This document shows positions 1 through 64,000 of a stretch of DNA of 64,000 bases, in pieces; position 1 is the stretch's first letter; each line of letters opens with the position of its first letter. A program made the translations under genes and the position numbers. The DNA is from Utricularia gibba (taxonomy: Eukaryota > Plantae > Magnoliophyta): NCBI GenBank assembly GCA_002189035.1, contig NEEC01000014.1, forward strand, positions 186,001-250,000, in the 5' to 3' direction. The notes below the pieces were generated by a model that was given only the letters and a program-made list of their open reading frames with translations, did no database searches and was not told where the DNA came from.

Positions 1-6
1 ATTCAC

Positions 7-1978
7 CTCCTTGCTTCTTCATCTCGCAATTTGGCATCAAGCTCCTTGCTTGGAGAATACTTAGGCAAACTTGAAGGATCACAAGGTAGTGGTCTGGTTG
101 TGAAGAACTGTGAGAGAAACCGTACAATTGATTACAAGACCCTCATCATGAACGCAAACACATCTTAGGTAGATACTAGAAAAATTTTCCAATTGACCCA
201 AAGTCAACAAATAAAAGCTGGAAGTCAAAAAAGTTGGTGAAAACTTCAACCAGTCTTTCTTACCTCGCTATTCAATGCAGCAGCTGCAGAGCCACGATCA
301 GCAGGATCTATAGACAGCAATGTTTCTATGAGTGCTAAAGCCGGTGCTGGGAAGTCTTTATACATCTCAGCAATGTGGCGCTTGTAAGGCTGTTGGGGCT
401 TGAAAATTGTTGCATGAGGCAGCTTTGATTTTCTCCAATAATCCTCGGAAGGTGATCCACAGAGTTTGAAAATTTTGTGCAACTGCTCAACCTACACATG
501 CATCACGTATAAAGATAACGTTCATACAAAAGAAAAATGAAGGCTTTCTTGCTTATCCAGTTTCATACGGAAGAAAACAGAATGGCAATGAACTAGCACC
601 TCATTTGCTTGGATTTAAAATTTTTCCTACCTCCGTTCTTCCAGGCATAATAGGTTTGCCAGCATATAACTCAGCAAGAATGCAGCCTGTGCTCCACAAA
701 TCAACAGCAGTGCTATACTGGGTTGCACCAAGTAAAAGTTCAGGGGGCGGTACCAAAGTGTCACAACACGGCTTGTAAGAGGATGATTCAGATGAGGGTC
801 ATAAAAGCTAGCAAGACCAAAGTCTGCAATTTTCAGGATGCCATTGTTGTCGATTAGAAGATTGGAACCTTTTATGTCACGATGGAGAACACGTCTACTG
901 TGACAATGATCTAGGCCCTCTAAAAGTTGCTTCATGTAACATTTTACCTGGAAACATGGAGACAGTGCGATGTTTTTTAGTTTAGGTGAAGGGATTAATG
1001 TAACCCTTCTCAAATCAACACTGTAATCCAGCTTTTACAGAATCAAAAGAAGATACCTGACTTTCAGTAAACTTGATTGCAGGGTGGGATGCAAGTCCTG
1101 CCAAATCATGTTCCATGTATTCAAAAACTAGATACAGACTACAGGACATTCTTGAAGTAACGAGGCCTTCCAATTTGATTACATTTGGATGGTTGAGTCT
1201 CCGCAAAATGTGAATTTCTCTGGCCATGAAGCGAACACTTTCAGGTTCAAGGTTATCAAACCGTACCTTCTTCAAAGCCACAATCTTCCTTTGATCAAGA
1301 TCTCGGGCACGATAAACATTACTGTAAGTGCCTTGACCAATCTAAACAAAGTAGAAGTAAAACAAGATTAGCAGTAATGTTTAAAAAATACAGATACAGA
1401 ATTTGCAAGAGAAAACGTGCAAAGAAAAAAATTATATTTAGTTGAATATTGAAAAGGCAGAAAAAAATCATGAGACTCACAACTCTTGCAAGTTCCTCAA
1501 AGTAAAAAGACTCATGAGTGCTTCGATTATGGAAAATCAAATGCTAAAGATGACAACGTCACACCTTGTCCAGTTTTTCGAAGGAGTCTGCCCTTCTAGG
1601 CAACCATCCAGCAATAGCTTCACCAGCCACTGCAGCCAACCAAGATGGCCACCCGGCCGCAACCTGTTCCCCTTCAATCGCTTTAGGAATCATAACCACA
1701 CCGGGATGACGCATCCCCAGAGAATACTCAGCCTTTTCTCTCTTCCTGTCCGGATTTTCTCCCAGTAGTTTAACTGAGCCATTGACTTGCTTATCTATTA
1801 GAATTACCCTCCCATTATTGCTGCTACTGTCTAATTGATCCTTCAGACGATAAGTCTCCTCCCTTCTTGAGGAAGCAGCCCTCGACGTCCGCAGTTCAGA
1901 TGCCGCTTTATGCGACACTCTCTCTCTGGGAGAGTTCCTGCTGTCACTGCCAACTGCTTTACCGCAAGCACAACCCAT
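7..1978 (-). CDS. CDK-like Ser/Thr kinase (At1g09600/At1g54610 type), 5' five exons; the gene continues beyond the left edge
   Basis: Exons 1978-1565, 1341-1057, 947-631, 491-264 and 107-7 have GT-AG borders. Motifs: [57 protein letters not shown]. One 1-nt deletion in the G run at 743-747 shifts the frame (RPPELLLG expected). Confidence 0.93.
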
Positions 1979-3503
1979 TCTACCGCACAAATCAACACTC
2001 CAATTTCTCTAAATCCGACCACGCCCTAGTCCATTCCTGCCAAGAATTCATCCAAGAAACAGTCCGCACCTTAATCAGACCAGAAACAACAAAATCCGAG
2101 TACAATTCACAGATCACGCCGGAAAATATCCACGCGATGTAAAAGTGCTCGTTCCCAACCAAAAGCTCAGCACCCCCACTCACGAAAAGTCACAGAAAGT
2201 GCCATTTTCACTCAAAAAGTGCCCATTCCCAGAAGCATAACGTAAAGGGTCTGACGAGCATTACCCTAAGACAGCATTGCGCTGGGACACCACAAGATAG
2301 TACGTTGATAAGGGTGGATCTAGGGCACAGACAGTTCGCCTTGTAGAACCGTGCGACAAAGAAAAGGGCTGAAAGGGAATCCAGTTATTTTCTTTCTCGC
2401 CTCTCTTCCAATATCATTAATGCCAGCAGGTTCAAGTATTTATATTTGTTGAGAAGACGTAGCAGCTTTTTTCATTCAGTTAGCTCTGAGAAGAGACGGT
2501 GGAGCAGCCCCAAAAGCCCAGCTTGTTTTCATCGTTGGAGACATTTAACTCTCAAGAGAGTCTTCCGCCATAACTCCTCTACGCACAAATCCGATCCGTT
2601 GTCAAAAATTCGATCGTTTGACAGCGAGGTTTCGGGGGAACGGGATGCGTTGTCGCTTTACCCAAACCGGACTCCAAACAATTTTCACCGCCCTGATCTT
2701 CCCCCGCATTCGCTCCACCCACTCGAAACAAACGTAAAAATTGCACTTTTCACCAAAAAAGTTAGCGATTGAGCTAAAGTGCTATCATAGAGACGACACT
2801 GCACCTGTTATGTACCAAACCACAGGGAAAGAATATTCAGATCCCACTGTTAAAACGGGGTAGTTGTGTAGCCATTGAATGGTCTCCGCTCTGGAGCCAT
2901 GTGATTTGAAATAAAAATTTGGAATTTTTCTTAGGATTCTTACGACAAGGTGGGTTCCTAATTGGTGTAGATAGAAATGATGTCCAATAGGATGCTAATG
3001 ATTGCGGTAAGATGGATCACTGCATCAGAAGGAGAACTGATTTTGGGAACATGGCCAATGGCCCCAGCTGTAGTTTTGGTTTCAGATAAACATCTCCAAG
3101 AGCAGAAGAGGTCAACATGACCCCATGCTTTGAATCCCCCTGTCTGCTGGGATATTTTCTCTGGGTAGATATTGATTTTTTTAAATGGGGTGTGTTGCTC
3201 TTGAATCTCTCACTGGTTAGTGAAGGAATATTACTGATACACGCTTCGGTCCCTCTCTGTTCCATCAGGATGTGGATCGCCCTCGATTCTTCGATAACCT
3301 TCCGCCATTAGAATCTCTCAATTCTGCGTTTTGGGGGTATTGTGAATTCAGGAGTACGGTTCTTCCCAAGGAAATGTCTATCACTTTGGGTTCATCTTGT
3401 ATCAAGTCTTCCTCTTGATCTCAATTCTCAACTGGGTTCATCTTGAAACCTAAATTGAATTGCGACTGACGCTGTAAGGAACCAACCAATTTTAGCGATT
3501 TCC

Positions 3504-3938
3504 ATGGCTTCCCCTGTTTTCTTCTTGATATGCACTCTCCACTCCGCTGTCGCCGTGACTTGCGGATCGCTTCTGATGTTCTCCAGAGATGAGATTCTAG
3601 TTTTTAGCCATGGGAAAGATCACGCGAGTAAGCTTTTGGGCTCGACTCCGCATGACCAGCTATTGATTCAAACATCTGATTCGTTTTCTGGGTTGCTTTT
3701 ATTTGCTATCGGCTTTCTGTTGTTCATGGTGGCTTTTGTCAAGGACAGGGATTTTCATAGCTTCTTCGCCAGAGGATGTGTTGTTCTCCATATCACAATG
3801 GCGATTTGGAGAATTTACTTTGAGAGAAAGGTTGAAGACCTGGGGTATGATTGGGTGAGGCTCGTGCTGGGGGACATAGTTCTTGGACTTTCTTGGCTAT
3901 TTTTTCTGGTGTATTCATGGAGGGAGAAATATGATTGA
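3504..3938 (+). CDS. Conserved plant small multi-pass membrane protein of unknown function (single exon, 144 aa)
   Basis: Intact ATG-TGA ORF with about four hydrophobic segments. Contains GSTPHDQLLIQTSDSFSGLLLFAIG and a YSWREKYD C-terminus, which I recognise from an uncharacterised plant family. Confidence 0.85.
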   Translation: MASPVFFLICTLHSAVAVTCGSLLMFSRDEILVFSHGKDHASKLLGSTPHDQLLIQTSDSFSGLLLFAIGFLLFMVAFVKDRDFHSFFARGCVVLHITMAIWRIYFERKVEDLGYDWVRLVLGDIVLGLSWLFFLVYSWREKYD

Positions 3939-4522
3939 AACTGGGGAACGCCATGGTTGAACTCGTCCAAGATAATATAATGTCTTCCGCAAAGATGAAA
4001 TTGTACAGCAATAAGCTGCAGGCCCGGTTTGGGTTGATTAAAGAACGGTGTTCCCTTCCTAAAAGTTTCTTCTTTCTGTGGGTGAAGTTGATTCTGGTTA
4101 TTTTCTAGCTGATTTCCGACATGCATATGGGGCGATTGCTCAAAACAGAAGAGACAAAGTATAAGCATCTGTGTCGCGTCCGGCTCTGGTTCTTCTTTTC
4201 CTTCCCAACCTGGTTGACAACGAGAACTTGTTAAACCTTGCCTGCAACTTGTAGCCTGACAAGAAAAGCGAACGCGTTAGGGTTGGGGGCTAGAGGAAAT
4301 GGGAAATGGGCCACCGGAGGTGGAGGCCCAAAGGAGTGGAATCATGTGGGCCCGCGTCATGAATTCGCTTTCAGGAGCATCCGGAGCCACAGAAAAATAA
4401 TGGGTTTGGTTGCTTTACTTTTTTATTCTATTCACAAGAACCAAGCACTGAATCCTCTTCCTCTTCAGGATACTCAGACCGTGATTTTCTAGCTTCCCAC
4501 CCATCCCTTCCTCCTCTACGCC

Positions 4523-5424
4523 ATGGCTGGTGTGCTCGAAACCCTCGTACTCCCCCGCGCCTCGGCTATTTCGTCAGTCGCATTCTCGCCTGTCGCCATC
4601 TCTAGCTCCGTCGGATTTTCCAACTTCGGAGGTCTCAAGATCCGGCCGTCGCTGTCCTTAGCGAAGCCGAGCTCGGGCAAGAGGCGCGGCCGTGGAGATG
4701 GTAGGATTGTCTGCGAGGCTCAGGAAGCTGCTCTAGAAGGTACATGTTTCTTGATAAGGAGGTGGAGTTGAATTTGTTTGTAATTGATTGTGCGATCGAT
4801 TCTGTTAATAGATGATTGCTGAAACACATCTTACTAAGAGCGGAATTTTTGGAATTCTTGGTGGATTTGCTCTAGTTTTTTGTATTTTGGGTCATGGAAT
4901 CAGATTTCACACTCCGTGTCCACAATTGTTAGTGGTGGACACGAGAAATTGTTTGGCGGTGTTTCATCAGAATTCATTGGACCTGTACGATGTCTTTCTT
5001 TATCTGAGGCGTTCTTTATGGTGTTTCTTTGTGTTGATTCTTTGTGTTGATTCTTCAGTTCATCAGTATCAACGACACACTTCATTTGTTTCTTGAATTC
5101 TGCGTTCCAGTGGCTGCTGTTACTGATTCAACTTGGGAATCTCTTGTCCTCAAGTCCGATTCACCCGTTTTGGTTGAGTTTTGGGCGCCCTGGTGTGGCC
5201 CTTGCCGCGTTATTCATCCCGTCATTGATAAACTGGCTAAGCAGTATGCTGGTAAGCTCAAATGTTTCAAAGTCAATACTGATGAAAGCCCTTCTATTGC
5301 GACGCAGTATGGAATCCGGAGTATTCCGACTGTGATCATCTTCAAGAATGGAGAGAAGAAAGATGCTGTTATTGGTGCAGTTCCTGAGTCTACGTTAACA
5401 ACCTCCATCGAGAAGTTCTTGTAG
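4523..5424 (+). CDS. TRX-m: Chloroplast thioredoxin m-type
   Basis: Exon 1 (4523-4739) encodes a Ser-rich transit peptide and exon 2 spans 5111-5424; the phase-1 GT-AG intron splices in frame. Active site [10 protein letters not shown], plus YGIRSIPTV and the m-type CEAQE junction. Confidence 0.95.
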
Positions 5425-5954
5425 AAGCTGCAACTTGTTCATACTGCTACTCTCCTTCCCTTTTACATTTTACCAAACCGCATGTAATGTATGGTCACCT
5501 AAGGTATTCTAAATTCGTTGCCTGCCAAATTTCGTTCTCCTTCCATTTTTTTCCTGATTTCAGGTCATCTATGGCAGTTCACCCGACGATTCTAGGTTTA
5601 TGCTCCAGTTTTAGGTTGAATGTATAGGAGCCATTCTCGAACAACTGGTTGCGTTCGTTTGCAACAACCATGGCAACACTTCTGAAGAACAAGATAATAC
5701 CGCATAACGTCTGTGCACTTATGATGTTGAATGGTGATCAACAGAGCAGCAGGAAAACTGGAGGTCGAATCAGCGAGCACAGAGTAGAGTGCAACCTCAA
5801 GACATGAACATTTATTCATGTGTATTCGTATCACCAACACACAACCAGGTGAAGTCAAGATGATGCTGATACAGTCGAAACACAAGCAAAAACTGAGCAT
5901 CCTGACGCCGCGCCGCAACATGTGTACTTCTGGATCGAAACCGGGAAGGGAGGC

Positions 5955-6876
5955 TCACCGATAAGCAGCCATACCAACCCCAGGTTCTCTGCCAAATGCG
6001 GTGGTGCCTTCCTTGGCCTTCGAGTAGCTCAAGTAATAAGCCTTGGAAGTTATGCTGGTGAACACCACGAACGCTGCCCCAGCTGCGAAGACCCCTTCCT
6101 CACTGTTTGGCAAGACGGGGGTTCTCGAAAAACATGGTTGAGTACCGAGTGTGATAGGCATTCCTAACCGATCCAGCCAGCAAACAGATCTCGGCAATGA
6201 GGAAAGTTACCCTGCAGATAAAAATGTTTGATGAAGTCATCAATTGTCAGTGAAGCATATTGAAGGAGGCGGCTACCAGCAAATGATGAAAAGAAGAAGA
6301 GCACAAGCCCTCGAGCCTCCAGCCCTTAGAGGAGATCCACAACAGAAGCACTTGCTTGCCAGCATTATGATTGCTTGGCTGGCCAGGAGGAAAAGAAGTG
6401 CGCCAACACCGTAACCTGTCGCAATGTCTGAATCATACACACAATGGTTGTAGTTTCCTTCACTATCCTTCACCGATGTTCCCTGTCAAGCGACAAGTCG
6501 CATAGATGATCTGAAGCAAATGAATGGAAAAAGGATTCCCAAATGCAGGTTCAGATCATTTTCATCTTATAATCATGCAGCTGACTCCAGTTTGTAGTGG
6601 GAACTCAAACCAATCTAGAAAATGCAGGGCATAACCGTATTTAGAAATGTCCGTTCCTCCCAGAAAGTCTGGGAAATCGGGATTGCCGTAACCTACTAAA
6701 AGCAGAATTTATACTTCACCGACAATCGAACACTTCTCCACAGCCAAAAGAAGCGCGAAAAAAGGGAGGGGGAACTCCGAACTTACAGTGCTTCTTCTCT
6801 GCTCGGCGGCGACGGCCAGTCCAAAGGCGATAAGATCGAGAACGGAGACCGCAACTAACAGGAGCTTGGACACCAT
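5955..6876 (-). CDS. DUF1218 family membrane protein (Fb34-like)
   Basis: Exons 6876-6787, 6482-6277 and 6211-5955. Motifs: IAFGLAVAAEQRRS, YCVYDSD-like NHCVYDSDIATGYG, CFCCG, RNAYHT, RKGVFAAGAAF. A 1-nt deletion in the G run at 6117-6121 shifts the frame (NPPSCQTVRKG expected). Confidence 0.9.
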
Positions 6877-7586
6877 CGCAAGAAAAACGGCGGATCTGGA
6901 TCTGGTACCACTCAAGTTGAGTCGTCAATGTAACTAACTGCTCCCCTCTGGTAACCGAGATTCTTCTTTGGAGTTGGAGTAAATGAAGAGCCACAAATGC
7001 AACCAATGCTGTTGGTTAGTCAGTTAGGTGGATTTGCGTTTGCGCGCGTGAAGGAGAAGCACAGAGACTGTGACACCTCAGCTCCCCCTACCAAACCCCT
7101 CCAACCGGAGCAGATCCCGATCTTTCATGGGGCACCCACATATTCCCTTCTTGGGCTGGGCTCAATCTCAACTAGGCCCAAAACTTATCTAAGCCCAAGA
7201 ATGCAAAATATTAATTCATTACCATGCATTATCTTTACAAATCTGGGGAAAATAATGAAGATACATTATACGTTGTTCGGATAGATTTATATAATGCATC
7301 TGGTGGATATGTGACAAGTGTGTAGGGCAAGGGTTGGGGGCTTGTGAGCGATGAATGCTGTTGAGGGAAAATGAGCCGTGGCCTGGCTTGGCTTGTTGTC
7401 AGTTGTCAGGAGTAGCCAGACTTGTTGATTTCCCGAACTGCACACGCACGCGGAGTTGGGATTCAGAATTCAATTCCTTATTTAAGGCGCAGAGCTGACG
7501 CTTGGGAAATTAGGGAGTTTACGTAACCGAGGAAGCGGTGCTGTTTTCCGTATCTACCTGGATCTTTCTGCTCCCGCGACGGGTTC

Positions 7587-9933
7587 ATGGCGCCGCCGGT
7601 GGATGCGGAAGTCGGATCCCTGCCCACGCTTTTCTCCAACGTCGACGTGCCCGTTACGCTCAGGGTTGGTATCGCGATTTACTCGATTCTAGTGTTTCAT
7701 CCATTCGATTCAGGATCATTCTCGTTCAAGATTTGTGGATTTCTGTTTCGCAGTTCGAGGAGGTCGTGTACAGGATCAAGAAAACTGTGAAATCGGATGC
7801 CAAAACTATTTTGAACGGCGTCACTGGTGCGGTTTTCCCTGGCGAAATGCTGGCGATGCTCGGCCCCTCCGGCAGCGGAAAAACCACGTTACTGACGGCG
7901 CTGGGCGGCAGATTAAACACCGGTTCCATCTCCGGCGCCGTAACCTACAACGGCAAGCCCTTTTCCAACGGAATGAAGCGCAATACAGGTTGGGCTACAC
8001 TTTTTTTTTAATTATTTTTCGGATTCTTAACCGCTCACGCACATTACACACACTCGATGTGTTGTTACGTGATATTTCTCCCATTCGATTCGAGTACAAC
8101 ATTCTTTTTTGATTATGCATTTTTTACGACTTTAATTATTATTATTAAATTGACCCTAATCCGTCTGGCAGGTTTTGTTACACAAGACGATGTTCTTTAT
8201 CCCCATCTCACTGTAACCGAAACGCTAGTCTACACGGCGTTGCTCCGGCTACCGTCGACTCTGTCGGCATCGGAAAAGATCCAACAAGCCGAGAACGTGA
8301 TCGCCCAATTGGGTTTATCGAGATGCCGGAACAGCATCATCGGTGGCCATTTCCTGCGTGGAGTCTCCGGAGGGGAGCGGAAGCGGGTCAGCATCGGGCA
8401 AGAAGTGCTGATCAATCCGAGTTTGCTGTTTCTCGACGAACCCACATCGGGGCTCGATTCGACTACGGCGCAGAGAATAGTGTTGACGTTGAGGGAGCTT
8501 GCCGATGGGGGAAGGACGATCGTGATGACGGTGCATCAGCCGTCGAGCAGGCTTTTCTACATGTTCCATAAGGTGCTTTTGCTATGCGAAGGGAATCCAC
8601 TGTATTTTGGCAATGCATCAGCGTCGTTGGATTACTTCGCCAGCGTTGGATTCTCACTGACGGTTGCGATGAATCCTGCCGATTTCCTGTTGGATCTCGC
8701 CAACGGTATCCATCTGTTCATTTCTTTAATTTAATTTAATTTTTTAACTTTTCCAGTATCTGGAATATTAAAAAAGGCATTTGATAAGTACCCCGCCTAA
8801 CCCTAAAATTAACAGGATCTCCTGTTGGTACAGGTTCCTGCACAGGTGATTCTTTGGAAGATCAAGCTTTAGTGAAGCAAACCCTTATCTCTTCATACAG
8901 GCAGAACCTGTTGGATAGCATAAGGGGAGAGCTGGCCGTCCACAGTCATCTCGTTTTCCCTGCCAACGACAAGAGGTTTAAGCGATGGTCCAACTCCTGG
9001 TGGCAGCAGTTTTCCGTATTGTTTCGCCGTGGAATAAAGGAGCGAAAGCACGAATCGTTCGCCGGCCTGAAAATCTTCCAAGTCCTTTTGGTAGCCGTCC
9101 TCTCCGGTCTTCTCTGGTTCCAATCTCACAGCATACAGGACAAAGTACATCTCCCAACTACATACATATTTCAAATTCATTTATGCACTTGGATCAGTCG
9201 TTTTTTTTTTTTTTTTGAATTCATATTTTACTACTATCAAGGGTTTAATTCATTGAGCCTCTTTTTTCAGGTAGGGCTTCTGTTTTTCACGTCAGGCTTT
9301 TGGAGTTTCTACCCCCTATTTCAAGCTATCTTCACCTTCCCCAAAGAACGAATGATGCTAGAGAAGGAACGTTCTTCGGGAATGTACCGGTTGTCCTCGT
9401 ACTTCGCAGCACTGACACTGGGAGACATGCCGATGGAACTGGTTCTCCCCACAGCCTTCTTCACCATAATCTACTGGATGGCGGGTCTCAAACCCACTCC
9501 GGTCGCCTTCATCTCAGGCCTGTGCGCTCTTCTCTACAGCGTCCTGGTCTCACAGGGCCTTGGCCTCGCCATCGGAGCCGTCATCATGGATGAGAAATCA
9601 GCTACAATTCTGGGGTCCGTCATCGTGCTCACGTTCCTGCTGGCCAGCGGGTACTATGTACAACACGTCCCCGGCTTCATTGCATGGATTAAGTACATTT
9701 CTTTGACGCAATACACGTTCAAGGTTTTATTGCTATCACAATACACGCACGACGAGACGTATCTATGCGGCAACGCCGGAGGTGGAGTTTGCCGAGTCGG
9801 AGACTTGGCGGTGGTGAAGGCCGTGGGGCTGGACGGGTTGGTGGTTTCGATCGTTGCTTTGGCCGTGATGCTCATCGCGTACCGGCTCGTAGCGTATTTG
9901 GCTCTAATGAGACTTGGGGTGACGAGGAAATAG
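7587..9933 (+). CDS. ABCG9: ABCG half-size transporter, ABCG9-like
   Basis: Exons 7587-7664, 7754-7988, 8172-8705, 8816-9144 and 9271-9933 splice in frame. Walker A GPSGSGKT, signature VSGGERKR, Walker B LFLDE, C-terminal TM domain. LFLDEP and SSRLFYMF match ABCG9 better than ABCG14/21 (from recall). Confidence 0.93.
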
Positions 9934-10152
9934 TGGCTATCAAGAATCAAGACTTGTTTTTTTTTTTTTGTTTTTTTTTCTTTCAATAGTTCTTATTTCC
10001 TATCAATTATTTCAACATGTTGTATCCATCCATATATTATTGGTGTTGAACTCGGGCCGTCACTGTAAAAGACTGACCGAAATATCCACCGACTTCACCA
10101 ATCAACAGATAAGGATGAAGAGATTCCCGGAATCTATGTACCCCCATAATGG

Positions 10153-10677
10153 TGTTGACAGCTGATGAAGAAATAGAAATAGATTCCGCTTCGAATCTAC
10201 AGGTAGAGGAATTGCTCGAAGAGGAAGAACAGAGGACGCTGACGCGAGTTTCTGAGACTCCAGTCAAGGGGAAGAACGGGGACTCTGCTGGATTTAGTCT
10301 GCTGGTGCTGGGCTCATGCCAGTTCAAGTCTCCCAGCAAGAGGTCCGTCCAAGGTGAAGGCCCAACTCAAGATGACTGGCCCAAATGTGTGGAAAGCAAA
10401 TAGAAGAATAAAGATTGCGTGTTACAGCCGATGCGAAATGAGGAGTTCAAGATCTACATAAATGCTGAGCTCCTCCAAGGCAACGTTCATCTCCCAACGG
10501 ACGGAATTATGAAACTATATATAGATCAACTGCTAAAAGATTAAGAGAGTTAGCTTTTAGTCTTCAACATCCAAGAAAATGTCTCTCTATGTGAAGACTT
10601 GAAGTTTTGTATACACTAATCTTTACGCCTTCCTTTTTCTGCATTCTGATCCCACCAGATTTCTGATTTCACTAACA
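10153..10677 (+). mobile_element. Solo LTR (525 bp)
   Basis: Termini TGTTG...TAACA flanked by a perfect 5-bp TSD AATGG (10148-10152 and 10678-10682). Internal GGCCCA motifs and a TATA-like CTATATATAG. Confidence 0.85.
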
Positions 10678-10938
10678 AATGGCTTTTATAACCAATGTTA
10701 ATCAGAAGAGTAACATGCAATCCCCAAGTAATATGGGGGATTGCAATAGAAAAAAAATTTACAGTGAATACATTTTGGTTTTGGGATTTTTATATGAATA
10801 TCCAGGCAATTAAAAAGAAAAAATATGGCATGTCGCATCACGTCCGATTATTTACCTTCGCATGGTTTGTGATCAAAAGCCAAACCAACTGAGGTTTAAG
10901 AATAAGCATATCGATGTCTTTAGCGATAGACAGCATTT

Positions 10939-11548
10939 TGTTAGAGTGTTTAGATGATCGCATAACTATGTGTGGAAAAAAGGATATAGAACCGTTTCGG
11001 CCATTCAAAGAGCTGGAATTCAAGTACCGAAGAGGTTTACCCATCGGGGGAAACTCTGATAGTAGTATGTATCAGTGTGGGAGGCTTTGTATGACAGATA
11101 TGAGAAGTGGATGTAGCGAGACTTTGATAATAAGTATTCCTCTTTGAAGGAAGAAACAAAAGATTACTAAGTTATGCACAAATACACATATTTATAGTTC
11201 TCTAGTAACGGTCGCCTACTTCTAGGGGACTAGCCGTTGCTCAGTTGGAGGTTCAACAGCAATGACATCAGCATGTTGGGCCATATCTGTATGTTGGGCC
11301 GTTTTCCTGAAGTGGATGAGTTGATGGATCCGTGTTGGTGGCCCATTTCCTAAGCTTGCTATCCAGTATAATCAGCCCGAGTTGCTGACAGGCCTTCTTC
11401 TTCTTCCTCCTGTTATCTCTCGACGCACTCCTATTTTCCCGGTCTGGGTCTTCCACATTTCTCATAGTTTGCTGCTGTTTTGTCTCATGTTTGTCCTCAC
11501 TCGCCATCAAACTCACTATTGACGCCTCTCAATGCTAGAGAGACAACA
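10939..11548 (-). mobile_element. Possible degenerate solo LTR
   Basis: TGTTAG...ACAACA termini, reverse CTATAAATA, and TGGGCC/AACGGCTAG motifs typical of LTRs. The flanks (CATTT/CTTGG) do not form a TSD. Confidence 0.35.
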
Positions 11549-11845
11549 CTTGGGAATCCATAGCCATAGAACTAGAGAGGCAAGCCAGAGCCATAGCTTA
11601 CCTGAGGGTCAACACAATTCCATTGGTAAACCTTCAAACCGAATTTCTCATCATGATTTGGAGGTGTTTATCCAGATTCTACAATCAGGTTTCCGAGATT
11701 TTTGATAGCAACTAGCAAGGTTATATGGATGCAGAAATCACAATTTTTTGTATCGTTCAATTTGATGACGAAATTTTAAGTACAAGGCAAGAGGTAACAG
11801 CATGCATTATTGAAACTTAGAATGGAAAAGAGAGACAAAATGATT

Positions 11846-13442
11846 CTACGGTGCATCGTTAACGAGCTGCAATCCTCCCCAACCTTGTACCCCATCGAGG
11901 CACTGTCTAGTATGAGGTCCCGTGGTGTCCGTATTTGTCCCTTTTCTCGCCTTACAATCGTAGTATGGTGGTACATGATAACATGGGTCAATCGACTGAA
12001 CTCGACGACATGGATGGTAATGGCCTGTCTGATTCTTAGACAGGAAGATCATCCGTGATTGTAACCCGCCTAAACCTTGAGCTGCGTACCCAAAAGTTGA
12101 TGATTGGCTTGTAAGCAACTCGTCGCTTAAACCAAGCAAATATATTTCCGCTAAGGCTTTTTTATCATGCTCTAGGTTTTCAAGAAGTTGGTGCTCTTCA
12201 AAGCTTGGTTGATGAACTGCAACCATTTCTCCTGTCACAGTAGCATGCGCCCAATACATCTTCCTCATTTGTTCGAAGTAGTCACGATACAACGATGCCA
12301 ATAGTACAACAATTTTCTTCCTTTTGGGTACGGATCTGGTCAAATTTCCATGGTCGTGCTGATAAACTGATGGAAGTAAACCCTCATTCGCGGTGCATGA
12401 GAGAATTAGATTGAAAACGTCTTCGACTGGGGGTGATAGAAAGTATTAGTTCGAATTTGGATCCCCAATTGAAAGTCAGCATCAGATAAATAAGTATCAT
12501 AGAATCTTCTGACAAACCCCCAAACTACATCTCCAGGACTGAATAAATATCGAGCTAAATGATAAAAAACTGTTTCCTTATCCTGAAATAAGTTATCCAG
12601 CTTTTTTTGGAAGGACATCATGGAGAACAAGGAGGAGCAAAATATTGATTTGACCGTAATATCAACCATGGAACATCTTGAATATATGAGTGGTCTTCGT
12701 CACAGTAAAAAAGTTTATCAAAACTGTCATACGCATTATCCAAATGGACGTATACATAGGAGTAAGGCAATAAACCACTTGAATTATCTAATAAATTTTT
12801 TCTCAACAATTGACCAAAACTTTCGTTGGATTCCCTATGAAAACTTTGAAGTTTATCATTTAGTGGGAAATCCGAAGGAAGCAACCAGGAACTTTTAGGG
12901 AAGGGTTCACAAAAGAGAGAATAAACCGCTTTATTCTGAATCAGAAGAACTCTGTCAGTGAGAATAGCATATAAGAATGTAGAGGCAAGAGTAATGATTC
13001 TATTGCCCATGCCGTCATTCGTTTCAATCCATATGACATATTTGCATTCAGATGTCACTAGGGACATGCTACTTCTGAGGGCATCTACTGTCATGTTGTA
13101 CAAATGTGTATGTGGGCCGCAGATTTTGTGTAAATTCTCGTAACTTCTTAACTTGGAAATGAGATCTGCAGAAGGCTTTCTTATTACTGGATGTTTATGC
13201 AAGAGAGAATCATACCTACTAGGACAAGAACCTCCATCAAATCCACTTGGAAAAAGCTCATCATCAAGTTGCGTGGAGGAATCAATAGCTTGATTAAGCG
13301 TATACTGCCACGCACTCCATCTTGATGATTTGAAAGCGGAGAGCAAGTACAGTATCCCCATCCCAAATAAGACAAAGATGGCCACCAATTTAAGAGGAGG
13401 CAACCAAGGTTTCTTCAATGAATTACTGAAATGTGTTTCCAT
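11846..13442 (-). CDS. GT37 xyloglucan/AGP alpha-1,2-fucosyltransferase (FUT family), single exon, with two 1-nt frameshifts
   Basis: Type II TM N-terminus and motifs SKLRSYENLHKICGP, CKYVIW, GMGNRIITLAS, LFCEPFP, RSNQYFAP, GIQIR, EIYLLGLSD, STFGYAAQGLGGL, PCYHVPPYYDCKA. Repairing 1-nt deletions at ~12633 and in the G run 12429-12433 gives a full-length protein of ~530 aa. Confidence 0.9.
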
Positions 13443-13699
13443 GATTACGTGGCACAAAGTAGATTGATATCTACAATGATCCTTATGCCATTACAAGCAT
13501 GAATGGCATGGAGGGAGCACTGTTTTGGTGATCCAAATGAAACGTGTGCGTCTATGTGCTTTAAAAAGTTGGAAAGCCAGACATATTTATACGCAACACC
13601 TGAGCTTCTTCTACAGAATTCCTGCAAATATATTAATTGTAAGGAAATGCCTAAGCAATAATAATAAAAAAAAAGCGTTGAAAAATTTGAGCATATTTT

Positions 13700-14240
13700 G
13701 GATAATCCAAACTGGAGAATCCTAGGGTCATAGGGCGACAAAGCCCAATAATAGCTACATGTGAATCATTTAGTGATACCGGGTCAAGTTAAGAACCCCT
13801 TTTTATAAAGAAGAATTCGTGAGTACAGCAGGTGTGGGTTGGATCAACCCGATCCAACTAAACCCTGAAATTGTTGGCTTATGTTTGGGTCATTATCTCT
13901 ACTTGTGAATCTGCAACTTTTTAATGATTTTCATTTTAGTAAAGATATGAACTACGCACTAGCTTTGAACGAAGCAGGGTTGCTGCATCGAATAAGTTCT
14001 CAAGGGACAACACCTAAACACTAAGCCCTATGGTGTGCTAGAGAATCATGTGATGTCCTGGATCTTAGTTACTCTCACAGACTGTAACCTTTATAAGGTC
14101 AACGTGTTTGAATTGACACGGATTTAGATGCTACTGCATTTTTTAACTGTTAATGCATTACCCGGGTAGTAAAAAATAAGTATTTGGTAGTATTCCCTTC
14201 TGAAGAAGAAAGATTAGAGTTCAACGTCAAGGGTTTGAAT
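13700..14240. repeat. Segment upstream of FUT, duplicated at ~47260-47780
   Basis: Colinear shared blocks such as AATAATAGCTACATGTGAAT, GTGCTAGAGAATCATG, TGTAACCTTTATAAG, GAATTGACACGGATTT and TGCATTACCCG. Confidence 0.85.
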
Positions 14241-14279
14241 TACTGATTGCTGAATTTTTTTTTTTATTCTTTAACTTCT

Positions 14280-14500
14280 GAGATATCTTTTATTGTGCAT
14301 ATCAATTTAATGCGATATTCGGATCAAAGTCAATTGGCCTTATTTCTTGACCACATTTTTATAATTCAATGACTTGCCCTCAAGACATATTCCATTCAAA
14401 TGTTATTTAACGTAGCACGCTTGGGCTACTCCAAATTGGAGCTCATAGGACTTATGGCATTTAGTTCTTTATTAGGGTTTCATATTCACTTCATATCTAC
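14280..14500. repeat. Segment duplicated at ~29960-30190
   Basis: Shared GTGCATATCAATTTAATGCG...GATCAAAGTCAA, ATAATTCAATGA..GCCCTCAAG.CATATT and GCACGCTTGGGCTA in the same order and orientation. Confidence 0.8.
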
Positions 14501-15805
14501 TATCTAAAGACTTCTTTGGTTAGAAACTATGAGCGAAACATAACTCAACGATAGGCTCTTTTTCCCTGCTTACATTGATAATATTCACAGCCGCTTCACG
14601 TATAAATATTTGTGTCTTTTTTTTTTTTTCCCATATGTGGATTCTTTTCTACAGCATATACTTTTTGGTATTTGCAAGTTCATAGATGATGAAATCTAGC
14701 GTCTTAGTTCCGGAGTCAAATGAGCAATTCGATATCCATGTTGCAAAACTTACACGCTAATAACTATAAGCTTTTATATATCCATGGGGTGACGTATGGG
14801 GCCGAGGTGTAGGAGTAGCTCATCTACACGAGAGTAGAATAGAATCTGCTTCTTCTTCTTGTTTTTTTTTTTTAATCATAGCAGGAATCATTTGACCAGT
14901 AGGACAGCGTGGATTCCACCGAATCTCTAGGTACTCTCTGATGGAATTCCAAATGCTGGATGCATAATTAATGCGTCATTAATCAAGTCTTCGCCTCATT
15001 AAACCCTATCCAAAATCAGCGTTGTGAAGGTGAAGCGCCCTCTTTGTATTTATTTTGTCGGAGATAAACATAGATTTTCTACTGCCATGACATGCATGAA
15101 CGAGATTAATAAAAAATACAAGGTCAAGGCAAAACAATTTGTTCACCCAAAAAACTCAAAAGAAAAATGGGGGCTGCTCCACCGCATTAGCTATACTGAT
15201 CCACTAATACAATAAATCATTAGTAGAGTGAATGGGCTACGCTCAGCAAGCCAATTATGATGAAAGAAATAAAGAGATGTAGAAAATTACAATAACAGTT
15301 CATCAATCGCAATCAAAAAGAAAAACAGACGCTACTTATACTCATAGTCCACAAAACATCAGATTGCTCACCACACATTTGCCTGGTTCAGAACAGGTTC
15401 CCATTGGCTCCTTTTTGCTAGCCCAAAAAAGGTGCTCGGGTCAAGTCCACTTAACTTGCATAATGCATACAAGTTGACCCGGTCAGGTATATTTAGTTGA
15501 CCCAAACTAAATATTAAACATGCTCAATATATTTATACCCAACAGTCTAAAATTGGGTGGTTATGAAATTATCGGTGATTCATCGGGTGCATGCGTAAGT
15601 AAGCACCCATAGTCTAAAAGTATGCCGTCGTTTTTTTTTTTTTTAATTTTAATATCCTTAATTATTAATTTATTAATAAATATTTATTCATTTAATTAAT
15701 TAATCAAAATCTTAATTTATTCATTTGATTTTCTCATATTTTCATATGTCTTCATTTAGATTACTTGATAATCACCCATTGATTACTATTATTGCCTTTC
15801 ATTCT

Positions 15806-16445
15806 TGTTATGAGTGAAATCGATATCGGGTGGGAGGCCAATTTAAGATGATAGGTGCGATCGGGAATGCCACACTTAGTCACGTTCTTCACGGTTGGTA
15901 CGATTGAAATAAGAGTGAGCAAAGATTTTTTACGTGGAAATTACCGGAAAACGGAAAAACCACAGAGCTACCTGAGCTCGCTGAAAAAGAGCTTCACTAG
16001 ATGGAGGTCGCGAAGAGGAGAATACAAATTGAAGAAATCTTTTCTTGTCCAACCCGCTTTTCATCGTAATTCCTTATATTTATAGGAGAGCTCAACCTAA
16101 CCGAACCCTGACATCTACGAATATCATGCGCTGGGCGAGGGATCGAGCAAGCGCGGGCGGCGTCTCGCTTGGCGCTCGGGTTTAGGGTTTTTAGGGTTTA
16201 GGGTTTAGGGTTTAGGGTTTAGGGTTTAGGGTTTAGGGCTGTTTCCTACGCCTGCTATACGATCTCACTTTTCAGATATCGTCCGCCTGTTATGCTGTAA
16301 TTCGGCCGCTTTTCAGACTATGTCATCTGGCTAATCTTGTCAGATTTCTAACAGATATCGATCTGCTGATTGACGTTATCCCCTCACGATCTCTTTTGGC
16401 AGCCTTTTAGGAACCGATTACCCTTGACCGATTTATCCCCTATCA
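15806..16445 (-). mobile_element. Solo LTR of the same Tat-type Gypsy family as 33548-41363
   Basis: Colinear with LTR 33548-34074 from TGTTA to CTATCA. Near-perfect TSD ATTCT/ATTCC (15801-15805, 16446-16450). Contains an extra 111-bp insertion. Confidence 0.9.
16181..16238 (+). repeat. Interstitial telomeric repeat (TTTAGGG)x8
   Basis: Seven perfect TTTAGGG units and one TTTTTAGGG variant, preceded by GGG. Confidence 0.97.
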
Positions 16446-16712
16446 ATTCCAAATCCGCAATCATCGTTCATTGATTATTATTTTTATTTTATGGATATTC
16501 AATTTTTAATTAAAACTTGTTTTATTTTAGTATTTTTTAAAAAATAATTTCATATAATTTAAATATTATAAATTAAAATTAGTATGATGCATTCATAATT
16601 TTTAAATCACAAATTGACGTAACCGAATTCATAAATCGACCAATCCATATACCTACACCTATGTATGCTAAGAAATTTATTAGTATTCAAATTTCTTCAC
16701 CCAATCTCGTCA

Positions 16713-18127
16713 ATGACGAACTCGAGGAGGTCGGACCCTGAATCCGGAAACGACTCACTTGGAAAGGCCGTCGACGTTAGCAGTGATGGGAGACATTTTT
16801 TCATGACAGTCCTAAGATCAACGATGGTACTTGTAGTCGTAGCGTGTCTCTCTGTCCTTCTCACACGATCAGCGGAAAGTCCCAAGGTGTTTTTCAAAGG
16901 ATCTTCTTATTGGGTGTACTCTGAACCTTCTCATTGGCAGAGTTATGTTCCCGTAAGATTTGTACTTTTTTCCTCGTCTTTTTTCTTTGAGTTGAACACA
17001 TATATAGTGAAGGGCGATTCTGTGGTTCATGACCATTTTTGTTTTTTTAATGATTCATTCAGATACGAGTAGTTCCAAGAAAATCAGAGTTAGATGTGAT
17101 AGATATTGCATGATATGGGTGTAGAAAATATGACAGTGAAGATGTGAGAGTTTTGGTGTGGATGAATCTTTCTAAAACTCAAGATATTGTATATAACGTT
17201 CAAGAGGAAGAAGTATCTTTATTTTACAAATCCTGGTACCCTTTATATAGAAGGCAAAAAACTAGCCGTTGCCTTCTTGACCGTTGGATGTATTTGTCTG
17301 GTTCATAGCTACTTAGTCGTCGGATTTGCTTCTCCAAAGCATGTGAGGGACAGTGGGCTGTGAAGTGTTGCCTTTGGACTGGACTTACCTCATCTAATGG
17401 GCTGTAGCCCTTTGAGATGAGTAGGGCCCAGCATAATCAAGCTTACTCGTGCAGTGCATTGCTTCTACTTCAGCGAGATTTCCTCCTCACGACAGAACTT
17501 CTCCAAATCGCCGGACTTGTTCTTCCTCTCTTGTTGATCCTTGATATCCGCTGAAGTCTCAATTTCATCCTCACGCTCTAAAGAGATGTTTCGCTATTGC
17601 AATTTGACAGTCGATTTTAAAGATCAAAACCGCAACCCTTCGAAAAGCATGGTTCCAGTACTAAAAAATAAACATAAATTATATGTCAACATATTTGCAT
17701 TAGGAACCCCGGCCGTTTATGGTGCAAAATTGAATTTGTAGACGGTGCCCTTGAAATGGGAACGCAAAAAATGGATTATTTTTGAACGTTTTCTTCCCTT
17801 GCATGACTTTGTTGAAGCATGGAGCCTATCCCGTGGCACAATTTTTGTGTAAATTGTAGGCAGTGATAGATATTTTAGAGTTGAAGAAAACACTAGGGAA
17901 GGCAGCGATGGAGGACAAGAGAACTGCGATTCTTACGACTGCAAATTAAGCATGGATGGCTCAGAATTCAATCTTCGATCAATTTCTAGTGAGCTTTCGA
18001 ATCGGGAGCAAAACCCAGCAGCTTTTAAAACATTGGTAGTCGTGGGTTTGTACAGGAACGCGTCTTCTCGTTGTGTTAACGCGAATCTCCATTGCTGCAC
18101 TTTGAGCACTCTCGGTGTTAGAACAGG
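16713..18127 (+). pseudogene. Nucleotide-diphospho-sugar transferase (PF03407, At4g15970-like) pseudogene, exons 1-2 only
   Basis: Exon 1 (16713-16952) encodes a type II TM anchor. Exon 2 (17860-18127) reads KTLGKAAMEDKRTAILTTAN*AWMAQNSIFDQFLVSFRIGSKTQQLLKH(L)VVV. Premature TAA at 17947, frameshift near 18033, no later exons seen. Confidence 0.8.
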
Positions 18128-18269
18128 GTATGCAAAACAAAATACAAAGACAGACGTGGGAAACCTTTTGTTCTTTGATTCCACACAATTCAAGTCATAC
18201 ACACACAAGACACACTCATACATTTATAGATACCACACAATACTTATTCGAACAATAACTAATTATTGG

Positions 18270-18515
18270 ATAATTTTCTAAATCTTCCCCTTAAGATAAC
18301 TCCTCCTATCAACAGACCTTCTCGAAGATGGCTTCAAGGCTTGTCTCCAGCACTTCCCCTCAAACTTAAGCCATCTTTCCGACCAAGCAGACCTCGTATC
18401 ACAGCAAGTACCCTTGGGAATGCGGTTTTGTAAAAACATCTGCTAACTAATTCTGAGACTTCACATATTTCAGCTCTACCTTCTTTTCTACAACACAATG
18501 CCGGAGTAACTGATT
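18270..18515 (-). mobile_element. Copia RNase H C-terminus and PPT relic
   Basis: The minus strand reads HCVVEKKVELKYVKSQN*LADVFTKP, followed by a purine tract AAGGGGAAGA. Confidence 0.6.
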
Positions 18516-18855
18516 GCTAAAAAAGTGTGGGGCTGAATAAAAGTGTAGTCGTAGAAAGTGCTGTCGCTTTTATGTCTAGCCGTTGTATCAGGTACAGGAT
18601 CAGGTACAGGATCAGCGCCTGTAACAACTTCAGCTGTGGTGATAGTTCAGTTTCAAGTTAATATGCCAGTCACTCAGGCTGCTTTTTCGTTTTTATTCCT
18701 TTAACTCTCATGTGTTTCTCTTCTACACTCTAAGTTGGACCTCCTCCTCAAGCTCTCTCTCAAAACACAGACTTGATTATTTTAATATCTAAATATTTTT
18801 ATAATTCTTTTAGGTGGATTGTGCGGAGCTTAAGTGGCAAGCTCTTGCACACTAG

Positions 18856-18892
18856 TATATAAATGGAGGGAGGATTTGCGGTTAAAATCACC
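18856..18892 (+). promoter_or_regulatory. TATA-box core promoter motif shared by the Pro-rich gene copies
   Basis: TATAAATGG-GG-AGG..TGCG.TTAA.A.CAC occurs here, at 48209-48244 (+) and at 57872-57906 (-), each 60-100 nt upstream of an ATG. Confidence 0.7.
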
Positions 18893-19102
18893 AGACTACA
18901 TTGTATACAACAGAACCCCGCTCCTGGGTAGTGAGTTGTATACAACTACCAAGATGGCGCTTGGCACCTCTATTCCTTCCATCTTTGCCCTGCATTCTTT
19001 CTCTCTTGTTGTGTCTACCACGGCTTCTTTTCTACCGGATTGTATCCCAAAACCCTGTCCACCATGTTTTTTACCGTGGCTGCCGCCACGGTTGTGTCCC
19101 AC

Positions 19103-22100
19103 TGTTGGAAGAAGTGGATGAACAATACGGAATCAAAACAAAGGGTTATAAGAACAATGATAGAATTCTAGAAGTGTTTACTATCATTTATTCCTTAAAC
19201 CAATACAACTTTATAAGGATGGATGATCCCTATCCAACACTAAACTGCTATGAAGTCAATTACAACTTCTTATCTAAATAAACTAACTATATAAGATCAA
19301 TTAACTTCCAGAAGCATACTGCCACTTTCAACCATACCGCAGACTTTCTGGTTTACCAGCCAACACCCGCCCTTAAACAGGAAAGCCTGTGCAAACCAAG
19401 CAAACTCCTGAGACGTATGAAAGCAGTAGCTTTAAGGGACTTGGTGAAGATATCTGCCATTTGATCTTCACCTTTATATAACAAAGCTCTATAATTCCTT
19501 CCTTCACACAGTCTCTAATATAATGAAAATGAGTTCTCATATGCTTGCTGCGAGCATGAAATACTGGATTCCATCCAAGTGCTATGACAGATTTATTATC
19601 CGCATGCAGCTTAGTGGGGAGGTCACAAATGAATCCTAAATTCTCCAGCATGTATCGCAGCCATATAGCATGACAAAAACAAGCGTTTGGAGCAACATAC
19701 TCAGCTTCACATGCTGATAAAGTGACAATGGGTTGCTTCTTTGAATTCCAAACTATAGCAGTGTCAACAAGGAAGAATGTAAAGCCACTTGTACTCCGAG
19801 AATCATCTAAATTGCCAGCCCAATCACTGTCGTTATACCCTTCAAGTTCAAAATTTTCTGCTGTGGCATACCACATACCAAAGTCCATGGTCCCTTTCAA
19901 ATATCTAAGAATTCGCCTTGCTGCCTTAAGATATATCTCCCTCGGCTTCTTCATGAAACGATAAACCAGTCCCACAAAAAAATAAGATATCAGGTTTGGT
20001 GCTAGTGATGTATCGAAGAGAACCAACAAGACTCTCAAATGAAGTGGCATTAACCTCTTTAGAAGTATCATTAATGCTCAACTTCACATTATATTCTGAT
20101 GGAGTGTCCACCGAATTACACTGAGTCATGTTGTACCTCTTAAGAAGATCTTTCACAAAGCCTTCTTGAGTGATAAAAATTCCATTGGATAATTGTTTGA
20201 CTTCAATGCCTAGATAGAAGTGCATTAAACCAGCATCAATCATCTCAAATTCTGCATTCATCTTCAACTTAAATTCTTTTACTTTATCTTCCTTGCTACC
20301 AATGACCAATAAGTCATCCACATAGATGCACACAATCAACATATCAGCCTGCTCCTTACCGCGTTCATAGAGAGAATGCTCATGAGGACATTGAATGAAG
20401 TGTCTCCCTTGTAAGTATGCATCGATTCTTTGATTCCAAGCATGTGGTGCTTGTCTCAAGCCATAAAGAGCTTTGTGTAACCTCATAACCTTATCTTCAT
20501 CTCCCTTTTTGATATAGTCCAATGGTTGATCTACATATACCTCCTCTTCTGCCATTTAAAAATGCAGCTTTAACATCCACTTGCCATATCTTCCACCTTT
20601 AATGCGCAGCAAGTGAGATAATAATTCTGATAGTTTCCATGCGTGCTACAGGTGTGAAAACTTGATCAAAATCAATTCCTTCCTTTTGTTTATAGCCTTT
20701 AGCCACTAATCTTGCCTTCAACCAATTACTATCACCATTTGATTTTTTTTTAATCTTGTATACCCATTTAACTCCAATAACAGTCTTGTTTGATGGTATG
20801 TCAACCAAGCTCCAGGTTTGATTCTTCTCGATCGAATGAATTTCATCATTCATTGCTCTCCTCCATTCTGGATACTGATTAGCCTCATAAAAATCCAAAG
20901 GTTCAGTATCCACGAATAAACAAAAGTGAGAGAAGTTGCTTGCTTCATGCCACATGTCATCATTCCTTTCTTCTATTAATGATGATGGAAGGTCAATGTC
21001 ATGATAATTAAGGTGCCTTGGAATCCATCTCATTTTCTGTTTCCTACGCGATGAAAATGTGGCAGCATTAGAATCACCAGCTTGTGTTGATAGACCTTAT
21101 TCCTGTTGAGGAACACCACCAGAGTCATCATCAACACTAGACTCCAACCACTCGGGGTCCACATAACTATATGAATGATCTGCTTTTGATAAAGATTTCC
21201 AATCCTAGCTTGCATTTTCATCAAAGACAACATCTCTACTTAACAAAATCTTCCTTATAAGTAGATCAAATAGCCTGCAAGTCTTCGAGTGTTGATCATA
21301 TCCAAGGAACACCAGCTTTTGGGATTTATCATCCAATTTACTTCACATATCATCTAGCTTATGTGCATATGCAACGGATTCAAAAATCCGCATATGGGAG
21401 ATAGACGATTTGATCCCTTTCCAAGCATCCTGTGGAGTCATATTTGCAACACTCCTTGTAGGAGTTCTATTTAAAATATAAATTGAGGTAGCAGCAGCGT
21501 CTCCCCAAAACTCCTTTGACATATTTTTGGTTCTCAGAAGACATCGAATCATATCAAGAATAGTTCTATTTTTTCTCTCAACAACACCATTTTGTTGAGG
21601 TGTCTTGGCGGCTGTAAGTGATTTATGTATACCAAGCTCCTTGCAATAATCAACAAATTGGTTAGGAGTGAACTCACCTCTTCTATCTGTTCTCAAGCAT
21701 TTAATACATAAACCACTCTGCTTCTCAACCTTGGTCTTGAATTCCTTAAAATATTGAAGACATCAGACTTGTTTTTCATCAAATAAATCCACATCTTCCT
21801 GCTATAGTCATCCACGAATAAAAGGAAATAATTTTTATTTCCCGAAATACATGGTTTAATTGAACTACACACATCACCATGTATTAACTCCAAAGGACGC
21901 CTTGCTCTAGACTAGGAAACCTTAGGAATTTATGTGCGTGCTTGTTTTCCAAAAACACAGCCTTCACATATTTGATTTGGTCTAGAGATATGTGGTAAGC
22001 CATTAACCATGTAATTTCTACCCAGTCTTCCTAGATTCTCGAAATTAATGTGTCCAAAACGCATGTGCCAAGTCCAAGCATCATCACCCTAACATGTCTT

Positions 22101-23732
22101 CAAGCAACAAGGAGAGGTAGACTTAAATATGAGTGAGAACATTCTGTTTTCACTCATTTTTACTGAAGAAATAATCTTCTTCGCATCATCAAGGAAAGTC
22201 AAACGTGCACTCTCCAAATGAATAATGAATCCCCTTTCCAAGAGTTGTCCTAAGCTCAAAATATTATACTTTAAGCCTGGTACAAACCAGACATCAAATA
22301 TAATCCGATGACTCCCATCTGTTAATGATAGCAAGATGTTGCCTTTTCCTTTCACAGGTATTTTTTATGAATCCCCAAGAATAATCGAACTACTATAAGC
22401 TTCATTCAGTGAGTAGAAAATATTTTTATTTCCACTCATGTGATTACTAGCCCTACAGTCTAACTACCAAGTATTCAATTCATTTGTAAATGTTTTTGTG
22501 GCCATCAATAACACGGGTGACTCAGACTCTTCCTTGGGTGCTTCTACAATGAGAGTGTTCTGCTCACCACCATTAGATCAACATTCCCATGAATAATGAC
22601 AATATTTTTGACAATTATAACATTCAACATTAGCCTTATTGAATTTCTTAAAGTTAGTTCCTTCATTCGACTTTGAACCACCTCTACCACCTCTTCTTGT
22701 CCAATTTGAGTGTCCTCTGCCATGGTAAGAATGAGAATATTCCTTGGTCTCATCAGATGGTGTTGAAGACCAATGGCTAGGATTTCTTCCCCAATGAGAT
22801 CTACGACCTCTTCCACGGCCTCGAGAATTCCAATATTTTTTCTCACTTTTGGCACTTTCCGTACCCTTTAGTTGAAGAAGCTTGGATGAGGATGAGGAGT
22901 CATCCCCATGTTTCAATCTAACCTCATATGCTTGAAGAGATCCAGTCAACTCATCTAAAGACATTTTATCAAGATCATTGGCTTCTTCAATTGCAATGGT
23001 AACATAATCATACTTGCTATCAAGTGAGCGTAAGACTTTCTCAACAAGTCGAATGTCGGGTAGCACCTCTCCAAACCTTTTCATCTGGTTTGAAATTTCT
23101 TGGACACGGATGATATAATCACCAATACTTTCTCCAGTATTTTGATGAAGTGATTCAAACTCTCCTTGAAAAGTTTGCAATTGAACTCTCTTCACTTTGT
23201 CAACCCCTTGACAAGAGTTTGATAAGGCATCCCATGCCTGTTTTGTAGTTGTTGCAGCTGCAATTTTCTCAAAAAAGACGATTGTCCAAGGCTTGATGTA
23301 TTGAGGATAATGCTTTTTTATCCTTCTTCATTGTTGCCGCATCAGAATGTATGGTTGTACCAGTTTGAATAACATTCATCACTTCATATGCTCCAAACAA
23401 TGCTTGCATTCTGATTTTCCAATTATCAACGTTATCCTTTGTCAACATAGGAACTGGAAAAGCACCGTTATTCAACATCCCGTGCTCTGATACCACTTTG
23501 TTGGAAGAAGTGGATGAACAATACAGAACGAAAACAAAAGAATTTTATTGTCATTTATTCCTTAAACCAATACAACTTTATAAGGATGGATGATCCTTAT
23601 CCAACACTAAATTGCTATGAAGTCAGTTACAACTTCTTATCTAAATAAACTAACTACATAAGATCAATTAACTTCCAGAAGTATACTGCCGCTTTCAATG
23701 ATACTATAGACTTTCTGGTTTATCAGCCAATA
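19103..23732 (-). mobile_element. Full-length but degenerate Ty1/Copia retrotransposon
   Basis: LTRs 19103-19365 and 23499-23732, TSD CCCAC (19098-19102, 23733-23737), tRNA-Met PBS TGGTATCAGAGC (23484-23495), PPT 19366-19374. Order gag (UBN2, CCHC) - PR - IN - RT (YVDD) - RH, with stops and frameshifts. Confidence 0.96.
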
Positions 23733-23831
23733 CCCACAACTTGCATCCCTATGGTGTGTACACCACCACCATCACCGCCACCGCCACCATACCATCCACC
23801 AACCCCATCACCACCGCCACCCTCACCTTGT

Positions 23832-24221
23832 TGTTAGTGGATGAAGTGAGACAGGAGAAACAAAGAAGAAGAAGAAGCCTACAGACTCACTTGACAAACT
23901 TCAAGCACGACAGCCACAAGAAACGAAAGGAAAATCCCGTAGAGCAATTTGGGGTTTATAGTCTTGGGCCCTTTGCCCAATATTGGAAGAGTACCGAAGT
24001 GGACAAGCCAGACCAAACCCAATCAACTTGGCAATCTGCCCAAAGACTAGCCATTATTGCGACAATCCAATAGACACCTCTAAATCCCTCAAAGGCTACC
24101 TTGTCTATAAATATTGATGTATCACTGATGTAAAAAACACATCACTTCAAGTCTTACATTGTTCTATACAGAAACTTTACAAAGCTTTGGTCTACTTCTT
24201 CACTTTCACATTCTTCTTTCA
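23832..24221 (+). mobile_element. Probable solo LTR inside the Pro-rich exon of copy A
   Basis: TGTTAG...TTTCA termini, GGGCCC/GCCCAA motifs and CTATAAATA. It interrupts a CCA/CCG-rich tract. The flanks CTTGT/CTGGC are each one change from CTTGC. Confidence 0.65.
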
Positions 24222-25149
24222 CTGGCCACCCTTGCCACCACCCTTTCCACCACCGCCACCATCCTCACCACCACCTACTCCATCGCCGCCGCCACCGCCA
24301 CCATTGCCTCCACCATCACTACCCTGTGCTAAGTTGATTATATTGATCATCTTGTATTGCTGTCCTGCTTTGATAGTCCCTCCGCCTCCGGTGCCACCTT
24401 TGGGGCCCTCCATCGCACTTGGAGGTGTAACTGTAACTGATGGGTAACGGGCAAGTCGTGCAGACTGCTACTACTGATTCAAGTGGAGGAGTTAGATTCT
24501 CAGCGAATGTTGACCTTGGTGTTGTTCCAACTTGCACACTCGTGGTCCCAACAACACCTTCATGTGGCCTTATTGCACCAAAGCCACTGCGGGATCAGCA
24601 AGGCAATCTCGCTGCTCAAGCTTGCCCGTGAGTCAGCCCCTGCCCACGCCATGGGACTCATAATACATATACAAAAATAATATCTCCACCCAGTGAGATC
24701 AACTTGTGTTTGAGTGTTGTGCTGATCAAGTGCACTCTCACGCCTTGTCTTGTTACTTTGGGCACGATGGCTGAATAAAGTGCATCAAACTTATTATTCA
24801 CTTCTTTAGGCTGATGCTTGAAAATATAACATCCAAGTAACCAAGTAACCATCAATTGACCAATTGAGATTATTCTACAGAATGCCTAGGTTTTTTGGCC
24901 TCGTAGTATATGATTGAAAACTAAATGCTGGTTTAAATCGAACCAATCACACTGCAATGCTAATTCATAGCATGAGGTCAAACCTTGTAGGCCAGCTAGT
25001 CAACTGAATCTAGCTCGTCCATGACCAAGATATACACTTGACTTTGATGTCTCTTGGAATATCGATAATCCCAACTTTTAAAGCATCTTTTCACGTATTT
25101 TTTGAGGGTCAAGGATATTCAGGTTTCTTCCATAAAGCCAAATTACAAC

Positions 25150-28100
25150 ACTTCACTTGGTTCACGAGTCATAAATTGTGATCATGAACATGTATGTCAT
25201 ACTTCTGCGCAAACCAGTGTGATCCAGTGGCACAACTCTCAGAATGGATGATAGAAAAATGATTCGGAAAACCCAAAGGTTTATTGGACACTCCCGCCTG
25301 GGCAACTGAAATCCTTCTTTTGTAAAACTTCAGAGCCCTTCACTGATGGGTTTGAGTTGAAAAATTACAAAGAATACATTATTGTTCACCACGAATGATG
25401 GAGAAGCTTGCTCTTGGGTCTTTTGCCAGGTTTTGAGGACAAATGACGCCTGAACATGTTCCATATGGCTAGTAGTCATCTAATATGGAAACAATTATGT
25501 CGAAGTAACTGTATCACGACACCCTGGCCCTGATATCGAAGAATAATACAAAAGGTTGATCCACATTTTAAATAATAAAATTCTATTTTTTTGTTTGTAG
25601 AAAAATGCAAAAGAAATAGCAGATCATATTGTTTCAGTCTGAACTGGGTTACTCTATCAAAGTTGATGCTGCTAAAATGCTGTATTCCATAGTATTTTGG
25701 AATCATCGAAGAAATATCAGATATCAAATTCTCAGATTTTTGCTGCAGCACATGCCAGAAAGGAAAATCAACTAGACATTCCTTTCATATGAGTACAACC
25801 AAAAGCAAGGAAAAGCTGGAATTAGTACATATAGACCTCTGCGGATCATTCAAAGAGCCATCCTTAAGTGGAAGTAAGTATTTTTTGATATTCATTGATG
25901 ATTATAGCAAATATTGTTAGGTCTATTTCCTAAAATCCAAATCAGAAATGTTCGAGCTATTCAAAAGATTCAAGGCAATATCAGAAAAACAAAGTGGTCA
26001 TAAACTAAAGAAATTAAGGTCTGACAATGGAGGGGTTTTTACCAAAGCTATTGAGTCAATACTGCAACAATGAAGTCATTATTCATGAACTCACTACCCC
26101 TACACACCAGAGTAGAATGGAATTAGTGAAAGAAAGAACAGAACAATACTGAATATGGCAAGATGTTTGCTGTTCGAAAAAAATATGCCACTTGGTTTTT
26201 GGGCAGAAGCAGTCTCAACAACAGTATATTTGTTAAACCTACTTCCCTCAAGAGCCATAAATGGGAAAACTGCAATGGAACTTTGGTTAGGAAAAAGGAA
26301 GTCTATTGGTCACCTAAAAATATTTGGCTCTACATGCTACGTGCATGTCCCAAAAGAAAAACGAACAAAGTTTGATGAACGAGCAAAGCTGGGAATTTTT
26401 GTCGGATACAGTCTTGTGACCAAGGGATATAGAATCTATGTACCTGAAACAAAAGAATTACTCATTAGTAGAGATGTAACGTTTGATGAGGAAAATTGCT
26501 ATACATGGACTAACACAAATTCTGTGTGTACAACAATCACATTTGACAAAAGACCATACCTAGTTCAAGACCCACGATCAACTCAGCACATTGATATTTT
26601 CGCTGGAAATTCATCCAATGATATTCCTGAACCTGAACAGAATATTTATGAGGAGAATGCTGAAGAAAACAGAGTAATGGAAAGAGATGACCTCAACACG
26701 AATGGTTATGAAATGCCTGAAGCTGAAACTCATACAGAAAATCTGGAAATAATGGATGCTATAATATCACTAGCTACTCCAGAGGAAGAAAATCTCACAG
26801 ACTCAACAGAAAATACTACGGATGCTGAAAAGTCATCAAATGAAACAGATGATGATGATTGGGACAGAAAACCAGAAGTAAGAAGACAAAGAATGTTGTC
26901 GAATCTATATCAAGATGGATCACTACACACCTCAAGCGTAATGGAAGATAAAAATGAGAGCTCTACTGCTCTATCGGTCGATGTTCTGTCCTGCTATGCT
27001 ATGTCAGACCCTACGACATATCTAGATGCAAGCAAAGATGAGAAGTGGAAAGCAGCAATGCAAAGCGAAATAGATTCAATTCTAGCAAATAATACATGGG
27101 AATTAGTGGATACTCCAGCACACTTGATCACCAAACCGATTGGATTGAAATGGATCTATAGAACCAAACTAAATGCTGATGGGACCATCAACAAATATAA
27201 AGCCAGACTCGTCGCCAAAGGGTACTCACAGATTGCTGGAGTGAATTATGGTGAAGTCTTCGCTCCAGTTGCAAGGTTTGACACCGTGAAGTTGTTACTT
27301 GCCATATCGGCCTGCCAAGGATGGAATGTCCATCACATGGATGTTAAAACTGCCTTTCTGAACGGGGTACTTACAGAAGAAATTTACTGTCAACAACCAG
27401 AAGGATTTATATTGAAAGGAGAAGAAAGGAAAATACTGAAACTCAAGAAGGCACTTTATGGACTAAAACAGGCACGAAGAGCTTGAAACGAAAGGATAAA
27501 TGCCTTCTTTGAGACATAAGGCTTCTCACAAGTGCATGGAGAACAAACGTTGTTTGTCAAAAACGTTCAAGATGACAAGTTAATTGTAAGCATATATGTT
27601 GATGACTTACTGTTAACCTCCAACAGTAATGTATTAATGGCAAGTCTGAAGGAAAGACTTAAGAAAGAGTTTGAAATGACTGACTTGGGAGATATGCACT
27701 ATTATTTGGGAATAGAAGTTGACCAGCAAATTGGAAAAGGGACATTCCTACATCAGAAAAAATACTCTTTAGAATTAATCAAAAAATTTAATCTAGTAGA
27801 TGCGAATGGATGTCGTTCTCCAATGGACACTGGAAAGCAAATGGAAAAATCAATGGATGATGCAGAGTGTGATCAAACTCTTTACCGAAGCTTGGTAGGA
27901 AGCCTAATCTACCTTAGCCACACTCGGCCTGATCTTTGCTATAGCGTAAATCTCTTGTCAAGATATATGAAGAGTCCAAAAATGAGCCACTACCAATCTG
28001 CGAAAAGAGTGTTGAGGTATGTAAAAAGGACATCATCCTATGGTCTATTCTTCACATACTCAGAAGGAAGCTATCCTACTCTAAGCGCATACTCGGACAG

Positions 28101-28828
28101 TGACTATGCGGGAAGTGCAGATAGTAAGAGTACCTCTGGATATTTGATCTGCCTGAATGACAACCCTTTCTCTTGGTCAACCAAACGTCAAATTGTTGTA
28201 GCGCAATCAACAACAGAGGCCGAGTACATATCTGCCTCGCTTGCTTCGAATCAATGTCTCTGGTTGAGACAATTAATCAAGGAAATTGGGTTTAAATAAG
28301 GACCCATACCGTTAAGAGTGGATAACAAGTCCGCTATTCAGATTGCGAAAAATTCTTCTCAATTCAGCAAGGCGAAACATATATCCGTGAGATTCCATGC
28401 CATACGAGATGCTGTGAAAAGGAAGAAGATCACTATACAATATGTGACCTCAGAAAATCAATTGGCCGACATATTGACTAAACCTCTCGGGAGACAAAAG
28501 TTCGAAGAAAATAGACAAAAAATTGGAGTTCACAAGGCTGCCGATTTACCGGGAGTTACCTCCATCAGCGACGGGGGGAGTGTTGACAGTCGCTCATGAG
28601 GAATGGGACGATGTTGAATTGAAGACGGAGGCTGCTAGAGAAAACTCTGGAATATTGAAAAAAAAAAATCTATTTGGTATTAAAACTTTATTTTGTCACG
28701 TGCACACACGTGTTTGAACACCCGAGCCCTACTTATCATATTGTAAAACAAGAAACAGTAGTTTTCTGGCCGCCTGAGTGCTCTTGAATCCTTTGAGTCC
28801 TTTCGTGCTTGAATCCCAAAACTCTACA
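25150..28828 (+). mobile_element. 5'-truncated Ty1/Copia element
   Basis: Decayed zinc knuckle and protease (~25150-25700), pre-integrase CSTCQKGK, integrase, RT ([14 protein letters not shown]), RNase H (DSDYAG, ADILTKPL). PPT 28571-28580; 3' LTR 28581-28828 (TGTTG...CTACA). No 5' LTR found. Confidence 0.9.
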
Positions 28829-29125
28829 TATTGTTCTCCTACTTTGATGCGCCCTGCAATCCCACCTTTCCCACCTTTTGTAAGCCCACTTGGAGGTGTG
28901 ACCGTAACTCTGAGATGTAAAAACCAAGACTTGCAGACTGCTACCAGTGATTCAAGTGGCCGAGTTATCATCTCCGCGTTTGTTAGTTTTGATGCTATTC
29001 GGTTTTGCAGTGTGGTCGTCCCATCAGCACCCCAATGCAGAAGTTATTCTCCACCAAAGTCACTCACAATCTGTTTCCTTACGCCACCTGTGCAAGGCAT
29101 CGTCACCGCCCAACTATGTCCCTGA
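28829..29125 (+). pseudogene. Ole e 1/phylloplanin-like 3' half, copy B
   Basis: YCSPTL...PLGGVTVTLRCKNQDLQTATSDSSGRV...CSVVVP..PQC...IC...QLCP* is homologous to copy A. Homology starts exactly at the LTR end, and the downstream flank also matches copy A. Confidence 0.8.
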
Positions 29126-30185
29126 GTCACCGGCTGGTCATGAATAATAATAATGATGTCCAGTCCATTGTAAGAAACACTTCCATTGAGGGGTGTGCTG
29201 ATCATCTCCTTACTTGATTGATGTAACATGGCTCCCGTGAATAAAGTGTATCAAACTTACTATTCACTTATTTAGGCTGCTGCTCCAATCCATAACATAC
29301 AATCAACTACAAACCAACAACTATTCGTTTCAGGCTCAGTGCCCATGCCAACATTATGCTACAAAAGGCCTAAAGCCTTTTGCCCCTCCTGGTGTGGTAT
29401 GAATGATCTTAAATCGAATCAATACAACTACTTTACAGTAACCTAAGGTTTTGTTTAGCATCCGTATAAAAACCTTGTTTCCTTACAATTTAATAAAAAA
29501 ATATGTGTTTGATTCAAAATATAAGTTAAATACATGTACATATGTTTATGATTTCTTCCAATTGAACCTTTTTATAATTAGCGGGAGAAAATATTTTATT
29601 AAAGTTAATAATGCCATATATTTTTAATAATCATAAATTTGATTTTTAACACAATTTTTTTCAAAAGGTAAGACTAATTTTAATGCATATCAATCAAAAT
29701 TTCTAATTGAATAAACAATACCAATCAACCAAACACAATTTTCATCTTAACTCATAAATAAAGTTTTATCTAATCAATTAATAATTGGAACCTTCCTAAA
29801 TATGAAACCCCTAACCAAAAAAACCCTGAATGGAATCAATAACATTGAAATTATAGTTCATAGCATGATCCCAAACCCTTTACTCCAACTACTGATGACT
29901 AACTAACAAGTTTAATAAATAGGCAATTAGACTTGTTTTTTTTATTCTTGAACAACTCAAATATCTTTTTTTTAGTGCATATCAATTTAATGCGCTGTTA
30001 AGATCAAAGTCAACTTGTACTATTTCGTTAGGAGACTAAGCTAACCATCATTTCTATAATTCAATGAATGCCCTCAAGGCATATTCTGTTCAAATGTTGT
30101 TATTTAATTCCCAAATATGTGGTGGCACGCTTGGGCTATTCGAAATTCGAGCCCTTGGGAGTTGGGAGTAGACTTCACGTATACT

Positions 30186-30737
30186 ATTTAGTTAATTTTT
30201 ATTCAAATCATAATACTAAATCTGAAATTTAAAAATATCATAATATAAACCCTAAAATCTAAACTTAAAATCTAAAACTTAAATTTCAAATCTTAAACCC
30301 TTAAATCTTAAATCACAAAACTAAATATCAAGTTCTAAAATCTAAACCTTCAACTCTAAACCTAGAACAGCGGAGGTAAGATGTGGCAAATTTAAATCTG
30401 AAACCAAAAAAATTAAATCCCAATTAAAATCTTAAACCTTAAATCAGTAATCTTAAAAAATTATGAAATCTTAAACCCTAAACTCTAAATCAGTAATCAT
30501 AAAATTATGAAAACTTAACATATAATATTTCTAAGTTATAAATACTAAATATTAAACTTTAAAATTGAACCCCTAAATTAGAAATCCAAAAAAAAAAAAC
30601 ATTCAAAAACGAAAAAAGCATAAAGTAGGGTAAAGCGCAAAGAACAACTTATTTTTTTGGTAATTTACAAATCTTTGCTATAACTAGGGTAAATGGCAAA
30701 TAAAATAAAAAAGTTCAGGTATTTAACTCATTTCCCC
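30186..30737. mobile_element. Non-autonomous MULE-like/MITE-like insertion with degenerate telomere-like repeats
   Basis: The right end resembles a MULE TIR (reverse complement GGGGAAATGAGTTAAATACCTGAAC). The interior (~30245-30600) has degenerate CCCTAAA/CTTAAA units. Flanked by the direct repeat GACTTCACGTATACT. Confidence 0.5.
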
Positions 30738-30984
30738 GACTTCACGTATACTCTTTAGATCCACCAAATCTTTCATTTCAACAGTTACCATTTGTGATAG
30801 TCATTTCTAAAATGTAAGTTTAAAAAAGAGAATATTTAATTTTTTTGTGTGTTAAGACATGACTTTTTAAGGTATATCTTTGTTGACGTGGGCATCATTA
30901 AATACAGAAAATGGTAGAGGGAAGGGCTCACAGCAATTTGAGTATAAATAGATCCCCTCTGGTTTAATTCAAGTACACAGAGAA

Positions 30985-32042
30985 ATGAAAGAGGACACAA
31001 GGAAAGCTGCATGGCCGGCTGTATTGGTCTTCTTCCTTCTCAACGCCTTTATACTGGGATACATCTCTCAGTACCAAACCCACCTTCCTCAGATTTCTGT
31101 TGTCGTCATTGACGACCACGACGATTTCGGCTTTGGCACCTGCGCCAAAGCCGTCCCCAATGGGACCGAGCGTCAAAAAATCATGGAGAAGGTGTTTCTC
31201 GGTGAATCGCCTTGGCGGGACTTCCCTCCCCCACACTTGCAGCCGCACCTACGGAGTGATTGGACGGATAAAAGGGGCTCAAACAACCCCGTGTTCGAGG
31301 ATCTGATAAACAAGGTAAAGCCCAAGGTCATAATAGAAATCGGGTCCTTTCTCGGGGCATCGGCAACACACATGGCGGACGTCACCCGCAAACTTGGTCT
31401 CGACATTCAAATCATCTGCATTGACCACTTCCGCGGTTGGCCGTTGTACAGTGATGAGGGCCATGGCCCCCCTATAAAGATGCTCAACGGGGACAGCATT
31501 CTTCTCCACCAGTATATGTTGAATGTCGCCCTCGCCAATGCCACTGAAAACATCATATTCCTGCCCTCCTCTGCAACGGGTGCCCTCGACGCTCTCTGTA
31601 GCTGGGGCATTTACGGAGACCTAATCGAGATCGACGCTTCCCATGACTTCCATTCCGTCTGGGATGACATCAACAACGCCTACAAGGTACTTCGCCAAAC
31701 TAGATGCCCTATCAACCCTTCCTCAGATTTAAAAAGAAAAGAAGTCGAATTTATTTAAAAAGAGAGAGAGATGATCGATTTTATAACGTGATCTTTTATA
31801 AGCCGACCTATTCGAGATGCGTATCACGGAAGGTATAAGAAATATTGTATAATAGTCTTTGGGCTACACCATGCTTATAAAGCGTGTTAACCTCCTGTCT
31901 TTCCCAAAAGGTACTGCGACCTGGAGGTATCCTCTTTGGCCGTGATATTGCCATGAACGGTGTCGAAAGAGCAGTGAATCGATTTGCTAAGCTTCACGGA
32001 TTCCGAGTTGCCGTCCAAGATGAACACTGGATCTTGTACTAA
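30985..32042 (+). CDS. Class I SAM-dependent methyltransferase (Methyltransf_24-like) with type II membrane anchor
   Basis: Exons 30985-31686 and 31911-32042 splice in frame (277 aa). N-terminal TM segment, motif I IIEIGSFLGAS, ICIDHFRGW, DLIEIDASHDF, YKVLRPGGILFG. No lesions seen. Confidence 0.9.
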
Positions 32043-33547
32043 TTTCCGGCGGCTACGGAAGCCAATATGTGTTGTTGAGAATTAAAAAATAAATAAATCA
32101 AGTTTATGGTCGAGTTGTGGTTCTTGCTATGATTTGAATGTGTGCTCAAACTTTGTGTAATGTGAACCTGAATCATTGATAGATATTGTTTTGTGCCTGT
32201 TTTATGAATATTTCATGCCTAATTCACGCCGGTGCCTCAACAAAAGTGGAAAAAGAAGAAGAAACACAACCAATGTTATGTTAAAATGGCACCCCACAGT
32301 GGAGAAGGAAATCAAGGATTAGTAGACCTAGACATAAAGAAAACAAGAAAACCCAACGAAAATGGGTTTTCTTGATATATAAATTGCCGCAATATAACAA
32401 GGAGCGACCATTCCATTTTAAGAGAGCATGTAATTATTGAAGGATAAGCACAAGATCCGTAGGACGTCAGCATCAGACAGCAGCATCGCAGCAGTTTTCA
32501 GGCCAAGTTCATTATGTCAGCGAGTAGTTATAGAAGTTACAAGTTTTAGATAAAGTAATTTGGTTGTATGGTTAGTTTTAGATACGAAAGTGCAGGTCTA
32601 TATATTGTAACCAAAACAATGCAATCGAGGAAGCATTAAGTTGAAGTTTATTCTGGTATTACATTTTGTTCTGTCTTGAAAGTGTTTGACATTGGAAGAG
32701 AACGCTTGAAATGTGTAGGGACTTAGAATTGCTTGGTGACAATGAAGAAATTTTATAGCTTCCAAGCTTGAAGCCTTAAAATTGGATTACGATCTAAAAC
32801 AACGAGTTTACAATCTGGAAGCTTGTAAATAAAAGGAGGCCTCGTTGTGGAATGCCCCACTGTAAAAACCAGATTTGCTGAATACCCCGGGTTCTAAAAG
32901 TAATCTCCAAATACCCCTTTTTTTATTATTTTTATTTTTTATATAATTAATGCACATTTTTATCTATTTTAATCTAAAAATATATTTCCATCTGTTTTAA
33001 ATGCACATTTTTATCTATTTAATTTTAAATTCAATTTTGATTTCAAATTAATTCACTTTACAAATTGTAAAATCAAAATTAAATTTTTATTATGAAAATA
33101 TTTTTACAAAAACATGTCTTTACTATAATCGTAATTTACACCTATAACAAATATATAGTATAATGTTATACTAATGTTTTTGAATGCATCATCACTTGTA
33201 CACTTACAATATATTTTTTTGATCACTGAACACAAGTAATCTAGTTAGTAATAAATTTAAATATGAATTGTATTTATATAATGTTGCTATAAAAAATATG
33301 CAATGAAACAAAATATGGTGAATAGTATCCAGAAAACAATTTAATGTTTTTTATGATATTTGGATCATCTAGTATAAAATTATTAAATATTATATATTGC
33401 TTAAAAAATTTATTCATGTGATATTACTTATTATTGAAATATAATAATAAAATAAAAAAATATTTTTATGGTTGTATAAAACAAATTTAACTAAAAATAT
33501 AAATAAATTAAATCAAAATATTATTTAAAGTAAATGCTTATATAAAT

Positions 33548-36500
33548 TGTTATAGTTAAAATCGGTATCCTGTGAGAGGCTGATTTAAGGTGATAGGCAC
33601 GATCGGGAATGTCGCACTTAGTCGCATTTTTCACAGTTGGTTCAATTGAAGTAAAAATGAGCAAAGATTTTTACGTGGAAACCATCGGAAAGCAGAAAAA
33701 CCACGGAACTATCGAAGCTTGCCAGAAAAGGTTTTCACTAGATAGAGGTGGCAAAGAAGAGAATACAAGTTGAAGAATCCTTTTTCCTTTTTTTTTCGTT
33801 CGTCATAATTCCTTCTATTTATAGGAGAGCTCAATCTGACCAAACCTTGACATCTGCAAATACCGGTTGCTTTTTGCAACTGCTATACGATCTCGCTTTT
33901 CAGATATCGGCCGCCTATTATGCCGTAATTCAGCTGCTTTCCAAACTATGTCATATGATTATACCTGTCAGATTTCTGACAGATATCGGTCTGTCGACTA
34001 GCATTATCCCCTCAGATTCCCCTTTTGGCAGTCTTTTAGGAACCAATTACCCTTGACCGATTTATCCTCTATCATTCAGCCCCTCTGATTTACCGATATT
34101 GGCCCTTCCAGTGTAAGTCGGGGAATCAGAATCACTATAATGCCGACTTTTGAGATGCTGCCTTCCATGCATGAGCCATAAACTGCTTTGTATCGATATC
34201 TCTGCCACGCGTCGGCTCGTAAATATGCCACATTTTTTCCCGCCCATCCGGGGTACCTCAAACGTCACGTCGCTTCGTCTCCTGAGTCCTTCCATTATAA
34301 ATATCCGCACCCCTTGTCATTTCTCCTCTTTGCTTTCTTCATTCGCTCTCGAGATTCCAACGCTCTCTGAACTCTGCAGTGCTTGCCGCCGTGTTATCCA
34401 CCGGAGATTACAAATTTTCCAGATATCCACTCCTTCTCCGTAACTTTTTGCATCCCTACGGTTGCTTAACTCCCTTTTAGGTCTTTGGAAATTTTTCACG
34501 GGTAGCTATCGCCTTTCTGAGTCGTTTAGCCTCTCTAACTTCTGCCTCATTCTAGGGTTTGGGGCTTCTTTCAATTTTTCGAAAATGGGTAGGAGATCTA
34601 GTGAACTTAATATCCCCTCTCTTCACATTCAGTACTCGATCCCTGATGAGTATCAACTTTCTCTTGCTCGAGATGCCGAAATCCCTTGGGGGATAGGCGA
34701 GGACTCCTTGCCTCCATTCAGTCTTCCGGTTCCGCTTGCCAATTTCGAGAGTGGTTTACGCTTCCCACTCCATCCTTTAATAGTCCACTTTCTCTACACC
34801 TTTGCGATTCTGCTTTATTGCCTTGCCCCGAATTCCATATTCTGTTTCACTACCTTCCTCTTTTGACTCTGGTAGATTCCCTCCATCTCTTCAAGGTTGC
34901 CGTGCGTAAAGCGAAGTCCTCGATGGATGGCCGATCTCATTTTCAATTCCGCCGATTTGAAGATAACCCCAACTTTGTTGTTAAAGCCCCCGATACCCAC
35001 CATGATTGGTGGTCTTCCTTCGTTTGGGTAGCTCCCCCTTTGGGTTTTCGGTGGAACTTCCCAGTCGATCCCCCAACTCCTTTTAGGATCAAAATCTTTG
35101 GTGCGTATCGGTCTTCTTCCGAATCTCGTGAAGTCCTTTATGAGAGGCTTAGTCGAGGCTCAGTTCGGTACGAGTCTCGTGCCTTGATGTTCTCGGGTGA
35201 GTCGCTGAAAGATCAAGTATTATCGGTCGTTCTCGAGACCCCCATTGGCCCGATATTGTTCCTTTTGACGGCACCGATTCGAGAAGCCTTCCTCTTAGCC
35301 TCTCTCCATCCTTCCCTCTTGTTTCGGCTTCACCCCCGATCCCCCAACCTGTTCAAACCGGGGCCCCCAAGAAAAAGAAGAGGGTTAAGACAGTTACACA
35401 CAAACCCTCAAAGAGGTAAAGAGGTAGTCGGGTTCAGCTTTCCCGAGTCTCAGAATCGGCACTATGCCTTATTGCTTTTCCTACTTTCGTTTTCAGCTGA
35501 AGAGATGGCTCGAAGAAGCTCCCTGGAAGATTCGGTGATGGCGCGATTCTCTGCCGAGATGCAGAGGATGCAGGAACCCAAGGAGCCCTCCCCTGCACCA
35601 GTCTGTCTCCTATTTAATAGTTACCGCAAATTCCCGATTATAATCTTTTTTCGGTTTTTCTTTTAGGCTGATACGATTGGAGCTCAGCTAGACGCCGTCG
35701 ATCCTTCCTCGGGGGAAGATCACGTAGTAGAAGTCTCCGAGATCCGGGAGTTGACTCCCCGTCCTTCAGCCGGGAAAGGGAAAGAGAAACTTCCTCCATC
35801 ACCCGATCTCATTGATACTCCCATTCCTAATGCGAGATTCTTTTCGGCTGGTGCTTCAACATCGTCTCCCCCAATCGAGATACAGAGGGATTTTGCCCTC
35901 GTAGAAGTAAGGGATAACCCGGTGCTTCCTCTACCTTCAGTTCCAACTGAACTAAGGAGAATCCTGGATGGAGCTATGCCTAGTACCTCGGATGTTCGGC
36001 CGGAGGCGGTACTTGAAGGGATCTGGCAGGTACGTATCCCGTTTCCTCTTCTAAATTCTAAGTAGTCGGTCCTTGACTTGGAATATTCTTTCAAGCTTTA
36101 ACTCTTGGGTGGGGAGTGGTTAGAGAGATTGGTTCTCAATTGGAGGCAGTCTCTTGGCTTCAAGCCTAGGTTGTGGCTCAGAACGCCCAAATAAAGTTGT
36201 TGGAGGAGGAGATGAGTTCGTTGAAGACCGTTTTAGGGAAACGCACCCGCCAGGAGGAAGAATTGCGGAATGTGATCGAGGAAATGGGAAAGGCGGTTGA
36301 CGATGCTAAATCAGAGAGAGAGGGCTTCAAAGTCCGATTTGAGGAGGCAGAAGCGGAGTTAGAGCATGCCAGGGGCCGCATTTCAGCACAAGAGGCTGAA
36401 TTACTTGATCGACAAGTATCTCGGCAGGGTCTTCTAGATGACTTTGTCAACTCGGCCTGTTTTGCCGAACTCTCCGATATCTATGTAGGAGACTTAATCG

Positions 36501-39500
36501 GCTTACTTCTATATTGTCAAAGGCGATAGTTCAGCCGGGAATTCGGGCTTTCAATCATGGATCCGCGCTTCAACAGGGTAAACCCCTTGACGAAGGATGA
36601 GAACATGCTTGATGTTATCGCAGATACTTTCCAAGCCCCGGAGTTTGGGTTCGAAGCTGATCGGGAGTGGCTGATTGCGCTGATTCGGGCGAGGATAGGG
36701 AGAGAGAATGAAGTCAAGTTGAGAGCCAGGATGGAGCGACATACTGGTTCCTCTACCAATCCTCCCGTTAATCCCCCATCTCCTCCTTCACTTTAGTGAC
36801 CTTTTTAACTTGGTGTATTTTCCCTCTGCTGTGGGGGCTTCTTGAACATTTTTGATATCCCAGTTCGGGATTTCCTTCTAATTTACTCCATTTTTTGTGC
36901 ATCACTTTTGCCTTTGATGATATCTTTCTTCGGGGGAAGCCCCGAGTTGGTTTTTTATGTCTATTACGTGCTTAGACTTGGGAGGTTCGCCTATGCTTTT
37001 GTGATCCGATAGTGGGTGTCTCTTTGCCAACCCTTTGGTTGGGCTTTTTTATTTTAGTTTGCCTTAGTATTTCCTTATGCGAGCTGAACAGCTGCTAGGG
37101 AAGTAAGTCGGAACCCCTAGCATGTTCAAAACGGTCATTGGCCTGGTCATTTCGACCACAAAATCGGCAAGAGGTTGGGCCTTAATTGCTGTTCTCGATT
37201 TAAACTCAATATCCATTGTACTCAATTCGACCGCCCATTTGGCAACCCTTCCGGAAATCTCTGGTCGAGATAGGATATTCTTCAGAGGCTGATTGGTGAA
37301 TACCACGATATGACCTCAGTTTTGTGGCCGCCATCTTCAGAGCCAAGATGAATTTTTCTGTCACCGAATACCGGGTTTCGGCCAGTAACAAAACCTTGCT
37401 CACATAATACACTGGCAGGTGTTTATCTGCCGAGATGGTTGTCAAGACTGCGCTGACTGCAACGGGCGATATAGACAGATATAGTCCTAAGGGCTCTCCT
37501 GCTTTTGGAGCCACAAGAAGCGGGGGTGATGAGAGATATTCCTTGAGTTTTTCAAAGGCAAGCCGGGCAATCCTCGTTCCATTCTAGAGCGTTTCCCTTT
37601 CACAAGACCTTGAAGATGGATGCCGACTTATCGGTTGATTGAGATATGAAACGGCTGAGGGCAGCTAATTTACCCGTGAGGCTTTGATACTCCTTGATTG
37701 TCCTTGGGGGTTGCATTTCGCATATTGCCTTAATCTTCTCGGGGTCAGCCTCGATTCCTCTCTTCGATACGTAATGCCTCAGGAATTTTCCACTTCCCAC
37801 CCCGAAGCAACATTTCAGTGGGTTGAGTTTTAACCCGTATAACTGGCACAAAGAGAAACAAGAATCCAAATATGCTAAATGGTCTTCTTCATTCAAAAAT
37901 TTTACGATCATATCGTCCACATATACCTCCATCGAGGTACCGATTTCAGAAGAGAATATTTTATTTATCAACCTCTGGTAAGTCGCCCCAGCATTCTTTG
38001 AACTGAAAGGCATGGCCACGTAACAGTAAACCCCATCCTTGGTGTAGAAGGTGGTTTTCGGTTGGTCTCTTTCGGCAACGAAAATTTGATGGTATCCTGA
38101 ATAGGCATCCATGGTGCTCAAGAATCGGGATCCGGCAATGGCGTCTACTAGCTTGTCAATCTTTGGCAAAGGATAAGGGTCCCTTTCGCAGCAGGCGTTG
38201 AGGTCGGTGAAGTCAATGCACATCCTCCATTTTCCCTCGGGCTTCGGGATGATGACTGGGTTGGATACCCACTCGGAATACTGGATCTCCTTCACATAAC
38301 CGGCTTCCAAGAGTTCCCTTGTTTTTTCTTTGATAATTCGGCACTTTTCCTCTGAGAAATGCCATTGCTTCTACCGAGCTGGTTTTGCCCCTGGGTAGGT
38401 ATCAATATGATGCTCGACAACGGATCGATCAATGCCTACATAGTCTGTAGCAGTCCAGGCAAAAATATCGGCGTTCTTCATCAAAAGTTCAACTAACCTC
38501 TTCTCAAATCCGGTGTCCAGATTGGCACCAATGTGGGTTGCTTTCTGCGCATCTTCTGGTACTAATTGCACCGATTTGTACCCTACTGGTTCCATTGCTT
38601 GTCTAGGGGTTATCGGGATTCCTTTTCTACCATCATCACTCTCGGTTTTTTGCACAGGGGTCTCGGTAGGAAGATACATAACAGAACCGGGCGGTTGGTT
38701 GGTCGATGCCCATCGTGCAAATGCCCCTCGATGTCGGGAATTTAATTTTCAAATGCACAGTGGAGGGTATCATACCGAATTGGTTGATGCCGGGTTGCTC
38801 GAGGATGATGCTGTATGAGACCTCTGAATTTAGGATCAAGAATTCCAACCTCTTGGTTTAGTTCTGCCTTGCCGCTCCGAATGTTACGGGCAGGGTTATT
38901 TTCACGATAGTCTGCATGGCCTGCTGATCGAAGGCGTATAACTCCATGCGCACGTGGCGGATGTTTCCCTCGTTGGATGATGCCAGTAACCCGGCTACTT
39001 CCTTCTTCATGATGTTGCAGGAGGATCCTTGATCAATAAGAATCCTTCTTACCTTGGTGCTCCCGCATATTCCCGATACCACCAAAGGTTCATCTCTTGC
39101 GGTTGGGGCAACTGGGACGTCTCTGCCAGAGAAGCTGATCTCTTCTTTTTCCCAAGCAGTTTTCTCAGTCGGACCATTTCCGATCTCGAAGACTTCTCCT
39201 CTTTTGGCGTCATCCAAATATCTCTTCCGCGCTTTTCCGGATACATCCATTTCAGTCCCTCCGGATATCACATAGATTTCCCAAATGTAGGGGGGACTGC
39301 CTTGCATTTGGTGTGAATTCCGTGAACTTTCTGGTATGTCTTGTCCTCCTCCAAGATTTGGTTCCCTGCTGGCTTTTGGGTCTTCCCTCACTGGTTTTGG
39401 GGGGAACTTTTGATATCGGTTACCTTCATTCCCGGTTCGTTCGTTACGTCCTCTTTTCCGGTCTGTCATCAATGCGGGGTTTCGTATCGCGTTACTCATT

Positions 39501-41363
39501 CCCCGCCAGCATGATATTGCTCGATCATCCTCTTCATTACTCGGCAGTTGACAGTATCATGCCCGCTAATCTTGTGTATTTCGCAATAGGCATCTATTCT
39601 GGTTGGCTCCACCTGATATATTTCACGGCGCTTGTTCGGCCTGGACCCCCGGTTAAGTTGGGTCTCTTGTTGCGGGCTCGGATGGATCTCCATGCAGCTT
39701 TTCATCTTGGCCCTGAGGTTGTTGTCAACTCGGATGTACTTCATGATTTTCCTTAGCAATTCTCCGAGATTCTTTGGTGGGGACTTTGATAGACTCTGTC
39801 CCAATTTCGACATTCCTAAGGCCCGTTTCATTATTTCCACCCTCTCCTTTAAATTCAGCTGGACATCTTGTGCTTGGCAGTTAAATCGGTCGATGAACCT
39901 TCTCAAACTCTCTTTTCGGTGGTCATACCAAACAGAGTATAATGCTGCCTTTGAAGGTGGAGCTTCGATGTTGACAAAGTATCGGGTAGTGAAAAGTAGC
40001 ACTAACTCCTGATAGGATGCCACGCAGCATGGTTCTAACTTTTTGAACCAAGTCTTTGCTCCTTTTTGGAGCGAGCAAGCGAACAGCTTACACTTCTTGG
40101 TCTCTGAATGTCGAACCATGGACATCCTCATATCGAAGTCAGTTACATGTGACTTGGGATCCCCTTTCCCGTCGTACGTGGGTAATTTGTCTGGGACCCT
40201 GAATCCTCTCTCGGGTTCTTCCTCGACTATATCGTCCGAGAAGGGGTCAAAACGCAGCGTTGTGGTCCCAACTGCTCCCTCAACCCACTCTTCAAGGCCA
40301 AAGCAATGTCGGCCAGAACGTCCCTCTCCCGGTGGATACGTTCTGATCGAAAACGTCCCTAAATCCCCTACCCTCTCTTCTCCCCATCGATCTCTGCTTG
40401 TTGATAAGTCTTCTCCTCTCGCGGATCTGATCTAACTCTCTCTTCAACTCTTCTTCCCTTTCTTCCAAGATTTTTCCCACCATGTTTTCCCTATCAGTTC
40501 CTGGCTCATATATAACTTGGTTGCGCCTCTTTCTTTGCAGCATCTCCTCCTCGGTTTCGGATTCAGTCTCCATATCCGGGGGTAATCCGGAATAAGAGGT
40601 TGCTTCTCCGTTCGTGGTGCAGTTTCGGGTGTTCCTTCTGGCGTTGGAGTTGAGACTTGAAGGTGCCCGGAGGTTCTCGAAGATTTCCGTTAGCAGGGCC
40701 TTCAGTTGCTCCCTGCTGGTGATCATAAGGCCGAGGTCTCGTGCGTCGGCGCTTCCGTCCTGAGCTGGGTCGATGGCTGTGCTATTTTCCGCCATGATTC
40801 ATGATTAACGAGTGGCTCCTGTGGGTTTCTCGAGTGGGGCTGTGGAACGTCGCCCCACGGTGGGCGTCAAAAATGTTACGAGTAAAATCGGTATCCGGTG
40901 GGAGGCCGATTTAAGGTGATAGGCGCGATTGGGAATGTTGCACTTAGTCGCGTTTTTCATGATTGGTTCAATTGAAGTAAAAATGAGCAAAGATTTTTAC
41001 GTGGAAACTGCCGGAAAGTGGAAAGACCACAGAGCTACCGGAGCTCGCCAGAAAAGGTTTTCACTAGATGGAGGTGGCGAAGAAGAGAATACATGTTGAA
41101 GAATCCTTTTTCCTTTTTTTTTCGTTCATCATAATTCCTTCTATTTATAGGAGAACTCAATCTGACCGAATCCTGACATCTGCAAATACCGGTTGCTTTC
41201 TGCAACTGCTATACGATCTCGCTTTTCAGATATCGGTTGCCTGTTATGCTGTAATTCGGCCGTTTTCTAAACTGTGTCATATGGCCATACCTATCAGATT
41301 TCTGACAAATATCAATCTGTCAACTGACATTATCCCCTCAGAGTCCCTTTTAGGGTCCTTTAG
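33548..41363 (-). mobile_element. Ty3/Gypsy Tat (Retand-like) retrotransposon, internally deleted
   Basis: LTRs 33548-34074 and 40874-~41363 (the latter truncated). PBS TGACGCCCACCGTGGGG (40853-40869, tRNA-Arg type) and PPT at 34075-34086. Gag, protease (ILIDQGSS), RT (YVDD) and partial RNase H are present; the integrase core is absent. Confidence 0.93.
34585..36796 (+). pseudogene. Antisense accessory ORF of the Tat element (Transposase_28-like N-terminus, coiled-coil C-terminus), degenerate
   Basis: GLRFPLHPLIVHFL...LAPNS motif at 34750-34840 and an Glu/Lys-rich coiled coil at 36173-36450. It lies between pol and the 3' LTR on the opposite strand, with stops, frameshifts and intron-like segments. 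Confidence 0.7.
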
Positions 41364-42124
41364 TTTTCTACCCACTGCAATTTAGTGGTATTTGAAAAGT
41401 ACCCACTATGTGCTACTATGTTAAAAAAGTACCCATCTTCTAAAAATTATTTTTTATTCTATTCTATTTTACTCAATTTCTATTAAAAAAAAATCCTATA
41501 TATTCATTTTATCTACTTGGATATCGGACATGAGTTTTAATTTTATTTTCTATTCATTTTATTATGTAAATTTGATAAATTATGTGAAAATTATTAATTT
41601 ATACTAAATATATGATAATTAAATATAAAAAGAATTATAAAACATTAAAAATATAACTAATTTTTCACTTTAATCAAACTATTGCACCCCAACGCATTTT
41701 GGGGAGAACTAGCTAGCTCTAGGTTCGAATGGCATTTCACCCTTAACCACGACTCATTCGCTAATTCTTCAACATCAGTCGGTATTTATTTGTTAAGTAT
41801 TCATGTTTTTTATTCATATTATATGATATTGTATTTTTTATAACAAAAATAGCTATTATATTTATAAAAAATGTAAATAAATAAATATGTAATATTGATT
41901 TCATTATAAATCATATAACTACATATGCACTTTTTAAAATTGACTATATGTATAATCAATATATATATATATATATATGTAATTAAATATAGTTTCTTAT
42001 GAAATAGATTTAACAACATATTTATTATAAATAAAGCTAAATATACAAAAAATATTCAATATAACATAATTAAATATGATCAATATAACCAACATATATA
42101 ATAAATTGCAGCGTTTACATCATT

Positions 42125-44895
42125 TTATGAAAAAAAATTAAACATTCTTTGAAATGCATTTTTCTTACGTTGTTGTTGATTCGATGGTCCTGGTGGGTCA
42201 AAGTTCAGGTGTTGTGGACGTTCTTGTATAGAGGCACGTGGCGGTTGAGGAATCGGCTCGAAGTTGTGTCCATATGGCACATCCACAGATGATCTATGTG
42301 GTTGTGAATGACTTGGAGTTGTGTCTTCATCCACATGCATATATCCTGTGTTCGCATGTCTACGTCTTCCTCTATCCATGTTCATTGGAAAGTGTGTACT
42401 ACGATGGCGTCCACGATGAACATGCCTAGCACGTTCAGGATCAACACGAAGAACCACCAGTGGTGAGAGCCAATGTTTCTCAGTTCTGAGTGGCTGAAAT
42501 TGATTTCGATATGCATTCAACAGACGCCGTAGAAGGTGGATTGGATTGAGTAATGTTAGTGGATCGATCCCAAGAAGCTTGCAAGCCTATTCATGCAAAA
42601 CAATTTATATATCATTAATATTGTATTTAAAAATATAAAACAAGTTGTGGTTTGAGAAATTACCTGTTGCGCATGAGAGCACGGTATACCATAATTTTGC
42701 CATTTGGTACAAGTGCAAGTTTGATCTTTGATTTTGATGAAACACACATTCTCCGAGCCATTCTTCCGAATAGTTGTGACTCAAACCACCTTTTGTCGAC
42801 GGTCATAAACCTCCACATTTGTATATGGGATTGGTCTATCCCATCGCTTTAGTAGGAGTTCAGCTTCTTTGCTGAATACTTTGTTTTGACGCTCCATATT
42901 AAGAACCTCTTCCAAACCTTCATACATATATTTTTTGCACCGTGTGAATGTTGCCTACAGGAGGTACACACATATTAGCTTAAAATATTTTATTTAAAAT
43001 GATGTTGATATAATACCTGAGCTAATGCTGTTAATGGAAGATGTCGTGCACCCAAAAGCACACCGTTCATTCCTTCTACTTGATTTGTTGTCATAGTACC
43101 ATATCTCTTGCCACCATCATGAGACAAAGTCCATTTTTGCGCAGGAATTGCATGCAGGTATTCCCATGCCCTAACATTAAGATGTTTAATGTTAGTCATG
43201 TATTCTTCAAATTTATCAATGCAACTTGTATGTGCCGCTTTGTTGAACCAATCTCTGACTCCGGGAGTTTTAAATTTATCCATAAGATTTGCTCGAAGAT
43301 GTCGAATGCAATATCGATGACATCCTCCATGCTCTTCACTAAACGCAGGCACAAGTTGTGCTCCCTTTCTTATTGAACCACATTGATCAGATATTAGACA
43401 TGTTGGCTTATCCAATGTAATATAAGTACCAATGTGTTGTAAAAACCAATGCCAAGATTCATCTGTCTTCTCATCTACAACAGCAAAGGCAAGAGGCAAC
43501 ATCTTCCGAAGTGGTGTAAGTGTCACTACAATAAGTAGTTTATGCTTGTAAGAGGAATACAAATGTGTTGCGTCAGATAACAGGGAGTGTATGCTGGTAT
43601 GCACGTATACACGGTCCAAATGCCCAAAACACATAATTTAATGTTTCGCCATCTTGCCGATGTTTGTAGTCAATTACTGTTTCTTGATTTTGAAGCATTA
43701 CTTCCTGCAAAAAAGAAGGGAGTTTCGGAACTGACTCCTCCCAAGTACCATAGAGCAATTGAAATGCTCTTTGCCTTCCAAACCAAGCTCGGTGATATGG
43801 TATAGTATAACCGGTTTCCTGTTTGATTTTAGTAACAATTGTAGATACTTTGGTCCCAATATCAGCTTGAACATACGGCTTGGCCTTTTCTGCAATATAC
43901 GTTACATTGATATTCTTGTGATTAAAAAACCTTCCTCCAAGGCGCCGACAAGTATGAGGCTCAATCAGTTTATTCACCTTCCATCTATTGATTTTTTTAT
44001 AATGTGCTGCACGAATTCTCCATCTACACTGTTGTTCTCCAAACATGGGGCAACGAAGATCTAGAACTCTTGGCTCACTATCATGCACAATATATTCCTT
44101 GCCAATTCTGATCATGTGATTTCGCACAGCATTACGAAAGTCTTCTTTATCTGTAAATAGTTGACCAATAGTAAATGGAGATTCATATTCCTCTTCCTCG
44201 GGTTCAATAATATTTTCATCATTTGTATCATTTTCATCATCAGACTCATTGGTTTCAGGTGGGAGTTCTGCTCCTGGAACTTGGTGTTCATTGTCATAAT
44301 CCCAATAAGCATCACCATCAGGATTTGGAGCCACTCCAAAATCATAATCTGCATACTCTTCTAATATATGAGATTTGAATTAGATTCATAATACATATCA
44401 TACATTAAAATTATAATATATCATAAAATGCTAAAGTTAATAAAATTAATTATACAACATACCTTCTTCAATTTCCCTTGAAGCTGTTGAAACATCATTA
44501 TCTTCAACATTAATATAACTACTTGGAAAGTTGTTAAAATATGTTGAGGGATCTCCTAAATAGGAGGGAGTGACAGATTTGCTGGAACTAACATACAAAT
44601 CCACCGGTAAAGTAATATGATTTGGATGAAAAACATAAGAAAGTTCCATCTGTGAATAAATAGGCATGTATCGCGTTGTATTACTTTCCTGATCATAGTA
44701 TTGGGCAGATAGATTAAGCGTATATTCGCTGGAGTTGATTCCACAAAATGCAAACAATTGATTGATGAGATCCTTCATTTAAATATTTATATCAAAATCC
44801 ATAAATCCTACCGGTGGCATATCATAAGTTGTAAAATCTCCATAGTTGATGATATTGCCTCCAGCAAAAATCCTCACACGCACCAGCTTCCTCAT
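42125..44895 (-). pseudogene. MURA-like transposase, disrupted
   Basis: MuDR domain (FTIGQLFTDKEDFRNAV...CRWRIRA...HTC), MULE DDE region (ISDQ...HRYCIRHLRAN) and SWIM finger CTCTKWQNYGIPCSH. Several frameshifts and an early TAA near 44780. Confidence 0.88.
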
Positions 44896-45032
44896 TGAGA
44901 TTTGCAAGAACAAATGAAGAGATATCAAGAAAGATTCAAAGATTGAGCATAACCTCTCGGATGAGAGTGTGGCTATTTATAAGCTCTAAAATTAATGATT
45001 GTGGACCTAATGATTGCCCATGCAAAATAAAT

Positions 45033-45740
45033 AATTATGGAGGCCAACCATAATAACATGTAGATGTAAGTGGCAAACACATCACATGATAATTAAACAA
45101 TTCATTTGAATAAATTTATTTCAACATAATATAAATTTATTACTAAATGATAAAGTGTTATTATTATATCTTTAAATATATTTATAGGAAAATTGATGTT
45201 AAAATCTATTTCATTAGAAATTATATTTAGTAACATATATATTAATTATATATACAATCAACTTATGCAAATGTATTAATTTTAATTTTTATGTACTCAT
45301 TGGTTAAGTGACCATAGATTTTTACTTAAATTATATACACAATTATGAAGGCCAACCATAATTCATTTATTATGTGAAGTGGCAAGCACATCACATGCTA
45401 ATCAAATAATTCATTGAAATAAGTTTATTTCAATATAATACAAATTTATTACTAAATAATGAAAAGTTATTATTACATCTTTAAACATATTTATAAAAAA
45501 ATATGATGTAAAATCTATTTCATCAGAAATTATATTAGTTATATATATAATGATTATATATATACAATCAACTTATGTAAATGTATTAATTTTAATTTTT
45601 ATGTACTCATTTGTTAAGTGATAATAACATAAAAGCGACAAACACATCACATGATAATCAAATAATTCAGTTATTTATTTCATCATAATAAAAATTTATT
45701 ATTATATGATAAAAAGTTATTATTATATACTTAAATTTAT
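45033..45740. repeat. AT-rich tandem repeat (~308-bp unit, ~2.3 copies) in the MULE subterminal region
   Basis: AATTATG.AGGCCAACCATAAT at 45033 and 45341; ACACATCACATG recurs three times; TACAATCAACTTATG.AAATGTATTAATTTTTAA recurs twice. Confidence 0.85.
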
Positions 45741-47259
45741 TTATTTTTGTATTACATATATATTGATTATATTAAATAAGCGGGAAAGTGGGTGAAGTGC
45801 TTGCGCGCGACGAGGCGTCATCCTCGCTGCATGGAGGCGCACATCCTGCTCCAGCGTACATTGGTCATGTGGGATACGCGGCGATGTGGGCATGCGCACA
45901 AGCGGCATTGGGGTAGCATGCACGGGTGGCTACTCATGCAGGACGCCTGCACGTCCCGACCTTGCATCAAGTCGCGCACGATGCACGCACGCCGGCCCTC
46001 GCATGCAAGGGAGCGGCGTCAGGGTAGCGTGTGCGGGTGGCGCCTCGCACAAGACGCTCGTGCCATGTGCGGGCGGGTGATGGGCTGGCACGCATGAAGT
46101 GCCATTCCCGCCGCACAATCGATTGACCATGCGCGGTGATCTAGTGGGACTGCATCTTTATTTAATAAAAAATGAATATAATAGTATAAAATAAAAAAAT
46201 AATTTTTAGAAGATGGGTACTTTTTTAACATAATAGCACATAGTGGGTACTTTTCAAATACCATTAAATTACAGTGGGTAGAAAAGTAAAAAACTCAAAT
46301 GGGGTGGGTCCGTCAATGGCTAGAAAATACAATCGGTAATTTGTCTTTATTGTGTGCAGTCTGGTAGGCCACAGTGTGGGGCTGAAATATTTTTTATTCG
46401 TCTTGATCTGTAAAGCTGGGCCTTGTAGTATAGAAAATGGGCTCAGCAGCTTCTCTTCTACGTATAACTTTGTCTTTCTGGAATCCCTAGTTCTCATACA
46501 TCATCTCTTCGTCTTCGATCTGCTCAATTGAGTGTACCAGATTCAATTTATCATTGGTTAACGGACAGTTGTTGGATTTCAGATTTCTAAAGAGAAGTGG
46601 TCTGGTAGACAAATAAACTTGGAGCATCTGCGGGTGTTTGGTTTTAAGGCTCTGGTTTCTTAGGCTAACTCTTTTTTTTTCTCTTTTTCTATTTGACTCA
46701 CTTCATCCGCTTGGAATTCATACGAATGCTGGTGATTATTGATCAAAATAAAACCTACTACCAAACTTGAAGACAAATATTATCAAAAGGACAAAGTGGA
46801 CTAAATCAAAACTAGTAGAATTGCAAAACAATGGAATTTTCAGAGTAAAGTTTACTGATTTCTTCAGAATAGTTCCGGCTTAGTGAGGCTAGTAGATCTT
46901 CCATTCCTCTTCATCATGGGCTCAGTCAAATTTACAGGCTCATTTCGTGGAGTGAGCCATTGCTCATAGTACATGAAGGGATTTGATTAACAGTACCTTG
47001 GGTTGGGGCATTTTTCGAAATCAAAATTCTGAATTTGGATGCCAACATCAAATCTGGATAATTAAGTTTTGTAGAATCTACTCACGAGCCCCCAAACGGG
47101 CTTGGCTGGATGGAACAAATTCTATGCCAATAAATGAAAGATGAATGGATGTATACGAAAGCATCATCAAACACGGTACTTGAATGGATGTAGAGTTGTG
47201 GAGGGTGGTTGAGATACTTGAATTACCCAACAACTTGTTCCAAAAGTAATTCAAAAGTA

Positions 47260-48290
47260 AGCCTACACTGGGGAATCCTGGGGATAGAGCGACAAGCCAA
47301 ATAATAGCTACATGTGAATAAATCATTTACTTATATAGGTTCAACGGGTTCACTTAGGAACTCATTTTATAAGTTCGAGAGTACAGCGGGTGCTGGTTGG
47401 GTCAATCCGATCTAATTAAACCCTTAATTTCTTGGTTTATGTGTGGGTAAATATCTAGACGAACATCCACTTTTGAATTCGCAAGACTCTTCAATGATGA
47501 ACAACCTTTTTCTAATTTTCATTTCACTAAAGACGTGAACTTTTTGACATGCATTAGCTTTGCACGGTTGCATCTGGTGTGCTAGAGAATCATGACGTCC
47601 TAGACTTAGGCATGACCACATCTTAGTTACCCTCACAGAGTGTAACCTTTATAAGTTCAACGTGATTGAATTGACACGGATTTTGATGCTACATATTTTT
47701 TAACTGTTACTGCATTACCCGAGTAGTGCTTGGTATTCCCTTCTCGAGAAGCAAGATTAGAGTTCAGATGAAGGGGTTGAATAAATGTGCAGTTGTAATT
47801 ACAAAATACTGTTGATTTTATGTCTACCATCCCAAAGTTTAAAATGGTAAGAAGAACCAATGAAGTAGGAGGGGGGAGGGGGGTGTCAAGTGTCTCGTTG
47901 CGGTTCATTTAACTGAAGCAAAAAGAGTCGGTTTGAGAAAGCTGGCCCAAGTTGGGATCGGGTCCCTGGCACAACTTCAGGTGGTGCTTACAGCTCAGTT
48001 TCAGGTTTAGATGCCACTCAGGCTGCTCTTCGGTTTTATTCCTTTAATTCTCATGTGCTTTTTTTCGATGTTCTATGCTGGACCTCCTTCTCAAGCTTAC
48101 TCAAAAGTCAAAACACATACACGGACTTGATTATTTTAATGGATAGATATTTTTATATTATTTTGGGTGGACAGTACCGAGCTCATGTGGCAAGCTCTTA
48201 CAAACCTGTATATAAATGGAGTAAGGCCGTGCGGTTAAAAGCACAGACTACATACAACAGGACCCTGCCCCTGGGTAGCCAGTTGTACGC
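47260..48290. repeat. Compact duplicate of the FUT/Pro-rich intergenic region
   Basis: 47260-47780 matches 13700-14240, and 47770-48290 matches 18530-18950. The ~4.3 kb between those blocks in the first copy is missing here. Confidence 0.8.
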
Positions 48291-48296
48291 AAAAGT

Positions 48297-49290
48297 ATGG
48301 CCGTTGGCAGCTCTATTCTTTCTATCTTCCCCTATTATTTTCTCTCTTGCTGTGACCACCATGTTTTGTACCGTTTCTGCCGTGGCTGTGACCACCACCA
48401 CTGCCTCCGCCACCGCCGCCACCCTTACTGCCACCACCCTCACCTCCGTCACCACACCCATCACCCTCACCATCACCTCCTCCATCGCCGACGCCACCAC
48501 CACCAAGTTGATAATTTCGAGCATCCTATATTGCTGTCCTAATGTGGTAGTACCTCCGGCTACAGCGCCATTATCCCACCTTTTAAAGATGCTTTAAAAA
48601 TTGGGATTATCGATATTCCAAAAGATATCAAAGTCAAGTTTAATTATATATTCACCAAACATGTTTATCAGTTAATTATATTAGATTTAAACCAGCGTGT
48701 AATTTTCAATCATATACTGCGAGGCCAAAAATCCTAGGCATTTTGTAGAATGATCTCGATATGGAATAATCTCAATTGGCATTTTCTCATGATCATCGCC
48801 CAAATCGAGTGTCAAATTGCTTTGGTTACTTTCAATCATCAGCATAAAGAAATGAATAATAAGTTTGATGCACTTTATTCATCCATCGTACCTTACTTGG
48901 CAAGACAAGGCGTGAGAGTGCACTTGATCAGCACAACCCTCAGAGAAAGTTTATATCACTGAGTGGGACATCATTATTGTCACTGAGTTGGCATGGACAG
49001 GGCAGACTCACGGACAAAGTCGAGCCATGACATTGCCTTATCCGGAAGCGGTATAGGGGAACAGATCAGCAATGACTTTGGTGCAATATAATTGCTGCAT
49101 GAACAAACTGATAGGACCACGATGGTGCAAGAGGGAATAACAAATAATAAACATAGGCTGAGAAAGTAACTTGTTCACTTGAATCAGTAGCAGCAGTCTA
49201 CGGGTCTAGATTGTTACATTTCAGGGTTACAGTTACACCTGCAAACTGCTACTACTGATTCAAGTGGACGAATTACCATATTTGTGTATT
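48297..49290 (+). pseudogene. Pro-rich + Ole e 1-like gene copy C, broken by stops and an inversion
   Basis: The 5' half (MAVGSSI, Pro tract, KLIISSILYCCPN) lies on + to ~48585. The 3' half (GVTVTLKC...RLCP*) lies on - at 49240-49008. A further + fragment QTATTDSSGRITIF is at 49241-49290. Confidence 0.78.
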
Positions 49291-49542
49291 CATAAACTTC
49301 AAACAGTAAACAGGTTCGCAGAGGTGGAGTTTTGTTGAATCTCCCTGAGATGATCCCTGGTGGAGCATGTCGCCGCAGCCCAAAAATAAATTGAAGAGGG
49401 GAGAAACTCACAAGTCATGGGAGAAGGAAGAAATTGAATGGTCCATGAAATACATGAATTAATGTGCGGCATAACTCAGTATCCGTGACTCACCTACAGT
49501 CTCCACATAGATTTTTCTTTTGCGGTCACCTGAGCTATATAC

Positions 49543-50683
49543 TGTAATAACCGTGGGTTTAGGAAAGAGAGAGAGAGAAAGGATAGAACGACCCTCGTCG
49601 CCAGTCTAGCGCACTCAAACGAAGTGGTGTGAGAGATGTCGCATTTTCGTGGGATAAGGCACCGAAGCATGTGGGAGACCATCGTGCATTAGGAAAATTC
49701 CCCAGGTGTGGCACAACTCCCTCTCAAGTCGGGTGAGCGCTGGCGGGCAGGCAGGGAGCAAATTCGGGCAGCAGAAGAGGGACGCGGGCAGTGAACAGTA
49801 CCTTCGCGACCCGCCCGCGAGTTTTTACCCATGGGTAGGATTTGGGGGAAAAATTAGGGTTCTTAGCGAGCGTCTGGAACGGAAGCGCGAAGGAGAGCGA
49901 CGGAATGGTGCGTTCGGGTAGGAAACGAGCTCGAAATGTCGGAGAGTCGCGTGGGAGTGTTAAGGTAAGGGCGATTTCGCTTGGGCGCCGTGTGTGGAGC
50001 GTCGTGAGCCCTTCGTGGGCGGGCTGGTGTTCGGCCGCGACACCAGCAGCAACTCAGCTGAGCTGAGGTAGTGGAAGCTATGAGCCTTGAGGCGGGGTTG
50101 GTGCGAGCGCTGAACGGCCGAGGCGCGGTACCGACGGCAACGCGACTTTTGGTCGCGGGTCTTGTAGCCGTAAAGGCCTTCGGGCGAGCTAATGTGTGGT
50201 GTGCGTCGGAATAGGAACGAACACCCTACTCACGAACTAATCCCTTACTCTCGTGTGTAGATTTGGACTCACGGGCATCTGTGGAGGGCACCGATGGGGA
50301 GGCATCGACGGGGTAATCCGGCTGGAGGAAAGACCGCATCTTTGGGCTTGTGTATATGTGTTGTTGACTCGTTAGTTTCGGGAATGTTTCCCTCTTTTGT
50401 CTGTGCGTAAATCATGTGAGGGAAGTGCCTTCCCATGTGTGGCAGTGTAAGATAGGATGGGAAGTGTTTTTCCCTTGAGACAAATATGTACGCAGCTTTT
50501 GTTTGGGAAATGTTTTCCCAAGTGTATATCTTTAGTCTGAATGAGGCATGTTAGCAGTATTATTATGCATTGAGATCTTGGGTTGAGGTAACGTGCTCTC
50601 TTGGCTGGTGTCGGCCACGCTGCGTGGCCGAATACATGATAGTAGCGCACTTAATTATGATTTATGTTATCTGGTGCGTTACA
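49543..50683 (+). mobile_element. Solo LTR, Gypsy Tekay/Del-like (1141 bp, GC-rich)
   Basis: TGTAATAACC...GGTGCGTTACA termini flanked by the direct repeat ATATAC (49537-49542, 50684-50689). Confidence 0.82.
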
Positions 50684-53149
50684 ATATACACAGCAGTTTA
50701 CTTATAGGCAATTGATGAATGTTGGAATGGGTTGCTAAATGTCACGGTTTAGCATATTCAACGTATCAAAATAAATTTATAAATTTAGTTATTCTACTAT
50801 ACCAATCATAAAAATTATTATAATGTGTCAAATTAGGATTGAATCCACAATGAATGTTTGTCATTTCTCGAATTACTTTGCATTTACTAAAAACATGAGG
50901 GTTTTTTGGGGATTTAGATCTAATGCATATAAGACATAAAATAGTAGTAATTAAAATAAACGAGTTGTAGGGATGAAGATGCACTGAAATTAATGTCAAT
51001 ATACAAAAAACATAAAATAAAAGTGACTAAACTGGGTTTTACACCAAGGTCTAACTCTTGTGTCACTCAAGAGAGTTCATAGACTTAAATCCAATTTTAA
51101 TATCCTTAAAAATAGAGTGAAGGGTCGCATGAACAATAAATAACATGTTAAACTTAAAAGTAAACACGAAAGATTTAAATAAGAACATGTTCATAAGCTG
51201 AAATAAGGTCTACAGGACATTTCTCATTTACAACAAGGCACCGTAATGTAACAGAAAGCATGAAAACGAAGGAAATAACAACAGTAAGTTCAACAATAGC
51301 AAAAGTGCAAAAAACGCAAATAAAAGTATCAAGCTACTTTTTTAAGCTTTAGATCTGCTGGAAATCAAACCTTTAAGCAAAAAGCTGGTGTAGAAATGTG
51401 GATCTGAAGGTCGTAGGAGCCATTCCCCAAAGAAACACCAGAGAAACCTTTCTCTCTCTCTTCTTCCTTTTTCATTTTCCATCTCAAAAGTAAAGATGGC
51501 TTCATCTTTTCTATGACCTTATAGAAGGAATATCTTTACTTCAAATCTTATTTTGTCAGAAGATGGTTGCTTTCAGTGAAAAGCAACTTTTACATAACTT
51601 TTTTGTCTTTTTTAACTTGTCAATGTAGAAAATATGTTACTACAGTACTAAATTTTATCCTGTTAAGACTTAAACATATATTAGAGAAAAATATTAGAGT
51701 TTTCATTTCAATTATTTCTAATTGAGCCTATTTTCACAATAAACATATTTTAACAAACTAAATATACAAAAATAGATAATTTAGCACACTAAACAACATT
51801 TGATCTTATGAAACACACCTAAAAACATATATAAAAACACAATAAAAATAGTATTATTAGCAATAGTCAAGAAATTTTTGTTGTATGAAAGGATCTCATC
51901 CTTGTAAATCTAAACATGGGTGATTACCCAAAACAACATTTTCTTCACAAATTCATTCCAGTTCACAAACCTTTAACCACATTCATAAACCTCAAAGTTA
52001 TATCACATTCATCATGATGAACCTGACCTGAACATAAGAAATACAAGCTATCTTCTTTGGTTGCTACAATTCTGTTAAGTATTATTTGATTGTCATTTTT
52101 TGTATCTTTTTCTATGTTTAAATGTGATTAAAGTTTTTTTTATTAAAAGTTTATAATATAAGTTGTAGGTTTTATTTATATTAGAGTAATTATCATTATT
52201 ATTGTATTTTATTTAATCTTTTCTTGAATTTAGTTGTATTTAAGTATATGGTTGAAGAGGTACACTTAGCCGAATGCTTGAAAAAAGAGAGAACACAAGA
52301 TAATAAATATGATTTTCTTCAAAAAGACATTTTTCATGATTTTCAAAGGAATAAGGGATATTAATCATGATCCTTGATTTACTCGACACAATTGTGACTA
52401 ATAGAAGGAATGATAATTGCATTGCAGTTTCATAGTAACAATAAGGTTCATTGCAAGGCACGCAAAAGTAGCAGCAAAATTTATGGGTTCAACAAGTGTA
52501 GACGAAAAAATATTTTCTCTTTCTAGTTTATAGGTTATATTTTAAATTTGCATCTCTCTAGACACTTATTTATTTTCTCTCTAGTTTTACTTTGAATTTC
52601 ATATTTTGTATGGATGTTCATGGCTATACTCGTTTCTAGATTAGGAAACTTTTCCTTCTATGTTTTGTAAATAATTTTCCATTTCTTTTCTAAATTTGAT
52701 TGGGTTTCACATACCTCCACATGAATACGCTTCATGATTGTAATCCAAAGCAATGGACAGATAATGATCTCATATTTGGATCATTGAATCATTAGCAATA
52801 TTCAGGCACATGCATACAATTCAACTGTGAAGATAATCAATGGTTGGACTTCTATTTCTATCTTTCCATTCATCAAAGGAGGAGCTATATAAGGTAATTT
52901 TTGTGACTCTTTGCAAGAAAATGTAAGGGAACGCAGATAATTTCTTATTCTTATAATCAAGTATCTGAAAAAACTGGAAATGAGTGAAGATATAACAAAC
53001 ATAGTTGAAAAAGATTTTAATCCCAAAAATAATTCTTTTATTAAAGTTCATTGTTTAACTTTGATTTTGCTATTTACCTTACACAAGGTTCAACTCTCTA
53101 TGATTGACAATTGTACTACACTCTTAAAATGTTTTACATTTTATTTTCT

Positions 53150-53760
53150 TTTAAAATTTATTTTGAAACAAACACACATCAATGCTTCATAGTTTCTTAC
53201 AGCAAGGATTCTTGGAAATGGTATAAGAGATTTGGTCACATAAATATAGAAGCTAACAAAGAAGAAATGGTGCTCAGTTTGCCTCAGATTTCACATGCTA
53301 ATCAAATTTTCGATGGGTGCCTGATTGGAAAACAATCACAAAATATGATACCAAAAGAAGCAACTTTCAGAGGTAAGCAACTTTTTGAACTGCTTCATGT
53401 AGATGTATGTAGACCAATAATACCATATTCTGTTGAAGGCAACACGTATTTCCTTTTGTTTGTTGATGATTTCTCAAGAAAGATTTAGATCTGCCTTATG
53501 AAACACAAGTTTGGAGTTTTTGAGATCTCTTTATTCATGCTATGGTTGAGCAATACAGTGTCCTTAAACTCAAGTGCATCAAAACTTACAAAGGATGAGA
53601 ATTCACTCAAAAAATATTTATGCAATTTTGTGAGATGCTTGGAATTAGAATGAAGTTGTGGAAAGAAGAAACATGATGGTGGTAAATATGATTTTAAGTG
53701 TTGAAAACTACATCTATTTTAATAAAGTTTGGAGAGATGTTATATATACTGTAGTATATC
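53150..53760 (+). mobile_element. Copia pre-integrase/integrase relic
   Basis: WYKRFGHIN...DGCLIGKQ...ELLHVDVC...YFLLFVDDFSRK, followed by stops and frameshifts. Confidence 0.75.
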
Positions 53761-55473
53761 TTCTCATCATATTAGTGAGCAAGTGTGGTCCTGATAACAC
53801 ATATTTTATTTGTATTTTTATTTTTAAATTAATATTATTGTAGTGATATTAGATATTTTGTGCGTAGTTTTTAATATTTTAGTAACTTTAGTACTATTTG
53901 TGTTTTTATATGTAAAATTCGAATTTAATCAATAATTTAGTATACCTTATGATATTTTTCTAAGTATTAACAGTAGTGTTGTAAAACAAATCAGGCTTAA
54001 TTTAGATGCACAATGTCGATGGAGGACAGCATACGAGGAGGAAATATAAATGATTATACTAACTGTTAGTATTTTCTAAGGCCAAGAATAATAGATGCTT
54101 TGCAAAAGTGAAAGAAGCAGAAAGCAAGAAAAATATTTCGCGAAGAATGATAAAGAATAGGGGAGAACATCAGCCAAGGCGAGGAAGAAGCCGATTTAGG
54201 AGGGAACTTCAAGTGGGAGCTCTTCTAGCACTACAGTTACTTTTGTGCTATTGTTCCAATCCCATTAGTGGCTAGAAATTTTAGTTTCTGGAATTGAGTA
54301 AGATTCTTTCAATGTCTTAAATATCAATCTCGGCTATTCGATGAATTTCTTTTACATTTTGCATATTTTTACATATATATATGTTACAGTTTTTTTGTAA
54401 TATCTATTAATCATTATTCAAGAGTGATTGGTCGTTATTCATGGATTTTGATATAGAACAATGTAAAGAACATCATCCCTACCTTTTGGTTTGAAGTACA
54501 TAGTGAATTATTCATGATCATGATACTTTATTAATAGATAAATATTGACCTCATAACCAAGACATTGATAGTTGATAACAATCTTGCACATTTGCAAACT
54601 TTGATTTTGAGAAAAATCGACGTTAATTAGGGTTTATAGCTACCAACCTAAAATTGATTCAAAACTAGGATCATAAAACTGAAATTCAAATCTAATTAAA
54701 ATAATTAATGATATAAATTGAATGAATTAGACCATTGATAAACGGAAAATTTACAAAAGTCATAAATATGTAAATTTACATATCAAATAAAATTAATGAG
54801 CCTAATACACGCACAACTATATAACAAATATGAATATAGTAAATTAGGGTTGAACATAAGGAATTATGTGTTTATTATATAAAGACTAATGCATTCAGTT
54901 TTTATCACGTTGAATATTAAATCTAAATTAAGACTAATGCAGGTTTATCATAATAAAACAACAAACAGGTAAATTCAATTATTATTTAGCATAAGATAAT
55001 GCAATGCTTTAATGCTTCCAAGAATGATATGATCATTCATTTAACAAATTAAGAGTTCAAGTCTATCTAAACTCTTGTTTTTCTTAACTTTTTTCTAGTT
55101 AGGTTTGTTTATAACAAATATTACCACTTACCCCTCATAAATCTAGTCTGTTTTGATAAAAAAAGTTAATGTGATTATCAAGTTAATGTAATCTAACAAG
55201 TAATAATCATGTTCATTCCTTTTTACCGCAAGTCATCATGTGTGTTTAAGTACTCATGTTGAAGAAAAATAAAACTAGTGCATACAACATTATCCACTAC
55301 ATGCTCATGTCATAATTTGATAAAAAGAAAATAAATAGAAGCAAAATGTAAATAGTTCAAACAGAATGTCAAATCGTTACGATCTACTCTTGATTGGAAC
55401 TAATATTCTTGATAAACAAAAGATTTCATATCATCATATATAAATATTTAAAAATCATTCATCGTTTATAAAT

Positions 55474-55635
55474 ATTGCTTCCCTTCAACCCTAATTTTTA
55501 TTTATTAATATTTAGGCTTTCTCAATTGGGTTTCATGAAATTCCTGATGCTTAATTAATGGAATGAATCCCATGGTAAGCACTAGTTCGATAGGTAATCT
55601 TTTTTTTAAAAAAAAAAGAATTATTTGTTTTCGGT
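55474..55635. repeat. ~150-160-bp direct repeat, second copy at 61381-61526
   Basis: ATTGCTTCCCTTCAACCC...GATGCTTAATTAATGGAA.GAATCCCATGGTAAGC.CTAGTT...TTATTTGTTTTCGGT is shared, with one short indel. Confidence 0.85.
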
Positions 55636-57596
55636 ATAATTCCCTAGTCACAGAAAAGCATGATTTCTTAGTCATCTTTGCCTCTACCCAAGTCTCACAC
55701 TTAGTAGGTAACTCATGCAATCTAGGAATCAAATTTAATTACTGCATCCTTTTCATGTAGGTATAATTCACATGACTTAGCCTAGCATGCCAAATATCAA
55801 AAGAACACATCATGTAAGCAGAATCAACTTTATTCTCAAAAATAATGATAGCATTCATTACATATAACTCCTGACTACCAATGTATTCTTTCCCAACAAA
55901 GACATTGTTCTTCATCACCACAACAACCCCATTGCCTAAGTTGATGTTTAGGCCACACTTATCCATCTGGATAGCTGAGATGACATTGGTCTTTATGGCA
56001 GGGGCATGCAACACATCTCTCAGAAGGACAGTCTTCCCTAAGGTGAACTTATGGGTGACTTCTCCCTTTTCAGGCACTGGAGTAGTAGACTTGTCAGCAA
56101 ACTTGATCACGTGATTGTCACCTCCAAGTGGACTATAGGAGGAGAAGTAATCCTTCCTTGAGCAAACATGACGGTTTGCTCCAGAGTCCATGATCCAGTC
56201 ACCACTAGCCTCAATTAGGTTCAAGTAACCCAGCATGGTGACAATCACTTCATCATTATCATCCCCCTGAGCCATGTTAACATTGGCTTTGGGAAGCTCA
56301 CTACCAGGTTTGCCAGTCTTCCTGTGCTTGCACTGTGCTGCATAGTGCCCTAGCTTACCACAGACAAAACAATGGCCCTTTTTCTTTTTGATACCATCAT
56401 TAGTAAGAGCTAATACAATATGAGAACCAGAATCATAAGGTTTGGAGCGAGATTTGTACCTCCCTTGTTTGTTCTTCATAACATTCGCCGGGTACTCATG
56501 GCTCATAGGCTTCTTACCTGTTTTCCTCTGCCTCTCTTCAATTGCAATGTGATTGATCAGGTGGTCCAGAGTCATCTTGCGATCAAATTGACGAATCTTT
56601 GCCTTATAGTCATCCCATCCTCGTGGCAGCTTGTGGATCAAAGTTCTGAGTAGTCATGTTGTCCAGGAGGCGATGGAACTCATTGATTTGGACTACCACC
56701 TCCTTGTCATCAGTCATCTCCCACTGCAGAAAATTAGTGACTGCAAATCTGGATGTCACAGCCTCCTCTGCAGTGTACTTGGTAGTCATCGACTTCCATA
56801 TGAAGGCAGCATCCTTGAAGACTACATACACATCGAAGAGACTATCACCAAGGGTGGTAATAATGGTATGACGACATACCCGGCTCGCTCAATCCCAGCC
56901 TGTAGCGAGGATATCAGAGTTAGTGGCTTCCTGTTTGGAAACCTCAAGAGCCCAGGCAATGCCATGCATATCCAGCAACTCAAAGATGCGATCTTTCCAG
57001 CGCCGAAAATTCTTTCCATCAAAGGGCTCGATTTTTGCAGTATCAGGGAACTGGCGACTCACAACCGGATGACTCAGGGACAGATCGTGAAGACCAGAGG
57101 TGACCTGTGGCACGGAGACAAGCGGATTCTGGACCAGATGGACAGGATTTATCTGCAATGCCGGCATAGCAACCAGATTTACAATAGGGAGGTCATCAGT
57201 GTCGGAGTGGCGTTGGTGAACAGTGTGCAGGTCACCGGAGGCACGGGCAGCGGCGGGTTAGGGTTTTCCAAAGAGGCACCAGTCGGATCCATCGAGAATA
57301 TTCTTTAGATTGTTGTAAATCGAACACAAAAAAAGAAGAAAACCTCAGACACATAAATGTTGTCCTAAAGATTTCACGATCCCCAAAATTCAAGAGACCC
57401 TTCGAGAAGCCTCCGGGAGCCCAACCCGGAGCCCAACCCGATCTAATAAATTAAGACCCTGCGGGCGCGTGAGGCCCAACTTACTCTCAAGCCCATCAAA
57501 TGTATTGGGTTGTCTTCCCTTATAAACTAGTTGAACATGTGTTCAACTAGCAATGTGGGATAGAGCATCCCTTCTCCAATACACCTTATTCCAACA
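55636..57596 (-). mobile_element. 3'-truncated Ty1/Copia element
   Basis: 5' LTR 57311-57596 (TGTTG...CAACA, internal hairpin CTAGTTGAACA-TG-TGTTCAACTAG). Gag EPFDGKNFRRWK, CCHC knuckle CFVCGKLGHYAAQC, protease WIMDSGANRH, pre-integrase WHARLSH. It ends at the integrase start. Confidence 0.9.
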
Positions 57597-57846
57597 GCGG
57601 TGAGGGTGGGGGAGGTGAATTGGGCGGTGGCGGTAAGGGTGGAGGAGGTGAATCCGGTGGTGGCGGTGAGGGTGGAGGAGGTGAATCGGGCGGTGGCGGT
57701 GAGGGTGGAGGAGGTGATTCGGGTGGTGGCGGTGAGGGCGGAGGAGGTGAATCCGGTGGTGGTGGCGGTGGGCAATGAAGAAAAGCTGTGGTTGCCGCAG
57801 CAAGACAGAGAAAAACTAGAGGAATAGAGCGGCCAACCGTCGTCAT
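57597..57846 (-). pseudogene. Pro-rich extensin-like gene copy D, 5' half only
   Basis: Signal-peptide-like MTTVGRSIPLVFLCLAAATTA followed by five 11-aa (D/E/N)SPPPP(S/L)PPPP units, cut by the Copia LTR. It shares the core promoter with copies A and C. Confidence 0.8.
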
Positions 57847-58296
57847 CCTTGTATACGAGTGACTACTACAAGGTGATATTAAGCGCACAGCCTTCCCCCA
57901 TTTATATCATTGTATAGCCCCCGTGAGGGGTCATTTATGAATGTAAGCATCCTTACACTATGGTAAAAATTTTATACTAAAACTCCCTACTTTTCTCACA
58001 TACAATTTTTACAGCGCCTAAATTTCTAATCAACCCCCTTGAGGGATCTGAGCATAGCTTTGGAACACAGTTCTAGGACATTAATTAAGAAACCCTGGAA
58101 AAGCAATGGGTCATTTGTTTGTAGGATAATTTAGCTAATTACCGATATGCAAACTAATTGGTTAAATAGTGCTATTTCAAAAATCTTTACATTATAGTAC
58201 TATTTTATTTATATTTTTTCTAAATAGTCTTAATTTTAATATATCATATTTAATATAATGAGAGAACTAATTTTTATTAAAAAAACACTAAAACAA

Positions 58297-58297
<1 letters not shown>

Positions 58298-58348
<51 letters not shown>
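58298..58348. repeat. Compound microsatellite (AC)n(AT)n
   Basis: Direct reading of the sequence. Confidence 0.95.
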
Positions 58349-59212
58349 TTAGTTTTTATAATATATATAACATTCTGATTTATAATACAAACTGTTATAA
58401 TATGTACAATATCTCAATTTTATATTATTAGTTTTATGAAAAATTAAAATTAATAAAATTTTCAATATTTTAATTAATCATTTTCAATTTTTTTTATGTC
58501 TTTTTGAATTAATTTTAATTTTATAAAATATATAATTTACAACAAATCCGAATCAAATCTTTGACCCAAAGATTTAACAAAGATAAAAAAAACATCAATT
58601 AAACTATATGCTCAAGAAAACCATATCAACATCATTTATCTATATGCCACATGGTGTCCTTGTGTCTTAAACATATATACATTGGCATGGGTTATGTAAC
58701 CCATGTCCGTATCTTAGTTGGTAAAATATTTTGCAGTTAAAGTTTAAGTGCTCAATTCACGTTTATCTCAAATAATATTTTTTTAAAATTAAAAACTAAA
58801 AGTACATGTTTTTATAAAACTTGACATTATGATTGTAATCATTATTCCTAAGTTAAAGGAAAAACATCTCAGCCTACACTCAGCCCATCAGGAGGCACAC
58901 AAGCAGACAAATTAACGGCTGTTTTTTTAGCCGTTGAGACTGCCCTATAAATATGTATAACCTGTACTGAAAATTGTAAGTTTTGAAATTTAATCCTCTT
59001 CTTGACTTATAAGCTTGTAGTTCTCAATCTCTGCGTTCAAGATGGTAACCCAATCTCAAGGCTTCAAGCTTGGAACCTATAGAACCTTTTCATGGTGATA
59101 GCTTTGGGATTCTGAGAAATTCCAAGAGACCAAGATCAACTCAGGTCACTCTACCACCCACTGGTTTTATTCTTTCACTCATCCTGTTTCCTGCAGATAG
59201 TAGATCGTTATC

Positions 59213-59960
59213 ATGGCATCAGCTAGCTCATTACCGCCCACTGTCTTTGATGTTAAGAACTATACGATTTGGGCTGTGAAAATGACTAACCACCTCAAGA
59301 CGGCTGTTGAAACTCTGGGATGTCTTTCTAGAAACTCCCAAGTTCAATGATGATGATGCCGAGGCTACAAAAAAATAGAATGACAAGTCTCCTCTAGGAA
59401 GAAGTGTACTTGATGCTGCACTCATGCGGGAAGTTTATAATCATATTATCCACTGCACCTTCCCAAAGGAAGTTTGGGATGCGCTTGTCGAAGAATTCTC
59501 AATCGCAGATGAAAGAAAGGAAAAGAGGTTACCAATCATTGGAGAGCTACAGATGGATGACCTGAAACTATACTCTGGAATCTCTGTAGCAACTTTCAAG
59601 GGCACGTTGATACCTGCGGTCAAAAAATTGAAAGCACTAGGGGAAAGTATGGATGACAGTAGAGTAAAAGAGAAGATCGTTGGAGTGCTCCCTAGACTCT
59701 ACAATTCTGGTATTAGTGCCATCGCTTTGCCAGGAGGAATGAAGAGACTTTTACCTGCTCAATTGATAGAAGCACTTGAAGATGCTGAAATAAGAGAAAA
59801 AAGATACCAATTATAAGTTTAAGGCTATGCAGACTGGACCTATTATGCAAAATTATAATAAAGAAGGGAAGAGTGACTTTTAACCGTGCCCATATTGCAA
59901 CCAGAAAAATCACCTGCCTACCAACTATTTCTATCACCGTGCAAGATTTGTAACTATCGT
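59213..59960 (+). pseudogene. Copia gag-derived relic (DUF4219/UBN2-like plus decayed zinc knuckle)
   Basis: PPTVFDVKNYTIWAVKM, KEVWDALVEEF, LKALGESMDDSRVKEKI and CPYCNQKNH. Frameshift near 59311 and a TAG near 59376. No pol or LTR pair seen. Confidence 0.7.
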
Positions 59961-62900
59961 CAAGAAAAGGAACACATCCAGCTGGTATGCAAGGGAAGAA
60001 AAAAAGATGAGCAATTAAAATGGAACAACTCAGCACAAAAGGGGTACCATTGTTTCTGAATCCCTTAAGAGAGATTCACTTGCATTCTACGCATAACTTG
60101 TAATTCTCCCCTTTTTTCTTTTTAGTGAAACCATCTTCTTCGATGAGCTACCCAACTCCATGGTTTTCCATGCTAATGGTTTTCATGTAAAAAAAATCTT
60201 CAGCTTTCTTTATTGCTTTGATCATAACACCAAAATCGAACTACGAAACCGTTAAATCAGAAGCATAAATACCAGTTTAACACTCCAAATCGGATTCCTT
60301 CTCAGAATCTATTTTTAATCACAACAAGAGTGCAATTAAATTATTAGCCTAAGTATAAGCTGAACTAATAAAAAGTCAATGAAGAAATGTGTGGATGAGA
60401 TTTGAGGATAAGGGAAGTTTGAGTGATAAAGCAACTAGTGAATCTTCCATGATATGTGGCTGTACGTAATGACTTTAAGAAGATGATAATTTGATGGTAA
60501 GTTTTGTTAATTTTATGGTTATTTAGGAAAGTGAGTTATTTACCTTCGATTGGTTGTTATCTCTGAAATTTGTTAATATATTATCGATTATTCATCTTGC
60601 TTGTGAATATTGTGTCGATCTATATTGATCGAGATGCACTAATGCATTAAAAAATAATAGTAGATTTGATTTGAGTTGGAGAAGTGTAGGCTTGCAGTTT
60701 AGCCCGATCTGGTTATGTTCAGGTGAGCAAATCGTGTAATCCTTATTTTCATCTTTGTTAGCTTTACATGTATACAAACAATTCAATCCAACATATAGAA
60801 TACAACATCGAGATGATAATGCAGAAAAAAGATCTGAATTTATCCTTATTTTCATCTTTGTTAACATTCAATTGAATGAATTTGACCACAGCATCCAATT
60901 CATCCATCTAATTTTCATCCTTAATTTCACGACCCTCATCAACCATACCATTAGAGGTAGGACAAAAAGTAGACAAATGAATTTACAGGTAGAAATCGGG
61001 TAAATTTAATCTTATTTACCTTATAAAATAGTAGACTCAAATATAATATGCTTTAAAAAACTTAAAAAAATTAAAAATTAAAAATCATCTACATTTTTAA
61101 GTTTAGTAAATTTAATGTTGAGAGTTTAATATACTATTACTTGTGATCTCATATATTTGTTGTCATATTATTCTTAATTTTAGAAATGAATTAAATTTCA
61201 TTTGATATTACATTTTATAAACACCAAGCCCTCATTTGACTCGTGCATTTTTAAATAAAGATTCCGCATTGCTATGTTTTCTACCACAAAATTGCTATAT
61301 TAATGAGCTCAATACTAAAATCAAGATTCCATATCGTGATATATAAATAGTTACATTTATAAATTAGGGGTGTCTTAGGCATTGCTTCCCTTCAACCCCA
61401 ATATTTATTTATTAATATTTAGGCTTTCTTAAATTCCGGATGCTTAATTAATGGAACGAATCCCATGGTAAGCGCTAGTTGGATAAGTAATCTTTTTTTA
61501 AAAAAAAATAATTATTTGTTTTCGGTTTACTCACAAGCCACGTGGAACAATTAAGCTAATAGGTAGACAATTTGTTTTCGTTTTACTCAAAAGAAGTTGA
61601 TAAAATTGTTTTGGCATTTAAACTCAACATTTTATGCATATATATAATAACAGATCCAATTGAGCTAATAGCTAGACTATTGATATATGTATCATATTGT
61701 ATATTTGAGTATTACATATTGATACGTAATTAATACAAAAAACTGAAGTATTTTCGTAATATATGTAATATAGTTCAAAATACATATTTCGTTAGTGTTT
61801 TTCTATCAATGTTTAACCGTGCAATTAGATGTTTGAATTATGGTTTTTAATATTTTGATAATTTTAATGTTATTTGTATTTTTTATGTGTAAATGTAGAG
61901 TAAATTGATGGTTTAGCCCATATTATGTTTTTTAATGTTTTTGCAAGTATTAATAGTACTATGATGCAAATCACGTCTAATTATGTACATAAAATCGAGT
62001 AGACATGACATATGAGGAGAGCATATGATAGACTAATTCAACCTTCAACATTCTCTTGGTTAAACCATGAAAACTATAAAGTATAGAAAAATAGAGATAT
62101 TTAGGAGAAATGAAAAAGAAAAAAGATATATTGTTTTGGAGAGAATTCGAAAACAAGAGACCATATATCCAAGAGGAGGGTGGTGAAATGGATCAATAAA
62201 GAGGAGCCACCTCAACCGAGACAAAGACCCAAGAAATTATTCTCAAGCGCTATTGCTCCTAATTGGAAGCAATATTGTGGAATCATAACTCGATTTATTA
62301 TCATTTGTAGGATTGAACATTTTACTTCGAGCTTGTCGTTTTAATGTTATGACTATAGCTATGAACATGATTTTACCTTTGTTTTATGAGGTTTTGATTT
62401 ATTTTGGTATGGGTAGATAGATATTATGTGGTGTGCTTTAGGGAAGAATAGGAAGAGATGTAATATCAGCCTAAGGTTTGAAAACTTGTGAATGTTTATG
62501 TGAATTTTTCTAACAAATTGGAATAGATGTAGGAAAAAAGAAAAAAGAAAACTCAATCATAGAGGTAGACAAAAAAAGTGAGATATATTTTCATAAGTAT
62601 ATGAATTAATAGAATTCACAGGTAGAAATTAATAGAATTAGTTAGATTTTGTCTTATTTAGCTTAAGAAATGGTGAATCTAAGTATAAGGTGATATTAGA
62701 AAACTCGTAAAAATTAAAAAAAATAACCATAAAAATTGGTTCATGTAGAACTAGACCGTCTGAAGTTAGTTAATATTTTTGAATCCTAAAATTCAATATC
62801 AAGTGAGGACATTCCCCAGAAATCATTGAGATACTTACGTTTTAATTTTTTAAATTAAGGTCTAATGTTTTATATTACTTTATTTAATTTATATTTTATT

Positions 62901-63465
62901 GTTTACTTACATTTAATTTTATTTACAACTTAAAATATAATTAACCTGTGTTTTTTTGCCTATTTTCACATCACAATTATTATTTCTTTGAGTTCAACTC
63001 CAAAACCCACTATTCATCTTGTATCTAATTTATATTTAATGAGGATAACAGTTTTATGAATTTCATTGAATACAAAAATTTCTAATTTACTCGACGATGT
63101 GAAATTATCGTTTATCAAATATTTGTATCATTATTATTTATTTGCTATGTTGATAACCCACGCTGCACATGAATGAATTCGTGGTTACATGAATACTTGG
63201 TATTATTATTTTTTGTTTGTATAGGAAATTGCTTTTTTTTTTTAGTTTTTTTTATTTGTGGTGCACTCACTCTGAAAAGATTCCCTACGTGAGCATACGG
63301 TCAAATGAAATAATAACATTCATTTCCTCTAATTCATTATATATAGCGTAGGTTCAATTCTTGCTTATGTCTCGTACAACTCGTTATGCGATATCCATCT
63401 CCATTGACATTTTCCTACGTGCGAGTGAAGGTAATCTGAAGGCTTTACTTATTCCCGTTCAGACC

Positions 63466-64000
63466 ATGGAACGCCAAACACCATTCAAGATGTTACTGAC
63501 GCAATCTATCCGGAATGGGTTGAAACTCGTTTTCTTTTTTCTACTACTTTTGGGATGATCCTCGCATTTCTTTACAAAGGTATGCCCATCTTGAGTATAA
63601 CCCTAACCAAGGCAGTTATCAATTCCAGCATCAAACCAACCTCCCTCCAAGTGGATTCGACCGACGTTCTTGCTATAGCAGGTATGATTTCCTCTTAACG
63701 CAAAGATTAAAGAACGGAAAACCTTCTTTATATCTTCTCTCCAAGTTACGGAGCTATGAGGCTCGGCACAAGAGATGTGCTCCGTGTACATTTCTATATA
63801 ACATGACAATTCATGCCCTCAAATTCAACATGTCTACTGCACTCTTCGAATGCAAGTACGTTATATGGCTCCCTTCGGATGGATTAGGAAATAGAATCCT
63901 CAGTCTTGCTTCCACATTTTTGTATTCTCTTCTCACTGATAGGGTTATCCTCGTTGATCTCTTTTGTGAACCCTTTTCCTGAGAGTTTTTGGTTGCTTCC
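63466..64000 (+). pseudogene. Second GT37 fucosyltransferase paralog, 5' part, with several indels; runs off the right edge
   Basis: MERQ...LKLVFFFLL(FG)MIL TM anchor, then PSGFDRRSCYSRY, LSKLRSYEARHKRCAP, ECKYVIWLPSDGLGNRILSLAS, LFCEPF. Frameshifts near 63550, 63638 and 63975, plus an in-frame deletion after RVILVD. Confidence 0.85.

What the first reader, a model, noticed from the sequence alone, without database searches (positions are those of the whole stretch)
16126..16236. Clean 111-bp insertion of a GC-rich hairpin fused to telomeric repeats inside a solo LTR
Seen: against sister LTRs (33548-34074, 40874-41363), this LTR has an extra 111 bp with no LTR loss and no TSD. The insert is 52 nt of GC-rich sequence that can fold (CGAGC/GCTCG and AAGCG/CGCTT stems), joined to GGG(TTTAGGG)8; the last GG is shared with the LTR. 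Established: short interstitial telomeric sequences arise at repaired breaks, and in mammals some carry reverse-transcribed telomerase RNA fragments. Inference: this is either a captured subtelomere-telomere junction or a cDNA of structured RNA lying 3' of a CUAAACCC template. In the second case it would point to this species' telomerase RNA.
Basis: partly seen in the sequence, partly recalled or inferred. Interest (0 to 1): 0.75.

Follow-up and report, generated by a model that had tools for sequence, protein, structure and literature searches.

The report
Telomere-repeat repair patch inside a solo LTR
A dead plant retrotransposon end-repeat carries a clean 111-base patch, made of a GC-rich foreign piece followed by eight chromosome-end repeats, that looks like the scar of a repaired DNA break; I could not test whether the foreign piece was copied from the plant's telomerase RNA.

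Summary
Window 16126-16236 is an extra 111 bp in a solo Ty3/gypsy LTR (15806-16445). No LTR bases are lost, there is no target-site duplication, and a GG is shared at the right junction.

The patch is a 52-nt leader (73% GC, CpG-rich), then GGG, then eight G-strand telomere units. One unit is TTTTTAGGG.

Three corrections:
- The claimed hairpin folds no better than shuffled sequence.
- The two "sister LTRs" belong to one element, so they are one independent witness. They differ about 20% from this LTR.
- The LTR's sense strand is minus, so the patch lies in U3, about 40 bp upstream of the TATA box.

The leader matches nothing in the window, in Rfam, or in metagenome and prokaryote contigs beyond chance 21-23-mers. 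Its composition is reached by only 0.1% of windows here, so the donor is unusual.

Best reading (0.65): a one-step break-repair patch of the interstitial-telomere kind. The donor is unresolved: chromosome-end or rDNA junction about 0.3, telomerase RNA about 0.22, other GC-rich filler plus telomerase about 0.3.

The scan noted other telomeric fillers in this genome (s1-191000, s1-181111), but not this insert.

The parts
15806..16445 (-). Solo LTR of a Ty3/gypsy family (TG...CA ends). It is 640 bp with the insert and 529 bp without. The sense strand is minus, by analogy with the full element at 33548-41363.
   Evidence: Alignment A1. blastn gives 78-85% identity to the two LTRs of the full element. 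gag and RVT_1 lie on the minus strand between those LTRs. No internal retroelement sequence lies on either side.
15801..15805 (.). Left copy of the LTR's target-site duplication (ATTCT).
   Evidence: Read directly. It matches ATTCC at 16446-16450 in 4 of 5 positions.
16446..16450 (.). Right copy of the LTR's target-site duplication (ATTCC).
   Evidence: Read directly.
16126..16177 (+). Unique GC-rich leader of the insert: 52 nt, 73% GC, 23 G against 15 C on the plus strand, 9 CpG (observed/expected 1.36). The donor is unknown.
   Evidence: It is absent from the sister LTRs. It is unique in the window, with no shared word of 11 or more bases. Only 0.1% of 52-nt windows here reach this GC content. 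It has no Rfam match and only chance 21-23-mer matches in high-GC bacteria.
16178..16238 (+). Interstitial telomeric array, G-strand on plus: GGG, then TTTAGGG, TTTTTAGGG, and six further TTTAGGG units. There are no substitutions.
   Evidence: TRF score 104, pattern search, and direct reading.
16237..16238 (.). GG shared by the last telomeric unit and the resuming LTR. This is the microhomology at the right junction.
   Evidence: In alignment A1 the sister LTRs read CC|GGTTGC, while this LTR reads ...TTTAG|GGCTG.
16077..16084 (-). TATAAATA box of the LTR on its sense (minus) strand. The insert begins about 41 bp upstream of it, so it lies in U3.
   Evidence: Read. It is conserved in all three LTRs.
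33548..34074 (-). 3' LTR of the full-length comparison element. It shows the empty site, ACC|GGTTGC.
40874..41363 (-). 5' LTR of the same element, truncated at its outer end. It also shows the empty site.
   Evidence: K2P to its partner LTR is 0.13.

Best explanation
The insert is a one-step break-repair patch of the short interstitial-telomere kind.

Proposed sequence of events:
1. A double-strand break opened U3 of this LTR between C16125 and the GG now at 16237.
2. The left 3' end was extended, without resection, by 52 nt copied from a GC-rich, CpG-rich donor somewhere else in the genome or transcriptome.
3. That extension ended in GGG, and eight telomere units follow in frame. They were either polymerised by telomerase on that G-rich end or copied on from the same donor.
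4. The G-tail annealed by its terminal GG to the right end, and the break was sealed by end joining.

Shown: the anatomy, the junctions, the foreign composition and the lack of a local template. Inferred: the break, the order of the steps and the involvement of telomerase.

The donor of the leader is unresolved. My odds are: chromosome-end junction (including an rDNA-telomere end) about 0.3, telomerase RNA about 0.22, other GC-rich filler followed by telomerase about 0.3.

The patch is probably young relative to the LTR family.
For: - The insertion is clean against the empty site in the related LTRs. It shows no loss, no TSD and a 2-nt microhomology on the right.
- The array is real and far beyond chance.
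- The leader is foreign. No word of 11 or more bases is shared with the 64-kb window. The four shared 10-mers match my estimate of about five expected by chance.
- The leader's 73% GC is reached by only 0.1% of windows.
- The size and layout fall inside the documented vertebrate range: TERC-like piece 25-98 bp, repeats 6-205 bp, in-frame nucleotides at the junction, some loci inside LTRs, and 5 of 29 informative loci with unmodified flanks (PMC8537989).
- There are no substitutions in the 59-nt array, whereas the neighbouring element's LTR pair differs by K2P 0.13. At about 6.5% per lineage, about 3.9 changes would be expected, so P(0) is about 0.02.
- An old telomere-like array 14 kb away is heavily decayed.
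Against: - No orthologous or allelic empty site was seen. The only comparison is with one paralogous element about 20% diverged, so the event may have happened in a master copy and not at this locus.
- Polarity (insertion here versus deletion there) rests on composition, not on an outgroup.
- No donor was found for the leader.
- Telomerase involvement is inferred only from the repeats.
- Earlier scan notes (untested) say this genome's telomeres mix TTTAGGG with TTCAGGG at about 1:1. Eight pure TTTAGGG-type units fit that poorly if present-day telomerase made them.
Confidence: 0.65

Rival explanations
1. TERC-ITS-like event. The 52-nt leader is a reverse transcript of part of this plant's telomerase RNA, made at the break by telomerase or another reverse transcriptase. 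It was then extended with template-copied repeats.
For: - The layout matches vertebrate TERC-ITS loci: a leader of 25-98 bp directly upstream of the G-strand repeats, in-frame nucleotides at the junction, a one-step insertion, and sometimes a position inside an LTR (PMC8537989; PMC2246262).
- The GC-rich, CpG-rich composition is very unlike bulk genome and suits a structured small RNA.
- Read in RNA sense (minus strand), the piece after the template-like repeats is C-rich. Land-plant TRs are described as having a C-rich region downstream of the template (PMC6765143).
Against: - It is untested.
- The leader does not fold better than shuffles.
- No Rfam family matches, although I do not know whether Rfam holds a plant TR model.
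- The leader has no U- or A-rich tract of the kind pseudoknot regions usually carry (my own knowledge).
- No plant TERC-ITS is reported in the papers I could search.
Confidence: 0.22
2. Copy or capture of a pre-existing chromosome-end junction. The 52 nt and the repeats were contiguous in the donor, which was a subtelomere-telomere or rDNA-telomere boundary. They arrived together as a DNA fragment, by synthesis-dependent copying, or as cDNA of a TERRA-type transcript.
For: - The orientation is right: unique sequence, then G-strand repeats.
- The one irregular unit (TTTTTAGGG) lies second from the junction, where telomere bases are usually degenerate.
- Untested leads from earlier notes: at least one telomere of this genome abuts rDNA (s1-233699), the rDNA spacer has GC-rich subrepeats (s1-246630), and this window lies about 185 kb from a telomere (s1-290820).
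Against: - No donor was seen.
- Junction-straddling sequence is a tiny fraction of any genome.
- Ordinary chromosome ends here are said to run straight into genes without GC-rich subtelomeres (s1-290820, untested), which would not give 73% GC.
- There is no match to conserved rRNA in Rfam. Only spacers or expansion segments remain possible.
Confidence: 0.3
3. Inherited LTR variant. The insert arose by any of the mechanisms above in the U3 of an active master element, and this solo LTR merely inherited it. It may be one of many copies, and the eight telo-box-like units upstream of the TATA box may have been kept for a promoter effect.
For: - LTR_16k is about 20% diverged from the only comparison element, so it belongs to another subfamily.
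- The insert sits in U3, about 41 bp upstream of TATAAATA on the sense strand. New cis-elements there are tolerated and are copied to both LTRs.
Against: - The repeat array is pristine while the LTRs are old and CpG-decayed. 19 of 30 CpG sites differ between the paired LTRs.
- There is no second copy with the insert in this window.
Confidence: 0.3
4. Assembly or read artefact, such as a chimeric read joining telomeric sequence into an LTR.
For: I have no direct evidence for it. Reads could not be inspected.
Against: The LTR resumes at exactly the next base, with no loss and no duplication, in the same orientation and register. A chimera would not restore the LTR.
Confidence: 0.03

Closest known systems
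Vertebrate TERC-ITS loci (Nergadze et al. 2007, PMC2246262; Sola et al. 2021, PMC8537989)
   Same: A short telomeric array is directly preceded by a 25-98-bp non-telomeric leader and inserted in one step at a break. Nucleotides at the leader's end are in frame with the repeats. Microhomology or unmodified flanks are seen, and some loci lie inside LTRs.
   Different: In those loci the leader is shown to match the species' telomerase RNA, and orthologous empty loci are shown. Here neither could be tested. The organism is a plant with 7-nt repeats and a Pol III-type TR, and I found no report of such loci in plants.
Short interstitial telomeric sequences inserted during double-strand-break repair (primates, rodents, horse; reviewed in PMC6410037)
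   Same: A few exact telomeric units lie at an internal site, with end-joining-type junctions and no TSD.
   Different: Most such loci have no leader or only a few random bases. This one has a 52-nt leader of extreme composition. The empty site is known only from paralogous LTRs.
Filler DNA at plant end-joining junctions (Gorbunova & Levy 1997; Salomon & Puchta 1998; cited from my own knowledge, not read here)
   Same: Plants often patch breaks with tens to hundreds of bases copied from elsewhere, with microhomology at the junctions.
   Different: Filler is usually traceable to nearby or ectopic genomic DNA. Here there is no template within 64 kb, and the filler ends in a telomeric array.
De novo telomere addition (chromosome healing)
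   Same: Repeats start in frame on a G-rich 3' end ending in GGG.
   Different: Healing leaves a terminal telomere. [quoted passage not shown]
Telo-box (AAACCCTA) promoter elements of plant genes (my own knowledge)
   Same: On the LTR's sense strand the array reads as eight telo-box-containing units about 41 bp upstream of a TATA box.
   Different: Telo-boxes are single or double motifs in housekeeping-gene promoters. Nothing here shows any regulatory use, and the LTR is a solo relic.

Membership tests
Short interstitial telomeric sequence inserted at a repaired break | Head-to-tail exact telomeric units at a non-terminal site | tested here: met
   There are eight units with no substitutions and one 9-mer variant. 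LTR and genes lie on both sides.
Short interstitial telomeric sequence inserted at a repaired break | An empty orthologous site showing sudden, one-step appearance | tested here: inconclusive
   Only paralogous LTRs of one related element show the empty site.
Short interstitial telomeric sequence inserted at a repaired break | End-joining signatures at the junctions (microhomology, filler, no TSD) | tested here: met
   There is GG microhomology on the right, a 52-nt filler on the left and no duplication.
TERC-ITS (telomerase-RNA-derived leader plus repeats) | The leader is homologous to the species' own telomerase RNA, on either strand | not testable with these tools
   The TR locus noted by the scan (s1-243404) gives no sequence. 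The by-sequence index was blank even for a positive control. Published TR tables are illegible or not held. A full-text search for the leader's words found nothing.
TERC-ITS (telomerase-RNA-derived leader plus repeats) | The leader is 25-98 bp, abuts the repeats and ends with nucleotides in frame with them | tested here: met
   The leader is 52 nt and ends in GGG, in frame with the first TTTAGGG. The ranges are from PMC8537989.
Captured chromosome-end (subtelomere- or rDNA-telomere) junction | The leader is identical to sequence that abuts a terminal telomere array in the same genome | not testable with these tools
   I had no access to other contigs of this genome. There is no match to conserved rRNA in Rfam.
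Captured chromosome-end (subtelomere- or rDNA-telomere) junction | Orientation: unique sequence, then G-strand repeats, 5' to 3' | tested here: met
   On the plus strand the leader at 16126-16177 is followed by the TTTAGGG array.
Known structured RNA family (Rfam 15) | A covariance-model match to the leader on either strand | tested here: not met
   There was no hit on the insert, even at E<=10 over 106 nt or 601 nt. Nothing in the window reached the gathering score.
Stable hairpin / structured element | Folding energy clearly below dinucleotide-preserving shuffles | tested here: not met
   RNA z = -0.91 and DNA z = +0.09.
Transposable-element insertion | A target-site duplication and terminal repeats of the insert | tested here: not met
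   There is no TSD and there are no terminal repeats at 16125/16126 or 16236/16237.

The most novel reading that the evidence does not exclude
The 52-nt leader is a reverse-transcribed piece of this plant's Pol III telomerase RNA. As far as the papers I could search show, that would make this the first TERC-ITS-type locus reported in a plant. It would be evidence that telomerase-RNA-templated break repair extends beyond vertebrates to a lineage with a ciliate-like TR.
Probability: 0.22. Interest if true: 0.7.

Novelty: new member of a known kind. Interest (0 to 1): 0.4.

Why it matters
Short internal telomere arrays are footprints of how germline breaks were repaired. In vertebrates, a minority carry a piece of telomerase RNA, which is the main evidence that telomerase and its RNA can act at internal breaks.

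A plant example would show that this pathway is older and independent of the vertebrate type of telomerase RNA. If instead the leader comes from a chromosome end or the rDNA, the locus is an ordinary though unusually clean example of plant filler-DNA repair.

This has lost most of its value, because the scan has already noted a TR gene elsewhere in this genome. That same gene makes the test a one-line BLAST.

Tried and rejected
- **Local template for the leader.** No word of 11 or more bases is shared with the window. The four shared 10-mers match my estimate of about five expected by chance. I rejected nearby templated synthesis.
- **Hairpin or structured RNA.** Folding is not better than shuffles on either strand. 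Rejected as evidence.
- **Rfam.** Nothing was found on the insert at E<=10, and nothing in the whole window at gathering score.
- **TR gene in this window.** USE-like motifs occur at chance level. CTAAACCCT occurs only in the array and once at 13858. There is none.
- **Metagenome scan with a 22-mer.** It gave 13 hits, all confined to 22-23 nt inside high-GC bacterial genes. These are chance matches.
- **Prokaryote genome scan with a 21-mer.** It gave one hit in a Solirubrobacteraceae MAG, confined to the 21-mer. This is a chance match, so there is no sign of a bacterial donor.
- **Earlier-findings index by sequence.** It was blank on both strands and also blank for a positive control taken from a noted stretch of my own window. 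The blanks therefore mean nothing.
- **Published plant TR sequences.**
  - Fajkus 2019 Table S3 is illegible in the held copy.
  - The 2021 paper has no held supplements.
  - Song 2019 is not held.
  - A full-text search for the leader's words gave 0 papers.
- **Fetching other loci.** An exact look-up of three window ORFs found none in the protein collection.

Full report
**What is there.**
The LTR runs from TG at 15806 to CA at 16445, flanked by ATTCT and ATTCC, a 4-of-5 target-site duplication. No retroelement body lies on either side, so it is a solo LTR.

Between C16125 and G16237 it holds 111 bases that both other LTRs lack. They read ACC|GGTTGC at that point. No LTR base is lost and nothing is duplicated. 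The final GG can be assigned to the last telomeric unit or to the LTR.

The insert is a 52-nt unique leader (16126-16177), then GGG, then eight G-strand units. Seven are TTTAGGG. TRF scores the array 104. The 14-mer of two units occurs six times here, against 0.07 expected in shuffles.

- *The comparison LTRs are one witness.* LTRs 33548-34074 and 40874-41363 bracket one element. Its gag (39496-40131) and RVT_1 reverse transcriptase (37600-38310) are on the minus strand. It is therefore a Ty3/gypsy element in minus orientation, and its two LTRs count as a single independent witness.
- *The LTRs are diverged.* The pair differ from each other by K2P 0.13. They differ from the solo LTR by 0.25, so the solo LTR belongs to a different subfamily.
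- *The insert lies in U3.* All three LTRs align in the same orientation, so the solo LTR's sense strand is also minus. On that strand TATAAATA lies at 16084-16077, and the insert starts about 41 bp upstream of it. There it reads as eight CCCTAAA units followed by a C-rich piece.
- *The hairpin is not significant.* The RNA minus strand gives -16.4 kcal/mol against -14.2 +/- 2.4 for shuffles (z = -0.91). The DNA plus strand gives z = +0.09. A 73% GC sequence folds that well by composition alone.

**The leader is foreign and unusual.**
- It shares no word of 11 or more bases with the other 64 kb. Its four shared 10-mers match my estimate of about five expected by chance. It was therefore not copied from nearby, as polymerase-theta-type templated insertions usually are.
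- It is 73% GC with 9 CpG (observed/expected 1.36). Only 0.1% of 52-nt windows in this window are that GC-rich, this one included. A random genomic donor is thus unlikely. The donor should be one of the few GC-rich classes of a roughly 40% GC plant genome, such as rDNA spacers or expansion segments, a GC-rich small RNA, or a GC-rich repeat.
- Rfam gives nothing on the insert, even at E<=10 over 106 or 601 bases. That excludes conserved rRNA cores, snRNAs, 7SL, RNase P/MRP and the telomerase RNA families Rfam holds. I do not know whether a plant TR model is among them.
- A 22-mer scanned against metagenome contigs gave 13 hits. A 21-mer scanned against prokaryote genomes gave one. All are confined to the searched word inside high-GC bacterial DNA, so they are chance matches.

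**Age.**
The 59-nt array has no substitution. The neighbouring element's LTR pair has diverged by K2P 0.13, mostly by transitions, and 19 of its 30 CpG sites differ. At half that divergence per lineage, about 3.9 changes would be expected in 59 nt, so P(0) is about 0.02.

Fourteen kilobases away, 30218-30518 is a roughly 300-bp telomere-like array in C-strand orientation that is badly decayed by C-to-T change. With C and T collapsed it aligns end to end to (CCCTAAA)n, scoring 313 against 86 +/- 17 for shuffles. The patch at 16.2 kb is therefore young by the standards of this region. The age of the solo LTR itself cannot be read from paralogues.

**Mechanism.**
The anatomy is that of a short interstitial telomeric sequence laid down at a repaired break. 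There is no TSD, no terminal repeats and no loss. Filler lies on one side and 2-nt microhomology on the other. The G-strand repeats lie 3' of the filler, starting in frame on its terminal GGG.

My best reading (0.65) is a one-step patch:
- The left 3' end was extended by the leader.
- The repeats were then added by telomerase, or copied on from the same donor.
- The G-tail annealed to the right end through GG.

The break, the order of steps and telomerase's role are inferred. Only the junction anatomy and the foreignness of the leader are shown.

**Comparison with what is known.**
The closest described system is the vertebrate TERC-ITS (PMC2246262; PMC8537989). In 41 loci a 25-98-bp piece of telomerase RNA abuts 6-205 bp of repeats. 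These were inserted in one step at breaks, often with in-frame nucleotides at the junction, sometimes inside LTRs, and with unmodified flanks at 5 of 29 informative loci. The present insert fits all of those formal features.

The defining feature, identity of the leader with the species' TR, could not be tested. In vertebrates, 36 of 41 loci have the TERC-like piece in RNA sense upstream of the repeats. It comes from the scaRNA or pseudoknot domains. The test must therefore use both strands and the whole TR.

[quoted passage not shown] A C-rich RNA-sense leader is compatible with this, but that is weak evidence.

**Why the decisive test was not run.**
- The scan's earlier notes say a TR gene was found elsewhere in this genome (s1-243404), but they give no sequence.
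- The by-sequence index returned nothing for the leader on either strand. It also returned nothing for a positive control from a noted stretch of my own window. These blanks carry no weight.
- Three window ORFs are not in the protein collection as exact sequences.
- Published TR tables were illegible or not held. A full-text search for the leader's words found no paper.
- That the genome is Utricularia gibba, that the window lies about 185 kb from a telomere, and that its telomeres mix TTTAGGG with TTCAGGG are leads from earlier notes. I did not establish them here.

**Rivals and odds.**
For the donor of the leader:
- A chromosome-end junction, including the telomere-rDNA end that earlier notes describe: about 0.3.
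- Telomerase RNA: about 0.22.
- Another GC-rich filler (rDNA spacer, mitochondrial GC-rich repeat word, another RNA) followed by de novo telomerase addition: about 0.3.
- The remainder is unknown.

Separately from the donor question, there is about a 0.3 chance that the event happened in the U3 of a master element and that this solo LTR only inherited it. The single, 20%-diverged comparison cannot exclude this. An assembly artefact is unlikely (0.03), because the LTR resumes at exactly the next base.

**Verdict.**
This is a real and clean telomere-repeat patch of a known kind, with an unusually long leader of unusual composition whose origin is open. It is moderately interesting now. It would become clearly interesting if the leader matches the TR, and ordinary if it matches a chromosome end or rDNA. 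One BLAST against the full assembly would settle this.

Noticed in passing
window 30218-30518 (+): A roughly 300-bp decayed telomere-like array lies in C-strand orientation, built of AAATCTA, AAACCCT and AAACCTT units. With C and T collapsed it aligns end to end to (CCCTAAA)n, scoring 313 against 86 +/- 17 for shuffles (max 133). It is an old interstitial telomeric tract 14 kb from the pristine one and in the opposite orientation.
   Followed up: partly
window 33548-41363 (-): This is a full-length but old Ty3/gypsy element with gag and RVT_1 on the minus strand. Its LTR pair differs by K2P 0.13, with 52 transitions against 5 transversions, and 19 of 30 CpG sites differ. Its 5' LTR (40874-41363) is about 37 bp shorter at the outer end.
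   Followed up: partly
window 13858-13866 (+): A single exact CTAAACCCT (telo-box-like) motif lies about 400 bp upstream of the xyloglucan fucosyltransferase ORFs (11846-13457, minus). It is the only such motif in the window outside the array.
   Followed up: no
window 16126-16185 (+): The insert opens with ATG and reads through 19 codons to a TAG supplied by the first telomeric unit. This is most likely coincidence, and it is too short to search.
   Followed up: no
window 57597-57762 (+): A 33-bp GC-rich tandem repeat has 5 copies at 90% match. It is one of only seven spots in the window that reach the GC content of the insert's leader, and it shares no word with the leader.
   Followed up: no
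window 26155-28299 (+), 55739-56641 (-), 43573-44334 (-): Other transposon remains lie here: Ty1/copia reverse transcriptase split over two ORFs, a copia gag/Pol_BBD fragment, and a MuDR transposase DNA-binding domain.
   Followed up: no
The search of earlier findings, by sequence: The by-sequence look-up returned nothing even for a 121-nt stretch of a finding noted on this very window (19400-19520). It therefore does not cover this genome, and its blanks cannot count as evidence.
   Followed up: yes
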